Assembly: GCA_029775915.1 (NCBI GenBank)
Contig: JARVKA010000001.1
Span: 98,594 to 162,593, forward strand
Reading direction: 5' to 3'
DNA: 64,000 nt
Source of the DNA: Nitrososphaeria archaeon
GTDB taxonomy: Archaea; Thermoproteota; Nitrososphaeria; Nitrososphaerales; JANXEG01
Below the pieces are notes generated by a model. It was not told the origin of the DNA. It made no database searches and worked only from the letters and a program-made list of their open reading frames with translations. Made by a program: the position numbers and the translations under genes. Positions 1 to 64,000 of this stretch are shown here, piece by piece. Numbering within the stretch: the stretch's first letter is position 1; the number at the start of each line of letters is the position of its first letter.

Positions 1-1057
1 TATTTCTCAATTCAAACTCATCATATTGTGAAGTTTCTAAAACCGAATTTTTGTAAGGAAGTGAAATTAACAATCTCAAGAGAGATTCTAAACATTCATC
101 AGAAAACTTTAATCTAAACTCTTCTTTCAATTTCTCAATAAATTTTAATCCAACTTCTGAGATGATTGTACCATCTTTAACTACCTCCAACACACTACGT
201 GCAAATAATTCATACACGTAATAATTCTTTACCAAAGTAATTAAATCACTTATATCGCCCGTATTTAACAATGGTATTATATCTTTTATAGGGAATGAAT
301 CTTTCCAATATTTTTCGAATAATTCAAACTCTAAAATTGAATAAAGCTCATTCGATTGAATGAATAAGCCTGTCCCTCTACCTCCATCTACAATTAATAA
401 TTGCGTATCATCTGAAATAAATACGCTTTGTCGAAAAATGTGATGAGAAACTCTTAATTTAACATTTGATGGAAAACAATTTTTCACATTATCTATACTT
501 GATGAGAGTAAGATTTTAAAATCGATATTTGTAGAGAATTTATCCTTAAATGGATTAAACGCATCTTGTAAAAGCTTAAAGCCCCACCCATCAACTATAC
601 AATGAATATACCTTCTTACTCCTTGAATGATTTGAGTAAGCTTTGTTAAAATAGCTTGCCCTCCCAAATTTGTATGTGTTACCTCATTAGCACCCTCTCT
701 AAATTTTAACTCCTCACTAAAGCGTTTAAGTTTGAGTATCGCTCTCTTTAACCTTCTCAACCTTCGTTCTTCTTGGGAAAGAATCTGTTCGAAGCTATCC
801 TTCATTGGTGTTATTTGACAGCGAATAGGCTTACTTGGGAGTATCACAATGAGCTTTTTATTCGCTAGCTTTTTAACGGTCGTATAAGCTTTTGTTCTCG
901 GTATGCCAGCATAATACGCTAATTCACCAATAGGTAGCGAACCTTTTCTTACTAAAGCAATATATGCTTTAGCTTCATAAGCAGAGAGTCCAAGATCCTC
1001 TAACGTTGCAGTTAAATCTGATATATCTTGATTAGTCACCTTGATATGCGTCACCAT
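1..1057 (-). CDS. TrmB-family winged-helix transcriptional regulator, partial (C-terminus lies beyond the window start)
   Basis: Not in the ORF track because no stop lies inside the window. My translation from ATG at 1057 (minus strand) reads MVTHIKVTNQDISDLTATLEDLGLSAYEAKAYIALVRKGSLPIGELAYYAGIPRTKAYTTVKKLANKKLI... This is the same LGL-x-YE-x-KAY..G-IP-x-K-Y wHTH signature as the TrmB paralog at 12780-13541. The frame stays open to position 1 (last residues ..SQYDEFELRN). Confidence 0.6.
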   Translation of the reverse strand, partial: MVTHIKVTNQDISDLTATLEDLGLSAYEAKAYIALVRKGSLPIGELAYYAGIPRTKAYTTVKKLANKKLIVILPSKPIRCQITPMKDSFEQILSQEERRLRRLKRAILKLKRFSEELKFREGANEVTHTNLGGQAILTKLTQIIQGVRRYIHCIVDGWGFKLLQDAFNPFKDKFSTNIDFKILLSSSIDNVKNCFPSNVKLRVSHHIFRQSVFISDDTQLLIVDGGRGTGLFIQSNELYSILEFELFEKYWKDSFPIKDIIPLLNTGDISDLITLVKNYYVYELFARSVLEVVKDGTIISEVGLKFIEKLKEEFRLKFSDECLESLLRLLISLPYKNSVLETSQYDEFELRN

Positions 1058-1116
1058 AGTAACATTAACTTCTAGTACATTAACAATAAAGAATATAGTT
1101 TATTAATTTCAACTAG

Positions 1117-1776
1117 GTGCTAAAATTGTCCCAATTTATTAATAAATGGAATAAACCAAAAGGTTCGAGCCTCGGTGATAGAATTAAAGAGGCTATGAAG
1201 CCAACTGGTCCATTAAAACCACGTTTAGAGCAAGCTATAAGGAGTATTCAAATTCAAATCGCAAAGCTTGAGGCTGTTTCCAGTAAGTTGAAGGATAGAG
1301 ATTCAAAAATCTTCAATAAAGTTGTAGGATCGATTACCAAGCATGATATGGCTCATGCTTCAATATACGCTAATGAACTTGCTGAATTGAGAAAGATGCA
1401 TAAAATAGTAACTCAAGCTAAATTAGCCCTTGAGCAAATAGTACTCCGTTTGAACACAGTTCAAGAGTTAGGTGATATTGTTGTTACTCTTACACCAGCG
1501 ATGTCCGTTATTAAGAGCGTTAAATCAGGTTTAACCAGCATCCTACCTGAAGCGGAGCGTGAGATTAGCGAAATAAGTGGTTTACTTGGTAGTGTATTGG
1601 TAGATGCGGGCCAAATCGGTGGCTATACTATCAATTTCGAAGCTGCTAATGAAGATGCTGAAAAGATACTTAATGAAGCATCAGCTATAGCAGAGCAAAG
1701 AATGAAAGAGAAATTCCCAGACTTACCTACTGAAATTCCAGAACCACCAACCGCTGAATCTGAAAGCCTATCTTAA
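1117..1776 (+). CDS. cdvB: ESCRT-III / Snf7-family cell division protein CdvB
   Basis: 219-aa all-helical ORF in the same operon-like unit as a Vps4 gene. It is homologous along its whole length to the ORF at 22793-23473. Pro-rich acidic tail (KFPDLPTEIPEPPTAESE). GTG start inside a GGTG motif. Confidence 0.8.
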   Translation: MLKLSQFINKWNKPKGSSLGDRIKEAMKPTGPLKPRLEQAIRSIQIQIAKLEAVSSKLKDRDSKIFNKVVGSITKHDMAHASIYANELAELRKMHKIVTQAKLALEQIVLRLNTVQELGDIVVTLTPAMSVIKSVKSGLTSILPEAEREISEISGLLGSVLVDAGQIGGYTINFEAANEDAEKILNEASAIAEQRMKEKFPDLPTEIPEPPTAESESLS

Positions 1777-1793
1777 GCTGTACACTAAAATAT

Positions 1794-1875
1794 GGTAGTG
1801 CGACAGCTATGTGCCTTGTTATTATAAAAACTCTGAGTTTTTATAATAATGGGGATAATCAGCTGTCGCACTACC
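1794..1875. repeat. Nested perfect inverted repeats (82-nt potential double hairpin) in the cdvB / ESCRT-III-like spacer
   Basis: Outer arms are GGTAGTGCGACAGCT (1794-1808) and AGCTGTCGCACTACC (1861-1875), a 15/15 match. The inner palindrome is TTATTATAAAAACTC (1819-1833), T, GAGTTTTTATAATAA (1835-1849), also 15/15. Confidence 0.85.
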
Positions 1876-1921
1876 TCATTTTATTTAACCAACATTACCC
1901 AATTATAGGTGATGATTTTCT

Positions 1922-2659
1922 TTGTTAAAATTAATCTTTCCTATTAAAAGTCTGATTAAACTTATTCATCAAAATAAAGATAAAGATTTAGAGTATAAAG
2001 TAAATAAAGCCATAAGGCAAATTGAAATTCAATATCGAGAGTTAGAAGGTTTAAGAAGAAAGATAGAGATTCGAAGATTAGCCCTTTTTAAGGCTACCGT
2101 GAAAGCTATTGAGCAAAGGGATTGCGCAAAAGCATCCATATGTGTAAATGAATACGTTGAGTTGAAAAAGGTGATCAAAGCGATTTCACACAGTATGATG
2201 GCTTTAACTTTTGTGTCATTAAAATTGGAGAGTATGCGTGACATAAAGGATGTGATGTATCATGTATCATCTGCATTTAAGTTGATTAAAGGGTTGAATA
2301 AAATCATTCCAAATCTTACCATTATACTTGAAAGTTTTACAGAGGAAATAAACTCGACGTTAACCGAGATTACGACTTGCTGTGCAATACCCAATATAAT
2401 AATTGATAATGATTTTGAAGATTGTGAAAAAATATTAGCGCAAGCGAGGAGCTATGTAAAGGAAAGATTCTTAACTAAAGAACCTATCCAACAATCTGAA
2501 AGTTATTTATCTCAAATTAATGAATGCATTTCCTATTATAATGGAAAACAAATTGATAATTCATTTAAATTGAATCTCTCTCCTAATGAAGCTATATTAC
2601 GTAATATTTCTCAAACCGAATCAGAATTATCAGAGATTTTATGTGAGGGGATAGCATGA
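1922..2659 (+). CDS. Diverged ESCRT-III (Snf7-like) paralog with extended C-terminal tail
   Basis: 245-aa helical ORF. Segments align by eye with CdvB: KAIRQIEIQ vs QAIRSIQIQ, NEYVELKKV vs NELAELRKM, DCEKILAQARSYVKERF vs DAEKILNEASAIAEQRMKEKF. Its stop overlaps the vps4 start (ATGA at 2656). Confidence 0.55.
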   Translation: MLKLIFPIKSLIKLIHQNKDKDLEYKVNKAIRQIEIQYRELEGLRRKIEIRRLALFKATVKAIEQRDCAKASICVNEYVELKKVIKAISHSMMALTFVSLKLESMRDIKDVMYHVSSAFKLIKGLNKIIPNLTIILESFTEEINSTLTEITTCCAIPNIIIDNDFEDCEKILAQARSYVKERFLTKEPIQQSESYLSQINECISYYNGKQIDNSFKLNLSPNEAILRNISQTESELSEILCEGIA

Positions 2660-3846
2660 GCGCAGATGCAGCAAAAGAATTGGAGAATGCAGCAAGTAGG
2701 TACGCAGCAGAAGCTATTAGATTAGATTCACAGGGAGCTCGTGGAATGGCTATTGAAATGTATCAACGAGCAATAGCAACACTCATTAAACTTGCTAAGT
2801 TATACCCCGATTATAATCTCAATAAATTATATATGGAGCGAGCTTTAGCTTATCAACAAAGAATCAAAGCCCTTCAATTAGCTCATGGTATTAATATTTC
2901 AGAGAAAAGTCAAGCAGCTACGAATGAAAGTAATCATGGTCCTAAAATGGTTCAATCTCTTAAAGCTTCTTATTCAGATCTTATATTAGAAGAGAAGCCT
3001 GATGTAAAATGGGAAGAGGTTGTAGATCTTGAAGATGCTAAGAGAGCAATTCAAGAATCTATAATCTTCCCTACCCAACGCCCAGATTTATTTCCCTTAG
3101 GCTTCCCAAGAGGCATACTACTTTACGGCCCACCGGGTTGTGGTAAAACGATGTTAGCAGCAGCTACAGCTGCTGAGATTAAAGGGCGATTTATAACTGT
3201 TGATGCAGCAACAATTATGAGTAAATGGTTAGGAGAGGCTGAGAAGAATGTTGCTCAACTTTTCGAATATGCACGAAATATCGTTATTAATGAAAATACT
3301 CCAGTAATAATCTTTATCGATGAGGTTGATTCATTACTCGGTACAAGGAGTCAAGAGGTTGGTGGTGAAGTTCGTGTGAGAAATCAATTCCTTAAAGAGA
3401 TGGATGGTATCATGGATAAGGGTAAGAAAAACCTTCATTTATACGTGATAGGTGCTACAAACAAACCTTGGTGTTTAGATTGGCCATTTTTACGCCGCTT
3501 CCAAAGGCGAATTTATGTACCTTTACCAGATTTAAAATCGAGGATTGAAATGTTTAATCTTTATACCGCACCATTAAAGTTAAGTGAAAATGTGAAGGTT
3601 GAAGAACTTGCTAAATTAACTGAAGGGTATACGGGTAGTGACATTCGAGATATATGCCAATCTGTTCAAATTAGAGTTGTAGCAGAGTTATTTGAGAGTG
3701 GTATGGCATTGGATAAAACATCAAAGCCTCGTGAGATCACAATGAATGATTTTAAGGAGGTTTTAAAGTTTAGAAAGCCGAGTATTTCGAAGGATATGAT
3801 TAGAGCATATATAACGTGGTCTGAAAACTTTAAAGCATTGGTTTAA
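2656..3846 (+). CDS. cdvC: Vps4-type AAA+ ATPase CdvC (MIT domain + AAA)
   Basis: N-terminal helical MIT-like region, Walker A GPPGCGKT, Walker B IIFIDEVD, and RRFQRRIYVPLP in the second region of homology. 396 aa, directly downstream of the ESCRT-III genes. Confidence 0.9.
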   Translation: MSADAAKELENAASRYAAEAIRLDSQGARGMAIEMYQRAIATLIKLAKLYPDYNLNKLYMERALAYQQRIKALQLAHGINISEKSQAATNESNHGPKMVQSLKASYSDLILEEKPDVKWEEVVDLEDAKRAIQESIIFPTQRPDLFPLGFPRGILLYGPPGCGKTMLAAATAAEIKGRFITVDAATIMSKWLGEAEKNVAQLFEYARNIVINENTPVIIFIDEVDSLLGTRSQEVGGEVRVRNQFLKEMDGIMDKGKKNLHLYVIGATNKPWCLDWPFLRRFQRRIYVPLPDLKSRIEMFNLYTAPLKLSENVKVEELAKLTEGYTGSDIRDICQSVQIRVVAELFESGMALDKTSKPREITMNDFKEVLKFRKPSISKDMIRAYITWSENFKALV

Positions 3847-5169
3847 TTATGGTGTAAGTCTAAATCGATCTCTTGGATAAAGTACAACCTCTCTAATATT
3901 CTTCTTACCTGTTAAAACCATCATTAATCTATCCAATCCCATACCCCAACCCGAGTGGAATGGCATCCCCCAATCATAAACTTTTAAATGTGAAGAAAAA
4001 CTTTCGAGATCTAAATTTGATTGAATAAGCCTCCTTTTTAATTCCTCTTTTCTCCACACTCTCAAACCTCCAGATGCTATCTCCAAGTATCCATATTGTA
4101 AATCAAAAGAGTGTGTGAATTCAGGATTATCTTCCTTTACTTCAATGTAGAATGGCTTTAACTTTGTAGGCCACTCTGTTATAAAGTAAAACTCATTATA
4201 CTTTTTTCCAATTATACGAAGAAGACTATCCGTTAAATCATCCCCAATATTAATGTTAATACCATCTTTACGAAGTTCTTCAATAGCTTGAGAATATGTG
4301 ATTCTTTTAAATGGTTTAATAGGTTTTGGAGGCGAATAATTCAATATCTCTAACTCTTTCTTACACTGCTCAGAAACATCTTTGAATACATTAACAATAA
4401 TATCCTCAGCAACTTCCATTGCGTCATTCTCATCGAAGTAAGCGGCTTCCATATCCACACTGATAAATTCGTTAAGATGCTTACGAGTATGTGATTTTTC
4501 AGCTCTAAAGAAATTGGATATTTCAAATACACGTTCAAGTGATAATGTTAATTGCTCTTTGTATAATTGTGGACTTTGTGCTAAGTAAGCGATTTTTCCA
4601 AAATAATCGAGAGAGAATAAATTCGCCCCTCCCTCAGCTGCTTGACCAATAATTCTCGATGTGTTAACTTCAATAAAACCTCTCTCTATGAATGTTTTTC
4701 TAATAGATTGAAGAGCGTGATGGCGAATTTTAAAAATAGCTGCAACACTTGGGTTACGAAGATCTAAAGCTCTAGCATCTAATCTCGTATCTATTGAAGC
4801 TTTCACTCTACCAGTAGGATCAATAGGTAATGGATGAATCGCTTCAGCTAAAATCTCTAACTTTTCACCTTCTACTTCAACCTCAAAATCCTTCGCTTTA
4901 CTCTCTTTAACCTTCCCCTCAACCATTATTACACTCTGCCTAGGTATTTTTTTTACAACTTCAAATAATTCTAATGGGGTTCTCTCTTTAGTAAAAACAA
5001 TTTGAGCCTTTCCCATCACATCTCGAATAGTTAGAAAGATAATACCTCCTAAAGCACGGATATCCTCAATCCAACCGATTACACTTACCTTACTACCTAA
5101 CAAGCTTTTACTCAATTGTGAAGAATAATGTGTTCTTCTAACTTTTCTCAAATTCAACAAGTAATTCAA
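3847..5169 (-). CDS. aspS: Aspartyl-tRNA synthetase (archaeal class IIb)
   Basis: OB-fold N-terminus GWIEDIRALGGIIFLTIRD, motif 2 FRAEKSHTRKHLNEF, motif 3 GMGLDRLMM. 440 aa. Confidence 0.9.
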   Translation of the reverse strand: MNYLLNLRKVRRTHYSSQLSKSLLGSKVSVIGWIEDIRALGGIIFLTIRDVMGKAQIVFTKERTPLELFEVVKKIPRQSVIMVEGKVKESKAKDFEVEVEGEKLEILAEAIHPLPIDPTGRVKASIDTRLDARALDLRNPSVAAIFKIRHHALQSIRKTFIERGFIEVNTSRIIGQAAEGGANLFSLDYFGKIAYLAQSPQLYKEQLTLSLERVFEISNFFRAEKSHTRKHLNEFISVDMEAAYFDENDAMEVAEDIIVNVFKDVSEQCKKELEILNYSPPKPIKPFKRITYSQAIEELRKDGININIGDDLTDSLLRIIGKKYNEFYFITEWPTKLKPFYIEVKEDNPEFTHSFDLQYGYLEIASGGLRVWRKEELKRRLIQSNLDLESFSSHLKVYDWGMPFHSGWGMGLDRLMMVLTGKKNIREVVLYPRDRFRLTP

Positions 5170-5647
5170 TCCCCCTTACTTCCTTTGCGATTTTAATTAC
5201 TTTTTCTATATCTATAGGGAATCTTTTAGTCTTTTTGCCAGGAATTATTACCTTTGTGAGCTTACTCCCATCAGGAAGCCAAACAACATTTACTGTAAGA
5301 ATTCTAATTGGGTAAAATAAATCCTCAAGCATAACTCGATCTGTACTCTCTCCCTCTAAAAGCCACAACTTTCCACCTAAATCATCTTCCAATCTCTTTT
5401 GTAAGGTAGGATCTCTACGTATAAATGCTAAATCCCCTGCGCTCAAAATTAATACTAAATCACTATTTATAGTTAAAGCTTTTTGAAGTGTAATTTTATT
5501 TAACTCAGGGAATTTACTCGCTAATTTAACGAGTTTTATTGATGCATCTACATCCGCTTTGGTAATATGCCCTCCTCTCAATTTAGCTTCACATTTTGGG
5601 CATAGAATCCCAGTCTTTGCATCGAATAAACAAATCGGTAGCTTCAA
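5138..5647 (-). CDS. Conserved archaeal zinc-ribbon protein, possibly a NusA-like KH RNA-binding protein
   Basis: 169 aa. N-terminal CPKC zinc knuckle (LFDAKTGILCPKCEAKLRGGHITKADVD) followed by an alpha/beta region. From memory it resembles crenarchaeal proteins annotated NusA-like; this is unverified. It overlaps the aspS start by 32 nt. Confidence 0.3.
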   Translation of the reverse strand: MKLPICLFDAKTGILCPKCEAKLRGGHITKADVDASIKLVKLASKFPELNKITLQKALTINSDLVLILSAGDLAFIRRDPTLQKRLEDDLGGKLWLLEGESTDRVMLEDLFYPIRILTVNVVWLPDGSKLTKVIIPGKKTKRFPIDIEKVIKIAKEVRGIELLVEFEKS

Positions 5648-5713
5648 ACTCTATAGTATGTCGGAATTAAGGGTAAATAAAGATATATGGAAAAAAAGGT
5701 GGGTGTGGCCTTG

Positions 5714-5989
5714 TTACTTTCCTAGTTGAATCTCCATCGAGCTGACGTTACTAACAGTGCCTGTTTGTTCATTCTTTATTTGCTCTGTATCGATACTGAT
5801 TTTTTTCACTTTTACATCAGTTAAGAATCGCTTGGTAACGATTTGTACTACATCCACAGCCTTACTAATAGCTCTCCCCCGCGCCTTTACAATTACCTCA
5901 TTCGAACCGTCTTGGAAGAGTGTTAAGCAGGCCAGCACGTAATTCATTACAGGCTTCTTACCCACTAGTACAACGTTTGTTGTTGCCAT
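5714..5989 (-). CDS. albA: Chromatin / RNA-binding protein Alba (Sso10b family)
   Basis: 91 aa. [14 protein letters not shown]...[13 protein letters not shown]... matches the Alba family in length and signature. GGTGG Shine-Dalgarno-like motif upstream. Confidence 0.9.
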
Positions 5990-6117
5990 TTAACCACCTA
6001 CTCTATTGAAAAGCCTTTAATAACCTTACTTAAATACATTTCGGTAAAGAACTATCTATTAAAAATTAATAGAAAAATTTTAATCGAATATTTTGGAGGG
6101 TTAATAATGGTGTTAAG

Positions 6118-6285
6118 ATGCCAATCACAGACGTTGCTAAGAAGCAAATAGCACAAAGAAGAAGATTATTTTTTAAGATTTGCCTCAGATGTGGTGCTAA
6201 AAATGCTATTAACGCTATTAGGTGTAGGAAATGCAGATCTGAAGACCTTAGGTTGAAGAATAGGGCGTTAAGCGCAAAGAAGTAA
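6118..6285 (+). CDS. rpl40e: Ribosomal protein L40e
   Basis: Below the track cut-off; my translation is MPITDVAKKQIAQRRRLFFKICLRCGAKNAINAIRCRKCRSEDLRLKNRALSAKK (55 aa). It has a CxxC...CxxC zinc ribbon and the basic N-terminus typical of L40e. Confidence 0.8.
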   Translation: MPITDVAKKQIAQRRRLFFKICLRCGAKNAINAIRCRKCRSEDLRLKNRALSAKK

Positions 6286-6395
6286 TTAAAGGTTAAAATA
6301 TTATTTTGATAAAGCTAAATAAAACTTCAATGTGAAATATGAATCATCTCGAATTATAATGATTTTCAAAATTAATTAAACTATGCTATATAAAA

Positions 6396-6549
6396 TGGTG
6401 GGGACGGTGGGATTTGAACCCACGACCTACAGGTTCCTCCCGCTCCAGATGGGGCATCATCCATACGTCAGAGAACCTATAGTTAACCTCTGGAGCCTGT
6501 TGTCCTTCCTTTCCAGGGTTCCAGAGGAACCATGCTAGACGACGTCCCC
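6396..6549 (-). tRNA. tRNA-Trp (anticodon CCA) with two introns and an encoded CCA end
   Basis: Acceptor GGGGACG/CGTCCCC. D arm GTCT..GGAC. Anticodon arm ACAGG-CUCCAGA-CCTGT. Variable loop AGGTC. T arm GTGGG-TTCAAAT-CCCAC. Discriminator A, with CCA at 6396-6398. There are two insertions: 21 nt in the D loop (6507-6527) and 55 nt at position 37/38 (6435-6489). Confidence 0.7.
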
Positions 6550-6698
6550 ACTTTAAAAGTTCAAATAATTTATTGTTTATTAAGTTTGATATATACGTTA
6601 CTTAATGATCATTAAGAATAAGAGATGTTAATGAAATTTGAAAGACTCAGAATGCTTAATTTGTTTCAGTAATTACTATAAGAATGGGATGATACTTT

Positions 6699-7136
6699 TT
6701 GATAAATGTTAGAAGGTGCAAATGGGAAGATTTAAATCGAGTCTTAGAGATTGAAAGAACTTCATTCAATCAACCTTATGATCGAAACGTATTCATATAC
6801 TACTTAATGAATGAATCTGAAAGGTTTTTAGTAGCTGAAGTGAATAATTTTGTAGTTGGTTATATTATCTCATCTATATTAAATAATGTGGGTTTGATAA
6901 TTTCATTAGCTGTGGATAATAAGTGGAGAAGAAAAGGCATTGGGAAAAAGTTATTAGAAGTGGCTTTTCAACAATTATCAAATAAAGTAAAACGTGTTGA
7001 ACTTCAAGTGAGGGTGAGCAATGAATCTGCATTGCGTTTTTATCTCAATTTTGGATTTAAGATTGAAAAAAGAATAAAAGAATATTACCCTGATGGAGAA
7101 GATGCATACCTTATGGCAAAAGATCTTGATTTTTAA
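6699..7136 (+). CDS. rimI: GNAT N-acetyltransferase, RimI / archaeal Ard1-like
   Basis: 145 aa. Acetyl-CoA binding motif RRKGIGKKLL. Overall pattern of ribosomal-protein-alanine / N-alpha acetyltransferases. Confidence 0.8.
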   Translation: MINVRRCKWEDLNRVLEIERTSFNQPYDRNVFIYYLMNESERFLVAEVNNFVVGYIISSILNNVGLIISLAVDNKWRRKGIGKKLLEVAFQQLSNKVKRVELQVRVSNESALRFYLNFGFKIEKRIKEYYPDGEDAYLMAKDLDF

Positions 7137-7219
7137 CTTAATTACTATTGTATCCTCAAAATTAATCTTTTTACATCACAAAAGACTTAATATGTGGCAT
7201 CATTTATTAATTCTTTGAT

Positions 7220-8206
7220 ATGAGCAAGGAGGAATTAGAGCTCGATACATTGGAAGGCATAGGGCCAGTTACAAAGCAAAAATTGATAGATGCTGGAATA
7301 TACACAATTCTTGATCTTACTATTCGAGGCCCTATGGAGATAGCAGATGCTTTAGGTTGGGATTTGCATAGAGCTATTGAGCTTTGCAATAAAGCACGAA
7401 TGAAGCTCATAGAACTTGGTAAATTGGAAAAGGATTTCGTATCAGCTAGTGAAGTGTATAAGAAAAGGCAAGCTATAGAAAGAATTACAACTGGCTCAAA
7501 AAATCTCGATGATCTTTTAGGCGGCGGTATTGAAACACAAGCTGTGACTGAATTTTATGGAGAGTTTGGCTCTGGAAAGACTCAAATATGCCATACATTA
7601 TGCGTGACTGTACAATTACCGAGAGAAAAAGGCGGTCTTCAAGCTGGTGCGGTTTATATAGATACTGAGAATACATTCCGACCAGAGCGTATAATCGAAA
7701 TAGCGAGTGCTCGTGGTTTAAATCCTGAACAAGTTTTGCAAAGAGTTATCGTTGCAAAAGCATACAATAGTGCACATCAAGAGCTTATTGTAGGAGAATT
7801 GGGTAGCGTTATTAATGAGAATAACATAAAGTTAGTGATTGTTGATTCAGCGGTAGCTCATTTTAGAGTTGAATTTCTTGGTAGAAGTACATTAGCTGAA
7901 AGGCAACAAAGATTAAATCACTTTATGCACTTATTATTAAGAACCGCTGAAGCTTATAACGTTGCTTTCGTAGTTACCAATCAAGTTCAAGCCGCACCCG
8001 ATGTATTCTTTGGCGACCCATCAAAACCAACAGGTGGTCATGTGGTAGCACATACCAGTACTTATAGAATTTATTTGAGAAAAGCTGCGAAGAATAGAAT
8101 TGCTCGTATGGTAGATAGTCCTTATCATCCTGAAAGGGAAGCGGTCTTTATACTTAATGAGAAAGGAATAGATGATCCTGAGGAAGAAACACCTCGTAAA
8201 AAATAG
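7220..8206 (+). CDS. radA: DNA repair and recombination protein RadA
   Basis: HhH N-terminal domain LEGIGPVTKQKLIDAGI, Walker A GEFGSGKTQ, Walker B LVIVDS. 328 aa. Confidence 0.95.
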   Translation: MSKEELELDTLEGIGPVTKQKLIDAGIYTILDLTIRGPMEIADALGWDLHRAIELCNKARMKLIELGKLEKDFVSASEVYKKRQAIERITTGSKNLDDLLGGGIETQAVTEFYGEFGSGKTQICHTLCVTVQLPREKGGLQAGAVYIDTENTFRPERIIEIASARGLNPEQVLQRVIVAKAYNSAHQELIVGELGSVINENNIKLVIVDSAVAHFRVEFLGRSTLAERQQRLNHFMHLLLRTAEAYNVAFVVTNQVQAAPDVFFGDPSKPTGGHVVAHTSTYRIYLRKAAKNRIARMVDSPYHPEREAVFILNEKGIDDPEEETPRKK

Positions 8207-8215
8207 TGATTAATT

Positions 8216-8476
8216 ATGCCATGCTTTTTAACAAGAATTAAACGCTTACCTTTGAGATTAAGACAGAATCTCACAATTCCCATAGGTGAAGATTTTGAAA
8301 GAGAGTTAATGAGAGAATTAGGTGTAGATACTCATGAGGAAATGGCTAAACGAATTGAGTCTATGGGTGATGAAACTTTTTTAACTCTAATTAATACCAT
8401 TGTAAATAGAATAAGGAAAGCCTCACGTAAAACCTCAGAGGAAATTATTCAAAAGGAAGTTATTTACATAACTTAA
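8216..8476 (+). CDS. Hypothetical protein
   Basis: 86-aa ORF starting 9 nt after the radA stop on the same strand. No motif recognised. Confidence 0.4.
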   Translation: MPCFLTRIKRLPLRLRQNLTIPIGEDFERELMRELGVDTHEEMAKRIESMGDETFLTLINTIVNRIRKASRKTSEEIIQKEVIYIT

Positions 8477-8494
8477 CTTGGAATATATTTATAA

Positions 8495-11158
8495 GTGAAT
8501 AATCGAATGGTAATAACTAAAATGAAGAGCATAGCATTAATAATTACTTTCACATTAATCTCCCAACTCATTCCTATAGGAATCGCATCTACTTCAACTT
8601 GGAGTTATAGTGAGAGGCTTAATTTAACTATACTTGGAAATGATGTATTTTGGGAGTTTGTATTTACGGATGGGAATGTTACTTCAAGCTTACTATCAAA
8701 TGTTGAAAAAGTTCCAAATATTTTAAACTTCAAATTAATTATGGCAAAGTTGGAAGGATGGCTACCTGATTATCATTTAATTCATGAGTTGAAAACCGAT
8801 CAATTACCACCTAATGGTTTAATTCTTAAAGTAAAATCTCTTTCGAGAATTTCTGCTGATAAAATAGCTTCAATTATAGATGTAATATTTAATGTAAATC
8901 TTCAATTAATTGAGTCAGCTATTAATGAATATGTATTTTATTCACCAATAGATTTTAACACATTTGTTGAGAAGCATCTCAAACTTCTTTTACCTAAATC
9001 ATTAGGAGGTCTTAGCCTCTTATTAAGTGAGAAAATGCTCACTAGTGAAAAGATAGGTATTATTACTATAACTGCTAATAAATCGAATACGAATTTTCAA
9101 TATTCAATAAGTATATCGAGTGTGAAGCAAAACTTTATTAAAGATGAATTAGATTTATCAAAACTCTTCCCACTTTACAGTAAAATAAATGCCTCCCAAT
9201 TCTCTAATTCATCGATTATTTATATTAAAGTTCTTGGAGGCTTCATCGATTCAGCAAGTATTGGAAAGGTTGAAAATAATTTACAAAACTTTACTTCACA
9301 ACTCTCATTAATATTACAACCAAATAAATCACTCCCTCATCTTACTATCAAAATCATTAATGATTTTCCTTCATTAATTGCGATTCGCCAAATCGATAAA
9401 GGTTCTGTTAATTTGAATGAAACTATTGAGGTTCGAATTAAATTAAAAAATATCGCCCCGCCCAATGCTCCTCCTATTGAAAATATTCGTATAAATGAAG
9501 ATTGGTGGTTACCATACTTTGAAAAAATAGCTGGTGAAACATCTTTAACCATTCCACGTATCGAATCGGGTGAAGAGAAAATTATAGCGTATATGTTAAG
9601 AGCAATTTCACCATTAAGCATTACAATTACTCAATCATCATTTAAAAACTTAATCACATACTCATATAAAATACGTGATAAAATAGTTAATGCGAGTACC
9701 CTTTTGAATCAAGCTGAAGTTTCATTAAATACTCTTCGTTCAGCCATACGTATTGAAGCATTTACAAATTTATCAAGTACGCCTTTAGCGTCATCATTAC
9801 CAATAAACTTAACCGTGATTAATTATGGTAATAGAGCTGCTTTTAATCTTAAAATCTACTCTGATGGAATTTTATTAAGTGAAATTAACACCTTACTTCC
9901 TAATCAACGTTGGAGTATAACTACAAATGTAAGTTCAAAGTCTTTAACTAATATAAGTTTAGTTAAAGGATGGTTGGTAGAGTGGCTTTCAAATGAAGAA
10001 GTGAGAAAAGCGGAATCAAATACTATTACCTTCTTTAATCGATTATCTAAAACAAATTTACCAAGTTTAGCCCTTTCTAAAAGTGCATCCACTTTAAATG
10101 TTAATGATAAGTTATTTGTCAATGTGACTGTTAAGGTTAATAATATAGGTCGAAGTGATTTAAAGGATATTGTTGTAGAAGATTCTATCCCTATTGGATT
10201 AAATTATGTAAATGGAAGCTTCATTTTTGCAAATGGGCGTATACAAGCAAAAATTTCAGAACTTAAAGTTGGTGAGAGTAAAATTGTTAATTATTTAAAT
10301 GAAGTTGTTAATAAAGATGAGAATTATGTATTTCCTCCAGCTATTGCTAATATTAAATGGTTTAATTCAACTTTTCATTACATCTCTACATCATCTGGTT
10401 TGCCATTAGGTATAAGTGTTGAGAAATTCCTTTCAATAAATGAAGGATTCATAGGTATGAATACATCTGTATTGGTAAAGGTTACGAATAAAGGAAGCAA
10501 ACCGATATTTAATTTAATTATACAAGAACAACGGGATTCATCTTTAAAACCTATCCTTGATATTACTAAAGGGAATCAAAGTATTTTAGCTAGTGGTGAA
10601 ACTTCCCAAATGAATTATATAGCGAGAATGGATCGAATTGGTGAATTTAAAACATCAAGCGCAATCGCTCAATTTATATTTGCAGGGATGTTACAAAGTA
10701 AAGAGAGTAATACACCGATTGTAAAGATTCACAAAACTCCCATTGTGAGTTTATCATTTAATCCTTCACAATCATTAGAGGGAAAGGATTTTGAAGCTAT
10801 ACTTGTAGTGCATAATCCATCTCAACTTCAAGTTTTTAATATCTCTGTAAAGACTATACTTCCATCGAGCTTAAAGATTATTAAAGGCTCATTAAATCTT
10901 ACTCATTATAGTTTAAAACCTAATGAAAATATTACATTAAAAGCGAATTTGATAAGTTATTTAGCGAATAGTTATCAAATTAGCAAACCGATTTTAACCT
11001 TTATCTATGAAGGGCAGAATTTAATTGGAAACTCAAATGAAGTTAAAATTACTATAATGGAAGATCTTTCAAATAGATATGGTATTCCCATCGCAATCGC
11101 TCTTTTAATGTCTTTAGTTACGGTTATTATTGTGAGGCGAATAACATACTCTACTTAA
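8495..11158 (+). CDS. Large cell-surface protein (N-terminal signal/anchor, C-terminal TM anchor, CARDB/DUF11-like beta repeats, sequon-rich)
   Basis: 887 aa with a hydrophobic N-terminus (IALIITFTLISQLIPIGIAS) and a C-terminal TM helix (IPIAIALLMSLVTVIIV) followed by RR. Repeated beta-sandwich-like segments: IEVRIKLKNI, VTVKVNNIGRSDL, VLVKVTNKGSKPI, AILVVHNPSQ. Many N-x-S/T sequons. Confidence 0.6.
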   Translation: MNNRMVITKMKSIALIITFTLISQLIPIGIASTSTWSYSERLNLTILGNDVFWEFVFTDGNVTSSLLSNVEKVPNILNFKLIMAKLEGWLPDYHLIHELKTDQLPPNGLILKVKSLSRISADKIASIIDVIFNVNLQLIESAINEYVFYSPIDFNTFVEKHLKLLLPKSLGGLSLLLSEKMLTSEKIGIITITANKSNTNFQYSISISSVKQNFIKDELDLSKLFPLYSKINASQFSNSSIIYIKVLGGFIDSASIGKVENNLQNFTSQLSLILQPNKSLPHLTIKIINDFPSLIAIRQIDKGSVNLNETIEVRIKLKNIAPPNAPPIENIRINEDWWLPYFEKIAGETSLTIPRIESGEEKIIAYMLRAISPLSITITQSSFKNLITYSYKIRDKIVNASTLLNQAEVSLNTLRSAIRIEAFTNLSSTPLASSLPINLTVINYGNRAAFNLKIYSDGILLSEINTLLPNQRWSITTNVSSKSLTNISLVKGWLVEWLSNEEVRKAESNTITFFNRLSKTNLPSLALSKSASTLNVNDKLFVNVTVKVNNIGRSDLKDIVVEDSIPIGLNYVNGSFIFANGRIQAKISELKVGESKIVNYLNEVVNKDENYVFPPAIANIKWFNSTFHYISTSSGLPLGISVEKFLSINEGFIGMNTSVLVKVTNKGSKPIFNLIIQEQRDSSLKPILDITKGNQSILASGETSQMNYIARMDRIGEFKTSSAIAQFIFAGMLQSKESNTPIVKIHKTPIVSLSFNPSQSLEGKDFEAILVVHNPSQLQVFNISVKTILPSSLKIIKGSLNLTHYSLKPNENITLKANLISYLANSYQISKPILTFIYEGQNLIGNSNEVKITIMEDLSNRYGIPIAIALLMSLVTVIIVRRITYST

Positions 11159-11181
11159 GGTTAGAAACAATTTTTATTCAA

Positions 11182-12708
11182 TCATTTTAATGGGATAGAT
11201 AAAGCCCTTTCAACCTCTGATCGATGGATTGTATTCATTGTACAAAATGGTATAATTCTTCCATCTGGTAAGCCATAATGTATAGTGCATCTTTGAACAC
11301 GTTCTAAATCAAAATTGTATAAATCCATAAAGTGCATCATACCTATCATAACCATGCGATAATGCAAATCAGCTAATGATTTATAACTACCAGTTTTTAA
11401 AATCGGCAATAAGAGTTTGCGCAATAAGCCCCATTTAACATATTTGAGAGAGCTAATCATTTTCATTTTAGCTTTAATCTTATGACCATCTTTAGCCAAT
11501 TGATAAACTTCTTCCATCACGCTCATAAATTTCTCAACATTCGCATAACGTGTTATAGGAATCATTTTATCTCCTTCAACAAATACATAAGTAGCCATAC
11601 CACAATGGGGATGTACAGTAAACTCAACATAGCGATGATTATGCAATGCACCTACAGCTTGTGATATAGGAACAACGAATGGTACTGGGTAAAAATCATC
11701 TGCTTTTATTTGACCATCAGTTTGCTTTTCAATTAACTTTATACATTCTGGAATAGTAATTCTCATTTCTTTACGCTTTTCATAATCGATTCTACCAGTA
11801 ATCGAGACTGGTTGAAAATTAACACATCGAACAACATCTGCATTAGCTACACCAAATTTTATTATATCGCCCAATTGATCATCATTCACACCTTTAATAA
11901 TTGTAGGAACGAGAATAATTGCATCAAAACCAATCTTTCTACAATTTTCAATAACTTTGAGCTTAACATCAAGTAAATCAATACCTCGTGTTTTCAAATA
12001 TGTTTCTCTTTTAACACCATCAAATTGGAGATAAATTGCACAAGCACCCGCATCTACTAATTTTTTACAATAATCGATAGAATTCGCTAATCGAATACCA
12101 TTTGTATTCACTTCAATATGATGAAAACCAGACTTTTTCGCATATTCAATAAGCTCAGGTAAATCATCTCTAACAGTTGGCTCTCCACCACTAAATTGGA
12201 GTGCTGGTGGTTTAACTGGCTCATTCGATCTAAAATTATCAATAATGCGCTTTATCTCATCAGTGGTCGGTTGATAAAGATAGCCAGTAGCCTCAGCATT
12301 CGCAAAGCATACTGGACATTTAAGATTACATCTATTTGTCACATCTATTATAGCTAAAACTGTATGTGATTTATGCTCATTACAAATCCCACAATCGAAT
12401 GGGCATCCCTTTTCAGTACGTTTAGTTCTCGGATTTGTTAAACCATTTCCAATATGCTCGAATCTTTTAGCTTTTAAATACATTTGATAATCAGACCAAT
12501 AAATATCCTCAAAAATACCATGAATAGGGCACTCCTTTATTATAACCACCTGATCTTTTTCATCACGGAAGAGTTGAGCTTTTAAAACTTTTAAGCATTC
12601 TGGACAAAGTGATTCTGTATCCTTTATCTTCTCCATAGTTGCAAGTTTTTGTTTAATGGTATCTTTCGATAATAACTCATTATTAATAACATTAAAACCT
12701 TCCTTCAA
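11182..12708 (-). CDS. Radical SAM enzyme, tetraether lipid synthase (Tes / GDGT-MAS, MJ0619-type)-like
   Basis: Radical SAM motif CNLKCPVC. Cys-rich N-terminal region (CPECLKV..CPIHG and CPFDCGICNEH). 508 aa. The architecture is as I remember it for the MJ0619 family; the assignment is from memory only. Confidence 0.5.
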   Translation of the reverse strand: MKEGFNVINNELLSKDTIKQKLATMEKIKDTESLCPECLKVLKAQLFRDEKDQVVIIKECPIHGIFEDIYWSDYQMYLKAKRFEHIGNGLTNPRTKRTEKGCPFDCGICNEHKSHTVLAIIDVTNRCNLKCPVCFANAEATGYLYQPTTDEIKRIIDNFRSNEPVKPPALQFSGGEPTVRDDLPELIEYAKKSGFHHIEVNTNGIRLANSIDYCKKLVDAGACAIYLQFDGVKRETYLKTRGIDLLDVKLKVIENCRKIGFDAIILVPTIIKGVNDDQLGDIIKFGVANADVVRCVNFQPVSITGRIDYEKRKEMRITIPECIKLIEKQTDGQIKADDFYPVPFVVPISQAVGALHNHRYVEFTVHPHCGMATYVFVEGDKMIPITRYANVEKFMSVMEEVYQLAKDGHKIKAKMKMISSLKYVKWGLLRKLLLPILKTGSYKSLADLHYRMVMIGMMHFMDLYNFDLERVQRCTIHYGLPDGRIIPFCTMNTIHRSEVERALSIPLK

Positions 12709-12779
12709 TTTACCACCAAAAGTTGTAAATATTTAAAATATAATAATTTTATCAAACTATTCATAAGGTGTAAAGTGGT

Positions 12780-13541
12780 ATGGTTATAAGTGAGAAAACC
12801 TATCGATTATTACGAGCTTTAGGTTTAACAGAGTATGAGATTAAAGCTTACCTCACTTTACTTAAATTCGGCTCACAAACCGCAAGTGTAATAAGTATGG
12901 ATAGTGGAATACCATATTCAAAAATTTATGATGTATTAAGGAATTTGGAGAGAAAAGGTTGGATTGAAGTTGAACGAGCTAAACCTAGTAAGTATTATCC
13001 TAAACCTCCTGTGTTGGCTTTTAATTCAACTAAGATGAAGTTAGAGAAGGAATTAAAAGAGACTGAACTTCAAATTTTACAAGAACTTCAGCCTATGTTC
13101 GAAAGGAAAGAGATAAAGGAGAAGCCTGATATTTGGATTGTGAGAGGAGAGTTTAATGTATTATCAAAAATTAAGGAAGCTTTTGATAGATGTGAAAATG
13201 AGCTTTTAATCGCAATTCCGAGTGTACCAGATGAATGGATAGAAGCATTAATTCCTACTATAATCAATTTGAAGGATAAGAATGTGAAGATTATGATTAT
13301 GACTACACACGATATGAGTAGTAAAATATTGAAAAAATTGGTTAGATATGGTGATTTAAGAATAAAGTATGAAATGTTTGGAGGTGGTGTGATTATTGAT
13401 GGTAAAGAAGTGGTTTTACTTTTAAGTGGTGATAAGGGGGGTTGGCCATTAGCTATATGGTCAGATTATGTTAGTTTAGCAAAATTTGCAAAAGATTACT
13501 TTACTCATTTATGGAGAGAGGCTGAGAAGATCAATATTTAA
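12780..13541 (+). CDS. TrmB-family transcriptional regulator
   Basis: N-terminal wHTH LGLTEYEIKAYLTLLKFGSQTASVISMDSGIPYSKIYDVLRNLERKGWI plus a C-terminal effector-like domain. 253 aa. Confidence 0.8.
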   Translation: MVISEKTYRLLRALGLTEYEIKAYLTLLKFGSQTASVISMDSGIPYSKIYDVLRNLERKGWIEVERAKPSKYYPKPPVLAFNSTKMKLEKELKETELQILQELQPMFERKEIKEKPDIWIVRGEFNVLSKIKEAFDRCENELLIAIPSVPDEWIEALIPTIINLKDKNVKIMIMTTHDMSSKILKKLVRYGDLRIKYEMFGGGVIIDGKEVVLLLSGDKGGWPLAIWSDYVSLAKFAKDYFTHLWREAEKINI

Positions 13542-13603
13542 ATAATCTTTTAATTTTTCTATGATTAAGATATTAAGATTAATTATTTTAGGAAGGGGTA
13601 ATT

Positions 13604-13753
13604 ATGAAAATTGTGTTTAAAGTAACCTTCATACCAAAAGCCAGTTGGGTTGATGAAATTTATCTTGGTAATATGTTAATAGAGATATTAGCTGCACTAA
13701 GGGATAGGCAGAATGTTTTTGATTTTGAAGTTACAAAAGAAAGCGTAGAGTAA
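13604..13753 (+). CDS. Small hypothetical protein (49 aa)
   Basis: Below the track cut-off: MKIVFKVTFIPKASWVDEIYLGNMLIEILAALRDRQNVFDFEVTKESVE. A GGAAGGGG purine-rich motif lies just upstream of the ATG. No homology recognised. Confidence 0.25.
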   Translation: MKIVFKVTFIPKASWVDEIYLGNMLIEILAALRDRQNVFDFEVTKESVE

Positions 13754-13874
13754 TAAACTATTTACAAAAGTATTACAATAAAAGGAAGGTATGTGGTTAT
13801 TCAAAGAATTCTTTTTATTAAATGTTAAAATCTTAATTTAATGTTATATAGGTTAATTCGGATGGAATAAATAC

Positions 13875-15200
13875 TCAATCAAACTCATTTACTATTTCTT
13901 TAAATCTAGATAATTCATAAGAATTGCTGGTGTTGAATGATAAGAAGCCCTCTCGAATAAGTTTATTCAAAATATAAGCTGAGTAAGCTGGTGCTCCTGT
14001 TGCTCCTGGTGAATTAAAATTTACAATGTGGCAAGAGTAATCATTTTTTAATTCAATCGCTTCTGGCACAAAGCCTTTTTTATTTATAACCGAATTACGA
14101 ACACCAGCTATACCTCTGCGAATTAAATAATTGCTTCTTAACTCAGGTATAAATCTTCGCACTCTATTACACATCTCCCTTTTAAATAAGGAGCTTCTCC
14201 ACTCTCTCGAAACTAATTCGATAAATTTTTTATCGATAAATAATCTTAACTTATTAATTATAGGTTTCTCAAAAATTTCATTTAAAAGCTCTATGGGATT
14301 ATTTGCCAAGCCACGATATGTTTGAGAACCAGCCACAAGTACAGCATTAGGCCCTATTTCTCTCATACCGTTGTAACGAACTATAAAGTGAGGATCTAAG
14401 AAAGGATACTCTTTAACGTAAGGAACGGAGTAGATATTGCGATGGATTAATTCTCCAAATGAAGGCTCTACAACCCAATACTCACCCCGAAAGTGAAGAT
14501 CTGTATACTCCATACCTAAATTCATACTATGCGCAATACTTAAAGAACTACCGCCAGCACAATTTATCAAATAATCTGCTTGGAATGGCTCATCTTTACC
14601 TTTAATAAAGATATTTAGCCCACCATTTTTAATCTTTATCCTTGAAACTTGACAATTCATTAAAAATTTCACATCAAAAGCTTCAGCATCATGCCTTAAA
14701 GCTTCAGCAAATTTTTTAAAATCTACCGCTGTATCAGTTTTACATAAAACAGCGGCTAAGCATTTCACATAAGGCTCAAACTTTTTTACATCTTTACCAT
14801 CTAGAAACTCAAGCTCACTCTTATTCATACCATTCTCAAGACCCCACTTCATATAATCATAAAGCTCTTTCACATCACTCTCATTTACAGCTATTTTATA
14901 TGTACCGATTTGCTCCCATGGTAATTTTTTCTCCTTAGCATATTTACACCAAAACTTCTCATAAGATAATTGAGCACTTTTAGCAAAGATCCTCTTCTTT
15001 ATTGGATTAAGATAGAATGGTCTATGTATAACGCCTGTATTACGATAAGTTGCATGTAAACCTACTCCATTCTCTTTTTCAAAAACAATAATAGAAGCAT
15101 TACAAACTCTAGATGCCCAATATGCGAATGAAGTTCCTAAAATACCAGCACCTACAATCGCTAATTTGATTGGCATTTCATTAATATTAATATTAATCAA
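13875..15200 (-). CDS. FAD-dependent oxidoreductase, L-2-hydroxyglutarate oxidase (LhgO)-like
   Basis: Dinucleotide-binding motif LAIVGAGILGTSFAYW and NTGVIHRPFY, similar to the LhgO HNSGVIH-GIYY segment. 441 aa. Confidence 0.6.
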   Translation of the reverse strand: MINININEMPIKLAIVGAGILGTSFAYWASRVCNASIIVFEKENGVGLHATYRNTGVIHRPFYLNPIKKRIFAKSAQLSYEKFWCKYAKEKKLPWEQIGTYKIAVNESDVKELYDYMKWGLENGMNKSELEFLDGKDVKKFEPYVKCLAAVLCKTDTAVDFKKFAEALRHDAEAFDVKFLMNCQVSRIKIKNGGLNIFIKGKDEPFQADYLINCAGGSSLSIAHSMNLGMEYTDLHFRGEYWVVEPSFGELIHRNIYSVPYVKEYPFLDPHFIVRYNGMREIGPNAVLVAGSQTYRGLANNPIELLNEIFEKPIINKLRLFIDKKFIELVSREWRSSLFKREMCNRVRRFIPELRSNYLIRRGIAGVRNSVINKKGFVPEAIELKNDYSCHIVNFNSPGATGAPAYSAYILNKLIREGFLSFNTSNSYELSRFKEIVNEFD

Positions 15201-15211
15201 TCTTGATAAAT

Positions 15212-15817
15212 TTATTCTTTATTTGATTTCATTATTCCAACCAATTGTAAAGTGAGTTCTTTCCAACAATTTATACAAAACCAATCACCTTTTCGATAAA
15301 GCTCAATAGGTGAGTTAGAGTAATGCATAACACAATTCCAATCATTACAGTGGGGTAATCCTAAAGTATGTCCAAACTCATGAATGAGAACCTTTTTAAA
15401 TTGCTTCTTAAAGAATGCTCTTCCTTTATTCGTGTAATGAAAAATCTCTTCAAATCCTTTCCAAAAGCTTGGATTTATTCGAGCTGATGAGATTAAAGCT
15501 GAACCGATGGTGGCTAAGCCAAAGATATAATTTGTACCAGTAGTATAAATATCAGTTGATGTTAATACAATAATCACATCATTCCTTCTCATTTGAATAG
15601 CAGCTTTTAAAATTACATCAGCTAAATATTGCTTACCGAAAATAGTTATTCGATATGGGAATTCATCCAAATTTAAAGCTTTATTTGAAATTTTAACGTT
15701 TACATACTCTATAAATGCATCTTTATATGTGTTTAAAGCAAAATCTAAATCGATATTCGCTACATCATTTGTTGGAACTATCTCTACATCCACCTTTCTT
15801 AATCCCAAACTTTTCAC
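15212..15817 (-). CDS. amzA: Archaemetzincin (zinc metalloprotease AmzA)
   Basis: HEFGHTLGLPHC catalytic motif plus a second Cys cluster (CVMH ... CINC). 201 aa. Confidence 0.85.
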   Translation of the reverse strand: MKSLGLRKVDVEIVPTNDVANIDLDFALNTYKDAFIEYVNVKISNKALNLDEFPYRITIFGKQYLADVILKAAIQMRRNDVIIVLTSTDIYTTGTNYIFGLATIGSALISSARINPSFWKGFEEIFHYTNKGRAFFKKQFKKVLIHEFGHTLGLPHCNDWNCVMHYSNSPIELYRKGDWFCINCWKELTLQLVGIMKSNKE

Positions 15818-16059
15818 CTATAATTTACCAACAATATATTATTTACACCAATGATTATAAATTAATAATCTCTCAAAAGGAATAAGATTATTACGAGTAC
15901 TACTCGAGTTAAATTATAATACTTCCCCTCATTTCATTCCTTGCCATATAACCATATAATATCACTTTTTCTATTATCCATTCTAGATATTATCACATCA
16001 TAATTTCATGATGGTTATAAGATTAAAATCCAAAAATTTATTTCCCTTACAATAACTCA

Positions 16060-17286
16060 TTATTTTTTTGGCAAATTTTTGAATATTATAAAGCCAAAAA
16101 TAGAACCTATTATCAAAAAGGATGAGATTAAAAGAAGTAAAAAAGGTGGAGATTGTGAATAAACGTATCCGCCTATTAAAGAACCAATGGTAGCACCAAA
16201 ATAATAGGATAAATTCATGAAAGTTTCTGCCCTACCTCTTAAATTTTGCTTAACCATTCGAGCTACAATTGTTCTCTCAATGCTATAGGTTAACGCACCA
16301 CAAATATTCAATAAAGCCATAGAAATAAACAAAGCAATTTTCATATTAAGAAAAAAGAATAAGGGTGTTAACCCTTCGCAAAATACGAGAATTCCGTAAG
16401 AAATAGCTGGCTTAATCCTACTAACAAGCTTGGTTAAAGGTAAAGCGAGAATATATGAAATAGAGGATAATGATACAATTAATCCCCATTCTGTAAAAGA
16501 GACTATTTGGGCATAATTAACAGCATAAAGAATAGCAAAATAGTAAAATGCAAAGGTGCCAATTAATAAGGCAAAACTGCGTAAAAATATAAGTTTTTTT
16601 ATAACAGAATCCAATATTTGAAAGTCTTTTACAACATTTATGTATATTTTATACAACATCTTAATATTGAAATGTTTGATATCTTTCATCGTCTCTGATA
16701 AAACTCTCCATCTTAATAACCCCATAATTAATGTAATAAACCCTCCAAAAATAAAACCAAATTTTAAACCTAAAATACCATAAGATTCCCTAAGGTAGCC
16801 ACCTAATATTGATGTAATTGCGAACGGTAAATGATCGATAACAAGCGCTAAAGTAAAGATAGTTATTAATTGCTCACCACTCACAGAATCCATTATCATA
16901 GCATTAAAGGCTGGGAAATAAATTGAAGAAATACCTTCACTCACAGCTGCTAAAATAAATCCAAATTCATCATTAGCTAATGCATATATAATTTGGGAAA
17001 ATCCGAGTAAAAAAGTCCCGATCCAAATAGGCTTCTTTCTACCAATATGATCGGTGAAAAAACCACCAAATATCAAAAAGCATATGCAAGTGGTATTATG
17101 AATTGATGCTACAACTCCTGCTATAATCGCACTACCAGTTACAGTATAAATATATTCAGAAAGGAATGGATAAGCAATGCCTATCGAGAAGCTTAAAAAA
17201 CCAGATGTAATTAATAAAGCCTTAACGTTAAGGTTGAGCTTTTTAAACAATACTAAACCACCTAAATGGGTGATTATTCTTAACAA
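16060..17286 (-). CDS. MFS transporter
   Basis: 408 aa, about 12 hydrophobic segments. MFS motif-A-like loop DHIGRKKP after TM2. Confidence 0.7.
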   Translation of the reverse strand: MLRIITHLGGLVLFKKLNLNVKALLITSGFLSFSIGIAYPFLSEYIYTVTGSAIIAGVVASIHNTTCICFLIFGGFFTDHIGRKKPIWIGTFLLGFSQIIYALANDEFGFILAAVSEGISSIYFPAFNAMIMDSVSGEQLITIFTLALVIDHLPFAITSILGGYLRESYGILGLKFGFIFGGFITLIMGLLRWRVLSETMKDIKHFNIKMLYKIYINVVKDFQILDSVIKKLIFLRSFALLIGTFAFYYFAILYAVNYAQIVSFTEWGLIVSLSSISYILALPLTKLVSRIKPAISYGILVFCEGLTPLFFFLNMKIALFISMALLNICGALTYSIERTIVARMVKQNLRGRAETFMNLSYYFGATIGSLIGGYVYSQSPPFLLLLISSFLIIGSIFGFIIFKNLPKK

Positions 17287-17393
17287 AGGATTATAAAACT
17301 TTATTCATTTCTCTCTTTATTACAAAAGTCATCCTAACCATAAAAATAAGACTTTGATAATAAAGCTTATAAAGGCACAACTTTAAGTTAGTT

Positions 17394-18359
17394 GTGAATA
17401 TGAAGTTTGAGATGGCAAGAGCTGCAAGAATCGCTGTAGAAGAGTGTATGGGTGTTAAAAGTGATGAAGAGGTTTGCATAGTTACAGATACAAATATGCT
17501 CTCAATAGCTGAGGCATTAGCATATGCAGCTAAAAGTGTAGGTGCTGAGACAATAATGGTTATAATGAGTCCAAGAGAGATGCATGGCAATGAGCCTCCA
17601 AAAGTGGTAGCTCAAGCGATGCTTGGTGCTAATGTTATTTTAGCCCCAACTACCTATTCCATCACACATACAAAAGCGAGAGTAAAGGCTAGTGAAAATG
17701 GTGCTAGAGTCTTAATATTAAGAGGTGTGACTGAAGAAATGATGATAGATGGTGCGATGTTAGCTGATTATAAAAAAGTAAAAGAGGATACTGAGAAAGT
17801 AGCAAGTATTTTATCAAAAGGTAAAAGGGTTAGGGTAATAAGTAAACTTGGGACTGATGTTGAATTTAGCATAGAGGGAAGGGAGAGTTTTGTATTAGCT
17901 GGCTTTTACAATCCAAAGACTGGCTTTGCAGTCTTGCCTGATGGCGAAGCCCCTATAGCTCCTGTTGAAGGAACAGCTAATGGTGTTATAGTGTTTGATA
18001 CATCTATGGATGGCATCGGCTTATTGAAAGAACCTATACGACTTACAGTAAATAATGGTAAAGTTGTGAAGATTGAAGGAGGGCATGAAGCTGAAAGGTT
18101 AAAGGAAATAATAGAAAATGCTGATGAAAATGCTAAAAATATCGCTGAATTTGCCATAGGCACAAACCCAAAGGCAAAAATCATAGGTATTTTGGCTGAA
18201 GATAAAAAAAGGATAGGGAGTGTCCATTTCGCTTTAGGTAGTAACTTTACATTAGGAGGTAAAATTAAAAGTAAAATTCACATAGATGGACTCATAAAAG
18301 AGCCTACAGTTATTGTAGATGGAAGAGAAGTTGCTAAAGATGGCAAGCTTATTTTATAA
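17394..18359 (+). CDS. M29-family (AmpS/PepS-like) aminopeptidase
   Basis: 321 aa. C-terminal GSVHFALGSN..GGKIKSKIHIDG resembles the metal-binding HxAxG...H-D segment of thermophilic M29 aminopeptidases. Confidence 0.5.
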   Translation: MNMKFEMARAARIAVEECMGVKSDEEVCIVTDTNMLSIAEALAYAAKSVGAETIMVIMSPREMHGNEPPKVVAQAMLGANVILAPTTYSITHTKARVKASENGARVLILRGVTEEMMIDGAMLADYKKVKEDTEKVASILSKGKRVRVISKLGTDVEFSIEGRESFVLAGFYNPKTGFAVLPDGEAPIAPVEGTANGVIVFDTSMDGIGLLKEPIRLTVNNGKVVKIEGGHEAERLKEIIENADENAKNIAEFAIGTNPKAKIIGILAEDKKRIGSVHFALGSNFTLGGKIKSKIHIDGLIKEPTVIVDGREVAKDGKLIL

Positions 18360-18641
18360 TCAAATCAACCAATAATTATTCTAAAGCTTTTAGAAAAGCA
18401 GTTATAACACTTAATAATTAAGGTTTAATGGGGGTAATGATAAATTTATTTCGTGTAATCATCCTAACGTTAATCAACTTTCATAATACATTTAGTATAT
18501 CTTCACATTTAATGCTTAATTGGTTTGAACTTTTACATACTGAAATTTAAAAATATCGTTTTTGATAGATACGTATATATGATAGTAATGAAAAATACTT
18601 TCAATTTGTGAGTAAATAATGCGGAATTTAATAAAATAACA

Positions 18642-19181
18642 GTGAGGTTAATAATTATGGTTAAGAAAAACACATTAAGCAATCCTTTAATTAAAAATCG
18701 TTTTATGAGTTGGGTTGAGCGTAATATATCAAATCCAAAGTATTTAACTATATGTGATTGGCAAGCTGAGTTTGGTAATGATTTAACATTTAATGAAGCG
18801 ATAAATATGGCATTATCCAAATATCCAACAATTTGGAAAGAAAATGTTATTCAAAACCATTATCAAAAAATAAAGCAAATAGTATTCATAAAGCCATTAA
18901 TTGAGAAGATTTTAAATAATGAAGTTCAAGTCTCATATAGAAAAACTCCAAAAATTGGTTATTATTATGTAATTGATAATCGTTTTAAACCTTGTGAACC
19001 GAAAATCATTTTGGAGTTTTATAAATATGAAAAAGTAAATCCTTATAAGCTAACTGATGATGATGCGAAATTAGCTGGTATTGATAATGCTGATGAGATT
19101 CGCAATTTGTTTAGAAAGTGGTATGGAGATCCTATACCGATGTTATTCAGAAATTGGTTTAAAGTAGTCTCTATTGGGTAA
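18642..19181 (+). CDS. Hypothetical protein (possible ASCH/PUA-like C-terminal domain)
   Basis: 179-aa ORF. The C-terminal half (FIKPLIEKILNNEVQVSYRK...ILEFYKYEKV...) loosely resembles ASCH domains. Weak. Confidence 0.35.
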   Translation: MRLIIMVKKNTLSNPLIKNRFMSWVERNISNPKYLTICDWQAEFGNDLTFNEAINMALSKYPTIWKENVIQNHYQKIKQIVFIKPLIEKILNNEVQVSYRKTPKIGYYYVIDNRFKPCEPKIILEFYKYEKVNPYKLTDDDAKLAGIDNADEIRNLFRKWYGDPIPMLFRNWFKVVSIG

Positions 19182-19249
19182 AATCATTTTTACGTTAATT
19201 CACAAGAATATTTAAATTAAATTTTTGAATTATTGAATAGCATACGTTA

Positions 19250-19558
19250 TCACATGTATGGTCTTCTTTCCCCTCTTTCAAGTAATTCAGGTCTCATACC
19301 TTTTTTAGTAGCCTCTATATCAAATTCTATATAACTCAAAGCAAATTCTTTCAGCTTTTCAAAAAACTCTTTTAATGTCGCTTCATCAAACATTGACATA
19401 AGTGAAGGGTTGGATAACCATTGTAGCCATCCCAAATTACTACGGCCTATCGCATTTATACACTCAAAGCAAGCGCTAATGTAATCTAATCGATCTTTTG
19501 GAGATAGTTTACTAATTCTCTCTTTTGCCTCTTCCCTACTTTTTATCCAATCGGACAT
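19250..19558 (-). CDS. Hypothetical helical protein
   Basis: 102-aa ORF in clean intergenic context. No motif recognised. Confidence 0.4.
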   Translation of the reverse strand: MSDWIKSREEAKERISKLSPKDRLDYISACFECINAIGRSNLGWLQWLSNPSLMSMFDEATLKEFFEKLKEFALSYIEFDIEATKKGMRPELLERGERRPYM

Positions 19559-19615
19559 AAAATCACCATAATTTTTAATTATGAACTATCTTAAATTGCT
19601 TTATGTAGCTAAATT

Positions 19616-20080
19616 TTATTTTTTAACTTCGTAAAGATAAATTCTACGCCACTCAACCTCTTTTATACGAATTGGTTTCCAACCCCGAATTTCATAATTA
19701 TGTGAAACAACACGAGTGCCCGACTTAAGCTCTTTCTCAAGCTTCGGCTTAACAATTTCATTTCCACGTTCAGTTAAGTATAAAGTCACAACATTTGCAT
19801 CAGAAATATCAACATTCATAAAATCGCCATGAATCACTTTAATCTTATCTTCAAGATTTAACTCACGAATTTTATCAATCGTTCTCTTAACTAAACTCTC
19901 ATTTAACTCAATACCTATAGCGCGTGCACCAAAATCTTTAGCTGCAATTATCAATATTCTACCATCACCCGAGCCCAAATCGTAAAGCAACTCTCCAGCT
20001 TTCAACTCTGCTAACTTAAGCATTTCATATACGACCTTTTCTGAGCTTGAAACAAATGGTGCGAGTGACAAATTTATCAC
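19616..20080 (-). CDS. Class I SAM-dependent methyltransferase
   Basis: Motif I LYDLGSGDGRILI, with an acidic residue after beta-2 (IGIELN). 154 aa. Confidence 0.8.
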   Translation of the reverse strand: MINLSLAPFVSSSEKVVYEMLKLAELKAGELLYDLGSGDGRILIIAAKDFGARAIGIELNESLVKRTIDKIRELNLEDKIKVIHGDFMNVDISDANVVTLYLTERGNEIVKPKLEKELKSGTRVVSHNYEIRGWKPIRIKEVEWRRIYLYEVKK

Positions 20081-20127
20081 CGTTGGGACATATCGATGTT
20101 TAGAAGTTTAAATCTTTTTCTAATAAC

Positions 20128-21365
20128 GGTTTTGGTGCATCTTCGAGTGTTGAGTGGTAAAACTTAAAATAAAATACCCTAAATTATTTCCGTACTCGCA
20201 GTTAAAGCATTCAGAGCCTATAGATGATTTGCTGGAAACTTTCAGAAGCATGGTTAACGAAGCTGTTAGAGTTGCCTTAGAGCAAAGGATAACGTCAAAG
20301 TTCACACTCATCAAGACGGTATATGAGTCGTTCAAGCGCTATGGTTTGCATACCCATTATATTTTGAGCGTTTGTGAAGTGGCTTATTGGCTTATCAGAA
20401 ATAAAAAAGAAGGAAGAACCCATACATTCACAAAGCCTTTGAAGCTTGATAATCAAACCTTTAAGATTGAAGGTGGCATCTTAAGAATCCCAATGAAACC
20501 AAGGCAGTTCCTTAAAATTCCTTTAGGAATCGGCGAATACCAGAGATGTTTCTTATTTGACTCCACGCTCAAAAATAGGCTCAGTCATCGTGAGTGCGAG
20601 CACAGTTACGGTGGTTTTCTCAAAGACCCTGAGGTGATTGAGCCTAAGGGATACGTGGCTATAGATACTAACGAGAAGTCTTGACTGTGCAACCAGCAAA
20701 GGAGAACTTTTCAGGTATGATTTGAGTTGCCAAGGATTCACCACGTATACTTTGAAAAGCGTAGGCGTATTCAAAAGGAGTTTTGGGGAGATGGAAGAAA
20801 GTCTTAAAAGCTTTAAGTCAAATACTGTGAAAGGGAGAAACACAGAACTGAGCAATTAATGCATTTGGTTAGTAAAGACATTGTCAAGCAAAGGAAAACA
20901 ACTTTGGAATAATCTTGGAATAGATAAGATACATCAAAACATCAGTTAACCAAAAGGTTCTCAGTATGAACAAGTTTAACGGAAAACTTCAACGAATAAG
21001 CAAATACTCAAAGAAGCTTAAGTGGAGACTTAACTCTCGGGGCTTCCGAAAACTTCAAAACTCCATCGAATACAAAGCTAGATGGGAAGGCATGCCTGTC
21101 ATCTACATGAATCCAAAAGGTACCTTGCAGACTTGCCCGATATGTGGCTATAGAGAAAAGCGGATGGGCAACTGTTCAGATGCTTTAAATGCGGATGGAT
21201 AGGCACTTAAATGCTGCTATAAACCTACTCAAAACTCAATATGACTCGCTGGTTCGGTGAGTATAGCCTCCCACATGTAGCTGTGAACTATCCCTTAAAC
21301 AAGGCAGGAAGCAGAAGAGGTGAAGGTACACTTCATCACTCAACACCTGAAGATGCACCAGAACC
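20128..21365 (+). mobile_element. TnpB-type (IS605 OrfB-like) insertion element with terminal inverted repeats and target-site duplication; tnpB decayed
   Basis: Left end GGTTTTGGTGCATCTTCGAGTGTTGAGTGGT (20128-20158). The reverse complement of the right end (21335-21365) is GGTTCTGGTGCATCTTCAGGTGTTGAGTGAT, a 27/31 match. The element is flanked by direct repeats CTAATAAC at 20120-20127 and 21366-21373. Confidence 0.75.
20154..21240 (+). pseudogene. tnpB: tnpB (OrfB, RuvC-like RNA-guided nuclease family) pseudogene with several frameshifts
   Basis: Fragments lie in three frames. 20154-20684 is the N-terminal part, ending ..GYVAIDTNEKS. 20966-21202 carries the zinc finger (..[26 protein letters not shown]). 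After another shift comes [12 protein letters not shown], the RuvC-III D-x-NAA-x-N motif, at about 21200-21240. Confidence 0.7.
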
Positions 21366-22673
21366 CTAATAACAATTTATTCCATTTATTCTAATGTATG
21401 GACCACCTTCAGATATTGGATACCCTTTTTCCACATTCGGTCTTAAAAAATACTCTTCACTTATCGCATCTATCTTTTGAAGATCTTCAATATTTCCTAT
21501 TATTCTGAAGTTTTTAATGGGCTTTGTGATTCGCCTCCCTTCAATAAGATAAGCTATCTCAGGTATAATTTCTATTCTACCATTCGTAGCGTCAATTTCA
21601 GCTCTAATTATACCTTCTGTAAAAATACCATATTTAGTCTCTTCAAATATTTCTTTAAACTTCCAATCTGAAGGTTTAATAAATATGTTACTCATCATAG
21701 GTCTTGGTTTATGTGTGATACCGTGAGCATTACCCGCTACTTCACCAATCTTAGCCGTTAACCTTGTATGTAAAAGATTTATACCATCTTTTGAGATTAA
21801 GCACTTTCTTAAACTTTTAACACCCTCATCATCCCAATAAAAAGAACCGTACCCATTGATTAATGTTGGATCGTCTATAATTTCTAAATCATTTAAATTG
21901 AAATTGGCAAATAACTTACGTTGATAAATATCCGCCTCGAGCATATGAGCAACTTCATGTGCGATCGCTCCAGCTCCTTCATAATCTAAAATTACTTTCA
22001 GCTTTTCACCATTAAATTTTGAAGATGAAGCTTTAGAAGAAGATTTAGCTCTCTTCACTAAGCCTTCTATAATTTCATCCCATGATTGTTGTAAAATTAT
22101 TTCATAACCACCCATTCCTCCAATAATTTTACTTGAATATCCTTGTGCGTAATCTTTAACCAATATGTAAATTATCATTTCAATAAGATGCTTACATTCT
22201 TTTACATACGTACCTTCAGATGAGATAAAGTTTGACTCTAAATCGTGATAAGAAAGGATTAACTCTGATCTTGTATAAAATTGAGCTAATAAATCTTTAA
22301 TTTTCTTCTCTATATCCCTTAAGAATCCACATACTTCATTAATTTCTAATTCTTTCTTTATAGGATGCTCAAATTCACCACGCTCTACATTAATAGGAAT
22401 AAGATTAGCATTACTCTTACATATCTTAGCTTGCTTAATTGCAAGTTTATGCATTTGTTTCACATAATCCATATCAAAATTATCGGTTGATACTACACCA
22501 TAACCACCATCAACCATTGCTCTACATATTATGCTTTTAGAAGAATGTTCATAAATATCAAATGACTCACACCTTAAAGCTACTTCAAAATCCTTTTGTT
22601 TAAAGATTCTAAAATCAGCATAATCTACAGAAGATTCATTTAGAATATTGGTAAGCTTATCTATATCGATCAT
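21366..22673 (-). CDS. TldD/PmbA-family metalloprotease
   Basis: 435 aa with AIAHEVAHMLE metal-binding motif and family-typical length. The stop codon lies inside the 8-bp target duplication of the adjacent IS. Confidence 0.8.
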   Translation of the reverse strand: MIDIDKLTNILNESSVDYADFRIFKQKDFEVALRCESFDIYEHSSKSIICRAMVDGGYGVVSTDNFDMDYVKQMHKLAIKQAKICKSNANLIPINVERGEFEHPIKKELEINEVCGFLRDIEKKIKDLLAQFYTRSELILSYHDLESNFISSEGTYVKECKHLIEMIIYILVKDYAQGYSSKIIGGMGGYEIILQQSWDEIIEGLVKRAKSSSKASSSKFNGEKLKVILDYEGAGAIAHEVAHMLEADIYQRKLFANFNLNDLEIIDDPTLINGYGSFYWDDEGVKSLRKCLISKDGINLLHTRLTAKIGEVAGNAHGITHKPRPMMSNIFIKPSDWKFKEIFEETKYGIFTEGIIRAEIDATNGRIEIIPEIAYLIEGRRITKPIKNFRIIGNIEDLQKIDAISEEYFLRPNVEKGYPISEGGPYIRINGINCY

Positions 22674-22792
22674 CTACTTATTAAAATTGGTAAGTTTAAG
22701 ATAAGAATTTTTCATTACTCATTAATGGCATGAAGTGTTTCATAATGTTGATTAATAAAATATAGGTTTAAAGTAAAAGATTCTAAACTTTA

Positions 22793-23473
22793 ATGCGTAT
22801 ATTTTATTATAATCACTACAAATTGGTGATACTCTTGAGTCAGTTTAAGAATAAATGGAATGGAGCTAAAGGTGTAAGCTTTAAAGAAAGGTTAGACTCT
22901 CTTAAACCACAAGAGCCACTAAGAATGAGGCTTGAGCAAGCTACACGCCGAATTCATGCTCAAATAACTAAGTTAGATACAACTCTTACAAGGCTTAAAG
23001 ATAGAGATTCATCCCTCTTTAGAAAGGTTGTAGCTGCACTTCAAATACATGATAATCAAACAGCTCTTGCCTTATCTAATGAGATAGCTGAAATTAGGAA
23101 GATAGTGAAGATAGTAAGTCAAGCAAAAATAGCGCTTGAACAAATTGTTCTCAGATTAGAAACGGTTCGAGATTTTGGTGATCTTGCTGTTACATTAACG
23201 CCCACTGTAAGTATTATTAAATCGATTAGATCCGGATTGGCGAGTATAATGCCTGAAGCTGAGCATGAAATAAGTGAAATTAGCGGTTTACTTAGTAGCA
23301 TATTAGTAGATGCGGGGCAGCTCGGTGGTCTTTCACTAAACTTTGAAGCTGCTAATGAAGATGCTGAAAAGATACTAAGTGAAGCATCAGCTATAGCAGA
23401 GCAAAGAATGAAAGAAAAATTCCCAGAATTACCAATTCCTCCAAGTTCGTCTGAAGAATCACAACAAACTTAA
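22793..23473 (+). CDS. cdvB: ESCRT-III / Snf7-family protein CdvB paralog
   Basis: Colinear homolog of 1117-1776 (LSQFKNKWNGAKG.. vs LSQFINKWNKPKG..). Pro-rich tail KFPELPIPPSSSEE. The likely true start is the in-frame GTG at 22826 (GGTG context, as in the paralog). Confidence 0.8.
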   Translation: MRIFYYNHYKLVILLSQFKNKWNGAKGVSFKERLDSLKPQEPLRMRLEQATRRIHAQITKLDTTLTRLKDRDSSLFRKVVAALQIHDNQTALALSNEIAEIRKIVKIVSQAKIALEQIVLRLETVRDFGDLAVTLTPTVSIIKSIRSGLASIMPEAEHEISEISGLLSSILVDAGQLGGLSLNFEAANEDAEKILSEASAIAEQRMKEKFPELPIPPSSSEESQQT

Positions 23474-23475
23474 AG

Positions 23476-23712
23476 GTGTGGAAATTGGGTAGAAAATCCA
23501 TTATTTTTGGAATATGGTTGTTAGGGTATGCTATTGGTTTTATTGGTTATTTGATATTACCATGGGCTGGTAAATGGTTTAGTGAAATAATTCCAAGATT
23601 AATTGAAAATGAAATTTTATTTGGTGCATTTCTTACAGGGATCGTAGGATCGATGATTACTACATTATCAGCTGTTATTTGGGCAAGATTTTCCAAAAAA
23701 TCTGAGATGTGA
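23476..23712 (+). CDS. Small two-TM membrane protein, probably translationally coupled to cdvB paralog
   Basis: 78 aa with two hydrophobic helices (IIFGIWLLGYAIGFIGYLILPW and ILFGAFLTGIVGSMITTLSAVIWA). The GTG start is 2 nt after the cdvB stop. Confidence 0.5.
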   Translation: MWKLGRKSIIFGIWLLGYAIGFIGYLILPWAGKWFSEIIPRLIENEILFGAFLTGIVGSMITTLSAVIWARFSKKSEM

Positions 23713-23766
23713 TGCATTAAAAAATTTGATTTATTGAAATTATACAAATCCTTTAGGTTATGAGGA

Positions 23767-24117
23767 ATGAACTCACATAAAAGGATTCGAGACTCATCTT
23801 CTAATATATTATCATCTATTGAGGAGATTCGAAAAGCTTACCAAGCTAAAAGAATAAGTTTAGAGGCTCTTAAAGCAGCAAGGCTTGAAGCACAATCTCA
23901 AATTAAAACTTTGAATGAAAAGCATGATATTGGCAGGAAGTTTTTAGCTGTTGGTTTGGCTCTTATAATTTGTCCCGAACCTATTTTTTCAAATTTAATA
24001 GGAACCCCTTTGCTTATTTTAGGTAAAATTATAAACCGAATTTATCATCCATCAACGATTGCAGATTTGATGAATGAGTTAAGATCTAACTTAGATGATT
24101 TAAAAGAGATAATTTAG
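23767..24117 (+). CDS. Coiled-coil protein with central hydrophobic hairpin
   Basis: 116 aa. N-terminal heptad-like helix (SLEALKAARLEAQSQIKTLNEK), hydrophobic Pro-containing segment FLAVGLALIICPEPIFSNLIGTPLLILGKII, and a C-terminal amphipathic helix. Confidence 0.45.
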   Translation: MNSHKRIRDSSSNILSSIEEIRKAYQAKRISLEALKAARLEAQSQIKTLNEKHDIGRKFLAVGLALIICPEPIFSNLIGTPLLILGKIINRIYHPSTIADLMNELRSNLDDLKEII

Positions 24118-24201
24118 ATCATCTTTAACTGAGTCTTTAACTGAGAGTTAAGGATGATCGATTAAGTGCTATAAGAAAATAATTGAAATGGTTGAGTAAA
24201 C

Positions 24202-25431
24202 TTGAGTGAACGTAGTTTAAATCTAAAGATTTGGTTACCATTCATACCCGCATATATGAGCTTTGCTTTACTCGATATTTTAATCGTTTTATACGTTGTA
24301 GAATATTTAAAGCAAGATTTGATTTATGTTGGACTTCTTGAGATGGTAAGTGAAGCAGTTTTTATCCCATCATCCGCATTTTGGGGCTATATTTGTGATC
24401 GTTTAGAACATTACAAAATATTCTTAACGATTCCTTTTTTATTTATGGGTATAATAACGCTTCTTGTTACTCATATAAATAACCCTTATGCATTACTATT
24501 GATTTATGGATTATTCTCTTTCTTACTTTCCATGCATAAACCAGCGATTAATCTCTTTATAGCTGAATCGAATCCTTCTGATGAGTGGTTACAAGTAATT
24601 ACATCATATATGTTAATAAAGAATATTACATCATCGATGGGCCTTCTTTTAGGTATATTTTGCTCAAACCTCCCTTACTTTTTATTATTTATTGGTATTG
24701 GTGCTTTTTACCTCTTATCTTTCACTTTATCCTCACTTGCAATTTATGAGCCTAAGCTAAAAATTGAGAGGAGAATCACATTTATCGATAAAAGATTAAA
24801 TGCTATAAATTACTCATTAAGCCTTCTTCGATTCGCTAATAATCCAAATTATTCATCTTACGTGCTTAAAATGATCTCAAAACAAGGAACAAGCTTTGTA
24901 AGATTTCTTTTAGGCTTATTATTATTCACACTCGCTACAAGTTTAATTTTTACACCTATGCCTATTCTTCTCAAGCGAGCATTTATTGAGCAATTTATTG
25001 TGTTTTTAATCTTCTTCATTAATTCAATAGCATCTGCCATAACATACCTATTCATTGGTAAAATTGGAGAATGTGGTATAAGAGGTGTTAAAATAAGTTG
25101 CTTGTTAAGGAGTATTTTAGTATTGATACTCATTCCATTCCTCTTAAACCCCTCATTCTTTTCCATAGTGATCGTTTCGACCATTTTTGCATTTATGGGT
25201 ATAATGTGGGCTATCTTTGATTTATCAACAAATTATCTATCTTTAGAGCTCAGTCCATATGGTTGGATGGGTTTATATTTTTCATTATCGAAACTTGGAT
25301 CTCTGGTAGGAGCTTTTTTAGGAGGTTTTCTAACAACCTTATATGGTTTAACAACAACGCTTGTAATTGGATGTGTGATCTTTCTTAGCGCTTTTATCAC
25401 TTTCTTATCACTGAAAGAATCCTCTTTATAA
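24202..25431 (+). CDS. MFS-like membrane transporter
   Basis: 409 aa with about 10-12 hydrophobic segments. No soluble domain. Confidence 0.55.
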   Translation: MSERSLNLKIWLPFIPAYMSFALLDILIVLYVVEYLKQDLIYVGLLEMVSEAVFIPSSAFWGYICDRLEHYKIFLTIPFLFMGIITLLVTHINNPYALLLIYGLFSFLLSMHKPAINLFIAESNPSDEWLQVITSYMLIKNITSSMGLLLGIFCSNLPYFLLFIGIGAFYLLSFTLSSLAIYEPKLKIERRITFIDKRLNAINYSLSLLRFANNPNYSSYVLKMISKQGTSFVRFLLGLLLFTLATSLIFTPMPILLKRAFIEQFIVFLIFFINSIASAITYLFIGKIGECGIRGVKISCLLRSILVLILIPFLLNPSFFSIVIVSTIFAFMGIMWAIFDLSTNYLSLELSPYGWMGLYFSLSKLGSLVGAFLGGFLTTLYGLTTTLVIGCVIFLSAFITFLSLKESSL

Positions 25432-25733
25432 ATTTTGTAATAATTTTACTTATTGATCTTTCTCGCAACATTGATTGCATTATTAATATATACCATCATA
25501 ACGTTTCTTGTGTGAAATGTGAAAGAGTATTTAGGAATATAAATGTATTCAATTCTCTTTAGGTGATTCAAAAATTCTGGCAAAAGTGGAGGACGATCAC
25601 TCAATTATTGTCTTTCAATTCTCTTTATGAGATCCTCAATTTCCTTTTGAGATTTTAATTTTGCATAGTTGTTAATTTTGGCGATTTTGCCTTTTGAAGC
25701 TTTTTCAAAAGGGATTTCATAGAAACTTTATAA

Positions 25734-27173
25734 TCAAACTTCCGCCTCAACTACTGAGTAATCCTCTTTCTTGCTGATATTATATACGACGTCTGCTACG
25801 TCCTCTATTTCGTGATGATGTGTTATTACAATCATTTGTGGAATAATTCTACCTCCTTCTTTGAAGAAGGAGTTTAATATGTTAACAAGTTCTTTTCGTC
25901 TTTCCTCGTCTAGATGTGTTGAGGCTCGTCCATAATAATAGTTTCAACTCTTTCTGGTAGGACTCTGGCTATGGCTAATCTCAGAGCTATTGCCAGTGCC
26001 ACTCTTTCGCCGCCACTAATTTGGTCTATTGCTTGGATGCCGACAGCTTCGATCACTGAAATGTTATAATCATCGTCTATCTGAACGTCTGAAAATTCTA
26101 AGTTAAATCTTTCAAAAAACTCACGGGTATACCTCTCCAGTAGGGGTCTTGATCTAGCTCTAATAAGTCGTTGAAGCCCGTCTTTATGAAAGGCTCCCCT
26201 AATTTTTTCCAGAATTTTAATGAATTCTTCAACGTTTTTTCATTTCTTGTTCCTTTTCTATAAGCTGTTTTAGTTCATTTTCACACATGCTTTTCTCTGC
26301 TTCTTTGTTTCGGATTCCAGTCTGTAGCTCCACAATCTCTTTTTCTAATTTGTTTTTTTCTTGCGCTTAATTATCAAAATCTTCTCTAACTTTTTGGTGA
26401 AGATCTTCATCGTAATCAAGTTCCTTAATTTCAATTAAGATCTTAGAAAGGTCCTCTTTGGCGACCGATAATCCCTTTTTCAGGTTTTGGACTTCGATCA
26501 ATAGAGTGCCTCTCCTTTTGGCAATGGGTTCATTTCTATCATATTCCTCTTTCTTTTGTCGAAGATCAGACAGTTCTTGCTCCGAATTTTCCGGTTTATA
26601 TCCAAGTTTGTCTATCAAATCTTCTATTTTCTGCCGAATTGTATTAATTTCTTCACTAATCCGGTTAATATTAGTCTCCACTTCATTCATTGAAGGCCAT
26701 TTGGCAAGTTCACGTTTTGTTGTTTCGTAATTTTGATAAGCATCTTCAAGCATTGCTATTTCCTTTTCAAGCATCGAGACTTCATCAATTTTTTCAACGC
26801 TGCTGCTTCTTGCTCTAATTTTTCTATTTCTTTCAACTCTTGATCAATAGCACCATTTAATTCTTCAATGTCGCTTTCAATCTCCTTAATTTTTTCTGGG
26901 TCAATTGAAGCTAATTTTTTAAGGATTTTTCATATTTCTTCCGTTCGGTGGTCGCTTTTTTAAGCTCGCTTTCAAGCTTGCTTATTTTTTCATTATTTAC
27001 TCGAAGTGCCTCCTCAAACTCGTGTTGAAGTTTTCCTTTATGATCAGGAGTTAATTCTCCAATCTCTTCCATTAAACTGGCTAGCATTGATAAAGGAGGC
27101 CGTATCCTTCTTCGAATTGATTTATCCATTCGTCAACAATTTTTTGAGCTTGTTTTATGGTTAATTCTTCCAT
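25734..27173 (-). pseudogene. SMC/Rad50-like ABC ATPase with long coiled coil, disrupted by multiple frameshifts
   Basis: My minus-strand translation gives ..QISGGERVALAIALRLAIARVLPERVETIIMDEP (ABC signature and Walker B), a 1-nt shift, then THLDEERRKELVNILNSFFKEGGRIIPQMIVITHHHEIEDVAD (D-loop and H-loop), with the stop at 25734-25736. Upstream coiled-coil fragments (ORFs 26367-26774 and 26911-27129) sit in other frames. Breaks coincide with T/A homopolymers. The extreme N-terminal fragment, MEELTIKQAQKIVDEWINQFEEGY / PPLSMLASLMEEIGEL, is MazG-like at low confidence. Confidence 0.55.
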
Positions 27174-27222
27174 AAACTCACCTATTTGAGTATTTCATCT
27201 CAATTCACATAAAAGATGAATC

Positions 27223-27619
27223 TTAAGATAATAATCTCACTACTTTCTCCCATTTTTCTTTATGTTCAATAATTTGATGAGAACTAACACCAGCGCCTAT
27301 ATATTCATCTTTCCCTTGTGGAATATATCCCTCGATAATTTCCAATCCAAGATTAGAAATTACATTTTTTAAGAAACTCTTGCCAGTCTTTTGTGTTTAA
27401 AATATAGAAATCAGGTCTTTCATTATCCTTTTTATTTTCAAAATTAACGAAGATTAAAAGTGTTTGGTTGTCAATGATACCTTTGATACTAGGCCACTCC
27501 CTTGTTTTGTTTTTAACCTCAATTCTTAATTCTTCCCCTGTTTGTGGATTATACATAAGTATATCGGTCCGCTTCAAACGTCTTAATGTTATTTGGGCGT
27601 AAAAAATTTTCTCCGACAA
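27223..27619 (-). pseudogene. Nuclease-like (PD-(D/E)xK-type D...ExK motif) ORF, apparently frameshifted and N-terminally eroded
   Basis: The 88-aa ORF has a weak TTG start and contains TDILMYNP...LRIEVKNKT. The reading frame continues after a 1-nt shift at an A/T run as ..FLKNVISNLGLEIIEGYIPQGKDEYIGAGVSSHQIIEHKEKWEKV, stopping at 27223. Confidence 0.3.
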
Positions 27620-27676
27620 ATTTCAATAGCAACAGAATAGACAACGATCAAGTGTTATAATTTACCGGTAAATTAG

Positions 27677-27790
27677 TGCGGGGGGTGGGATTTGAACCCA
27701 CGAACCCCTAAGGGACAGGAGTTCTGCAACCAGCTTCCTCAGTCTCGCCCTTAAAGACCTGCGCCTTTGACCTGGCTTGGCAACCCCCGC
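27677..27790 (-). tRNA. Class II tRNA, tRNA-Leu-like, with 29 nt of intron sequence in the anticodon arm (best model: anticodon GAG, two mini-introns)
   Basis: Acceptor GCGGGGG/CCCCCGC. D arm GCC-AAGCCAGGTCAAA-GGC. Long variable arm TCCCTTAGGGGTTC. T arm GTGGG-TTCAAAT-CCCAC. Discriminator A, and no encoded CCA. The anticodon region is 46 nt instead of 17. Confidence 0.7.
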
Positions 27791-27853
27791 TACTAAATTA
27801 ACAAAATGTTCATACTTAAAAAATTATATGCTTAGGAAATTATCGCTATGAAT

Positions 27854-28858
27854 TTACTTGAATATTAAATTAATATTCATACCAATATTGAGCTCTTTCG
27901 CTCTTTTGTAAACTAAATCGGCTGTAACTGCATCGGTAATAGCGACTCCAGTAGAATCAAAAATAGTGATCTCATCATCAGATACCCTACCCTTCACCTT
28001 TCCAATAACTACATCAGCAAGTTCTCCACAAATATCCTTTTTAGAAAGAATCCCCTTTGTAATAGGAACATTTACTTCACCACTATGAATAGCTTGATCC
28101 ATATCATCAACGATAATTCTAGCTTTCTTTAATATTTCAGGGTCGAGCTCTTGTTTACCAGGTGCATCAGCACCAATCGCATTAATGTGAGTCCCTGCTT
28201 TGATCCATTCTACTTTTACATGAGGCTCTCTAGTAGGCGTGATTGTGATTATCACATCCATACCATCAACCGCTTCACGCTCCGATTCAACAGCTATAAA
28301 TTTAATATTGGGGTATTGAACACTCATCATATTAACGAAATTTACCTTTGCTTTCTCATCTATATCATACACATATACTTCTTCAATTTTAAGAACTTCT
28401 AAAGTTGCTATAAGTTGATAAAATGCTTGTGCACCAGCTCCAATAAGCCCAAGAACTTTAGAATTCTTTCTACTCATATACTTTGTTGCTACACCAGTTG
28501 CAGCACCTGTTCTCATACATGTGATTAAAGTACCGTCCATTATAGATAAGGGGAAGCCTGTCTCAGGATCTATAAGTATGATCGTAGCCATAATACTGGG
28601 TAAATTATACTTTTTATTATTCGGGTGAACATTCACAACTTTAATAGCTGATACATTAATACTCTCAAGAAATGCTGGCATGACCCTTAAATCTCCTCCA
28701 TACTTTTCATAATACAAGTATACTTTTGAAGGGCATTGAACCCTTCCTAAACCTTTTTCCCGAAAAGCCCCTTCAACAACTTTGATAATCTCACACATAT
28801 TAATTATACCCTCAATATCCCTTCTACTCAATAATAAAGTATTTAATTTAAGACTCAA
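27854..28858 (-). CDS. Ornithine cyclodeaminase / mu-crystallin family protein (archaeal alanine dehydrogenase-like)
   Basis: 334 aa. Rossmann motif LGLIGAGAQA at the family-typical position. Confidence 0.75.
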   Translation of the reverse strand: MSLKLNTLLLSRRDIEGIINMCEIIKVVEGAFREKGLGRVQCPSKVYLYYEKYGGDLRVMPAFLESINVSAIKVVNVHPNNKKYNLPSIMATIILIDPETGFPLSIMDGTLITCMRTGAATGVATKYMSRKNSKVLGLIGAGAQAFYQLIATLEVLKIEEVYVYDIDEKAKVNFVNMMSVQYPNIKFIAVESEREAVDGMDVIITITPTREPHVKVEWIKAGTHINAIGADAPGKQELDPEILKKARIIVDDMDQAIHSGEVNVPITKGILSKKDICGELADVVIGKVKGRVSDDEITIFDSTGVAITDAVTADLVYKRAKELNIGMNINLIFK

Positions 28859-28951
28859 TTCCTTAACACAATCTAATCTTTCTTAACAACTTTTTATGAA
28901 TCTTTCCTATATATTGTATAAAATCTTAAAGATTCAAGTAATTTTTTTATT

Positions 28952-30376
28952 TTGATATCTCAATTAACTGTTAAATACTTAATCAAAAATATAATTGTTG
29001 TGATTAACGCGCGAAGATTTTTTGGAACGAATGGTATTAGATTTAAGCCTGGAATCGATTTCAGCTTAGATTTCGTAATAGAAATGAGTGAAGCTATCGG
29101 TACTTATTTCTCTAAAGGCTCTATATTAATTGGATACGATGGTAGAAATACTAGTCCTATGATCGCTAAAGCCGTTATGGCTGGATTGATGAGTGTTGGA
29201 TTACAAGTTGGTGAAGCTGGACTCTCACCCACACCAGCTCTTCAATATGCAATTAGTAAATTGGGTTATAATGGTGGTGTAATGATAACCGCTTCACATA
29301 ATCCGCCTGAGTATAATGGTATTAAGGTTATGGGGCAAGATGGTGTTGAAATTTCAAGGGAAGATGAAGTTAAGATTGAAAGAATCTTTTTAGAAAAAAG
29401 TATGAGAAGAGCTGATTGGCGAACAGTTGGCACTTATCAACAAGAAACTAAAGTTTTAAGCACTTACATTCAAGGCATTCTTTCACAAGTTGATATCGAT
29501 TTGATTAGTAGTAAAAGATTCAAAATTGTGCTCGATTTAGGGAATGGTGTTCAATCGCTCGCTGCTCCTTACATTTTAGAAAAGCTCAATTGCGAAGTCA
29601 TAACGATTAATAGTGATATTAATGGTGAATTTTCTGGAAGGGGTGCTGAGCCTACACTTGAAACATTAATCGGTTTATCTAAAGCGGTTAAAGCATATAA
29701 TGCAGATTTAGGTGTTGGTTACGATGGAGATGGTGATCGAAGCATCTTTTGTGATGAAAATGGTGTGATTTATACAGGTGATCGTAGTGGAGCGGTAATT
29801 ATGGATTATGTTTTATCAAAAAAACCTGGATCTTTGGTAGTCACAACTGTAAGTACTTCACAAATTATCGATTATGTAGCCAATCGGTATGGGTCAAAGG
29901 TTTTGAGAACTAGAGTAGGTAGTGTGGATGTATCAAGGAAAATGATAGAAACTAAAGCTTTATTCGGTATAGAGGAGAATGGAGGTTGCTTTTATGCTCC
30001 TCATATCCCTGTAAGAGACGGTGCTATGTCAACCGCTTTAATGTTAGAATGTATAGCTAAAAGAAATCAAAAGTTTTCAGAACTCATTAAAGATTTGCCT
30101 CAATTTTATCAAAAAAAGACTAAATTCACATGTCCAAATGAGCTTAAAACAAGGGTTATGAATTTGATTGAAAGATATTCTGAGGGAGAGGTTGAGAAGA
30201 TCGATGGTATTAAGTTATGGATTGATAAATCTTCATGGATTCTTTTAAGACCTAGTGGTACAGAGCCTTTAATAAGAGTCTTTGCTGAGTCTGATGATGA
30301 GAAAAAACTTGAGGAGATTATCTCAAGATTTTCATTTATAGTTGAAGATTCCATAAAAAAATGTGGGGGTGGGTGA
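28952..30376 (+). CDS. Phosphohexomutase (phosphoglucomutase/phosphomannomutase/GlmM family)
   Basis: Active-site Ser loop TASHNPPEYNGIK and Mg loop GYDGDGDR. The probable true start is the in-frame GTG at 29000 (VINARRFFGTNGIR). Confidence 0.85.
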   Translation: MISQLTVKYLIKNIIVVINARRFFGTNGIRFKPGIDFSLDFVIEMSEAIGTYFSKGSILIGYDGRNTSPMIAKAVMAGLMSVGLQVGEAGLSPTPALQYAISKLGYNGGVMITASHNPPEYNGIKVMGQDGVEISREDEVKIERIFLEKSMRRADWRTVGTYQQETKVLSTYIQGILSQVDIDLISSKRFKIVLDLGNGVQSLAAPYILEKLNCEVITINSDINGEFSGRGAEPTLETLIGLSKAVKAYNADLGVGYDGDGDRSIFCDENGVIYTGDRSGAVIMDYVLSKKPGSLVVTTVSTSQIIDYVANRYGSKVLRTRVGSVDVSRKMIETKALFGIEENGGCFYAPHIPVRDGAMSTALMLECIAKRNQKFSELIKDLPQFYQKKTKFTCPNELKTRVMNLIERYSEGEVEKIDGIKLWIDKSSWILLRPSGTEPLIRVFAESDDEKKLEEIISRFSFIVEDSIKKCGGG

Positions 30377-30380
30377 AAGA

Positions 30381-30572
30381 TCACTTTATCCCTAAATCGG
30401 GAAACTCTGCTTGCTTCACTCCAAGCTCTTTTTGAAGAGTTCTGATTCTTTCAGCGTAGAGCTTCATTCTTTCGATATCCTTTTGAACTTTAGCAATTTT
30501 GTAAGCTTTCCACGCTTTCTTCAAAGCACCCCAAGTTTGACCTTTTGTATATTGAGGTTGAGACATACTCAA
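30381..30572 (-). CDS. Small basic helical hypothetical protein
   Basis: 63-aa ORF downstream of thiL on the same strand. No motif recognised. Confidence 0.35.
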   Translation of the reverse strand: MSMSQPQYTKGQTWGALKKAWKAYKIAKVQKDIERMKLYAERIRTLQKELGVKQAEFPDLGIK

Positions 30573-30637
30573 TCCCTCTCATTAATATGAAATATGAGAG
30601 AGAAATATAAACTTTTCATTTAATGTGAAGATTATCA

Positions 30638-31606
30638 TTAAGCTAGATGAACCCATCCCTTCCTTAATATTGGCTCTAAGCCTTTTTCACTTAACAATAA
30701 CACCTTTGGAGATCCTTCAATCACTCTACCTATCTCCACGAGTTGAATCGACATTTCTTTAGCTATAAGCATTGCCTCATTAACTCTTTCTTTTGGTAAA
30801 GTGGCTACAATTTCATACTCTTCCCCACCATAAAATACTAAATCTTTAATATCTATACCATATTGGGATGAAAATTGAATTATCGATTCCGTTGTAGGAA
30901 GTTTATCAATCACTATACTTACATTACTTTGTTGGGCAATTTCATATAATGAAATAGCTAATCCATCGCTAGAATCTATCGATGCAGATAAGATTTTTGA
31001 GAGCTTTATGCCCAAATCGAGCCTCGCCTTTGGCATAAGGATTGAGGAGATAGCTTTCTCTTTAAGAGATGAATTCACCTCTAACCCCTCCAATAGAATT
31101 TTTAAACCTAGTGATGAGTAGCCAAATACACCTGAAGAGATCACAACATCACCTGGCTTTGCCCCACTTCTTGGTACAATCCTTTCAGCAAAGCCGAACA
31201 TACAGCAATCGATTATAAGATCATCAGCTTCATTCGTATCACCACCAATTACCTCGATTGAATACTCTTCCTTCGCCATTTTGAAGCCTTTAGCCAACTC
31301 TTCAATATCATTCTGTTTAAACTCTCTCGGTATTCCGATTGAAATAAGAGTTGCTAATGGCCTAACACCTTTAGCTGCAAAATCACTTACACACATCACT
31401 ATACTCTTTCTAGCTGCTTGCCATAACTTCATTTCATTTGGTACATCAGTCTTTCTTACTAGCATATCACACTTTACAACCAATTTACCATCTTTTATTG
31501 GAAAATACGCTACATCATCACCAATCTTTGAGTAATCACCTTTAGGTTGGCCTAAAGTATTGAGAAGAATGTGAATAATTTCAATTTCATTTATACGATT
31601 TGCCAA
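30638..31606 (-). CDS. thiL: Thiamine-monophosphate kinase ThiL (AIR synthase-related family)
   Basis: 322 aa. N-terminal IGDDVAYF metal/ATP motif and PurM-like fold pattern. Confidence 0.7.
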   Translation of the reverse strand: MANRINEIEIIHILLNTLGQPKGDYSKIGDDVAYFPIKDGKLVVKCDMLVRKTDVPNEMKLWQAARKSIVMCVSDFAAKGVRPLATLISIGIPREFKQNDIEELAKGFKMAKEEYSIEVIGGDTNEADDLIIDCCMFGFAERIVPRSGAKPGDVVISSGVFGYSSLGLKILLEGLEVNSSLKEKAISSILMPKARLDLGIKLSKILSASIDSSDGLAISLYEIAQQSNVSIVIDKLPTTESIIQFSSQYGIDIKDLVFYGGEEYEIVATLPKERVNEAMLIAKEMSIQLVEIGRVIEGSPKVLLLSEKGLEPILRKGWVHLA

Positions 31607-31608
31607 AC

Positions 31609-32982
31609 TTAACCTCCTCTTAACCGTTTTAATAACTCTTCAATCTTTGAAGAGTAATATTTAATAAGAGAATCTGCTTCACTTTTACTCTTTGCCTCTA
31701 CAGAAATTCTTAATAAATTTTCAGTATGAGAAGGCCTAATTAAAACCCATGAATCTCTTGATATTGTTAACTTTACACCATCTAATCGATCAACATTAGT
31801 TTCACTTTCAGATAATACTTGAATTACAAACTTTGCTTCTTCTTCCTCACATGGGATACTTTTTCTCAATTGATAGTATTTTGGCAAATCCTTTAAGATA
31901 TTCTCAATACCAAACTCCTTCTCTAATTTTGCGATTAATGCTGAAGCTAATACTCCATCCCTACACCATGAAAAATCGGATAAGATCAATCCACCACTAC
32001 TACCTTCACCACCCAATTTGCACCTTGTCTCCATCATCCCTCTTACCACATTCGCCTCTCCAACTGGTGTATAATGAATTGATCCACCATTACGAATAAC
32101 GATATCTTCAATCATCTTACTAGTGTCTATACTTACAACTACAAGCTTCACTCTCTCACTTTTTAAAATATACCATAATGGTAAAGCAAGTGTATAATCG
32201 GGCTCAAGCTTTATACCTTTCTTATTAACCACAACCAATCGATCAGCATCACAATCATAAGCGAATCCTATATTACAACCTTGATTAATCACCACTTCAG
32301 AAAGATGGGTTAACCCATCTATGGTTGGATCTATTAATCTTGAGAAAAGTCCAGCTATGCCATTAACAACCACAACTGAGCAACCCAAAGCTCGAAATAT
32401 TTGTGGAATGATTTGACATCCAGCCCCTCCACCTGGATCAATAGCAATTTTTAATCCAGAGCATGAACCCTCTCCTATATATGAGACTAAATCTTTAGGG
32501 TAAATCGGTATTGAATGTGAATAATTACCCACTTTGGTAATGCTTTTTTGCAAAGGTGTGGAACAAACTTTTTCTAACTCATCTTTAAATAATCCCCTAC
32601 CTCCTGTTGTAATGAACTTTATCCCATTCCACTCAGGAGGGTTGTGAGAAGCGGTAATCATTATACCACCTGTTAACTTTCTCACAAAAACCTCTCTAAA
32701 GACTGCTGGTGTTGATGTAATGCCTAAATCGTATACATCACAACCTTCAGCTAATAAACCGCTAATAACAGCATTTGCAAGTAATGCTCCAGATCTTCTT
32801 GTATCCCTTCCAACAACATATGCCCCTTTTTTAAAGGAACCGATTCGCCGAGCGAATTCCATAGCATGAATTGGTATAAAATCCTTACCAACTATTCCCC
32901 TTACACCAGACTCTGAAATTATCAATTTCTTCACACTAAATCGAGAGTATTTAATTATTTTAATTCTCTTAAGCCTTACCAT
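31609..32982 (-). CDS. Phosphohexomutase (PGM/PMM/GlmM family), second paralog
   Basis: TASHNPPEWNGIK active-site loop and Mg loop AYDCDADR. 457 aa. Confidence 0.85.
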   Translation of the reverse strand: MVRLKRIKIIKYSRFSVKKLIISESGVRGIVGKDFIPIHAMEFARRIGSFKKGAYVVGRDTRRSGALLANAVISGLLAEGCDVYDLGITSTPAVFREVFVRKLTGGIMITASHNPPEWNGIKFITTGGRGLFKDELEKVCSTPLQKSITKVGNYSHSIPIYPKDLVSYIGEGSCSGLKIAIDPGGGAGCQIIPQIFRALGCSVVVVNGIAGLFSRLIDPTIDGLTHLSEVVINQGCNIGFAYDCDADRLVVVNKKGIKLEPDYTLALPLWYILKSERVKLVVVSIDTSKMIEDIVIRNGGSIHYTPVGEANVVRGMMETRCKLGGEGSSGGLILSDFSWCRDGVLASALIAKLEKEFGIENILKDLPKYYQLRKSIPCEEEEAKFVIQVLSESETNVDRLDGVKLTISRDSWVLIRPSHTENLLRISVEAKSKSEADSLIKYYSSKIEELLKRLRGG

Positions 32983-33062
32983 TTAACCAACGTAGTATGA
33001 AATTTTATTTATAGTTTTTAAACCGAAAAAGGTTTAAGTGTTGCAATGAGTAAATTTTTATG

Positions 33063-33147
33063 GCCCTGGTAGCTCAGTTGGAAGAGCGATCGCCTCGTAT
33101 CAATGAGAGATAGCGATAGGTCGCGGGATCGAGACCCGCCCAGGGCT
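33063..33147 (+). tRNA. tRNA-Thr (anticodon CGU) with 12-nt intron
   Basis: Acceptor GCCCTGG/CCAGGGC. D arm GCTC-AGTTGGAA-GAGC. Anticodon arm ATCGC-CUCGUA[12-nt intron 33100-33111]A-GCGAT. Variable loop AGGTC. T arm GCGGG-ATCGAGA-CCCGC. Discriminator U. Confidence 0.8.
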
Positions 33148-33403
33148 TTGATAATGGATAAATAATTCTACAATTCATTATTAATCTCACATAATTATAA
33201 AGTGGGTAATAAAATGAAAACTATAAGTTCATTATTAAACTGAACGTTATGAATAATTGTTATTAATCTAAATTTAAAAACCATTAATGCTAATTTTTAA
33301 AGTTATGATAAGTAGAATAACTAAAAATATAAATAACGCTTAAAATATTCGAGATGGATAGATAGTAATATTTGTTGAAGTTTAAAATTATACTGCGATA
33401 CCA

Positions 33404-34096
33404 TTGTTATTACAATACGGAGGTTCTCCTATGGGAATCTATTTAATGAATATGTATCGGAGTCCGAATATAGGGATTTATGCAAAAGCTAATGAGCATT
33501 TTATTCTTCTTCCAAAAAGTTTAGCACCGACTAAAATACAAAAGTTTTCATCACTTTTAGGTGTAAAACCTGTTGGAACTTCAATAGGAGGTTCAAGATT
33601 AATAGGCTCTTTAGTTGTTATGAATAGTTATGGTGTACTCGTTTCAAGATTTGCTGATGATGAAGAGATTAATATAATTAAAGAAAATACCAATCTACCA
33701 GTTGAAAGGGTTCCTTTTAAATATACCTCTATAGGGAATCTTATCGCAGCTAATGATTATGGCGCGGTAGTTTCTAAAATTCTTCCAAGATTTGTAAGAG
33801 ATTTAGTAGAGAAAGTTTTGAATGTTCCTACTAAAGCTATGTCTATATCTTCTTATCCCCAAGTTGGTTCTATGATTGTGGCGAGTAATAATGGGGCTGT
33901 AATTCATCCATCAGCTTCTCAATCAGAAATCTTTCAAGTTGCCAATATATTAAAAGTAGATGTTGAGCCTTGTACAGTGAATGGTGGAGTACCTTATGTT
34001 TCTTCTGGTATCTTAGTGAACTCTCGAAATGCTATTGTAGGCACATTAACTAGCGGTTCTGAATTAATGATTTTAAGTCGTGCTTTTAAGCTTTAG
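33404..34096 (+). CDS. eif6: Translation initiation factor 6 (aIF6)
   Basis: SPNIGIYAKANEHFILLP and the pentein-repeat pattern (IGSLVVMNSYGVLV, IGNLIAANDYGAVV, VGSMIVASNNGAVI). The true start is probably the internal Met, MNMYRSPN. Confidence 0.85.
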   Translation: MLLQYGGSPMGIYLMNMYRSPNIGIYAKANEHFILLPKSLAPTKIQKFSSLLGVKPVGTSIGGSRLIGSLVVMNSYGVLVSRFADDEEINIIKENTNLPVERVPFKYTSIGNLIAANDYGAVVSKILPRFVRDLVEKVLNVPTKAMSISSYPQVGSMIVASNNGAVIHPSASQSEIFQVANILKVDVEPCTVNGGVPYVSSGILVNSRNAIVGTLTSGSELMILSRAFKL

Positions 34097-34203
34097 CCAA
34101 TTGATAGAGATATTTAAAGAGATTTATGTAACATTTATTACTCTCCATATCAATTAACAATCAAACTTAAATGGAAGTATCTACTTTCTTGAGGTAGATA
34201 AGC

Positions 34204-34629
34204 TTGAGTGATGAGGAAAAACTGCAATCTTTTATCGCTGAATTAAGAATGATTGAAGCTCAATTGAATGCCTTAAATTCACAAATCTCTATTGTAGCAA
34301 GTGCCATTATGGATAATCGTGCCGCTCTTGAAGCATTAAGAAGTTTGCCAAAAGATAGTGAGTCTGAAGCTTTAACACCAATTGGTGGAGGCATATTCAT
34401 AAAGGCGAATATACCCCCTCCAACCAAATTGGTGGTAAATATAGGTGCCAATACTGCGGTTGAAAAAACTTATGATGAAACTATATCATTTGTTGAGAAT
34501 AGATTAAAAGAATTGGAGAAGATTATATCAACACTCGAGGATCAAAGAATCTCTTATCTTAAAAGAGCGGAAGAACTTCGATTAACTATAAGTAAAATGA
34601 TAGAGGAGATGCAACGTAAGCAGGGCTAA
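34204..34629 (+). CDS. pfdA: Prefoldin alpha subunit
   Basis: 141 aa. Coiled coil, central beta-hairpin region, coiled coil. Conserved position between aIF6 and ftsY. Confidence 0.7.
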   Translation: MSDEEKLQSFIAELRMIEAQLNALNSQISIVASAIMDNRAALEALRSLPKDSESEALTPIGGGIFIKANIPPPTKLVVNIGANTAVEKTYDETISFVENRLKELEKIISTLEDQRISYLKRAEELRLTISKMIEEMQRKQG

Positions 34630-34632
34630 GTT

Positions 34633-35538
34633 ATGTTTGAAAAACTCCGTTCAGCTATTAAATCCTTCACACAAGCTATTAGTGAGCGAACTTTAAGTGA
34701 AGAGGAAGTTGAGAAGATTCTTTGGAATTTAGAAATGGAGCTTTTAGAGAGCGATGTTGCTTTAGAAGTAGCTCATGAATTAATAAATAGGGTTAAGTGT
34801 GAAGTTATAGGTAAAAAACTTGAGCGTGGTACTTCATCAACTGAATATTTAAAAAAATACCTAATGAATACAATTTTCAACATTTTATCTCAAGCAAAAC
34901 CTCCCAATTTAATCGATTTAATTCGAGAGAAAAGAGCTAAAGGCGAACCTTACGTGATTATCTTTTTAGGGATTAATGGTACTGGAAAAACGACTACTAT
35001 AGCGAAACTTGCATACATTTTAAAGGAGAAAGGTTTAACTCCAATTTTAGCTTGTGCTGATACTTACAGAGCTGGTGCTATAGAGCAACTATCTGAGCAT
35101 GCTAAGCGCCTCTCAATTAAGATTATAACTCAAAGGTATGGTGCTGATCCAGCTGCAGTCGCTCGTGATGCCGCATCTTATGCGAAAGCACATAATATCG
35201 ATGTGGTTTTGATAGATACTGCTGGGCGTATGCAAACGAGCAAAAATTTGATGGAAGAGATGAGGAAAATTATTCGTGTTGTAAATCCAGATTTAAAGTT
35301 ATTCATTGGTGATGCTTTAGCTGGGAATGACATGGTTTCTCAAGCGAAAGAATTCCAAACCTTTACAAATTTCGATGCCTCAATTTTAACGAAGGTTGAT
35401 GCTGATGTTAAAGGTGGTGCTGCTCTCTCAATAACCTACATAACAGGTAAGCCTATTCTCTATTTAGGTGTGGGGCAAGCGTATAGTGATTTAATACCTT
35501 TTAATCCAGAAAAATTCGTGAAATCTCTATTTGAATAA
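34633..35538 (+). CDS. ftsY: Signal recognition particle receptor FtsY
   Basis: NG domain motifs: G1 GINGTGKTTT, G3 DTAGR, G4 TKVDAD. 301 aa. Confidence 0.9.
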   Translation: MFEKLRSAIKSFTQAISERTLSEEEVEKILWNLEMELLESDVALEVAHELINRVKCEVIGKKLERGTSSTEYLKKYLMNTIFNILSQAKPPNLIDLIREKRAKGEPYVIIFLGINGTGKTTTIAKLAYILKEKGLTPILACADTYRAGAIEQLSEHAKRLSIKIITQRYGADPAAVARDAASYAKAHNIDVVLIDTAGRMQTSKNLMEEMRKIIRVVNPDLKLFIGDALAGNDMVSQAKEFQTFTNFDASILTKVDADVKGGAALSITYITGKPILYLGVGQAYSDLIPFNPEKFVKSLFE

Positions 35539-35560
35539 TTAGAATTTAATGGCTAAAGGA

Positions 35561-38500
35561 TTAAGACTTTCTTATCTCTAAAATCTCTTGGTAAAGATTT
35601 TTTAAGACTTCATTATAGTCAACTTTTCCTTGCTCTACTAAATCCATTAATCTTTCAAGTTCTCTTGTCGTTTCTTCACAAGTGTACTTTCCAAAATTTT
35701 GATTCAAATACATGTAAACTTTGAAGCCTAAAGGTGTGCTAAAAAGTCTATTCTCACGTTCAATTATGTATCCTCTTTCTAAAATTGTGAGTATTGTTTT
35801 TGCATATGTACTCGGTCTTCCTATAGCTTTCTCACGCATCAAAGCTACCACTTCACCTTGAATGAAAGGTTTAGCCGCTGGTAAGTAAAGAAGCTTTGCG
35901 AATTTCAATGTGTACTCACCTCCTTCTACAGGTTTTTTTAATTTTATTGGCAAGACTTTATTGAAACCTTCATTTATTATACTAACTGGATTCTCAACAA
36001 ATATTTGATTACTATTAATTAAAACTTTGAATTTTTGGTATAAAATTAGTGCTTCTTTCATTTGACTTGCAATGAATCGTTTAAATATTAATTCATATAG
36101 TTGGAAATGATCTTTAGTGAGTATTTTTGGAAATCGTAAAAATGAAATTGCAGTCTTTAACCTTTCTACATCTATCGCTCTTGTTGGTCTTATACACTCA
36201 TGAGCACCTTCCATAAAGTATCTTCGTGGTGAGAAAAGATTCGGATATTTCTCTTGGATGTATTCTTTAGCTATGTTTATACCCATTGTAGAAACGGTTG
36301 TTGCATCAGTTCTATGGTATGTACACAAACCCATTTCAAAAAGATCTTGAGCGATTTTCATTGTTTTAGTGGCTGAAAAACCAAGTTTTATTGAAGCATC
36401 ACGGATTAACATGTCCGTAGTGTAAGGTGGAGGTGGATAAATTGTTCGTTCTTCATTTTCTAAACTCTCTATTTTGGCTTTGAGATCTTTTAGTTGAAGT
36501 GGGTATTTGAAATTCGGATTTTCAATTAAAACCTTTAAACCATTTGAAAGTATAGCTGAAAGAACTTGCTTTTTCCTTCTCGATTCTTTAGTGCGTTCTA
36601 TTATCCAACCTAAAACTGGTGTTTGAACTCTTCCAGCTGAAAGTTTATGGTTTTGGAAACGTTGCCAAAGCTTTTGACTTAATTCAAACCCTATCCATCG
36701 ATCTTCTATGCGACGTATAACTTGTGCTTTTACCATTTCAATGTTTATTACTCTTCTTTCTTTTATAGCTTGAAGGAAAGCCTTCTTTGTTATTTCATGA
36801 AACTCTAACCTTTCAATACGTTTATTTAAAGGGTAAAGTGAGCAATAAACATCATAAGCGATTTTTTCTCCCTCAATATCGGGATCTGTAGCGACAAAAA
36901 TTGTGTTAACTTCAAGAGCGATTTTTCTCATAGCTTTGATTAACTCTTTCTTAGAGTAGTATTGTTGAGCTTTACATTTTGGACAATAATCAAGCCCTGT
37001 GAATTGATCTCCACATTTTTGACATTTTTTAATGAAGTCATATATTGGTACAAAATAATCTTTCTCAACTTTCACACCATGGAAACCTTCATCCAAAACA
37101 AGATCGTAAATATGTCCCATACTCGCTACAATATTAAGTACAAACTCACCAGCATTCACTTCAAAAACAGTTATATTTCCAACTTTTCTTTTGAAAAGTT
37201 TTCCGAAAAATTTTGAAATCGTTCTTGCCTTTGTTGGAGATTCAACGATTAACAAAGCTGTCTTAATAAAATCTTTTAATCTCTTTGAAATTTTTCCTTC
37301 TTTGATATTTCGAATAATTTCCCGATCTTGATCTATACCTTTAAACCATCTCTCAACATCCCTTAGATTAAACTTTATTGGTAAGAATTCACCAAGTATG
37401 AATTTTAACCTCTCCTTAAGTGAGTAAAATGCTTTTTCATCATCAATTATAATAAAGCTTGCACCTCTAGTTATACCACCAGCAAACATTCTAGAAGTTC
37501 TTCCCGAAGCTTGAACATAAGCTATAGGATCTACTACAACCAAAAAGAATTCACCTTCTTTCTGAATTAAGGAAACCTCTTTGCTACTTGATATTTTCCC
37601 AAAAACCTTAGGAGTTATGGCTTTCTTTAAAAAACTTTGAGTATCTAAAATGATTTTTCTAACAAATTCATCAAAACCTTCTAACTGAATTCCTTTTTCT
37701 AATGCATCTTTAACTTTTTCAACAGTTTGTTTACTTATTGGTAAGATTTTGCGGAGAGTATTAATTCTTTGACTTGCTTCGTCTTGAGCTTTTGGTTCGA
37801 GAAACTCCCTAATATTCTTAAGAAGAGTGAGAAGCTTAACTGGATTATACTCTTCCCAACTCAATCGAATTTCAATTCTTGGAATTCCTGTAAAAATCAC
37901 ATAACGAATTCTTTCTGGAAGATCTATACCCCTTGCTAATGGACTTCGGAAACTTGCAACCCCTATAAGTACCTCATACTCACCTTTCTCAAACTTCTCT
38001 AACATCTCCTCCTCATCCATTTTCACATAAGGGTAAGCTTTAACACCATTAGCATTCAAAAACTCACTAAGTTTTAATATGTACTCTTTACCTAAAACTG
38101 AAGGAACAAAAATAAGACATCCGCTACCAAACTTCTTGATAAGAGATAAAACTTGTTCTTTCATCTCTTGTTTAGACTCAATGTAATAATCCTTGATATT
38201 TCTTAAAAATTCAGGCTTAAATCCTATTTGGAAGTTTAAAAGCTCTTCAAAAAGTTTTATTCGCTTGGTTCTCTTTGCTTTAACAGTTGCTCCAGAAACT
38301 ACAAGAAGGCCTATTTTATTTTGACATTTATACTCATTAATTTGATTCCGCAAACTTTCCAACTTCTCAAGAATTGATTGATAAGATTCTCCCATTCTTT
38401 TCAAACGGCTAACTTCTTTTCTTAACTCTATTATTTGGAAAGCTAAATTTATTATCTCATCACTAAAACCTAAAATCTTCATAATTTTATCTATATTCTT

Positions 38501-39193
38501 TGGGGACTTGAGAAATGAATCGACATCATCTACAAAAACAAAGTCAAAATTCTTATATTGAATGATATCAAAATGATTAATTAGAAACCTTTCAGTCGTT
38601 ACCAAAATTTCAAAGTCTTCTTCTTCAACCCTTTTTAAAATCTCTTTCTTCTTACTCTCACTTATTCCAGCGTGATAACATATTATTTTAGGCTCGAAAC
38701 CAATTCTTTTTGAGTAAATATTAATTTTCTCTTCGACTTGTTGAACAAGAAGTGCAGTTGGCACTATAATGTAACTTTTTTTACCATTAACCACAAAGTA
38801 TAAAGCTGAAACTATTCCTAAGACAGTTTTCCCAACACCTGTAGGCGCTACTATTGAAAAACTTCTGTTTAAAAGGATTCTTCTAACCCATGTTTCTTGG
38901 AGGGACCACATTCTTTGCCCAACAACTTTTTTAAAAAATGAAGAAAAATCATTAAATTTTTTATAAAAGTTAAAAATGTCTTCAGCAAAATAAAGCTTAC
39001 CTCTCTCTTTTAAAACTTTTAAAAGTTCCTCTTGACTTTTTATATCCTCAATTTTTTCAATGCAATTTTCACATACTCCAAATTGGAGCAATCTTTCATT
39101 TGATATTATGCCTTCACAATTAATGCATAAACTATGGTAAATACTTCGAATCATCAACTCTTCAACTCTAATGAATAAGGTTTTATAAATCAA
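35561..39193 (-). CDS. rgy: Reverse gyrase
   Basis: 1210 aa. N-terminal zinc finger, helicase motifs APTGVGKT and VDDVD, Toprim ESPTKA and DPDIEGEKIA, and a topoisomerase IA active-site region (YHRTDA). Confidence 0.95.
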   Translation of the reverse strand: MIYKTLFIRVEELMIRSIYHSLCINCEGIISNERLLQFGVCENCIEKIEDIKSQEELLKVLKERGKLYFAEDIFNFYKKFNDFSSFFKKVVGQRMWSLQETWVRRILLNRSFSIVAPTGVGKTVLGIVSALYFVVNGKKSYIIVPTALLVQQVEEKINIYSKRIGFEPKIICYHAGISESKKKEILKRVEEEDFEILVTTERFLINHFDIIQYKNFDFVFVDDVDSFLKSPKNIDKIMKILGFSDEIINLAFQIIELRKEVSRLKRMGESYQSILEKLESLRNQINEYKCQNKIGLLVVSGATVKAKRTKRIKLFEELLNFQIGFKPEFLRNIKDYYIESKQEMKEQVLSLIKKFGSGCLIFVPSVLGKEYILKLSEFLNANGVKAYPYVKMDEEEMLEKFEKGEYEVLIGVASFRSPLARGIDLPERIRYVIFTGIPRIEIRLSWEEYNPVKLLTLLKNIREFLEPKAQDEASQRINTLRKILPISKQTVEKVKDALEKGIQLEGFDEFVRKIILDTQSFLKKAITPKVFGKISSSKEVSLIQKEGEFFLVVVDPIAYVQASGRTSRMFAGGITRGASFIIIDDEKAFYSLKERLKFILGEFLPIKFNLRDVERWFKGIDQDREIIRNIKEGKISKRLKDFIKTALLIVESPTKARTISKFFGKLFKRKVGNITVFEVNAGEFVLNIVASMGHIYDLVLDEGFHGVKVEKDYFVPIYDFIKKCQKCGDQFTGLDYCPKCKAQQYYSKKELIKAMRKIALEVNTIFVATDPDIEGEKIAYDVYCSLYPLNKRIERLEFHEITKKAFLQAIKERRVINIEMVKAQVIRRIEDRWIGFELSQKLWQRFQNHKLSAGRVQTPVLGWIIERTKESRRKKQVLSAILSNGLKVLIENPNFKYPLQLKDLKAKIESLENEERTIYPPPPYTTDMLIRDASIKLGFSATKTMKIAQDLFEMGLCTYHRTDATTVSTMGINIAKEYIQEKYPNLFSPRRYFMEGAHECIRPTRAIDVERLKTAISFLRFPKILTKDHFQLYELIFKRFIASQMKEALILYQKFKVLINSNQIFVENPVSIINEGFNKVLPIKLKKPVEGGEYTLKFAKLLYLPAAKPFIQGEVVALMREKAIGRPSTYAKTILTILERGYIIERENRLFSTPLGFKVYMYLNQNFGKYTCEETTRELERLMDLVEQGKVDYNEVLKNLYQEILEIRKS

Positions 39194-39282
39194 AAACTTT
39201 TTTCTAATATCGCTCAGAAATTAAATATTAGAAAAATGGGGATTAGGATGTAAAGAGAGATTAAATTTACAAGGAGCAAATT

Positions 39283-39675
39283 CTATTTACTGTAAAGGTC
39301 TTCACATAATTTACATTTTACATCCTTAAGCTCAGGCTCGATTGTTGTATGCAATTTACAGAGAGTGAGTGAGATTCTAAGGTGGTAGCAAACTTTACAT
39401 AACGCTTTCATTAACTCAAACTCTGAAATTTTATTAGACGCTATTTTCTTTACCACATCATCAATTAAGGGTGTTAAGTGCTTTCGCTCCATTTCTCCTA
39501 ATTCAATATTTCCTCTTTTTCTCTTAATATATTGGGAAACAGCTGCTTTTGTAATGCCTAAATATTCAGCTACATCTTTTTGTTTCATTCCAAAATTTTC
39601 AATAGCTTCTCTTGCTATCCATGCTCTTACACTTGGGAGAATTATTGCATTTACTAATTCACATGCCACTTTCAT
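39283..39675 (-). CDS. HTH transcriptional regulator with C-terminal Cys cluster
   Basis: HTH KQKDVAEYLGITKAAVSQYIK. C-terminal CKVC...CKLH...CKLC. 130 aa. Confidence 0.6.
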   Translation of the reverse strand: MKVACELVNAIILPSVRAWIAREAIENFGMKQKDVAEYLGITKAAVSQYIKRKRGNIELGEMERKHLTPLIDDVVKKIASNKISEFELMKALCKVCYHLRISLTLCKLHTTIEPELKDVKCKLCEDLYSK

Positions 39676-39765
39676 ACGATATTTAAATAAACACTACATT
39701 TTATAAAGTTAACGGCGTTAACTTTAAATTAAACTCTTTAAGAAGGTATCAACGAATGCTAAAAG

Positions 39766-40689
39766 GTGAAGAATGTGATAGTCGCGAGTAATATAACTGA
39801 GTTGATTGGGAGAACACCAATGGTAAGAATAAATAAGCTTACCGAACCGAATGATGCAACGATTTATGCAAAACTTGAGTGGTTTAACATTGGTGGCTCT
39901 GTTAAAGATAGAATGGCATTATATCTTATAAAATATGCAGAGATTGCTGGAAGATTAGATAAAGGTAAGGTGATTTTAGAAGCAACATCTGGAAATACGG
40001 GTATTGCTCTTGCTATGATTGCTGCAGCAAAGGGATATAAAATTACAATTATTATGCCAGAGTCCGTTAGTATTGAGAGAAGAGAGATAATAAGAGCTTA
40101 TGGTGCTGATTTGATTCTCTCAAGTGCTGAGAAAGGAACTGGAGGTGCTATTGAGCTTAAGCAGAGGTTGCTTAAGGAGCATCCTGAAAAGTATATTGAT
40201 ATAGATCAATTTAAAGATCCTGCGAATATTTTAGCCCATTATGAGACAACTGGTAAAGAAATTTTAGAGCAAACAAATGGTAAGGTGGATATGATTGTGG
40301 TTGGTATAGGGACTGCTGGAACAGGAGTTGGTACTTCAATGCGTGTAAAAGAGTATAATCCAAATATAAAGATCGTAGGTGTAATGCCACAATTGGGCAT
40401 AAGTATTCAAGGTTTAAGAAATCCAAAAGAACCATATCCAACACAATTATTTAGAGAAGATAAATTTGATGAGATTGTGGAGATAACAAAAGAAGACTTG
40501 CCTAAGACTTTTGAAGTTGCACGAAGAGCAGCAAGAGAAGAGGGTTTATTTATAGGTATGAGTTCAGGAGCTATTATGTACGTTGCGTTACGAAAAGCAA
40601 GAGAGTTAGGTAAAGGTAAGATAATAGTTGCAGTATTGCCAGATAATGGGGATAAATACTTATCAACAGGCTTATTTACCATTGAATAA
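39766..40689 (+). CDS. cysK: Cysteine synthase / PLP-dependent beta-synthase family (CysK/CysM/CBS-like)
   Basis: PLP-lysine motif GGSVKDR and TSGNTGIALA loop. 307 aa. Confidence 0.8.
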   Translation: MKNVIVASNITELIGRTPMVRINKLTEPNDATIYAKLEWFNIGGSVKDRMALYLIKYAEIAGRLDKGKVILEATSGNTGIALAMIAAAKGYKITIIMPESVSIERREIIRAYGADLILSSAEKGTGGAIELKQRLLKEHPEKYIDIDQFKDPANILAHYETTGKEILEQTNGKVDMIVVGIGTAGTGVGTSMRVKEYNPNIKIVGVMPQLGISIQGLRNPKEPYPTQLFREDKFDEIVEITKEDLPKTFEVARRAAREEGLFIGMSSGAIMYVALRKARELGKGKIIVAVLPDNGDKYLSTGLFTIE

Positions 40690-40807
40690 CACTTACGGGG
40701 AAATAATTTATAAATGGTGATGTGAGTAAAAAGGAAACTTTATCTAAATAGTGATGCAAAAAGAAACATAGATGCACTTCAATAACCTCTTCATTTAAAT
40801 ATTTGAT

Positions 40808-41773
40808 TTGTATAAAAACTCTGGGATGATTAAGGGTAAAGATATACTCACACTACTTGAGCTTTCACCACAAGAGATTGAATTGATATTAAATCTTGCT
40901 GATAAACTTAAAATGGAAGCCGTTAAAGGAATTTATAAACCTTTGTTAGCAAATCGTACTTTGTGCATGATTTTTCAAAAGCCCTCTACACGCACTAGAG
41001 TAAGCTTTGAAGTAGGTATGTTTGAACTTGGTGGGTATACAATAACCCTTACACCATCTGAGATGCAATTATCTAGAGGCGAGACTATAGAAGATACCGC
41101 TAGAACATTGTCAAGGTATGTAAATATATTGGCTGCACGTGTTTTTAATCATAATGATGTTGTAAGGTTAGCGGAAGCAGCTACGATACCAGTAATTAAT
41201 GCTCTATCAGATAAATGGCATCCTTGCCAAATACTTGCTGATCTTCAAACGATTCGTGAAGTAAAAGGTAGGCTTAAAGGTTTGAAATTGGCTTGGGTTG
41301 GTGATGGGAATAACGTTTGTAACACACTTTTAATTGGGTGTGCAAAAATGGGTATTAATATGGTTGTAGCCCATCCACCCGGTTATGATCCACTTAAAGA
41401 AGCTTTAAATGAAGCTTATAAATGCGCAGAGGAGAGTGGTGCTAAGATTGATACTACACACGATCCAAAAGTAGCGGTTAAAGATGCAGATATTGTAGTC
41501 ACAGATACATTCATATCTATGGGGAAAGAGGAGGAAAGGGAGGAAAGAATGAAGGTCTTTTTACCAAATTATCAAGTTAACACGAGGTTAATGAGTTTAG
41601 CAAAGCCTGATGCTGTTTTTATGCATTGCCTTCCAGCAAAAAGGGGTGAGGAAGTTACAGATGAAGTTATTGATGGGCCTAAATCGATAGTTTGGGAAGA
41701 AGCTGAGAATCGTAAGCATACTGAAAAGGCATTATTGTGTTTACTCTTACTTGATGAAAAAGCTTTATTCTAA
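40808..41773 (+). CDS. argF: Ornithine carbamoyltransferase
   Basis: Carbamoyl-phosphate motif STRTRVSFE, plus HPCQ and HCLPA. 321 aa. The start may be the internal Met, MIKGKD. Confidence 0.9.
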   Translation: MYKNSGMIKGKDILTLLELSPQEIELILNLADKLKMEAVKGIYKPLLANRTLCMIFQKPSTRTRVSFEVGMFELGGYTITLTPSEMQLSRGETIEDTARTLSRYVNILAARVFNHNDVVRLAEAATIPVINALSDKWHPCQILADLQTIREVKGRLKGLKLAWVGDGNNVCNTLLIGCAKMGINMVVAHPPGYDPLKEALNEAYKCAEESGAKIDTTHDPKVAVKDADIVVTDTFISMGKEEEREERMKVFLPNYQVNTRLMSLAKPDAVFMHCLPAKRGEEVTDEVIDGPKSIVWEEAENRKHTEKALLCLLLLDEKALF

Positions 41774-42085
41774 CTTAAACTTGGTGAATAAGTGTTTATC
41801 AAAATCTTGTATCCATCCATTGATAATTTTAATCCCTTCAGACTCTAACAAACGAATCTTTTTATCTATACCGCTTTTAAAGCCTCCCACATGACCATTC
41901 GCTTTAACTACTCTATGGCATGGTATAATAATCGGTTTCGGATTTACATTCATAAATTTACCAACTGCTCTTGCAGCTTTTGGATTACCAGCAGCTTTAG
42001 CTATAGCACTATAAGTAGAAATCATCCCTCGAGGTATTTGCCTTGTTAATTCATAAACTTTATCTTTAGAAATGCTTTTAACCAA
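41765..42085 (-). CDS. ogt: Methylated-DNA-protein-cysteine methyltransferase (MGMT/Ogt, DNA-binding domain only)
   Basis: Active-site PCHRVV. 106 aa. The 3' end overlaps the argF 3' end by 9 nt (convergent). Confidence 0.85.
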   Translation of the reverse strand: MVKSISKDKVYELTRQIPRGMISTYSAIAKAAGNPKAARAVGKFMNVNPKPIIIPCHRVVKANGHVGGFKSGIDKKIRLLESEGIKIINGWIQDFDKHLFTKFKLE

Positions 42086-42892
42086 TTATACTTTCACCAC
42101 TCTTAACCCAAACTCTTCAACTAAATTAAGTATACGCTCTTTCTCACTACCTAAACCTTTCCAATCCAAAACTGCATATTTTACATCTTCTACACATTTA
42201 TGAATCATTTGATAAATAATATCTCGATTAACATGATTTAAAATATACTTAGGTGCTATTGCACCTAAAGCAAAATCTGAGTTTAATATGAATCGAGTAA
42301 ACTTTTCTGAATAATGCACACCACCAAAACCAATTCCAATTTTACTTACCCTAATTGGTCTTAAAAGAGCTCTCATCAAAGCTTTACTTACCACATTTAC
42401 TGCAACTTTATCATTCCATTCGATTGGTGAGGAGCCAATTTCTACAAATAAAACGGGCTTCATTAAATTTGTTGGACCATGATGTGTAGCTTCAATCACT
42501 ATTTGATAATTTGGCACCAATTCTTTCATTAACCACAATTTTTCCATATATCCCTTTTGCAAACTTGGATAAGTAAAACTAAGTTCTCTACATTTGCCAC
42601 CATATTCACATGTATTAGAAAAATTACCTGGAAAGTGAGATGTAAGTGAAGGTAAGCCTCTTTCAGATTTATGCTTTGAAACAAAGATGTAACAATCTGG
42701 TGAAAAATAATTATCCAAATGATTCACATTCACAATCTCTTTACTAACGTATATTAACCTTAAATTCTCTTTAATATAAATGGGATTACCTTCAAAAGCC
42801 TCTTCACTTTTTACAAATCCATAGTCACTTACCAATTTATTTGCAATATTAAATCCAGCTGGATCCTGCTTAGATACAACTATAATGTACAT
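42086..42892 (-). CDS. dtdA: D-aminoacyl-tRNA deacylase, archaeal DtdA (GEK1) type
   Basis: 268 aa. N-terminus IIVVSKQDPAGFNIANKL and EATHHGP motif, as remembered for DtdA. Confidence 0.6.
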   Translation of the reverse strand: MYIIVVSKQDPAGFNIANKLVSDYGFVKSEEAFEGNPIYIKENLRLIYVSKEIVNVNHLDNYFSPDCYIFVSKHKSERGLPSLTSHFPGNFSNTCEYGGKCRELSFTYPSLQKGYMEKLWLMKELVPNYQIVIEATHHGPTNLMKPVLFVEIGSSPIEWNDKVAVNVVSKALMRALLRPIRVSKIGIGFGGVHYSEKFTRFILNSDFALGAIAPKYILNHVNRDIIYQMIHKCVEDVKYAVLDWKGLGSEKERILNLVEEFGLRVVKV

Positions 42893-43131
42893 TAACTCTT
42901 AGTAAGAGTTTATTCCATTTATATATTATGTTGGGAAAAATATGCTTATAACTTCTCAATAATTCTTCTTTACCTTTAGCCCCATTCAATTTAATCCTCT
43001 CAAGAATTCACGTAGCAATTCAATATTATCAATTTTTGATTTTAAATGAAGAGCCTAAAACCTCTCTTTAACATTTTAAAGAAGAATATATAAGTAGGAA
43101 TCATTTACAAAAGATTGATTGGCGTATTAAA

Positions 43132-43308
43132 ATGGGTTTAAGATCATTTTTAAAGTCGGTTATATTAACCTTGAGGCTCTCAAAGAAGTCGGACATGCGT
43201 GAATTTTTACTTTACGCAAAATTAGTTTTGTTAGGGGTTGCTATTGTTGGTGGTATTGGTTTTCTTATACAACTTATAGCTGCTATAATTAGGCTCACTA
43301 GTAGGTAA
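43132..43308 (+). CDS. secE: Preprotein translocase subunit SecE (Sec61 gamma)
   Basis: Below the track cut-off: MGLRSFLKSVILTLRLSKKSDMREFLLYAKLVLLGVAIVGGIGFLIQLIAAIIRLTSR (58 aa, single TM). Conserved position immediately upstream of spt5. Confidence 0.7.
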   Translation: MGLRSFLKSVILTLRLSKKSDMREFLLYAKLVLLGVAIVGGIGFLIQLIAAIIRLTSR

Positions 43309-43313
43309 TTGAT

Positions 43314-43781
43314 ATGAGTAAGGAGGCTCCATCAAGAATTTTTGCTGTAAAAACTACTGGAGGTCAAGAAAGAATAGTAGCGAATTTTATAGCTACAAGA
43401 GTGTTACTAAAGGAGAAACGAGTTCATTCTATACTCGTTTTAGACTCATTAAAAGGTTACGTATTTTTAGAAGCTGATAATGTACAAATAGTGAATGAAG
43501 TTATTAGTGGATTTAAACATGTTAAAAGCTCAGTCCCAGGTATCATACAATTTTCAGATATAGAAAGATTTCTTATTACAAAACCTATTATTTCTGAGTT
43601 GGATATTGGTGATATTGTAGAGGTAATAGCTGGTCCATTTAAAGGCATGAGAGCAAAAATTAATCGAATTGAAGAAGCAAAATCTGAAGTTACTGTAATT
43701 TTATTGGACGCACCTTACCAACTCCCAGTTACCATAGATGCAAATTATTTAAAGATCATTCAAAAAGTATCCAAAACTTAG
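43314..43781 (+). CDS. spt5: Transcription elongation factor Spt5 (NusG)
   Basis: NGN domain IFAVKTTGGQERIVANFI and KOW motif GDIVEVIAGPFKGMRAKI. Confidence 0.9.
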   Translation: MSKEAPSRIFAVKTTGGQERIVANFIATRVLLKEKRVHSILVLDSLKGYVFLEADNVQIVNEVISGFKHVKSSVPGIIQFSDIERFLITKPIISELDIGDIVEVIAGPFKGMRAKINRIEEAKSEVTVILLDAPYQLPVTIDANYLKIIQKVSKT

Positions 43782-43870
43782 TGTGCTTGAATTATTAAAT
43801 AATGAGGTATAAATGATTATAAGAGAGTTTGTTTACATAATTTTCGAAATGGTTATAACGAACTAATATA

Positions 43871-44380
43871 ATGTGGAATGGTGTGAGTATGGGCGAAAAG
43901 AAATCTATTTCTCTATTGGTTACAGGTGGAGAGGCTACTGCAGGTCCACCTTTAGGTCCAGCTATAGGTCCACTAGGTGTGAATGTTATGGCTGTTGTGA
44001 ATCGAATTAATGAATTAACTCGTGAATATTCAGGGATGAGAGTTCCCGTTGTTGTGAATATAGATGTTGAAACAAAGCAGTTTGATGTTGAAGTAGGTGT
44101 ACCAACAACTTCAGCTTTAATTGCGAAAGAAGCGAAGATTGAAAAAGGCTCAGGAGCACCAAATACAAATTACGTAGGTAATTTAACTATGGCACAAGTG
44201 GTGAAGATAGCTCGATTAAAAAGGTGTCAATCCTATGGAAAGACTTTAAAGTCTTTAGTTAAAGAAGTTTTAGGCTCTTGTGTGAGCATGGGTGTTAAAG
44301 TGGAGGGTAAAAATCCAAAAGAAATTATTAAAGAGGTTGATCAAGGCTTATGGGATTCCCAATTAAAAGATATTCAATAA
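43871..44380 (+). CDS. rpl11: Ribosomal protein L11 (uL11)
   Basis: GPPLGPAIGPLGVN motif. The start is probably the internal MGEKK. Confidence 0.9.
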   Translation: MWNGVSMGEKKSISLLVTGGEATAGPPLGPAIGPLGVNVMAVVNRINELTREYSGMRVPVVVNIDVETKQFDVEVGVPTTSALIAKEAKIEKGSGAPNTNYVGNLTMAQVVKIARLKRCQSYGKTLKSLVKEVLGSCVSMGVKVEGKNPKEIIKEVDQGLWDSQLKDIQ

Positions 44381-44473
44381 TTTTAAAGTTTATTAAAATG
44401 TTGAGAAATTTTTATATGAAGATTGCCACAACTCTTTTAATAATCCATTCTTATAAATCAAGGTTGTGTTATT

Positions 44474-45121
44474 ATGGTTAACAAAGATCAATTGTTGGAT
44501 TTGATAAAAAAAGCTTTGGAGGTTAAGGGAGAGCGGAATTTTCGTCAATCTATAGAGTTGATACTCACATTACGGGATATAGATTTGAAGAAGCAATCAT
44601 TTAGCATAAATGAAATTATAACTTTGCCCTCCGGCTTAACAGATAAACCAACTATATGTGTTTTAGCGGGTGGAGATCTTGCTTTTAGAGCGAAGCAAAT
44701 TGGCGTAGATAGAGTAATCACACCAGATGAGCTTGACCGAATCATAAATGATAAAAAAGAGGCGAAAAAAATTGCAAAAAGTTTTACATTCTTCTTGGCT
44801 GAGGTTGATTTAATGCCAAAAATCGGTAAAATTCTTGGCCCATATCTCGGTCCGAGAGGAAAGATGCCTACGCCTCTCCCACCTAATGCTCCTATTGAAA
44901 TGATTGTTGAACGTTTTAAAAAATCAGTTCGAGTAAGAAGTAAAGGTCAACTATCTATCTCATGTAAAATTGGTGATGAGGGTTTAACTTATGAAAAAAT
45001 TGCTGAGAATGCGATGGCTGTTATAAGCACAATTGAGAGAAAACTCCCAGCAGGATTGAAAAATATTCGGAGCATAATTGTGAAAACGACCATGGGCTCA
45101 CCAGTTAAGTTAATAATTTGA
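44474..45121 (+). CDS. rpl1: Ribosomal protein L1 (uL1)
   Basis: 215 aa. The family pattern (..NFRQSIELILTLRDIDLKK.., ..LGPRGKMPTP..) and operon position both fit. Confidence 0.9.
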   Translation: MVNKDQLLDLIKKALEVKGERNFRQSIELILTLRDIDLKKQSFSINEIITLPSGLTDKPTICVLAGGDLAFRAKQIGVDRVITPDELDRIINDKKEAKKIAKSFTFFLAEVDLMPKIGKILGPYLGPRGKMPTPLPPNAPIEMIVERFKKSVRVRSKGQLSISCKIGDEGLTYEKIAENAMAVISTIERKLPAGLKNIRSIIVKTTMGSPVKLII

Positions 45122-45131
45122 GGTTATCATT

Positions 45132-45992
45132 ATGCAGGTTATTAAAAAGAGTTCAAAAAGTAGGAAGATTGAAATAATTGGGAAGATCGAGTCTTTAATG
45201 AAGAAGTATTCTGTGGTGGCAGTATCAAAACTTTACAAAGTACGTTCTACTCAATTAATGGTTTTAAGAAAGAAGTTTAGAGATGTTATGACGATTCTCG
45301 TTACAAAGAATACTCTAGCCTCTATAGCATTTGAAAGAGCAGGGCTTCCAAAAGAGTTTACAGAAAATCTAAGTGGACAGAATGTTTTCATATTTACCAA
45401 TCTCTCTCCCTTTAAACTCCAATTACTTTTAGAAAAAAATAGGGTAAACCTTCCAGCTCGAGCTGATGATGTAGCTACTGATGATATTGTAATCCCGGCT
45501 GGAAATACAGGAATCCCACCAGGTCCGATTCTCAGTGACTTTAAAGCATTGAACATACCTACGAAGATCGATGTAGGGAGCATTTGGATTTTGAAGGATA
45601 CTTTAGTAGCAAAGAAGGGTGATGTAATTAATCCGAAGTTAGCTGGATTACTATCGAAATTGAATATAAATCCAATTAGAGCAGGACTTTCAATAATGTT
45701 TGCATATGAGAATGGGCTAATGTATAAAGAGCAAGATCTTTATATCGATTTCAATCAATATAAAAATGCAATTATAGATGCGTATCAATCAGTTATAAAT
45801 CTTAGCGTGGCTATTAATTATCCTATGAAAGAAACGATGCCACTTTTACTTTTAAAAGGATTTAAGGATGCACAACAACTTTTATTAAGTGTGGATTACT
45901 ATGCAAAAGAGAATATAGAATTTAAGCTTACACAAGCATATATTAATGCAACAATATTGAATCGAATGGTTGAATCGAAAGGATATTCTTGA
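45132..45992 (+). CDS. rpl10: Ribosomal stalk protein L10 / P0 (uL10)
   Basis: 286 aa, position after L1. The P0-like N-terminal domain fits (..VRSTQLMVLRKKFRD..). Confidence 0.85.
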   Translation: MQVIKKSSKSRKIEIIGKIESLMKKYSVVAVSKLYKVRSTQLMVLRKKFRDVMTILVTKNTLASIAFERAGLPKEFTENLSGQNVFIFTNLSPFKLQLLLEKNRVNLPARADDVATDDIVIPAGNTGIPPGPILSDFKALNIPTKIDVGSIWILKDTLVAKKGDVINPKLAGLLSKLNINPIRAGLSIMFAYENGLMYKEQDLYIDFNQYKNAIIDAYQSVINLSVAINYPMKETMPLLLLKGFKDAQQLLLSVDYYAKENIEFKLTQAYINATILNRMVESKGYS

Positions 45993-46002
45993 GTTTATAC
46001 TA

Positions 46003-46320
46003 TTAGCCGAATAAGCTGGATAAACCGACCAACGCCTCTTCCTCTTCTTTCTTCTCTTCCTTCCTCTCTTCCTTCTCCTCTTTCTTTGGAGCTTCAGCAG
46101 GTGTTGCACCAGTTGAAGGAGTTGGTTGGGTAATAATTGGTGTTGTAACAGCGCTCTTTAAAACTTCATCAATATTTACTTCACTCAATGCTGCTACCAA
46201 AGCTTTAACTTTTACTTCATTGGGAGTGGCACCAGCCGCTTTTATCACATTTTTTAAATTCTCTTCAGTAATACTCTTATTCAACCTATGCAGTAAGAGC
46301 GCAGCATAAATGTATTCCAT
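46003..46320 (-). CDS. rpl12: Ribosomal stalk protein L12 / P1
   Basis: [11 protein letters not shown].. N-terminus, Ala/Pro hinge, and a KKEEKEE acidic tail ending [12 protein letters not shown]. It is on the opposite strand to L10. Confidence 0.9.
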
Positions 46321-46475
46321 CTTCGCTCAAGATATAAAAAAGGCTACTTATAAATCTTTTACAATGAGCTTGAATGACTTAGATTATATGGTGAATTGAG
46401 CTCTAACACTATTTCATAAAATTAATCCACTATAAATATTTAATTAAATTCTATATTAAATTTAAGGATTAAAGG

Positions 46476-46814
46476 TTGAAGGTTTACTTTATTCGTGAAC
46501 CAACAAAGCAACAAAAGAAGCATGAGGCAAAATGGTCTAAAACTACTGAAAAAATACTAAACGTGATTAAATCTAAAGGAGAGATTGATACACGAACATT
46601 AGCTGAGATTACTGGTTACAAGCTCGGTACTATAAATGCTCAAGTAAGTATCCTTCGCCGTCTCGGACTTGTTACTACTCGCGAACATGAGAATTTAGAG
46701 GTATCTTTATGCCCTCCACATCAATGGTCAGAGGAAGTTACTTTAAGGCCTTATGGCGATAATATAATAATTCGAAAGTGTAGGATTTGTGGAAAAGTGG
46801 AGCGTGCTTATTAA
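46476..46814 (+). CDS. Small winged-helix + zinc-ribbon protein (putative regulator)
   Basis: 112 aa. wHTH-like TRTLAEITGYKLGTINAQVSILRRLGLV. C-terminal CPPH...CRICG. Confidence 0.4.
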   Translation: MKVYFIREPTKQQKKHEAKWSKTTEKILNVIKSKGEIDTRTLAEITGYKLGTINAQVSILRRLGLVTTREHENLEVSLCPPHQWSEEVTLRPYGDNIIIRKCRICGKVERAY

Positions 46815-46884
46815 TCAAAAGTTTCTTTGTAATTTTGATAGAATTTATGATTGAGTTTTTAATAACCAAATTATTTATAAAAGG

Positions 46885-47886
46885 TTGTTAATCAATGCTA
46901 ATAAAATGTTGATAATCGCAATTTTTGCATTCGTAATTACATTTATACTCACGTATACACTTACGAAATTTCTTATTTCATATTTAAAGAAAATTAATCG
47001 AATTGTTAAAGATTATCATAAACCAGGGGAAGTTAAAGTTCCAATGCCTGGTGGGCCGGCGCTCGTTATACCCATAATAATTGTTGAGATTATGGTTTAC
47101 ATCTTCACTCAAGATATTAGAATTTTATCACTCATCTTCACTATAATGATTGTATTCATCATAGGTATTATAGATGACCTTTATATATTGAGTGGAATCT
47201 TAAAGCCAACACTTCTTATTTTAGGTGGCTTACCAATTATTATTCTTAAAACTTACAATCCATATTTAACTTTCCCTTTATTCGGAACGGTTAGGTTAAC
47301 CATAATTTATCCTATACTCATTTTAATTGCAATAACTATCACATCCAATACAATCAATTCGATTGATGTATTAAATGGTGCAGTAAGTGGTTTCTTAATA
47401 ATAGCTACTGTACCGATTATGTTTGCATTAATCTTAAAGGCTGATTACATTGCTATTACATTCACTTTGCCTTTATTAGCATCTTTACTCGCCTTTTATA
47501 AATACCATCGATACCCATCCAGAATTTTCCCTGGAGATTCTGGGAGTTTATCTATAGGTGCTATTTATGGCGCATTAACAATTTTAGGTAGTGTGGAAGT
47601 AGTAGGAGTAATTGCATTACTCCCGGCAATTCTTAATTCATTCCTTTTCCTTACAAGTGTTAAAAGATTGGTGGAGCATCGTGAAATAAAAGCAAGGCCT
47701 ACCATACTTTTAGAAGATTATCGCATAGCTGCCTCTAAAGATATTTCTGCACCTATAACACTCATCAGACTTATATTGGCAGATGGTCCTTTAAGTGAAA
47801 GTGAAATAGTTAAAGAGATATTTAAACTTGCAATCTTTACAGCAATTCTAGCATCAATCACAGCTTATATTACATGGGGGCTTTAA
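46885..47886 (+). CDS. aglH: Glycosyltransferase family 4, UDP-GlcNAc:dolichyl-phosphate GlcNAc-1-P transferase (AglH/MraY-like)
   Basis: Polytopic membrane protein with IGIIDDLYIL, NSIDVLNGAVSG and FPGDSGSL motifs. Confidence 0.75.
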   Translation: MLINANKMLIIAIFAFVITFILTYTLTKFLISYLKKINRIVKDYHKPGEVKVPMPGGPALVIPIIIVEIMVYIFTQDIRILSLIFTIMIVFIIGIIDDLYILSGILKPTLLILGGLPIIILKTYNPYLTFPLFGTVRLTIIYPILILIAITITSNTINSIDVLNGAVSGFLIIATVPIMFALILKADYIAITFTLPLLASLLAFYKYHRYPSRIFPGDSGSLSIGAIYGALTILGSVEVVGVIALLPAILNSFLFLTSVKRLVEHREIKARPTILLEDYRIAASKDISAPITLIRLILADGPLSESEIVKEIFKLAIFTAILASITAYITWGL

Positions 47887-47887
47887 C

Positions 47888-48133
47888 TTGACATACCGCT
47901 TACTTCCACTTATGGGAATACTATTAGTAGCATGGCTTTTAATCTTTTTAGGATCATTCATCATTTTTAAAATTGTCGCTCCAATCCCTGAATTTTTACC
48001 TGGTTACTTTGGAGTATTAATTACAGCGATAATAAAAGTAATTATTTCAACTCTTCTTGTGATATGTTGGATATTAATTATGGTTTGGTTAAGAGATTTA
48101 TATGTAAGAAAGAAGTTTTTAAAGAAAAGTTAG
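47888..48133 (+). CDS. Small membrane protein
   Basis: 81 aa with two hydrophobic helices. It starts 2 nt after the aglH stop. Confidence 0.45.
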   Translation: MTYRLLPLMGILLVAWLLIFLGSFIIFKIVAPIPEFLPGYFGVLITAIIKVIISTLLVICWILIMVWLRDLYVRKKFLKKS

Positions 48134-48232
48134 TTCAACATAATTTTAAACCCTTTTTATTTAGTAAATTGCGTCGATTTTAATTAAACTTAAATTAAAG
48201 TTACTCATAAATTCCTAAAATGAGTGTAAGCC

Positions 48233-49363
48233 ATGCATAATCGACAAGCCTCAACTTTTAATCATTCAGGGAAATTCGAATCTCCAAATTACGTTAGAAC
48301 AAGTTTAGCTGGTGCGATGATGTTAGGCTTTATACAAGGTCGCTTTTATCGTGATGCGAAATCATATTGCTTAAACCTCTTATTAACTTACAATGATGGT
48401 TGTATTGGTAAATGTGCATATTGTGGACTCTCACGTTCCCGCTCAATTAATGAGCCATGGTTTAAAAAGAGCTTTATAAGAGTGGATTGGCCAATAGTTA
48501 ATCTTGAAGATGTGATTGAAAGAATTCACACAGCTACTTGTGATTTAGAACGTGTTTGTATATCTATGATAACTAACGGTAGAGCAAAATCTGATACTTT
48601 AACTATTGTAAAGAGAATTAGAAGTGTATTCGATCAAATTTCTGTTCTTATAACTCCAACAATTGTGGATAAGGCTTGGTTAGAAGAGGTTAAGGATTTA
48701 GGTGCAGATATGATTGGTGTAGCTATTGATGCTGCAACAAAAAATCTCTTTGATAAGCTTAGAGGTAAAAATGTTGGCGCTCCTCATCGATGGGAACAAT
48801 ATTGGAGCATTTTAAAATCTGCTATAGATATTTTTGGTAAATTCAATGTAGGCATACACTTAATAGTTGGTTTAGGCGAAACTGAGCGTGAGATGGTAAT
48901 GACGATTCAACGTGCTTACGATATGGGTGCTTTAACACATCTTTTCTCATTCTTCCCTGAAGAAGGCTCACCTATGGAGCACCATCCACAACCACCAATA
49001 GGCTCCTATAGGCGTATACAATTGGCAAGATATTTAATTAATAACTCTCTTACTAGAGTTGATAAAATGTTATTCGATTATAAAGGTAGAATTGTAAATT
49101 TTGGCTTGGATGATAAAGAAGTTGAAAGATTCATAAATTCGGGAGAACCATTTATGACATCAGGTTGTAGAAGTAAGAATCGTGAAAATGCATGTAATAG
49201 ACCATACTCAAACTCAACACCATATCAAGCCTTAATAGGAGAGATAAGAAATTATCCTTTTAAACCCGAGCCAAAAGATATTGAGATAATACGATTACAA
49301 CTTTTTGATTATTCTGATATACCAGTTAAAAAATGGATTGACACACCTTACTTAATAGAGTGA
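48233..49363 (+). CDS. Radical SAM protein, LipS1/LipS2-type lipoyl synthase component
   Basis: CxxxCxxC motif CIGKCAYCG. 376 aa. First gene of a radical SAM / radical SAM / LplA / GGR-like cassette; which of LipS1 or LipS2 it is cannot be decided by eye. Confidence 0.6.
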   Translation: MHNRQASTFNHSGKFESPNYVRTSLAGAMMLGFIQGRFYRDAKSYCLNLLLTYNDGCIGKCAYCGLSRSRSINEPWFKKSFIRVDWPIVNLEDVIERIHTATCDLERVCISMITNGRAKSDTLTIVKRIRSVFDQISVLITPTIVDKAWLEEVKDLGADMIGVAIDAATKNLFDKLRGKNVGAPHRWEQYWSILKSAIDIFGKFNVGIHLIVGLGETEREMVMTIQRAYDMGALTHLFSFFPEEGSPMEHHPQPPIGSYRRIQLARYLINNSLTRVDKMLFDYKGRIVNFGLDDKEVERFINSGEPFMTSGCRSKNRENACNRPYSNSTPYQALIGEIRNYPFKPEPKDIEIIRLQLFDYSDIPVKKWIDTPYLIE

Positions 49364-49367
49364 TTAA

Positions 49368-50378
49368 ATGATGCATATACTTGATTATTGCTTTCATCAA
49401 CCTTTTACCAATCTTAAACACTTATTCAATAAAGCATCAGAAATCTTAAAGCGCAACTTTAATGGTAAAATCTTCTTTTACATACCGAGTATGGTAAGAT
49501 ATGAAACTAACTATTATAAATTTAATAAGCGAGCATTTCCAGCGATATCTGTAACAGGTAAAAAGTGCCTTCTTAATTGTGATCATTGTGGAGGAAAACT
49601 TCTTGAGAGTATGATTCCAGCTGAAAAGCCAGAAGAGGTTTATGATATATTAAGAAAGATTTATGAGAATGGTGGGAAAGGTTGTTTAATAAGCGGGGGT
49701 TGTAATCTTGAGGGCTACGTTCCTCTCGAACCTTTTTTACCTATAATAGCGAGGGCTAAACGTGAGATGGATTTAGAGATAGTTATGCATACAGGTTTAA
49801 TTCCACTAGAGATGATAAATGTGCTAATTGATACTAACGTAGATGCTATACTTCTTGATATAATCGGCTCTGAACTCACTCTCAAAAAAGTATGCCATCT
49901 TGAAAAAAAGATAGAAGCATTTGAAAGTTTACTTAAAGCACTTAATAATAAACGATTATCAGTAGTTCCACACATTGTAGTTGGTATGCATTATGGTAAA
50001 ATGTTAGGTGAGTTAATAGCTTTAGATTTAATTTCACGTTATAAGCCTGCTGCAGTTGTGATAGTAGCCTTTATGCCAATTGAAAGTACTAAAATGGCAA
50101 ATATTCAACCACCATCTCCACAAGATATAAGTAGAGTTATGCTTGCTGCTAGATTTTTATTACCATCTACACCCATTGTATTGGGATGTGCTAGACCAAG
50201 AGGTAATCATAGAATAACTACGGATGCTTTAGCGATTAAATGTGGTTTAAATGGTATCGCTTATCCTACTGAGGCTGCTTTTATTATTTGTGAAAATTTA
50301 GGTTATAATACGGTAATTTTTGATAAATGTTGTAGTCTCATTTGGAAGGATATTACTAAATTGAGTCATAAAATATGA
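49368..50378 (+). CDS. Radical SAM protein, LipS1/LipS2-type lipoyl synthase component
   Basis: CxxxCxxC motif CLLNCDHCGG. 336 aa. Starts 4 nt after the previous gene, and its stop overlaps the lplA start. Confidence 0.6.
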   Translation: MMHILDYCFHQPFTNLKHLFNKASEILKRNFNGKIFFYIPSMVRYETNYYKFNKRAFPAISVTGKKCLLNCDHCGGKLLESMIPAEKPEEVYDILRKIYENGGKGCLISGGCNLEGYVPLEPFLPIIARAKREMDLEIVMHTGLIPLEMINVLIDTNVDAILLDIIGSELTLKKVCHLEKKIEAFESLLKALNNKRLSVVPHIVVGMHYGKMLGELIALDLISRYKPAAVVIVAFMPIESTKMANIQPPSPQDISRVMLAARFLLPSTPIVLGCARPRGNHRITTDALAIKCGLNGIAYPTEAAFIICENLGYNTVIFDKCCSLIWKDITKLSHKI

Positions 50379-51976
50379 AATCATTTTGGAGAGTTCTTGA
50401 TACAGGTTTTAAAAGTGCAGCAGAGAATATGGCTTTAGATGATGTAATCTTAGATTGTAAAGCTATGGAATTAATCCCAAATACAATTCGCTTTTTACGC
50501 TTCAAGCCACCATGTGTACTTATAGGGTATCATCAAGATGTTGAACATGAAGTAAGATTGGATTATGTTAAAGCTAACAATATAGATGTTAATAGAAGAA
50601 TTACAGGTGGAGGTGCTATTTACTTTGATGAGAACACAATAGGTTGGGAGATTTTTGCATCTAAGTCTTCCATAGAAGATTGTAATAAAATTGAGGATTT
50701 ATTTGAAATTATGTGTAAAGCGCCTATTAAGGCACTTAGAAAGATTGGAATAAATGCAACATTTAGACCAAAAAATGATATAGAAGTAAATGGTAGAAAA
50801 ATCTCAGGGACTGGTGGTACAGAGAGAGGTTGTGCTTTTTTATTTCAAGGCACTTTATTAACTGATTTTGATATAGAGTCGATGATTAAATCGCTTAGAA
50901 TACCTATTGTAAAGCTGAAGGATAAAGGGATACAGTCAGTTAAGCAAAGAATCACATGTGTGAAATGGGAATTGGGTTATACATTAACTTATGAAGAATT
51001 TAAGCGTTTACTTATTGAATGTTTCGAAGAAACATTCAATATTGAATTAATTGAAGGTGGTTTATCTGAAAAAGAAGAGCGTTTATTATCAGAGAGACTC
51101 CCATACTTTCAATCGCCAGAATGGCTTTATTTAGATCGTCGAGCACCTGAAGAGAGTGGTATAGTTAGAGCTATCGATAAAACAAAAGGTGGATTGATTG
51201 AGGTTACGCTATCATTAGATAAAAGGGCAAAAGTTATTAAATCTATACTTATCACGGGAGATTTTTTTGTCACGCCAGCGAGGGGGATACTCGATTTGGA
51301 AGCTGCACTTAAATTTAGTAGCTACGATGAAGAATCTATTAAAAAGATAGTTACATCAACCTTCAAAAGGTATAATATACAAATAGTTGGGATAGAGCCA
51401 CAAACCATTATCAACTTAATACTTGAAGCTATTAATAAAATGAGATATGAAGAGCTAGGTATAAGCTTAGAGGAAGCTAACAGTATTTACTCTCTTACAA
51501 AAGATCTTTCAAGTCTTTTGAATGGGAATTGTAAATATCTTCTTCTTCCATACTGCTCTAAACTCCTAAGTTGTTCATTACGCAAAGAGGAGGGTTGTTC
51601 ATTATGTGGATTGTGTAGCGTTGGTGAGGCATACAAACTTGGACAAGAAGCTGGCCTTATAGTTAAAACTATACAAAACTTTGAGCATTTAATGGAAACA
51701 TTAAAAGAGATAAAAAAATCAAACTCAAGTTACATAGGTTGTTGTTGTGAAGCATTCTATATAAAGCATTTAGATGATCTTCGAGAAACAAAAGTTCCAG
51801 CTTTACTTATAGATATAGATGATAAAACTTGCTACGATCTTGGTAAAGAGGATGAAGCTTATAAAGGCTCTTTTGAAGGCCAAACAACCTTAAAGTTAGA
51901 CTTATTAAAAAAGCTCATTGAAGCTATAAGATTTAAAGATCATTTTCAAAATAAAGAGAGTGTTCAACTTTCATGA
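50375..51976 (+). CDS. lplA: Lipoate-protein ligase (LplA catalytic + LplB-like accessory domain) fused to a Cys-rich C-terminal domain
   Basis: BPL/LPL catalytic pattern (..LRFKPPCVLIGYHQ.., lipoyl-AMP lysine motif NGRKISGTGG). About 150 extra C-terminal residues carry CSLCGLCSVGEAY and GCCCEAFY. Confidence 0.75.
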   Translation: MKSFWRVLDTGFKSAAENMALDDVILDCKAMELIPNTIRFLRFKPPCVLIGYHQDVEHEVRLDYVKANNIDVNRRITGGGAIYFDENTIGWEIFASKSSIEDCNKIEDLFEIMCKAPIKALRKIGINATFRPKNDIEVNGRKISGTGGTERGCAFLFQGTLLTDFDIESMIKSLRIPIVKLKDKGIQSVKQRITCVKWELGYTLTYEEFKRLLIECFEETFNIELIEGGLSEKEERLLSERLPYFQSPEWLYLDRRAPEESGIVRAIDKTKGGLIEVTLSLDKRAKVIKSILITGDFFVTPARGILDLEAALKFSSYDEESIKKIVTSTFKRYNIQIVGIEPQTIINLILEAINKMRYEELGISLEEANSIYSLTKDLSSLLNGNCKYLLLPYCSKLLSCSLRKEEGCSLCGLCSVGEAYKLGQEAGLIVKTIQNFEHLMETLKEIKKSNSSYIGCCCEAFYIKHLDDLRETKVPALLIDIDDKTCYDLGKEDEAYKGSFEGQTTLKLDLLKKLIEAIRFKDHFQNKESVQLS

Positions 51977-53040
51977 GTGTTGATTATGATGTAATTATCG
52001 TAGGTGCAGGTCCAGCTGGCTCATCTGCAGCTATAAGTTGTGCTAAAGTAAATTCCAAAACACTACTTATTGAACGTAGTTTTTTTGGTAGGCATAAACC
52101 TTGTGGCGGTATTTTACCACCAATTACCCTTTACATCTTTGATGAGTTAGGGATAAATATACCTTCAAAAGTTTTTTGCAATCCTAAAAGCCTTAAGCTA
52201 TTTTACATACCTCCAAGTGGCAAGTTGAATGGAGGAGCTTTAAAATGTTACAAACTTCTCAATATTAATAGAGATTTATTTGATAAATGGTTGGTTGAAG
52301 AGGCTTTAAATAAGGGTGTTGACTTTCAAACAAACTCAACTGTAATATCATTTAAACAAGATGATGATAATGTGGAGGTAAAGTTAAGGTGCCGTGATGA
52401 AAATATAAGAGTAACTGCTAAATATTTACTTGCAGCAGATGGTACTCATTCAATTATAAGAAAGTGCTTTGAAGGGGCTTATCAAAAATTTTTAATCATA
52501 ATGCAAGAATATTGGAAGTGTGAGGGCGAGTTTGAAGATTGTTTTTATACCATTTTAAGTAAAAGAATAACACCAACTTATGGTTATGTTGTGCCGAAGG
52601 ATAACGCCATATTAATTGGAAGTGGTGCTAAAGACTTAAAACAAAGTATTCAAAGTTTAGAGAACTTAAAGAATTGGTTGAAAGAGGAATTTAAATTCAA
52701 GCCCCAATCTTTAATTAAAAGGGAAATTGGTTTTATACCATACGATAAATGTTTTATCGGAATGGGTCGAGTTATACTATTAGGTGACGCTGCAGGTTTT
52801 TGCAATAAATTCTCTGGTGAAGGTGTAAGATTCGCACTTGAAAGCGGATTGATAGCATCAAAAGCGATAGAGGAAGCTGAGAATAAGGGTGTTCAAGTTT
52901 CTGAAGCATACGCTAAGAAAGTTCAACCTTTATTAGAATTTATAGAGAAGACTAAAAGTATCATCAATATAGATACTGATAAGTGGAGAGAAGAGTTCGT
53001 CTTAAATGAACTTAAGCGCTTGAATATTTGGCAAAGATAA
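51973..53040 (+). CDS. Geranylgeranyl-reductase-like FAD-dependent oxidoreductase (LipT-like)
   Basis: FAD motif DVIIVGAGPAGSSAA, and GDAAGF near the C-terminus. 355 aa. The 4-nt start/stop overlap with lplA indicates co-translation. Confidence 0.65.
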   Translation: MSVDYDVIIVGAGPAGSSAAISCAKVNSKTLLIERSFFGRHKPCGGILPPITLYIFDELGINIPSKVFCNPKSLKLFYIPPSGKLNGGALKCYKLLNINRDLFDKWLVEEALNKGVDFQTNSTVISFKQDDDNVEVKLRCRDENIRVTAKYLLAADGTHSIIRKCFEGAYQKFLIIMQEYWKCEGEFEDCFYTILSKRITPTYGYVVPKDNAILIGSGAKDLKQSIQSLENLKNWLKEEFKFKPQSLIKREIGFIPYDKCFIGMGRVILLGDAAGFCNKFSGEGVRFALESGLIASKAIEEAENKGVQVSEAYAKKVQPLLEFIEKTKSIINIDTDKWREEFVLNELKRLNIWQR

Positions 53041-53128
53041 CTTTCATTAGATTATGTAAGATATTAAAACGATTTTTCGATAGGATTAAAAATTAGTGGT
53101 TACCACATTATAATCAGAGGAGTAGAAA

Positions 53129-53449
53129 ATGGAGATAATGGGAAAGGAAGTTTTATGGATTAGGAATGAGGGGCTAAGCATGAAAACGGTTATACGAGTG
53201 GGCATTACAGAACGCCTCACGAATATTCTTAATTCTATTAAAGCTATTCGATTATTATCAGAGGGTAGGTGTGTGAATGAAGATTTCCCATTCGCTTTAA
53301 TCGAGTATGGTAAACGTAAAATACTTTTAAAAAGCCCTATCTCTGGATTTATTCTTGAGGTTAATAAAGAGGTTTTGAAGAACCCACAATTGATTAATAA
53401 CGATCCTTATGGTAAAGGTTGGCTCGCTTTAATAAAACCTACACCTTAG
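53129..53449 (+). CDS. Minimal GcvH-like lipoyl-carrier protein (LbpA-like)
   Basis: 106 aa. IEYGKRKILLKSPISG has the lysine 8 residues before P-x-SG, as in the H-protein ESVKA..P-x-SG segment. C-terminal NNDPYGKGWL. Lacks the usual N- and C-terminal extensions. Confidence 0.65.
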   Translation: MEIMGKEVLWIRNEGLSMKTVIRVGITERLTNILNSIKAIRLLSEGRCVNEDFPFALIEYGKRKILLKSPISGFILEVNKEVLKNPQLINNDPYGKGWLALIKPTP

Positions 53450-54301
53450 GTGTTTAAATTGGTTGAATTACCAATAGTGATTGCTTCCGCATTCTTCACG
53501 ATTGGTACGATTATATTTATAATTGGCGTATTATTGAATTTGAGGATTTGGTTACTCGGTTCAGAGAGCATTATTGGGACCTTTAAAGAAGTCATATCAA
53601 CTCTCATAAACCCAAAGTTTTGGTCCACAATTCTTAAAACATTTATAACAAAAATTTTCGGCCAATATAAGCTTTACAAAATCGATAATTTAAGAGGGAT
53701 TGAAAAATGTTGCTTTGTAACTTTTTATGTGTTAGTCATACTTGCAAATCATATAGCAGCTGATATAGCGAGTGGTGCTAAAACATTAACAGAATTTATT
53801 ATAGAGTTTTTCAAATCACCATTCTTTCCAGGTTATATATTCTCCGAGTTAGGTGCTGAATTAAATGGTTTTTGGATAGCATTTCTCTTTATTGATAATT
53901 TCGCAATGGTAATGGTATTTCTCTCAGAAGGTTTAGTGATGTATAGAAGATTTATTAAAAAATATTTTATATTCGCCACAAAAGAGGATGTAATCGGCTT
54001 ACTATTACCAGTAATTTGGTTTATCTTTCGTTGGATCGCTGAAGCAGCAACTATTGTAAAGTTTGGTACACCATCTGGTAGTCATTATATGTTTATAGCT
54101 TACTTAATCTCAAGACCACTTACATTACTTACACCAAATCAAGTTGAGATTCTTTATAGTATTATGTGGCCGGCTTCAGGCTTCTTCCTTAGTCTTTTCT
54201 TTGGTTTAATACCCTATACTGGCAGGTTATGGCATGCTTTCGCTGGACCTATAACTATGTTACTTAACTCTGTACCATACAAAAAGGAGGTATTGAGGTA
54301 A
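53450..54301 (+). CDS. Polytopic membrane protein, NarI/HdrE/DsrM-like (putative cytochrome b quinone-interacting subunit)
   Basis: 283 aa with about 6 TM segments. C-terminal GRLWHAFAGP resembles the NarI-family R-L-x-H-x-x-x-x-P motif, and further His residues lie in TM segments (ANHIAAD, GSHYMF). The GTG start abuts the stop of the GcvH-like gene, and its stop overlaps the next start (TAATG). Confidence 0.5.
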   Translation: MFKLVELPIVIASAFFTIGTIIFIIGVLLNLRIWLLGSESIIGTFKEVISTLINPKFWSTILKTFITKIFGQYKLYKIDNLRGIEKCCFVTFYVLVILANHIAADIASGAKTLTEFIIEFFKSPFFPGYIFSELGAELNGFWIAFLFIDNFAMVMVFLSEGLVMYRRFIKKYFIFATKEDVIGLLLPVIWFIFRWIAEAATIVKFGTPSGSHYMFIAYLISRPLTLLTPNQVEILYSIMWPASGFFLSLFFGLIPYTGRLWHAFAGPITMLLNSVPYKKEVLR

Positions 54302-55545
54302 TGAAACAAACTAAAATCCCACTTAGTGTGAAGCAATTAATAGAGTTAGATGGGTGTGCGAGATGTGAGTTATGTAGAGAATTTTGCTCATTATATGCGT
54401 TATTAAATGAAAACCCACACCCACTCAAATTCCCAACTAGTACTGTAGCTGTAATTAAACAATTTAGATCGATTTTACGGGATCAATTTGGATTAAAAGC
54501 GAAGCTATTAAGAAGTAAACCTAAGATTAAAGAAAAGTTATGGATGCTCGCTGATGCATTATTTTTATATTGTACAACTTGTGGTAGATGTAAAGTGGTA
54601 TGCCCACTCGGTATTGACACATGGTCTCTTTTAAACTCTGTAAGAGAATACTTTATGAATAATTTCACAAGCCAATATCCTACACATTGTGTTATAGATT
54701 TTATATCAAACACGATTAATACAACTATACAAAATTCAGGCAATATCTTTAATGTATCAAATGCATCACGTCATGATTGGGCTTTATACACAGGTGCTGA
54801 TATTCAAGTAAAGGATAATGCAAAAGTCGTATACTTTGTGGGTTGCGTATCTTCTTACCAAGGTAGAGCTCAAGATATAGCTCATGCGATAACAGCGATT
54901 CTCAATTCAGTGGGAGAAGATTGGACTTTATTAAAGGATGAATGGTGTTGTGGACACCCACTCACTATAAGTGGTGCTGGGAATAAAGCAAAGAGTATTG
55001 CAGAGCATAATTTAAGGATGATAAGGGATGTTGGAGCTAAAATGGTTATAACAGGATGTCCAGGGTGCTATTTAGCCCTTAAGCATGAATATCCAAAGAT
55101 TTTAGGTAAACCTGTAGAGTTTGAAGTATTGCACTTTACAGAACTCTTAAATATTTATCTTAATGAGGGAAAATTAAAACCAATAAAACTCGATGGGAAA
55201 GTAACTTATCATGATCCATGTGAATTGGGAAGGTTGGGTGGTGTTTTAAATGAGCCACGACGAATTATTAATACCTTTACTAATGGATTGTTAGAACCTT
55301 ATGGTTCAGGTATGGATGGTATATGTTGTGGTTCTGGGGGGTTGATAAAAGCTACAAATCCTTCATTGGCTGACTTACTTGCAATTAAAAGGTTAGATAT
55401 GCTTATGGAAACTAAATCGAAGTTAATACTTTCCGCATGCCCTACATGTGTACAAAGCTTAAGTAAGGTAGCTATGGATAAAAATAAGGAATTACGTGTT
55501 ATAGATTTAGCTGAGTTAGTTGCTCAACAACTGGGCTTGATATAA
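54301..55545 (+). CDS. HdrD/DsrK/GlcF-like Fe-S protein (two 4Fe-4S ferredoxin motifs + two CCG domains)
   Basis: CARCELCREFC and CTTCGRCKVVCP clusters. CCG motifs WCCGHP and CCGSGG, plus YHDPCELGR and SACPTC. 414 aa. Confidence 0.8.
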   Translation: MKQTKIPLSVKQLIELDGCARCELCREFCSLYALLNENPHPLKFPTSTVAVIKQFRSILRDQFGLKAKLLRSKPKIKEKLWMLADALFLYCTTCGRCKVVCPLGIDTWSLLNSVREYFMNNFTSQYPTHCVIDFISNTINTTIQNSGNIFNVSNASRHDWALYTGADIQVKDNAKVVYFVGCVSSYQGRAQDIAHAITAILNSVGEDWTLLKDEWCCGHPLTISGAGNKAKSIAEHNLRMIRDVGAKMVITGCPGCYLALKHEYPKILGKPVEFEVLHFTELLNIYLNEGKLKPIKLDGKVTYHDPCELGRLGGVLNEPRRIINTFTNGLLEPYGSGMDGICCGSGGLIKATNPSLADLLAIKRLDMLMETKSKLILSACPTCVQSLSKVAMDKNKELRVIDLAELVAQQLGLI

Positions 55546-55548
55546 AGT

Positions 55549-55980
55549 TTACGTTAATTTAAGCCTTTGTAACTCACTTTTAATAAACTCCTCAAGTTCT
55601 TTGAGATCAGATATTAAAGCCTTCTTATCTTCCTCAAAATTTGATGGTTGTATAACAGCTATCCATCCAGCCCCATAAGGGTCTTCATTAAGTAACTTAG
55701 GTTGACTCTTTAAATTCTCATTCACTTCTACAAGTGTTCCTGAGACTGGTGAGATTAATGGGCCGACCCACTTCCCCGTCTCTATTGTTCCTAAAGGCTT
55801 TCCTTTAACAACTAATTTACCTTTAGGCAAAAGTCGGATGAAAGTTATTGGCCCTGCCGATCTTTGAGCAACATCAGTTACTCCAACACGCACCTTTCCA
55901 TTCTCTAACTTAACCCACATATGGTCTTTTGAGTAATATAACCCTTCTTTAAACTCGAATTTTTCAAGTAACTTTACCAA
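55549..55980 (-). CDS. gcvH: Glycine-cleavage H-protein family lipoyl-carrier protein
   Basis: 143 aa. HMWVKLENGKVRVGVTD, lipoyl-lysine segment IETGKWVGPLISPVSG, and NEDPYGAGWI. Last gene of the glcD-glcE-glcF-like operon. Confidence 0.8.
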   Translation of the reverse strand: MVKLLEKFEFKEGLYYSKDHMWVKLENGKVRVGVTDVAQRSAGPITFIRLLPKGKLVVKGKPLGTIETGKWVGPLISPVSGTLVEVNENLKSQPKLLNEDPYGAGWIAVIQPSNFEEDKKALISDLKELEEFIKSELQRLKLT

Positions 55981-56059
55981 GTTTACCCCAAAAATTTTTC
56001 AACTTAATGGTTTATTAATTTTATGCATTCTTCTAAGAGTTTTTTATTATACAGTAATT

Positions 56060-57217
56060 TTACATTAAACCTAATCTTTGAGCGATGAGTTCTGCTATAT
56101 CAATTACTTGTAGAGCTTTATTCTTACGTGAGGTAGCATCAGCAAGGCTTTGATAACAAGTTGGACAAGCTGAGATTATAACCTCAGCACCTGTTTTAAT
56201 GAGCATTTCTAATCGCTTATTAGCTATACTCTCAGATAATTGTGAATCGGTAACTTTTAAAAGCCCCCCTCCGCCACAACAAAATCCTTCTTTACCACGC
56301 TCTATTGGTTCTACAAATTTATCACTTATAGATTTAATTACCCTTCTTGGCTCATTTATAATCCCTAAAATCCTTCCCAACTCACATGGATCGTGATAAG
56401 TTACTTTACTCTCAAATTTAGGTATTTTTAGCTTTCCTTTCTTTATATATTCGTCTAAAATTTGTGAAAAGTGTAAAACTTCGAAGTTAAGTTTTCGCCC
56501 CAATACCTCTGGATACTCTTTTTTTAACGCTAAGCAACAACCCGGACATCCGCTAACTACCTTCGTTGCACCAGTTTCCTCTATCATCTTTACGTTATGC
56601 TCTGCAACTTTTTTGAACTCTTTTGTAGCGCCTTCTAACTTTAATGGGTGTCCACAACACCATTCATCCTTTAATAAAGTCCAATCTTCTCCAACGTAAT
56701 TTAAGATTGATGCTATAGCTTGAGCGACTCCTTGTATCCTTCCAGAGTATGATGTGACACAACCAACAAAATATACCATATCGGCTTTATCTTTTATTGG
56801 AGCTTCAACGCCTGTATAAATTACCCAATCCTTTCTTAATGTGTTATCCATCATAAAGATATTCTTCGCATTATTTATAGTATTTACCAATTGCTCAGCC
56901 CCAAGAGGTACTGCATTTGCTTCAGCCATAATTTCACGAGTGATAAACATTATATCCGTATATTTTACTGCGGATGGACAAGCGATTTCACAATTCGCAC
57001 ACATAGTGCATTTATAAAGGTGATTCGCCACATCCTTAGCTATATCGATTCTTTTATCAACCATAGCTCTGGTTAAATAAAGCCTCCCTCTTGGTGAATC
57101 TGCCTCAATTCCTAATACTCTATAAGTTGGGCAACTTTGAAGGCAGAAGCCACAATGAACACAACGAAGAATTAATTTGTAATAATCGGATTGGTCGAGT
57201 TTATTAAATTTAGCCAA
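56060..57217 (-). CDS. glcF: GlcF/HdrD-like Fe-S subunit (two 4Fe-4S motifs + two CCG domains)
   Basis: CVHCGFCLQSCP, CTMCANCEIACP, WCCGHP, CCGGGG and SACPTC. Close paralog of 54301-55545 in the C-terminal two thirds. Confidence 0.8.
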   Translation of the reverse strand: MAKFNKLDQSDYYKLILRCVHCGFCLQSCPTYRVLGIEADSPRGRLYLTRAMVDKRIDIAKDVANHLYKCTMCANCEIACPSAVKYTDIMFITREIMAEANAVPLGAEQLVNTINNAKNIFMMDNTLRKDWVIYTGVEAPIKDKADMVYFVGCVTSYSGRIQGVAQAIASILNYVGEDWTLLKDEWCCGHPLKLEGATKEFKKVAEHNVKMIEETGATKVVSGCPGCCLALKKEYPEVLGRKLNFEVLHFSQILDEYIKKGKLKIPKFESKVTYHDPCELGRILGIINEPRRVIKSISDKFVEPIERGKEGFCCGGGGLLKVTDSQLSESIANKRLEMLIKTGAEVIISACPTCYQSLADATSRKNKALQVIDIAELIAQRLGLM

Positions 57218-57218
57218 A

Positions 57219-58571
57219 TCAAATCCCTCCTATAAATCTACCTGGATTCAATATCCCTTTCGGATCAAATCGATCTTTAATAGCCTTCATTAAGAAAAAG
57301 TCCTTTCTAATAGGTCCCCATACATCAACTTTTTCTTTAACACTTAATGGTGCGCATTCAACCACTAAACTACTCGCAGAGCCTATACTTAATACATAAG
57401 CTCTTAACTCTTCTATCGCTTTTACAAGCTCGTATGGATTTTCGGAATTAAAATAAGTATAAAGAATACCAAGCCCCAAATGGGCTGTTATAGAATATTG
57501 TAAAGCATATTTCTCAGAAATCTTTTGTGTAAAATCCATAACATCCCCAACTTTAGAGATTAAAGTACTGATCTTACATCTAATTGAGAACTTATTTGAT
57601 GATAAATTAGGATATTCTTGTATTTTCTTCCATAATGATTCATGCTCACTACCATTTATGGAGAATGCAGTTATTGAATCATGCTTCTTAACAATTTCTA
57701 ACAACTCAGAAATCCTTCTTCTCATACTATCTTTAGTTATGCTTAATACCTTTAAAGCTAGTAAATACCCCTTAGAGATATTCAAACTATTTAATATCTC
57801 ACATGAGTTAGGATCGAATCCTTCTATAGCTGAAGGCCCTATACCTATAGATGAGTGGCTTACCATTAATACTTCTTTATACGCTTTAACAAAATCGTTA
57901 ATTGAGTTAAATACTGCAAGAAAGCTTTCTTCAAACTCTGGTAAAGGTGCGAGTTTAAAAGTTACTTGAGTTATTACACCGAGTGTACCGATTGAACCTA
58001 TGTATAATTTCTTTATATCATAACCAGCTACATTTTTTACAACTTTTCCACCAAACTTCGTTAAAGTCCCGTCAGAGTTTGCTACTTTAATACCCAACAA
58101 AAGATCTCTTACCCCGCCGTAAAGATGGCGTATAGGTCCAAAAGAATTTGAGGCAACTACACCTCCTAATGTAGCTAATGATGAGTATGGTGGATCTAAT
58201 GGTAAAAATTGACCTTTATTAACTAAAACTTTTTGAAGTTCATCTAAAATAATTCCTCCTTCAGCTGTAACTACAAGTTCTTCTGGCAAATACTCAATTA
58301 TTTTATTCAACCTTTTGAGTAAAAGTATTATATCTACCCTTTTAGGTATATTACCTAAACTCATCATAGTCCCCCCTCCCCAAGGTATAATTGAAATACC
58401 CTCATCATTCGCTCTCTTTAAAATCTCAGCTACTTCCTCCATCGATTTTGGAATAACTACAGCTTTTGGTTTAAGACCATCAACTTCGAACTTTTCAACT
58501 TCCTCACTAGTAAGCGCTTCTGAATTTGAGATTACACGATTTATTGCTAACTCTGAATTTTTATTTGACAT
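57219..58571 (-). CDS. glcE: FAD-binding PCMH-type oxidase subunit, GlcE-like
   Basis: 450 aa. FAD-binding segment IIPWGGGT. C-terminal ..DPKGILNPGRF typical of FAD-linked oxidases. Confidence 0.7.
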   Translation of the reverse strand: MSNKNSELAINRVISNSEALTSEEVEKFEVDGLKPKAVVIPKSMEEVAEILKRANDEGISIIPWGGGTMMSLGNIPKRVDIILLLKRLNKIIEYLPEELVVTAEGGIILDELQKVLVNKGQFLPLDPPYSSLATLGGVVASNSFGPIRHLYGGVRDLLLGIKVANSDGTLTKFGGKVVKNVAGYDIKKLYIGSIGTLGVITQVTFKLAPLPEFEESFLAVFNSINDFVKAYKEVLMVSHSSIGIGPSAIEGFDPNSCEILNSLNISKGYLLALKVLSITKDSMRRRISELLEIVKKHDSITAFSINGSEHESLWKKIQEYPNLSSNKFSIRCKISTLISKVGDVMDFTQKISEKYALQYSITAHLGLGILYTYFNSENPYELVKAIEELRAYVLSIGSASSLVVECAPLSVKEKVDVWGPIRKDFFLMKAIKDRFDPKGILNPGRFIGGI

Positions 58572-58581
58572 ATAAAAAACC

Positions 58582-59988
58582 TCACGAAGCTAAAATCTTT
58601 ACCTCCTTTTCAGGGAAAATCTTACCAGGATTGCATAAGCCTTTAGGATCGAAGATTTCTTTGATAAAGAGCATACGCTTCAATTCATCTTTACTATATT
58701 GTACGGGCATTAACTCAGCTTTTTCAATACCTACTCCATGCTCGCCAGTAATCGTCCCACCAACATCTAAACATAATTTGAGAATATCAAGGCCTAATTT
58801 CAAAGCCTCTTGCTCCTTACCCTCAACTCTTGGATCGTAAAGAATTATAGGATGAAGATTCCCCTCTCCAGCATGAAATACATTAGCGATCATGAAACCA
58901 TGCTCCTCGCCCCACTTTCTTATAATAGGCATAACTTCAGGGAGTTTGGATCTAGGTATTGTACCATCATCAACTACATAACTAGGTGCAAGATTGCCCA
59001 TAGATCCGAAAGCTGCTTTACGACCAGCCATTAACTTAGCCATGCCATCAGGATCCTTCGCCATCTCTACACTACGTGCATGATTCTTCTTACAAATCTC
59101 TATAATCTTCTCACTTTGCACATCTAACTCATCTTCAAACCCATCAACTTCGAATAGTAAGATCGCTTCTGCATCTAAAGGCAAGCCACAAGCTTTAACA
59201 CCAGATTCAACAGCCTTAATAGCATACTTATCCATGAATTCTATAACAGCTGGAAGCTTACCTACTGCTATAACTTCAGAAACGGTATTTGACGCATCTA
59301 CCAAAGAGTCGAATATTGCTAGAATAACCGCAGTAGCTGGTGGTTTACGTAAAATCCTTACAACAGCTTTTGTTACTATACCTAAAGTCCCTTCAGAACC
59401 TACCATAAGTCCAACTAAATCGTAGCCTGGTGGATCGAGTGCTTTTCCACCCAATTCTAAAACATCTCCATTAGGTAAAACCATTTCTAATCCCAATACA
59501 TGATTCGTTGTAACACCATATTTGAGGCAATGATTTCCTCCAGCATTATGAGCTATATTACCACCTATGCTCGATACTGTATAGCTTGCAGGATCTGGAG
59601 CGTAAAAGAAGCCCTTTTCCGATGCAACTGCGGTTATTTGTGGTGCAGTAACATAAGGCTCAACAACAACCCTTTGATTATCAAAATCAACTTCTAAGAT
59701 GCTATTCATTCTTGCAAATGCAATAACAACCCCTCCCCTTATTGGTACAGCGCTACCACTTAACGCAGTCCCAGCACCCCTCGCTAAGTATGGAATATTG
59801 TATTTATTACAAATATTTACAATATTCACAACTTCATCCCTTGAGGTTGGTAAAACTACAACATCGGGCATACTTTTGAAGAATGTTTGACCATCACATT
59901 CATATACCATAAGCTCTTCTTTTTTACGAAGTAAACGATCAATACCTACAATACTCTCTAACTCTTTTAAAATATGATCACTAATCAT
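58582..59988 (-). CDS. glcD: FAD-linked oxidase, GlcD / D-lactate dehydrogenase-like
   Basis: 468 aa. RGAGTALSG FAD motif, GEHGVG, and C-terminal DPKGLCNPGK. Confidence 0.85.
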   Translation of the reverse strand: MISDHILKELESIVGIDRLLRKKEELMVYECDGQTFFKSMPDVVVLPTSRDEVVNIVNICNKYNIPYLARGAGTALSGSAVPIRGGVVIAFARMNSILEVDFDNQRVVVEPYVTAPQITAVASEKGFFYAPDPASYTVSSIGGNIAHNAGGNHCLKYGVTTNHVLGLEMVLPNGDVLELGGKALDPPGYDLVGLMVGSEGTLGIVTKAVVRILRKPPATAVILAIFDSLVDASNTVSEVIAVGKLPAVIEFMDKYAIKAVESGVKACGLPLDAEAILLFEVDGFEDELDVQSEKIIEICKKNHARSVEMAKDPDGMAKLMAGRKAAFGSMGNLAPSYVVDDGTIPRSKLPEVMPIIRKWGEEHGFMIANVFHAGEGNLHPIILYDPRVEGKEQEALKLGLDILKLCLDVGGTITGEHGVGIEKAELMPVQYSKDELKRMLFIKEIFDPKGLCNPGKIFPEKEVKILAS

Positions 59989-60524
59989 TTTATTTAATCA
60001 CCATTTTATGATTTAACATCTCAATCGAAATAATTAGCGGCATCATCTACTTTATATCATTTGCGCTTATAGAATTAGAGATTGTCAATAAAGTAATAAA
60101 ATTATTCACCCTTTATTTAGTGTAAACGAGCAGAAAAAATTTAATTTTTTCTAAAAAAATCTAACACTAAAAATTTTCAAAAACTCAAGAATTTTTAACA
60201 TTTACACGATGCTCTTGTATTTGTTTGAATGGATTTAAATTTAGATATAAATGATTTTTCAATTTTCATTACCATCTTCACGATCTCATAGAATTATAAT
60301 ATTAAATATATGGGAATATTTTTGCCTTAGTTAATGCCTCAATATACTCAAAAATTACAATCCTCTTTGGTAATTTGGTAATATTATTTTACAATTATAG
60401 GAACTTTGATTGTTAAGATGATGAACTCGAATAAGAATAAATTAAATTTTTGTCCATTTTTGCTTACCTTATCTTAACAAACTTTTCGCAAAACTTTTAT
60501 ATAGATTTTACTAAATTTTAAAGT

Positions 60525-60710
60525 ATGCCAACAGTTCATATACATATGTATGAGGGAAGAACAAAAGAGCAAAAGCGCAATCTGGTTAAGAATGTGACTG
60601 ATGCGATTGTAAAGAGCCTTGATGTTAAGCCTGAAGCAGTTACTATCTTTCTTCATGAAATATCAAAAGAGAATGTTGCAAAAGCTGGAAAGATTGTTGC
60701 TGAGGCTTAA
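60525..60710 (+). CDS. 4-oxalocrotonate tautomerase family protein
   Basis: 61 aa. MPTVHIHMYEGRT has the catalytic Pro1 after Met removal, with a beta-alpha-beta pattern. Confidence 0.8.
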   Translation: MPTVHIHMYEGRTKEQKRNLVKNVTDAIVKSLDVKPEAVTIFLHEISKENVAKAGKIVAEA

Positions 60711-60780
60711 ACATTATCTATGTGATAAGGTCGTAGTAGACATAATGGGAGTGCTTTGTATTATAAAGTAGCACTAATTT

Positions 60781-61650
60781 TTAGTGTATTTTATCTTTAA
60801 AGATAGTTGAAGCAATTATTAATGTTAGTGAAGAAAAGATTAGAAATGAGCCTAAAATTTTGTTTAAAGTGAGTACCTCATTAAATATTAATACTCCTAT
60901 GGAGACGCCCAAAGCTGGTTCAATTAAAGTGATGAATCCTACTTTACTTGCCTCAATCAATTTAACGCTCTTAAATAAAAGATAATAAGCCAAAGCTCCT
61001 CCAATTAAACCTAAATAAATAGCGCATACTAACCATAAACCTAAACTTGGCTTTGAGATAAATGATGAATATAATGTTAAAATTAAGAATGCCCAAAATG
61101 CTGATCCTGTTGAAATATCAAACGTTGCAAAGCCTTTCGTACCCAAATATTTACCATAAACTGTGATAAGTGCGTAAAGAAAACCTGAGGAAATAGCTGA
61201 TATTAAACCTAAAGCACTCATTGTATTATCCCTCATCCCTATATTATCACTTAAAAAGAATACACCAATTATCGCTAAAATCAAACTAACTATTTTATAC
61301 CTTGTTATATGCTCATTAAATAAAAATTTTGAGAGAATCATCACCCATGCTGGTGAAGTATATAGTAAAAGTACCGCTACCGATATGCCGACTTCTTGAA
61401 TAGCTTTAAAATAAGTTATTTGAAATGGGGCTATGATTAATAATCCAAATGCTATAAGCTCTTTCTTGAAGAAGTTTTTAAATCTTCCTAAAACTATTAA
61501 TGGAATACTGGTAAAGAGTGTTCTTATAGCACCTATCCATAAAATATCCCCTCCAAGATAAATTCCAATTTTTATAGTGGCACCTACGGTAGACCAAATA
61601 CATCCTGCACTTATAGCGTATAAAAGTCCTATAATCCCTTTAGTTCTCAT
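60781..61650 (-). CDS. EamA/DMT-family transporter
   Basis: 289 aa with about 10 TM segments in two similar halves. Confidence 0.7.
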   Translation of the reverse strand: MRTKGIIGLLYAISAGCIWSTVGATIKIGIYLGGDILWIGAIRTLFTSIPLIVLGRFKNFFKKELIAFGLLIIAPFQITYFKAIQEVGISVAVLLLYTSPAWVMILSKFLFNEHITRYKIVSLILAIIGVFFLSDNIGMRDNTMSALGLISAISSGFLYALITVYGKYLGTKGFATFDISTGSAFWAFLILTLYSSFISKPSLGLWLVCAIYLGLIGGALAYYLLFKSVKLIEASKVGFITLIEPALGVSIGVLIFNEVLTLNKILGSFLIFSSLTLIIASTIFKDKIH

Positions 61651-61830
61651 AATTTTTCAGTTTTTAATAACAAAGCTTACATTAATCACTTTTGCTAACA
61701 TTCTTTAATCAATATCATAGATCATTTTATTATTTTTCCTTTTCTCACATAAAAGAAAATTGAAGAAGTATATGAAATGGATTTAATGAACAAACATAAA
61801 AATCACTTAGTTTTTGATATATTAAATTGC

Positions 61831-63072
61831 TTATATGAGTTTCTTTTGTAAAGATTCGATTACTATTTTCCCATAAAGACCATCATATCCAGGTATTACT
61901 TTAATGCTATCCTCCCTAACCGCTTGTATAGTTATTGCTATTTCTTTACCAGCTACCCTTTCAATCTCAGCCAATGGTGCAAATATCATAACTGAAAATT
62001 CATTTCCAAAAGCTTTTATGAGATTATCATAAATCATTTGAACACTTTTTACATAAGGTGATGAAGCTCCAATAACAGTAGCAATAACTTCATGAAGTGG
62101 GAGTAAATGATGGAACCAAGGTACATCCTTAGGCATATATCCTTGTGGTCTATCAGCCAATTCTTCAACCCTTTGCTCAACACCTTTCGTTAATATCTTT
62201 CCACACTTTGGACATTTATTACCATGTTTAATCGCTTCAATACCTGACATTGATACTTCACAATTTCTATGGCCGCTATAATGATACTTACCATATTCAG
62301 GCTTTGTCTCTATTGTAGATAGGAATCGTTTAGGGTCTTTTGTACGAATCACATTTAATATCTCAATATAGCTTAACTCATCTAACTCAAATACATTTGC
62401 TTCACGCCCTAAACGGTAAGGTTGGGGTGAATGGCTATCACTATTTGAAATTAATGTATATCGATCAAGCTCACTTACTCTCCAATTCATTGGTGGATCG
62501 CTTGAAAGGCCAGTCTCCAATGCATGAATATGATGAACTTGATCTGCATAACATTCCTTTATTGAATCATATCCACTATTAGCACCCAAAATACTCCACC
62601 ATGGTGTCCAAATATGTGCTGGAATAATCTCAATAAGCTCAGATATTTGCTTTATTTTCTCAACAAGCTCTGGTGATGTTAATGTTAAAACTGGTCTACC
62701 ATCAACTTCTAAATCACCACTCTTTCTTAATACATCAGAGATTTGAGCTGCTACATCTAAAGATGGAATTAAGAGTAAATGATGAATTTTACGAGTCTTA
62801 CCAGCATCAAAATAAACTGTAGCTACCTCTGTAGTTATCATAAACCGTATGGGTAATTGAGGCTTTTCCTTTAATTTTAAAAGATTCGTATCACCATCTG
62901 GAATTAATAATTCTGAAACTTCTTTAAACCATTTTGGATGTGTTATATCACCAGTACCAACAATTTGAAGCCCTTTTATCATAGCGTAATAAGCTATTGT
63001 GTGAATATTCATATTCACACTTGTTGCTGCACTATACTTTGAATGAATATGTAAATCAGCAAATATTTTCAT
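61831..63072 (-). CDS. Endonuclease Q-like PHP-domain nuclease
   Basis: ADLHIHSKYS PHP motif, NSDSHSP, zinc finger CPKCG, and C-terminal PGYDGLYGKI. Colinear with Pyrococcus EndoQ as I remember it. Confidence 0.7.
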   Translation of the reverse strand: MKIFADLHIHSKYSAATSVNMNIHTIAYYAMIKGLQIVGTGDITHPKWFKEVSELLIPDGDTNLLKLKEKPQLPIRFMITTEVATVYFDAGKTRKIHHLLLIPSLDVAAQISDVLRKSGDLEVDGRPVLTLTSPELVEKIKQISELIEIIPAHIWTPWWSILGANSGYDSIKECYADQVHHIHALETGLSSDPPMNWRVSELDRYTLISNSDSHSPQPYRLGREANVFELDELSYIEILNVIRTKDPKRFLSTIETKPEYGKYHYSGHRNCEVSMSGIEAIKHGNKCPKCGKILTKGVEQRVEELADRPQGYMPKDVPWFHHLLPLHEVIATVIGASSPYVKSVQMIYDNLIKAFGNEFSVMIFAPLAEIERVAGKEIAITIQAVREDSIKVIPGYDGLYGKIVIESLQKKLI

Positions 63073-63112
63073 CTAACCCTTCCCAAATATGTATTTTTAA
63101 CATCATAAATTT

Positions 63113-63748
63113 TTATGTTTCAATTTGAGATGGAAGCCATTTCTTAAGAAGCTTTGCCCAATTAATTTTCACCATAGCGTAAATGATTATAATAACGATA
63201 ATTAAAAAGATTATCGCTACAATTATACCTAAAGCTGGATCGATCGTTCCCTCCATAAAAGGCTCAATAAAAGTTATTCCAAACATTCGAGCGCCAAAAG
63301 CAACTATGCTTATGAGAATTATCTTACCAGAAAATGTAGCGATAATGAAGCGCCAAAGGCTATATTTTGTGAAACCTAATGGAATATACACAATATCATC
63401 GGGTATTGGTGTTGCTGCTGCTATAAATGCAGCAATCCAACCATATTTTCCTACTAAAGTTTGGAGTGGTTGAATATTCTTTCTAGTCTTTTCACTAAGT
63501 AACCTTTGCCCTTCATAACTTACTCTAAATATCGCAGTTTTTGCTATAGTGGCACCAATTGCACTCGATAAAGCGATTAATAACGGGTCGAATGAAGGGT
63601 TAAGGCTAGCGAGTGCGACTGGTACAACATAAGGCGCAGGTATAAAAACTATGAAATTTGCAAGAAGGCTGAATACGAATATACCAAGATAGCCATAAGT
63701 GATTAAGTTCACATCGAACCATAACCAAAGATTTTGTAAAGAATTCAT
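63113..63748 (-). CDS. DedA / VTT-domain membrane protein
   Basis: 211 aa. TM segments plus the ..ATPIPDDIVYIPLGFTKYSLWRFIIATFSGK.. pattern of the DedA family. Confidence 0.55.
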   Translation of the reverse strand: MNSLQNLWLWFDVNLITYGYLGIFVFSLLANFIVFIPAPYVVPVALASLNPSFDPLLIALSSAIGATIAKTAIFRVSYEGQRLLSEKTRKNIQPLQTLVGKYGWIAAFIAAATPIPDDIVYIPLGFTKYSLWRFIIATFSGKIILISIVAFGARMFGITFIEPFMEGTIDPALGIIVAIIFLIIVIIIIYAMVKINWAKLLKKWLPSQIET

Positions 63749-63786
63749 TTCTTAATTACATTCCTTTATGAAGCTCATAAAACGTA

Positions 63787-64000
63787 TTAATAAGCTTTAC
63801 CAAAGTATGCAACAACACTAGCTTTATCACCACAATAAATGCAATTTGAAAAGACTTTTTCCTTTTTTAATGGTATGAGGCGAATATCAGCCCCAGTCTC
63901 TTCTTTTATCTTTTTCTCACATACAGGTTTTTGACACCAACATGCTTTCAATAAACCACCCTTACTATCCAAAAGCCTTTTAAATTCTTCATAATCTTTT
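63787..64000 (-). CDS. proS: Prolyl-tRNA synthetase, C-terminal fragment (gene continues beyond the window end)
   Basis: Archaeal-type ProRS C-terminal zinc domain ..CWCQKPVCEKKIKEETGADIRLIP...CIYCGDKASVVAYFGKAY, ending in Tyr. The frame is open upstream to position 64000 (..KDYEEFKRLLDSKGG). Confidence 0.75.
   Translation of the reverse strand, partial: KDYEEFKRLLDSKGGLLKACWCQKPVCEKKIKEETGADIRLIPLKKEKVFSNCIYCGDKASVVAYFGKAY

Follow-up and report, generated by a model that had tools for sequence, protein, structure and literature searches.

A GlcDEF-type dehydrogenase and a lipoyl carrier of a special type are encoded in one cassette of a Nitrososphaeria archaeon from the Caldarchaeales. The shared cassette, together with the distinctness of this carrier from the glycine-cleavage H-protein, suggests that the Hdr-like Fe-S subunit of the enzyme probably has protein-bound lipoate as its redox partner. 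The proposed partnership of dehydrogenase and carrier is well supported by comparative genomics, namely by the association of K-W-type carriers with CCG proteins, the clade of the Fe-S subunit, a 4.85-kb block shared with a relative, and the absence of the block from a genome of the same genus. The window analysed here is the whole 64,000-nucleotide stretch to which the coordinates in Table 1 refer, unless another contig is named.

Table 1. Positions of the cassette, its neighbours and the glycine cleavage genes
Feature	Position	Strand	Properties
GlcD468, GlcD-type catalytic flavoprotein subunit	58582..59988	-	468 aa; Pfam FAD_binding_4 1.2e-40, FAD-oxidase_C 8e-59
GlcE450, GlcE-type flavoprotein subunit	57219..58571	-	450 aa; FAD_binding_4 2e-32, FAD-oxidase_C weak
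GlcF385, soluble HdrC+HdrB-like Fe-S subunit	56060..57217	-	385 aa; Fer4_8 1.4e-12, 2x CCG 1.1e-32
Spacer between Fe-S and carrier genes	55981..56059	-	79 nt
GcvH143, K-W-type lipoyl carrier, LbpA-like	55549..55980	-	143 aa; GCV_H 9.6e-39
HdrD414, HdrD-like CCG protein	54301..55545	+	414 aa; Pfam; convergent with carrier gene
Memb283, HdrE/NarI/EtfD-N-like membrane subunit	53450..54301	+	283 aa; several hydrophobic segments
Short H-like paralog	53129..53449	+	106 aa; GCV_H 1.6e-21
Lipoate assembly genes LipS2, LipS1, LplA fused to DUF116, LipT	48233..53040	+	NCBIfam
4.85-kb cassette glcD-glcE-Fe-S-carrier	55222..60062		blastn of metagenome contig L046 against window
12.4-kb block, all 11 genes	48127..60488		absent from same-genus genome G001
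gcvT	C6:42913-44076
gcvPA/PB	C3:153359-156250
lpd	C2:330195-331601		TIGR01350 540, cut-off 408.8
Canonical gcvH	C3:219646-220074		TIGR00527 145.9, over cut-off 115.85; pI 4.9

The initial annotation described four minus-strand genes 1-79 nt apart, and these were recovered, the gaps being 10, 1 and 79 nt long. The longest gap, in front of the carrier gene, is rich in A/T and contains a TATA-like ATAAAATTAATAAA and a T5 run, with GGGGT immediately 5' of the TTG start, so that the carrier gene may have a putative promoter of its own. This spacer is 93% identical in a relative, the metagenome contig L046, which carries the 4.85-kb cassette at 91.7% (blastn) but differs in gene content on both flanks. 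In the same-genus genome G001, the flanks are 77-80% identical, and neither DNA search nor contig comparison found a match to the 12.4-kb block. At the protein level, G001 has no K-W-type H-protein and no CCG protein of the GlcF385 clade.

The designation GlcDEF-type holds for the two flavoproteins but not for the Fe-S subunit. GlcD468 clusters with E. coli GlcD in the tree (100/99 support), the two being 43% identical. It retains the motifs HAGEGNLH and GEHGVG, with the catalytic His/His/Glu-His intact, and its best PDB matches are glycolate oxidase (9qgz) and LctD (7qh2). Likewise, GlcE450 is placed with E. coli GlcE (99/99, long branch), and across the FAD domain the two are 46% identical. 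As in the E. coli subunit, the hydroxyacid catalytic motifs are missing, since the His/His/Glu-His columns are not conserved. The order D-E-F is also that of E. coli (b2979, b4468, b4467), and both enzymes combine two ferredoxin-type motifs with two CCG domains in their third subunit. Unlike in E. coli, none of the three subunits reaches an NCBIfam equivalog cut-off (GlcD468 476 bits against 567.9 for TIGR00387; GlcE450 172.5 against 284 for PRK11282). The top NCBIfam match of GlcF385 is TfrB, at 177.9 bits far under the cut-off of 385.

GlcF385 is only 26% identical to E. coli GlcF, versus 51-54% to the carrier-linked CCG protein of Wolframiiraptoraceae. In the tree it falls in an HdrD-like clade, sister to that of HdrD414, and is not a GlcF ortholog. 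PDB matches were obtained to EtfD (9ojn, 1.9e-29), HdrB (5e-11) and HdrC (4e-6). Its cysteine map consists of two CxxCxxCxxxC motifs and two complete CCG sets. Because both CCG sets are complete and no hydrophobic segment was found in the protein, GlcF385 would need a soluble partner.

GcvH143 has the fold and lipoyl-lysine hairpin of a glycine cleavage H-protein (PDB matches at 5e-23). The peptide IETGKWVGPLISPVSG, quoted in the initial annotation, is present, and its lysine, K70, aligns with the lipoyl-lysine of solved H-proteins. K70 lies in the signature E-T-G-K-W-x-G-P, of which E67, K70, W71, G73 and P78 are invariant across 30 homologs. After the lysine follows W-V-G-P, where canonical H-proteins have SD-x-Y; in the pea H-protein, the Asp four residues after the lysine helps to hold the aminomethyl arm. 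The protein has no Cys and is basic (pI 9.0), which is consistent with the charge rule that separates LbpA from GcvH (Kumpel et al. 2026, preprint). With 126.1 bits it passed the broad subfamily model NF002270 for GcvH (cut-off 117), but not the equivalog TIGR00527 (100, cut-off 115.85). In the tree, one starred clade holds all H-proteins linked to glycine cleavage as well as the copy on C3, and GcvH143 is outside it; it is also outside the LbpA1/2 clade.

GcvH143 is thus not the glycine-cleavage H-protein. The window lacks gcvT, gcvP and lpd, as first noticed from the sequence, and all are present elsewhere in the genome, where the system is complete. The cleavage system does not depend on the window copy, because a separate canonical gcvH exists and the window copy is of the CCG-linked sequence type. 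The canonical copy, unlike GcvH143, conforms to GcvH on all counts, and it is kept in G001, where the GcvH143 type is missing. An OsmC-like gene lies divergent from this canonical gcvH.

The proximity of K-W-type carriers to CCG proteins extends to public genomes of at least seven phyla. We surveyed the neighbours of 105 H-proteins at 80 public loci, selected on H-protein sequence alone. A CCG protein was found within 5 kb of 36 of the 58 K-W-type copies (20/23 with full flanks) versus two of the 31 canonical ones, and gcvT/P near 0/58 (0/23 with full flanks) versus 16/31, with Fisher p = 3e-7 and 2e-9, respectively, for loci that are not phylogenetically independent. Furthermore, an unbiased clustering of neighbours at 17 loci of GcvH143's own group, from Caldarchaeales, Thor- and Heimdallarchaeota and Bacillota, returned a VAO-type flavoprotein and a Fer4+2xCCG protein as the only two families that reach 14 of the 17 loci. 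Genes overlap at the loci of Heimdall and Desulfosporosinus. Among 41 Caldarchaeales genomes, CCG proteins of the GlcF385 clade occur in exactly the four with a GcvH143-type carrier.

Several observations count against the partnership, among them the possible promoter in front of the carrier gene and the uphill potentials given below. A second GlcD+CCG pair of this genome (C4:78426-81182) is without an H-protein, and so is the E. coli glc operon, whose enzyme works without one. In Wolframiiraptoraceae, the nearest other family, the orthologous carrier gene is monocistronic, with an OsmC-like gene diverging from it. There, the H-like gene immediately ahead of the flavoprotein and CCG genes encodes no lipoyl lysine.

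The plus-strand neighbours provide the second pairing of a CCG and an H-like protein within 7 kb, which had been pointed out earlier and stands. By our rough estimate, a genome of 1.47 Mb with three GCV_H and about six CCG genes would have two H genes directly beside CCG genes with a chance probability of about 1e-4. The stop codons of HdrD414 and GcvH143 are 4 nt apart. HdrD414, a paralog of GlcF385 at 45% identity, has an identical cysteine pattern. Memb283 is similar to the N-terminal part of a fused 724-aa EtfD-like protein of this genome, and Memb283 orthologs precede HdrD in three other genomes (G013, G027, G038). The short H-like paralog shares a starred clade with GcvH143 and retains the lipoyl lysine, which is replaced by R or M in its orthologs. 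Beside these genes are the only LipS1/S2 genes of the genome (LipS1 232.8 bits, above the 230-bit cut-off; LipS2 234.5 bits, under the 270-bit cut-off), together with NCBIfam matches to lipoate-protein ligase and the GG-reductase family. A second, 247-aa LplA adjoins E2 on C5.

Known systems offer parallels for such a pairing. Methanothermobacter thiol:fumarate reductase TfrAB likewise joins a soluble flavoprotein to a Fer4+CCG subunit; its CCG site handles a dithiol/disulfide couple and its flavin that of an organic acid, the layout proposed here. The flavoprotein here has, however, a VAO/GlcD rather than a fumarate reductase fold, and the thiol would be protein-bound lipoate instead of CoM-SH and CoB-SH. 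In Methanosarcina HdrDE, DsrMK(JOP)/DsrC and EtfD/EMO, an HdrD-like CCG protein sits on a membrane haem-b subunit, as proposed for Memb283-HdrD414, and electrons are exchanged between a soluble carrier (heterodisulfide, DsrC, ETF) and the quinone pool. DsrC is a precedent for a protein-bound disulfide as CCG substrate. Unlike in these systems, the proposed carrier is a lipoylated H-protein, and a carrier of this type is paired with a soluble dehydrogenase too. From the Ehe hydrogenase/Hdr cluster of Culexarchaeia, Kohtz et al. (2022, PMC9723716) suggested for a non-methanogen that GcvH could be what carries the unknown disulfide of HdrB. Their remark came from the genomics of one clade and was tied to a hydrogenase and HdrABC, without a GlcDEF-type enzyme or signature analysis.

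The carrier might instead serve only Memb283-HdrD414 and perhaps other enzymes, the GlcDEF-like enzyme being an ordinary glycolate/D-lactate dehydrogenase with electrons going elsewhere and the adjacency reflecting block history. This would fit the typical GlcD and GlcE sequences, a promoter in the spacer, and the carrier ortholog in G013, G027 and G038, which meets the HdrD414 ortholog tail-to-tail instead of following a dehydrogenase gene. We consider it unlikely, as the block in common with L046 is exactly the four-gene cassette, with another paralog as convergent CCG gene, and as GlcF385 belongs to the carrier-linked CCG clade, has no membrane anchor and no other acceptor gene nearby.

A lipoyl-dependent antioxidant system, with OsmC/Ohr-type peroxidases fed by the reduced carrier, which the CCG enzymes would re-reduce from hydroxyacids, H2 or quinol, seems slightly less probable again. 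In G013 and G027, the carrier ortholog and an OsmC-like gene are divergently arranged, as are the canonical gcvH described above and another OsmC-like gene, and peroxide reduction would pull the uphill step from hydroxyacid to lipoate. Lipoyl-dependent Ohr/OsmC peroxidase activity is established (Cussiol 2010, as cited by Kumpel et al. 2026). Against this, the block contains no OsmC gene, the link was not seen at the Thor, Heimdall and Bacillota loci, and detoxification has no need of a dedicated membrane quinone module.

Sulfur oxidation of the sHdr kind, with sulfane sulfur held by the carrier and oxidised by CCG proteins as proposed for LbpA and sHdr, is improbable. The sHdr-LbpA systems of Hyphomicrobium denitrificans and Thioalkalivibrio (Cao et al. 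2018, PMC6067878; Tanabe et al. 2023, PMC10332631) do share with this locus a lipoate-binding protein gene beside CCG-domain (HdrB-type) genes, dedicated LipS1/LipS2-Lpl-LipT genes, the K-W signature and basic surface, and the coexistence with a canonical GcvH and a second ligase. Yet HdrA, hyp and the HdrC1B1C2B2 set are missing from the block, both typical LbpA cysteines from the carrier, which also branches elsewhere, and DsrE from the genome, which has a lone TusA on another contig; sulfur transferases of this kind are reported to go with every sHdr-LbpA system (PMC11094781). Furthermore, the CCG protein here is of a fused HdrC+HdrB type and joined to GlcD/GlcE flavoproteins, whose intact hydroxyacid site would have no role in sulfur oxidation. 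An ordinary H-protein in a C2-type route from glycolate via glyoxylate and glycine to cleavage, as proposed and in parts tested for the archaeon Thermococcus kodakarensis (PMC11032457), agrees with the NF002270 score but is very improbable given the equivalog scores of the two copies, the tree, the W-V-G-P residues, the K-W-type count near gcvT/P and the G001 gene content.

In the preferred reading, the carrier as partner of the dehydrogenase, GlcD468 would act catalytically on a D-2-hydroxyacid/2-oxoacid couple of glycolate or D-lactate type, GlcE450 would add a second FAD without such a site, and GlcF385 would contribute two [4Fe-4S] clusters plus two non-cubane (CCG) cluster sites. GcvH143 would be a dedicated carrier, lipoylated at K70 by the neighbouring LipS1/LipS2-LplA-LipT. 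Its lipoyl-lysine arm would enter a CCG site of GlcF385, where dithiolane disulfide and dithiol would interconvert in one-electron steps, as for HdrB with CoM-S-S-CoB and DsrK with DsrC, and the electrons would pass through cubane clusters and flavins to or from the hydroxyacid site.

Standard potentials are about -190 mV for D-lactate, -90 mV for glycolate and -290 mV for lipoate, which makes electron transfer from hydroxyacid to lipoate uphill by 100-200 mV. Of the original suggestion that the H-protein is an electron acceptor or partner, the partner role gains from comparative genomics, and the acceptor role is one candidate among others. Electron flow the other way is just as likely, and so is a downstream consumer that pulls the reaction. 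The potentials would favour transfer from dihydrolipoyl to a 2-oxoacid, as in TfrAB, or to quinone, and the direction from hydroxyacid to lipoyl would need a pull. Memb283 and HdrD414 may form a membrane complex that links the same carrier to the quinone pool. The whole proposal, which we see as evenly poised between right and wrong, is that a soluble three-subunit dehydrogenase has its own lipoyl-protein partner, and that this carrier would act as a protein-bound dithiol/disulfide shuttle between the cytoplasmic enzyme and the membrane.

Four minus-strand open reading frames, separated by 10, 1 and 79 nt, occupy the positions assigned to them by the initial annotation (see table), in a host genome of 1.47 Mb with 34% G+C on 10 contigs. 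They encode a GlcD-like protein (GlcD468), a GlcE-like protein (GlcE450), an iron-sulfur protein with CCG (HdrB-type Cys-rich) domains (GlcF385) and an H-protein (GcvH143), here also called the carrier. The H-protein peptide quoted earlier is found in the fourth frame; in alignments with solved H-proteins, its lysine falls on their lipoyl-lysine. The plus-strand genes that run towards the carrier gene encode LipS2, LipS1, an LplA-DUF116 fusion, a LipT-type flavoprotein, a 106-aa H-like protein, a 283-aa membrane protein (Memb283) and a 414-aa HdrD-like CCG protein (HdrD414). The last three form the second pairing of a CCG protein with an H-like protein, which had been noticed nearby.

Since the 79-nt spacer in front of the carrier gene, 93% conserved in a relative, holds a TATA-like box and a T5 run, this gene may have its own promoter. 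A scan for promoters and terminators gave no excess over shuffled sequences, using bacterial models that are uninformative for an archaeon, and an Rfam search of window positions 46000-64000 returned no match.

Features of the dehydrogenase-carrier locus and its surroundings (window positions)
Feature	Position	Strand	Description
GlcD468	58582-59988	minus	468 aa; FAD_binding_4 and FAD-oxidase_C
GlcE450	57219-58571	minus	450 aa; FAD_binding_4, weak C-terminal domain
GlcF385	56060-57217	minus	385 aa; ferredoxin-type dicluster domain and two CCG domains
GcvH143	55549-55980	minus	143 aa; GCV_H 9.6e-39 (121/122 Pfam positions)
Short H-like paralog	53129-53449	plus	106 aa; keeps the lipoyl-position lysine
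Small ORF	60525-60710	plus	61 aa; 4-oxalocrotonate tautomerase-like

Judging by its sequence and genomic setting, GcvH143 is an H-protein outside the glycine cleavage system (GCS). It has the H-protein fold, with K70 aligned to the lipoyl-lysine of 3ift/3hgb, and E67, K70, W71, G73 and P78 are invariant among 30 homologs of 51-91% identity. It reads IETGKWVGPLISP, has a pI of 9.0 and no cysteine, and with 100 bits stays below the TIGR00527 equivalog cut-off of 115.85. Three GCV_H genes are present in the host genome. One of them is a canonical gcvH (C3:219646-220074; motif VESIKTVADLYAP, pI 4.9) that passes the same equivalog with 145.9 bits. A search for gcvT and gcvP beyond the window located gcvT on contig C6 and gcvPA/PB on contig C3, the window itself being C2:98594-162593. 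Because the genome thus holds a second, canonical gcvH in addition to a complete GCS, glycine cleavage does not depend on GcvH143 as its sole H-protein and does not require it. GcvH143 has no genomic link to gcvT/P and falls outside the clade of H-proteins encoded with them.

In the region C3:218975-221207 (L001), the canonical gcvH is flanked by a divergent OsmC-like gene and an NAD-kinase-like (AcoX-like) gene. The pairing of GcvH with the NAD-kinase-like gene recurs in three compared genomes (G001, G009, G013) and on a Methanomethylicia contig, there as gcvT-gcvH-NADK-like.

The company kept by such H-proteins was surveyed in 80 public loci, retrieved by H-protein peptide patterns alone and with ORFs annotated by BLASTP against the host-genome proteins. 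H-proteins with W, F or Y after the lipoyl lysine had a CCG gene within 5 kb in 36 of 58 copies, and in 20 of the 23 that had 5 kb or more of sequence to either side; gcvT or gcvP was near none of the 58, nor of the 23. The canonical ES-x-K-x-x-S-D type showed CCG genes in 2 of 31 copies and gcvT or gcvP in 16 of 31. In Fisher tests, the association with CCG genes had p = 3e-7 and that with the GCS p = 2e-9; the counts, which are not phylogenetically independent, come from Nitrososphaerota, Asgard archaea, Bathyarchaeia, Thermoplasmatota, Chloroflexota, Actinomycetota and Bacillota. The type with W, F or Y after the lipoyl lysine is called the K-W type below.

A maximum-likelihood tree of 112 H-proteins paints a similar picture. 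All 17 GCS-linked copies and the C3 copy of the host form one starred clade (99/93) that excludes GcvH143, and the sHdr-type tandem LbpA1/LbpA2-like pairs form a separate starred clade of 33 rows. GcvH143 belongs to a starred 7-row clade with orthologs and short paralogs from Ca. Terraquivivens/Wolframiiraptoraceae, nested in a weakly supported group of 22 carriers that includes those of Thor- and Heimdallarchaeota, Desulfosporosinus and a Thermacetogeniaceae MAG. Within this group, 16 carriers are CCG-linked and none is GCS-linked. The deep nodes of the tree are weak, and a common origin of GcvH143 with LbpA is possible.

Neighbour clustering around 17 loci of the GcvH143 group, made without a prior family list, returned two families only, a VAO-fold flavoprotein and a protein with a Fer4 and two CCG domains, in 14 of the 17. 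Two of the exceptions have a short relevant flank; the third (L066) shows no partner in a downstream flank of approximately 10 kb. The genes for carrier, flavoprotein and CCG protein overlap in Heimdallarchaeota, by 1 and 4 nt. The carrier gene of Desulfosporosinus overlaps lipA in front of it, with the flavoprotein gene 21 nt behind and the CCG gene next.

In one Desulfosporosinus sp. locus (L137 3726-19378), an acetoin-dehydrogenase-like operon contains E1 alpha, E1 beta, an NADK-like gene and E2, with no E3 gene, and continues with LplA, LipA, a K-W-type carrier, flavoprotein, CCG protein, LplA, a second H-protein, LplA, LipT, LipS2 and LipS1. Because the triad closes an E1/E2/ligase operon that has no E3, this arrangement suggests that the flavoprotein and CCG pair can act as a dihydrolipoyl oxidase. 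It also keeps alive, for other lineages, the idea that CCG enzymes substitute for an absent L-protein. For the present host the idea was rejected: a bona fide dihydrolipoyl dehydrogenase passes TIGR01350 (540 bits, cut-off 408.8), so no replacement is needed. The host also encodes, on contig C5, E1 and E2 of a 2-oxoacid dehydrogenase, accompanied by a separate LplA of 247 aa.

The lipoylatable carrier of Wolframiiraptoraceae is monocistronic, and the H-like gene in front of flavoprotein and CCG genes has R or M at the lipoyl position. Such short H-like paralogs (L037 13838-14233; L050 3330 and 7079) lie directly before flavoprotein and CCG genes or before membrane and HdrD genes, and may be non-lipoylated adaptor subunits. 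Given the R or M of these counterparts, the function of the 106-aa paralog in the window is doubtful.

In a comparison of 41 genomes from the order, a K-W-type carrier with 64% identity or higher occurs only in the host and in three genomes of one family (f13). CCG proteins of the GlcF385/HdrD414 clade occur only in the same four genomes; the others have EtfD-like proteins of 600-730 aa or weaker matches. In the same-genus genome G001, the flanks are 77-80% identical in DNA, and window positions 48127-60488 (11 genes, lipS2 to glcD) have no match. Past the right flank, G001 contig C42 runs into genes that lie 36 kb off in the host, at C2:197885-200949. The small tautomerase-like ORF (MPTVHIHMYEGRTKEQK...) is situated in a 792-nt stretch upstream of glcD, and the ORF is conserved in G001 at 80%.

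A Logan metagenome contig (L046), whose carrier is 91% identical to GcvH143, shares only window positions 55222-60062 (L046 5923-10749), at 91.7% DNA identity. This 4.85-kb stretch comprises glcD, glcE, the Fe-S gene, the carrier gene and the last 320 nt of the convergent CCG gene, while both flanks differ. No other finding speaks as strongly for the carrier being part of the dehydrogenase system, and not solely of the membrane complex, as this sharing of four genes; the carrier and dehydrogenase genes behave as a unit. On one side, the breakpoint falls within the 3' end of the convergent CCG gene. In L046, the block is flanked by genes for a TRAP transporter, an ICL/PEP-mutase-like protein and an SdhA-like flavoprotein.

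The enzyme had been described as GlcDEF-type, and trees and motifs agree with this for two of its three subunits. GlcD468 clusters with E. coli GlcD in the tree (support 100/99; 43% identity) and retains HAGEGNLH and GEHGVG, the His/His/Glu-His columns common to solved D-2-hydroxyacid dehydrogenases, with scores under both equivalog cut-offs (476 vs 567.9; 465 vs 897). The tree places GlcE450 beside E. coli GlcE (support 99/99), on a long branch; it has lost the His/His/Glu-His columns and scores 172.5 (cut-off 284). The same tree position led us to reject GlcE450 as an ortholog of the single carrier-linked flavoprotein of other lineages; those flavoproteins are members of different clades. 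In the type found in Terraquivivens, Bacillota and Heimdall, the hydroxyacid site is gone, and the Thorarchaeota type may retain it around a 12-residue insertion.

The third subunit does not fit and makes the enzyme a hybrid, as GlcF385 is not a GlcF ortholog. Despite the same architecture, it is only 26% identical to E. coli GlcF (142.5 vs cut-off 333), and in the tree it is sister to the HdrD414 clade, with E. coli GlcF far off. Its identity to the carrier-linked CCG protein of Wolframiiraptoraceae is 51-54%, and its PDB relatives are EtfD, HdrB and HdrC. Both CCG cysteine sets, of the five-residue kind that binds a non-cubane [4Fe-4S] cluster, are complete (C153, C187, C188, C224, C227; C278, C313, C314, C351, C354), two CxxCxxCxxxC motifs are present, and there is no hydrophobic segment. 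Across lineages, the carrier and the CCG protein are the constant parts, and the flavoprotein module the variable one.

A 48-nt stretch encoding GEDWTLLKDEWCCGHP, the first CCG motif, is identical but inverted in HdrD414 (54913-54960) and GlcF385 (56645-56692). It lies inside a 237-nt inverted repeat that is 70% complementary, while the two proteins are otherwise 45% identical. The pattern points to gene conversion between these paralogs.

Among described systems, the nearest is sHdr-LbpA, the lipoate-carrier system of sulfur oxidisers, which shares the carrier type, the CCG partner and a private lipoylation pathway. LbpA has two conserved cysteines, N- and C-terminal, with some archaeal exceptions (Cao 2018, PMC6067878). 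GcvH143 has none, whereas the sHdr-linked copies in the same alignment have both. Its charge does follow LbpA, whose surface is basic or neutral where that of GcvH is acidic (Kumpel 2026 preprint), as seen from the pI values of GcvH143 and the canonical copy. Unlike sHdr loci, the block contains no HdrA, no hyp and no shdr set (hdrC1B1A-hyp-hdrC2B2), and GcvH143 lies outside the LbpA1/LbpA2 clades, grouping weakly with the Thor, Heimdall and Bacillota carriers. Searches of the host genome for sulfur transferases found no DsrE and a single TusA, on contig C7, and do not favour an sHdr reading.

Our literature searches (GcvH with GlcD/GlcF, GcvH-like with HdrD, HdrD/GlcD/lipoyl) turned up no paper in which an H-protein accompanies a GlcD/GlcE/CCG enzyme; GlcD, glycolate and HdrD are absent from Tanabe 2023 (PMC10332631) and Cao 2018. 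The general idea of GcvH as a possible disulfide carrier is already in print as a genomic remark, the sole related one that these searches turned up, namely that GcvH in a Culexarchaeia Hdr/hydrogenase cluster might carry an unknown disulfide (Kohtz et al. 2022, PMC9723716). The carrier with a GlcDEF-like enzyme is a new variant of the LbpA/CCG theme.

The proposed partnership of the H-protein with the CCG subunit is supported by gene neighbourhood, clade and the four-gene block; electrons may flow in either direction, and the four genes may form an operon. The elements of a mechanism can be read from the sequence. GlcD468 has the catalytic hydroxyacid site, and there are two FAD domains; GlcF385 has the cysteine sets to bind two cubane and two CCG clusters; the carrier, which stands outside the GCS, has a lysine that can be lipoylated. 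Genes dedicated to lipoate assembly (LipS2, LipS1, LplA-DUF116 and LipT) lie 2.5-7 kb from the carrier gene in the same block, and a paralog of the CCG protein is paired with a membrane subunit. The lipoyl arm of the carrier would be the substrate at the CCG site of GlcF385, in analogy to the pairs HdrB and CoM-S-S-CoB, DsrK and DsrC, and sHdr and LbpA. Electrons would run between this arm and a hydroxyacid/oxoacid couple, and the membrane complex would couple the carrier to quinone. E. coli GlcDEF and a second GlcD and CCG pair of the host (contig C4) need no H-protein.

Textbook potentials are approximately -290 mV for lipoate, -190 mV for pyruvate/D-lactate and -90 mV for glyoxylate/glycolate, and thus favour transfer from dihydrolipoyl to an oxoacid (TfrAB-like) and from dihydrolipoyl to quinone. 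Transfer from hydroxyacid to lipoate, the direction suggested in the initial annotation, would have to be drawn forward, and the membrane complex or an OsmC-type peroxidase might do so. In Wolframiiraptoraceae, the carrier ortholog has a divergent OsmC-like neighbour. In the same family, genes for the small and large subunits of a [NiFe] hydrogenase lie directly upstream of Memb283/HdrD414 orthologs (L037 5857-10459, from G013:C1; Isp1/Isp2-like).

On G013:C1, a lipoylatable carrier gene is convergent with these hydrogenase, Memb283 and HdrD414 orthologs. Elsewhere in the same genome (L044 3987-8289, G013:C3), HdrA with an MvhD domain, HdrC and HdrB are followed by a GcvH of the canonical clade, an Hdr-H pairing without a K-W-type carrier. 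In the host, C3:9551-13812 encodes an acyl-CoA dehydrogenase, a 724-aa fused membrane and HdrD protein (EtfD-like) and an EtfB-like protein; Memb283 and HdrD414 resemble a split version of this EtfD-like protein, without ETF genes.

What serves as the natural thiol/disulfide substrate for the many Hdr-like CCG proteins of organisms that lack CoM and CoB is a long-standing question, answered so far, to our knowledge, only for DsrC and, partly, for LbpA of sulfur oxidisers. This locus ties a CCG subunit both to a flavoprotein of readable substrate class, with intact catalytic residues, and to a carrier distinguishable from the housekeeping H-protein of the cell. For these two reasons the idea is open to direct test, with four recombinant proteins plus either D-lactate/glycolate or pyruvate/glyoxylate, the intact GlcD site giving a defined, assayable substrate couple. 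A wider and rather doubtful generalisation would make lipoate on K-W-type H-proteins the general physiological dithiol/disulfide substrate of HdrD/GlcF-type CCG enzymes beyond methanogens and sulfate reducers.

On that wider reading, the block would encode a complete undescribed chain, from a soluble 2-hydroxyacid dehydrogenase through a lipoyl-protein shuttle to a membrane HdrDE-like quinone reductase, and thereby the lipoate counterpart of CoM-S-S-CoB/HdrDE, DsrC/DsrMK and ETF/EtfD. If the proposed partnership holds, lipoate would gain a further role, as a mobile protein-bound electron carrier, and the annotation of many 'GlcD/HdrD' pairs of archaeal MAGs as lactate-dependent heterodisulfide reductases would have to be revised.
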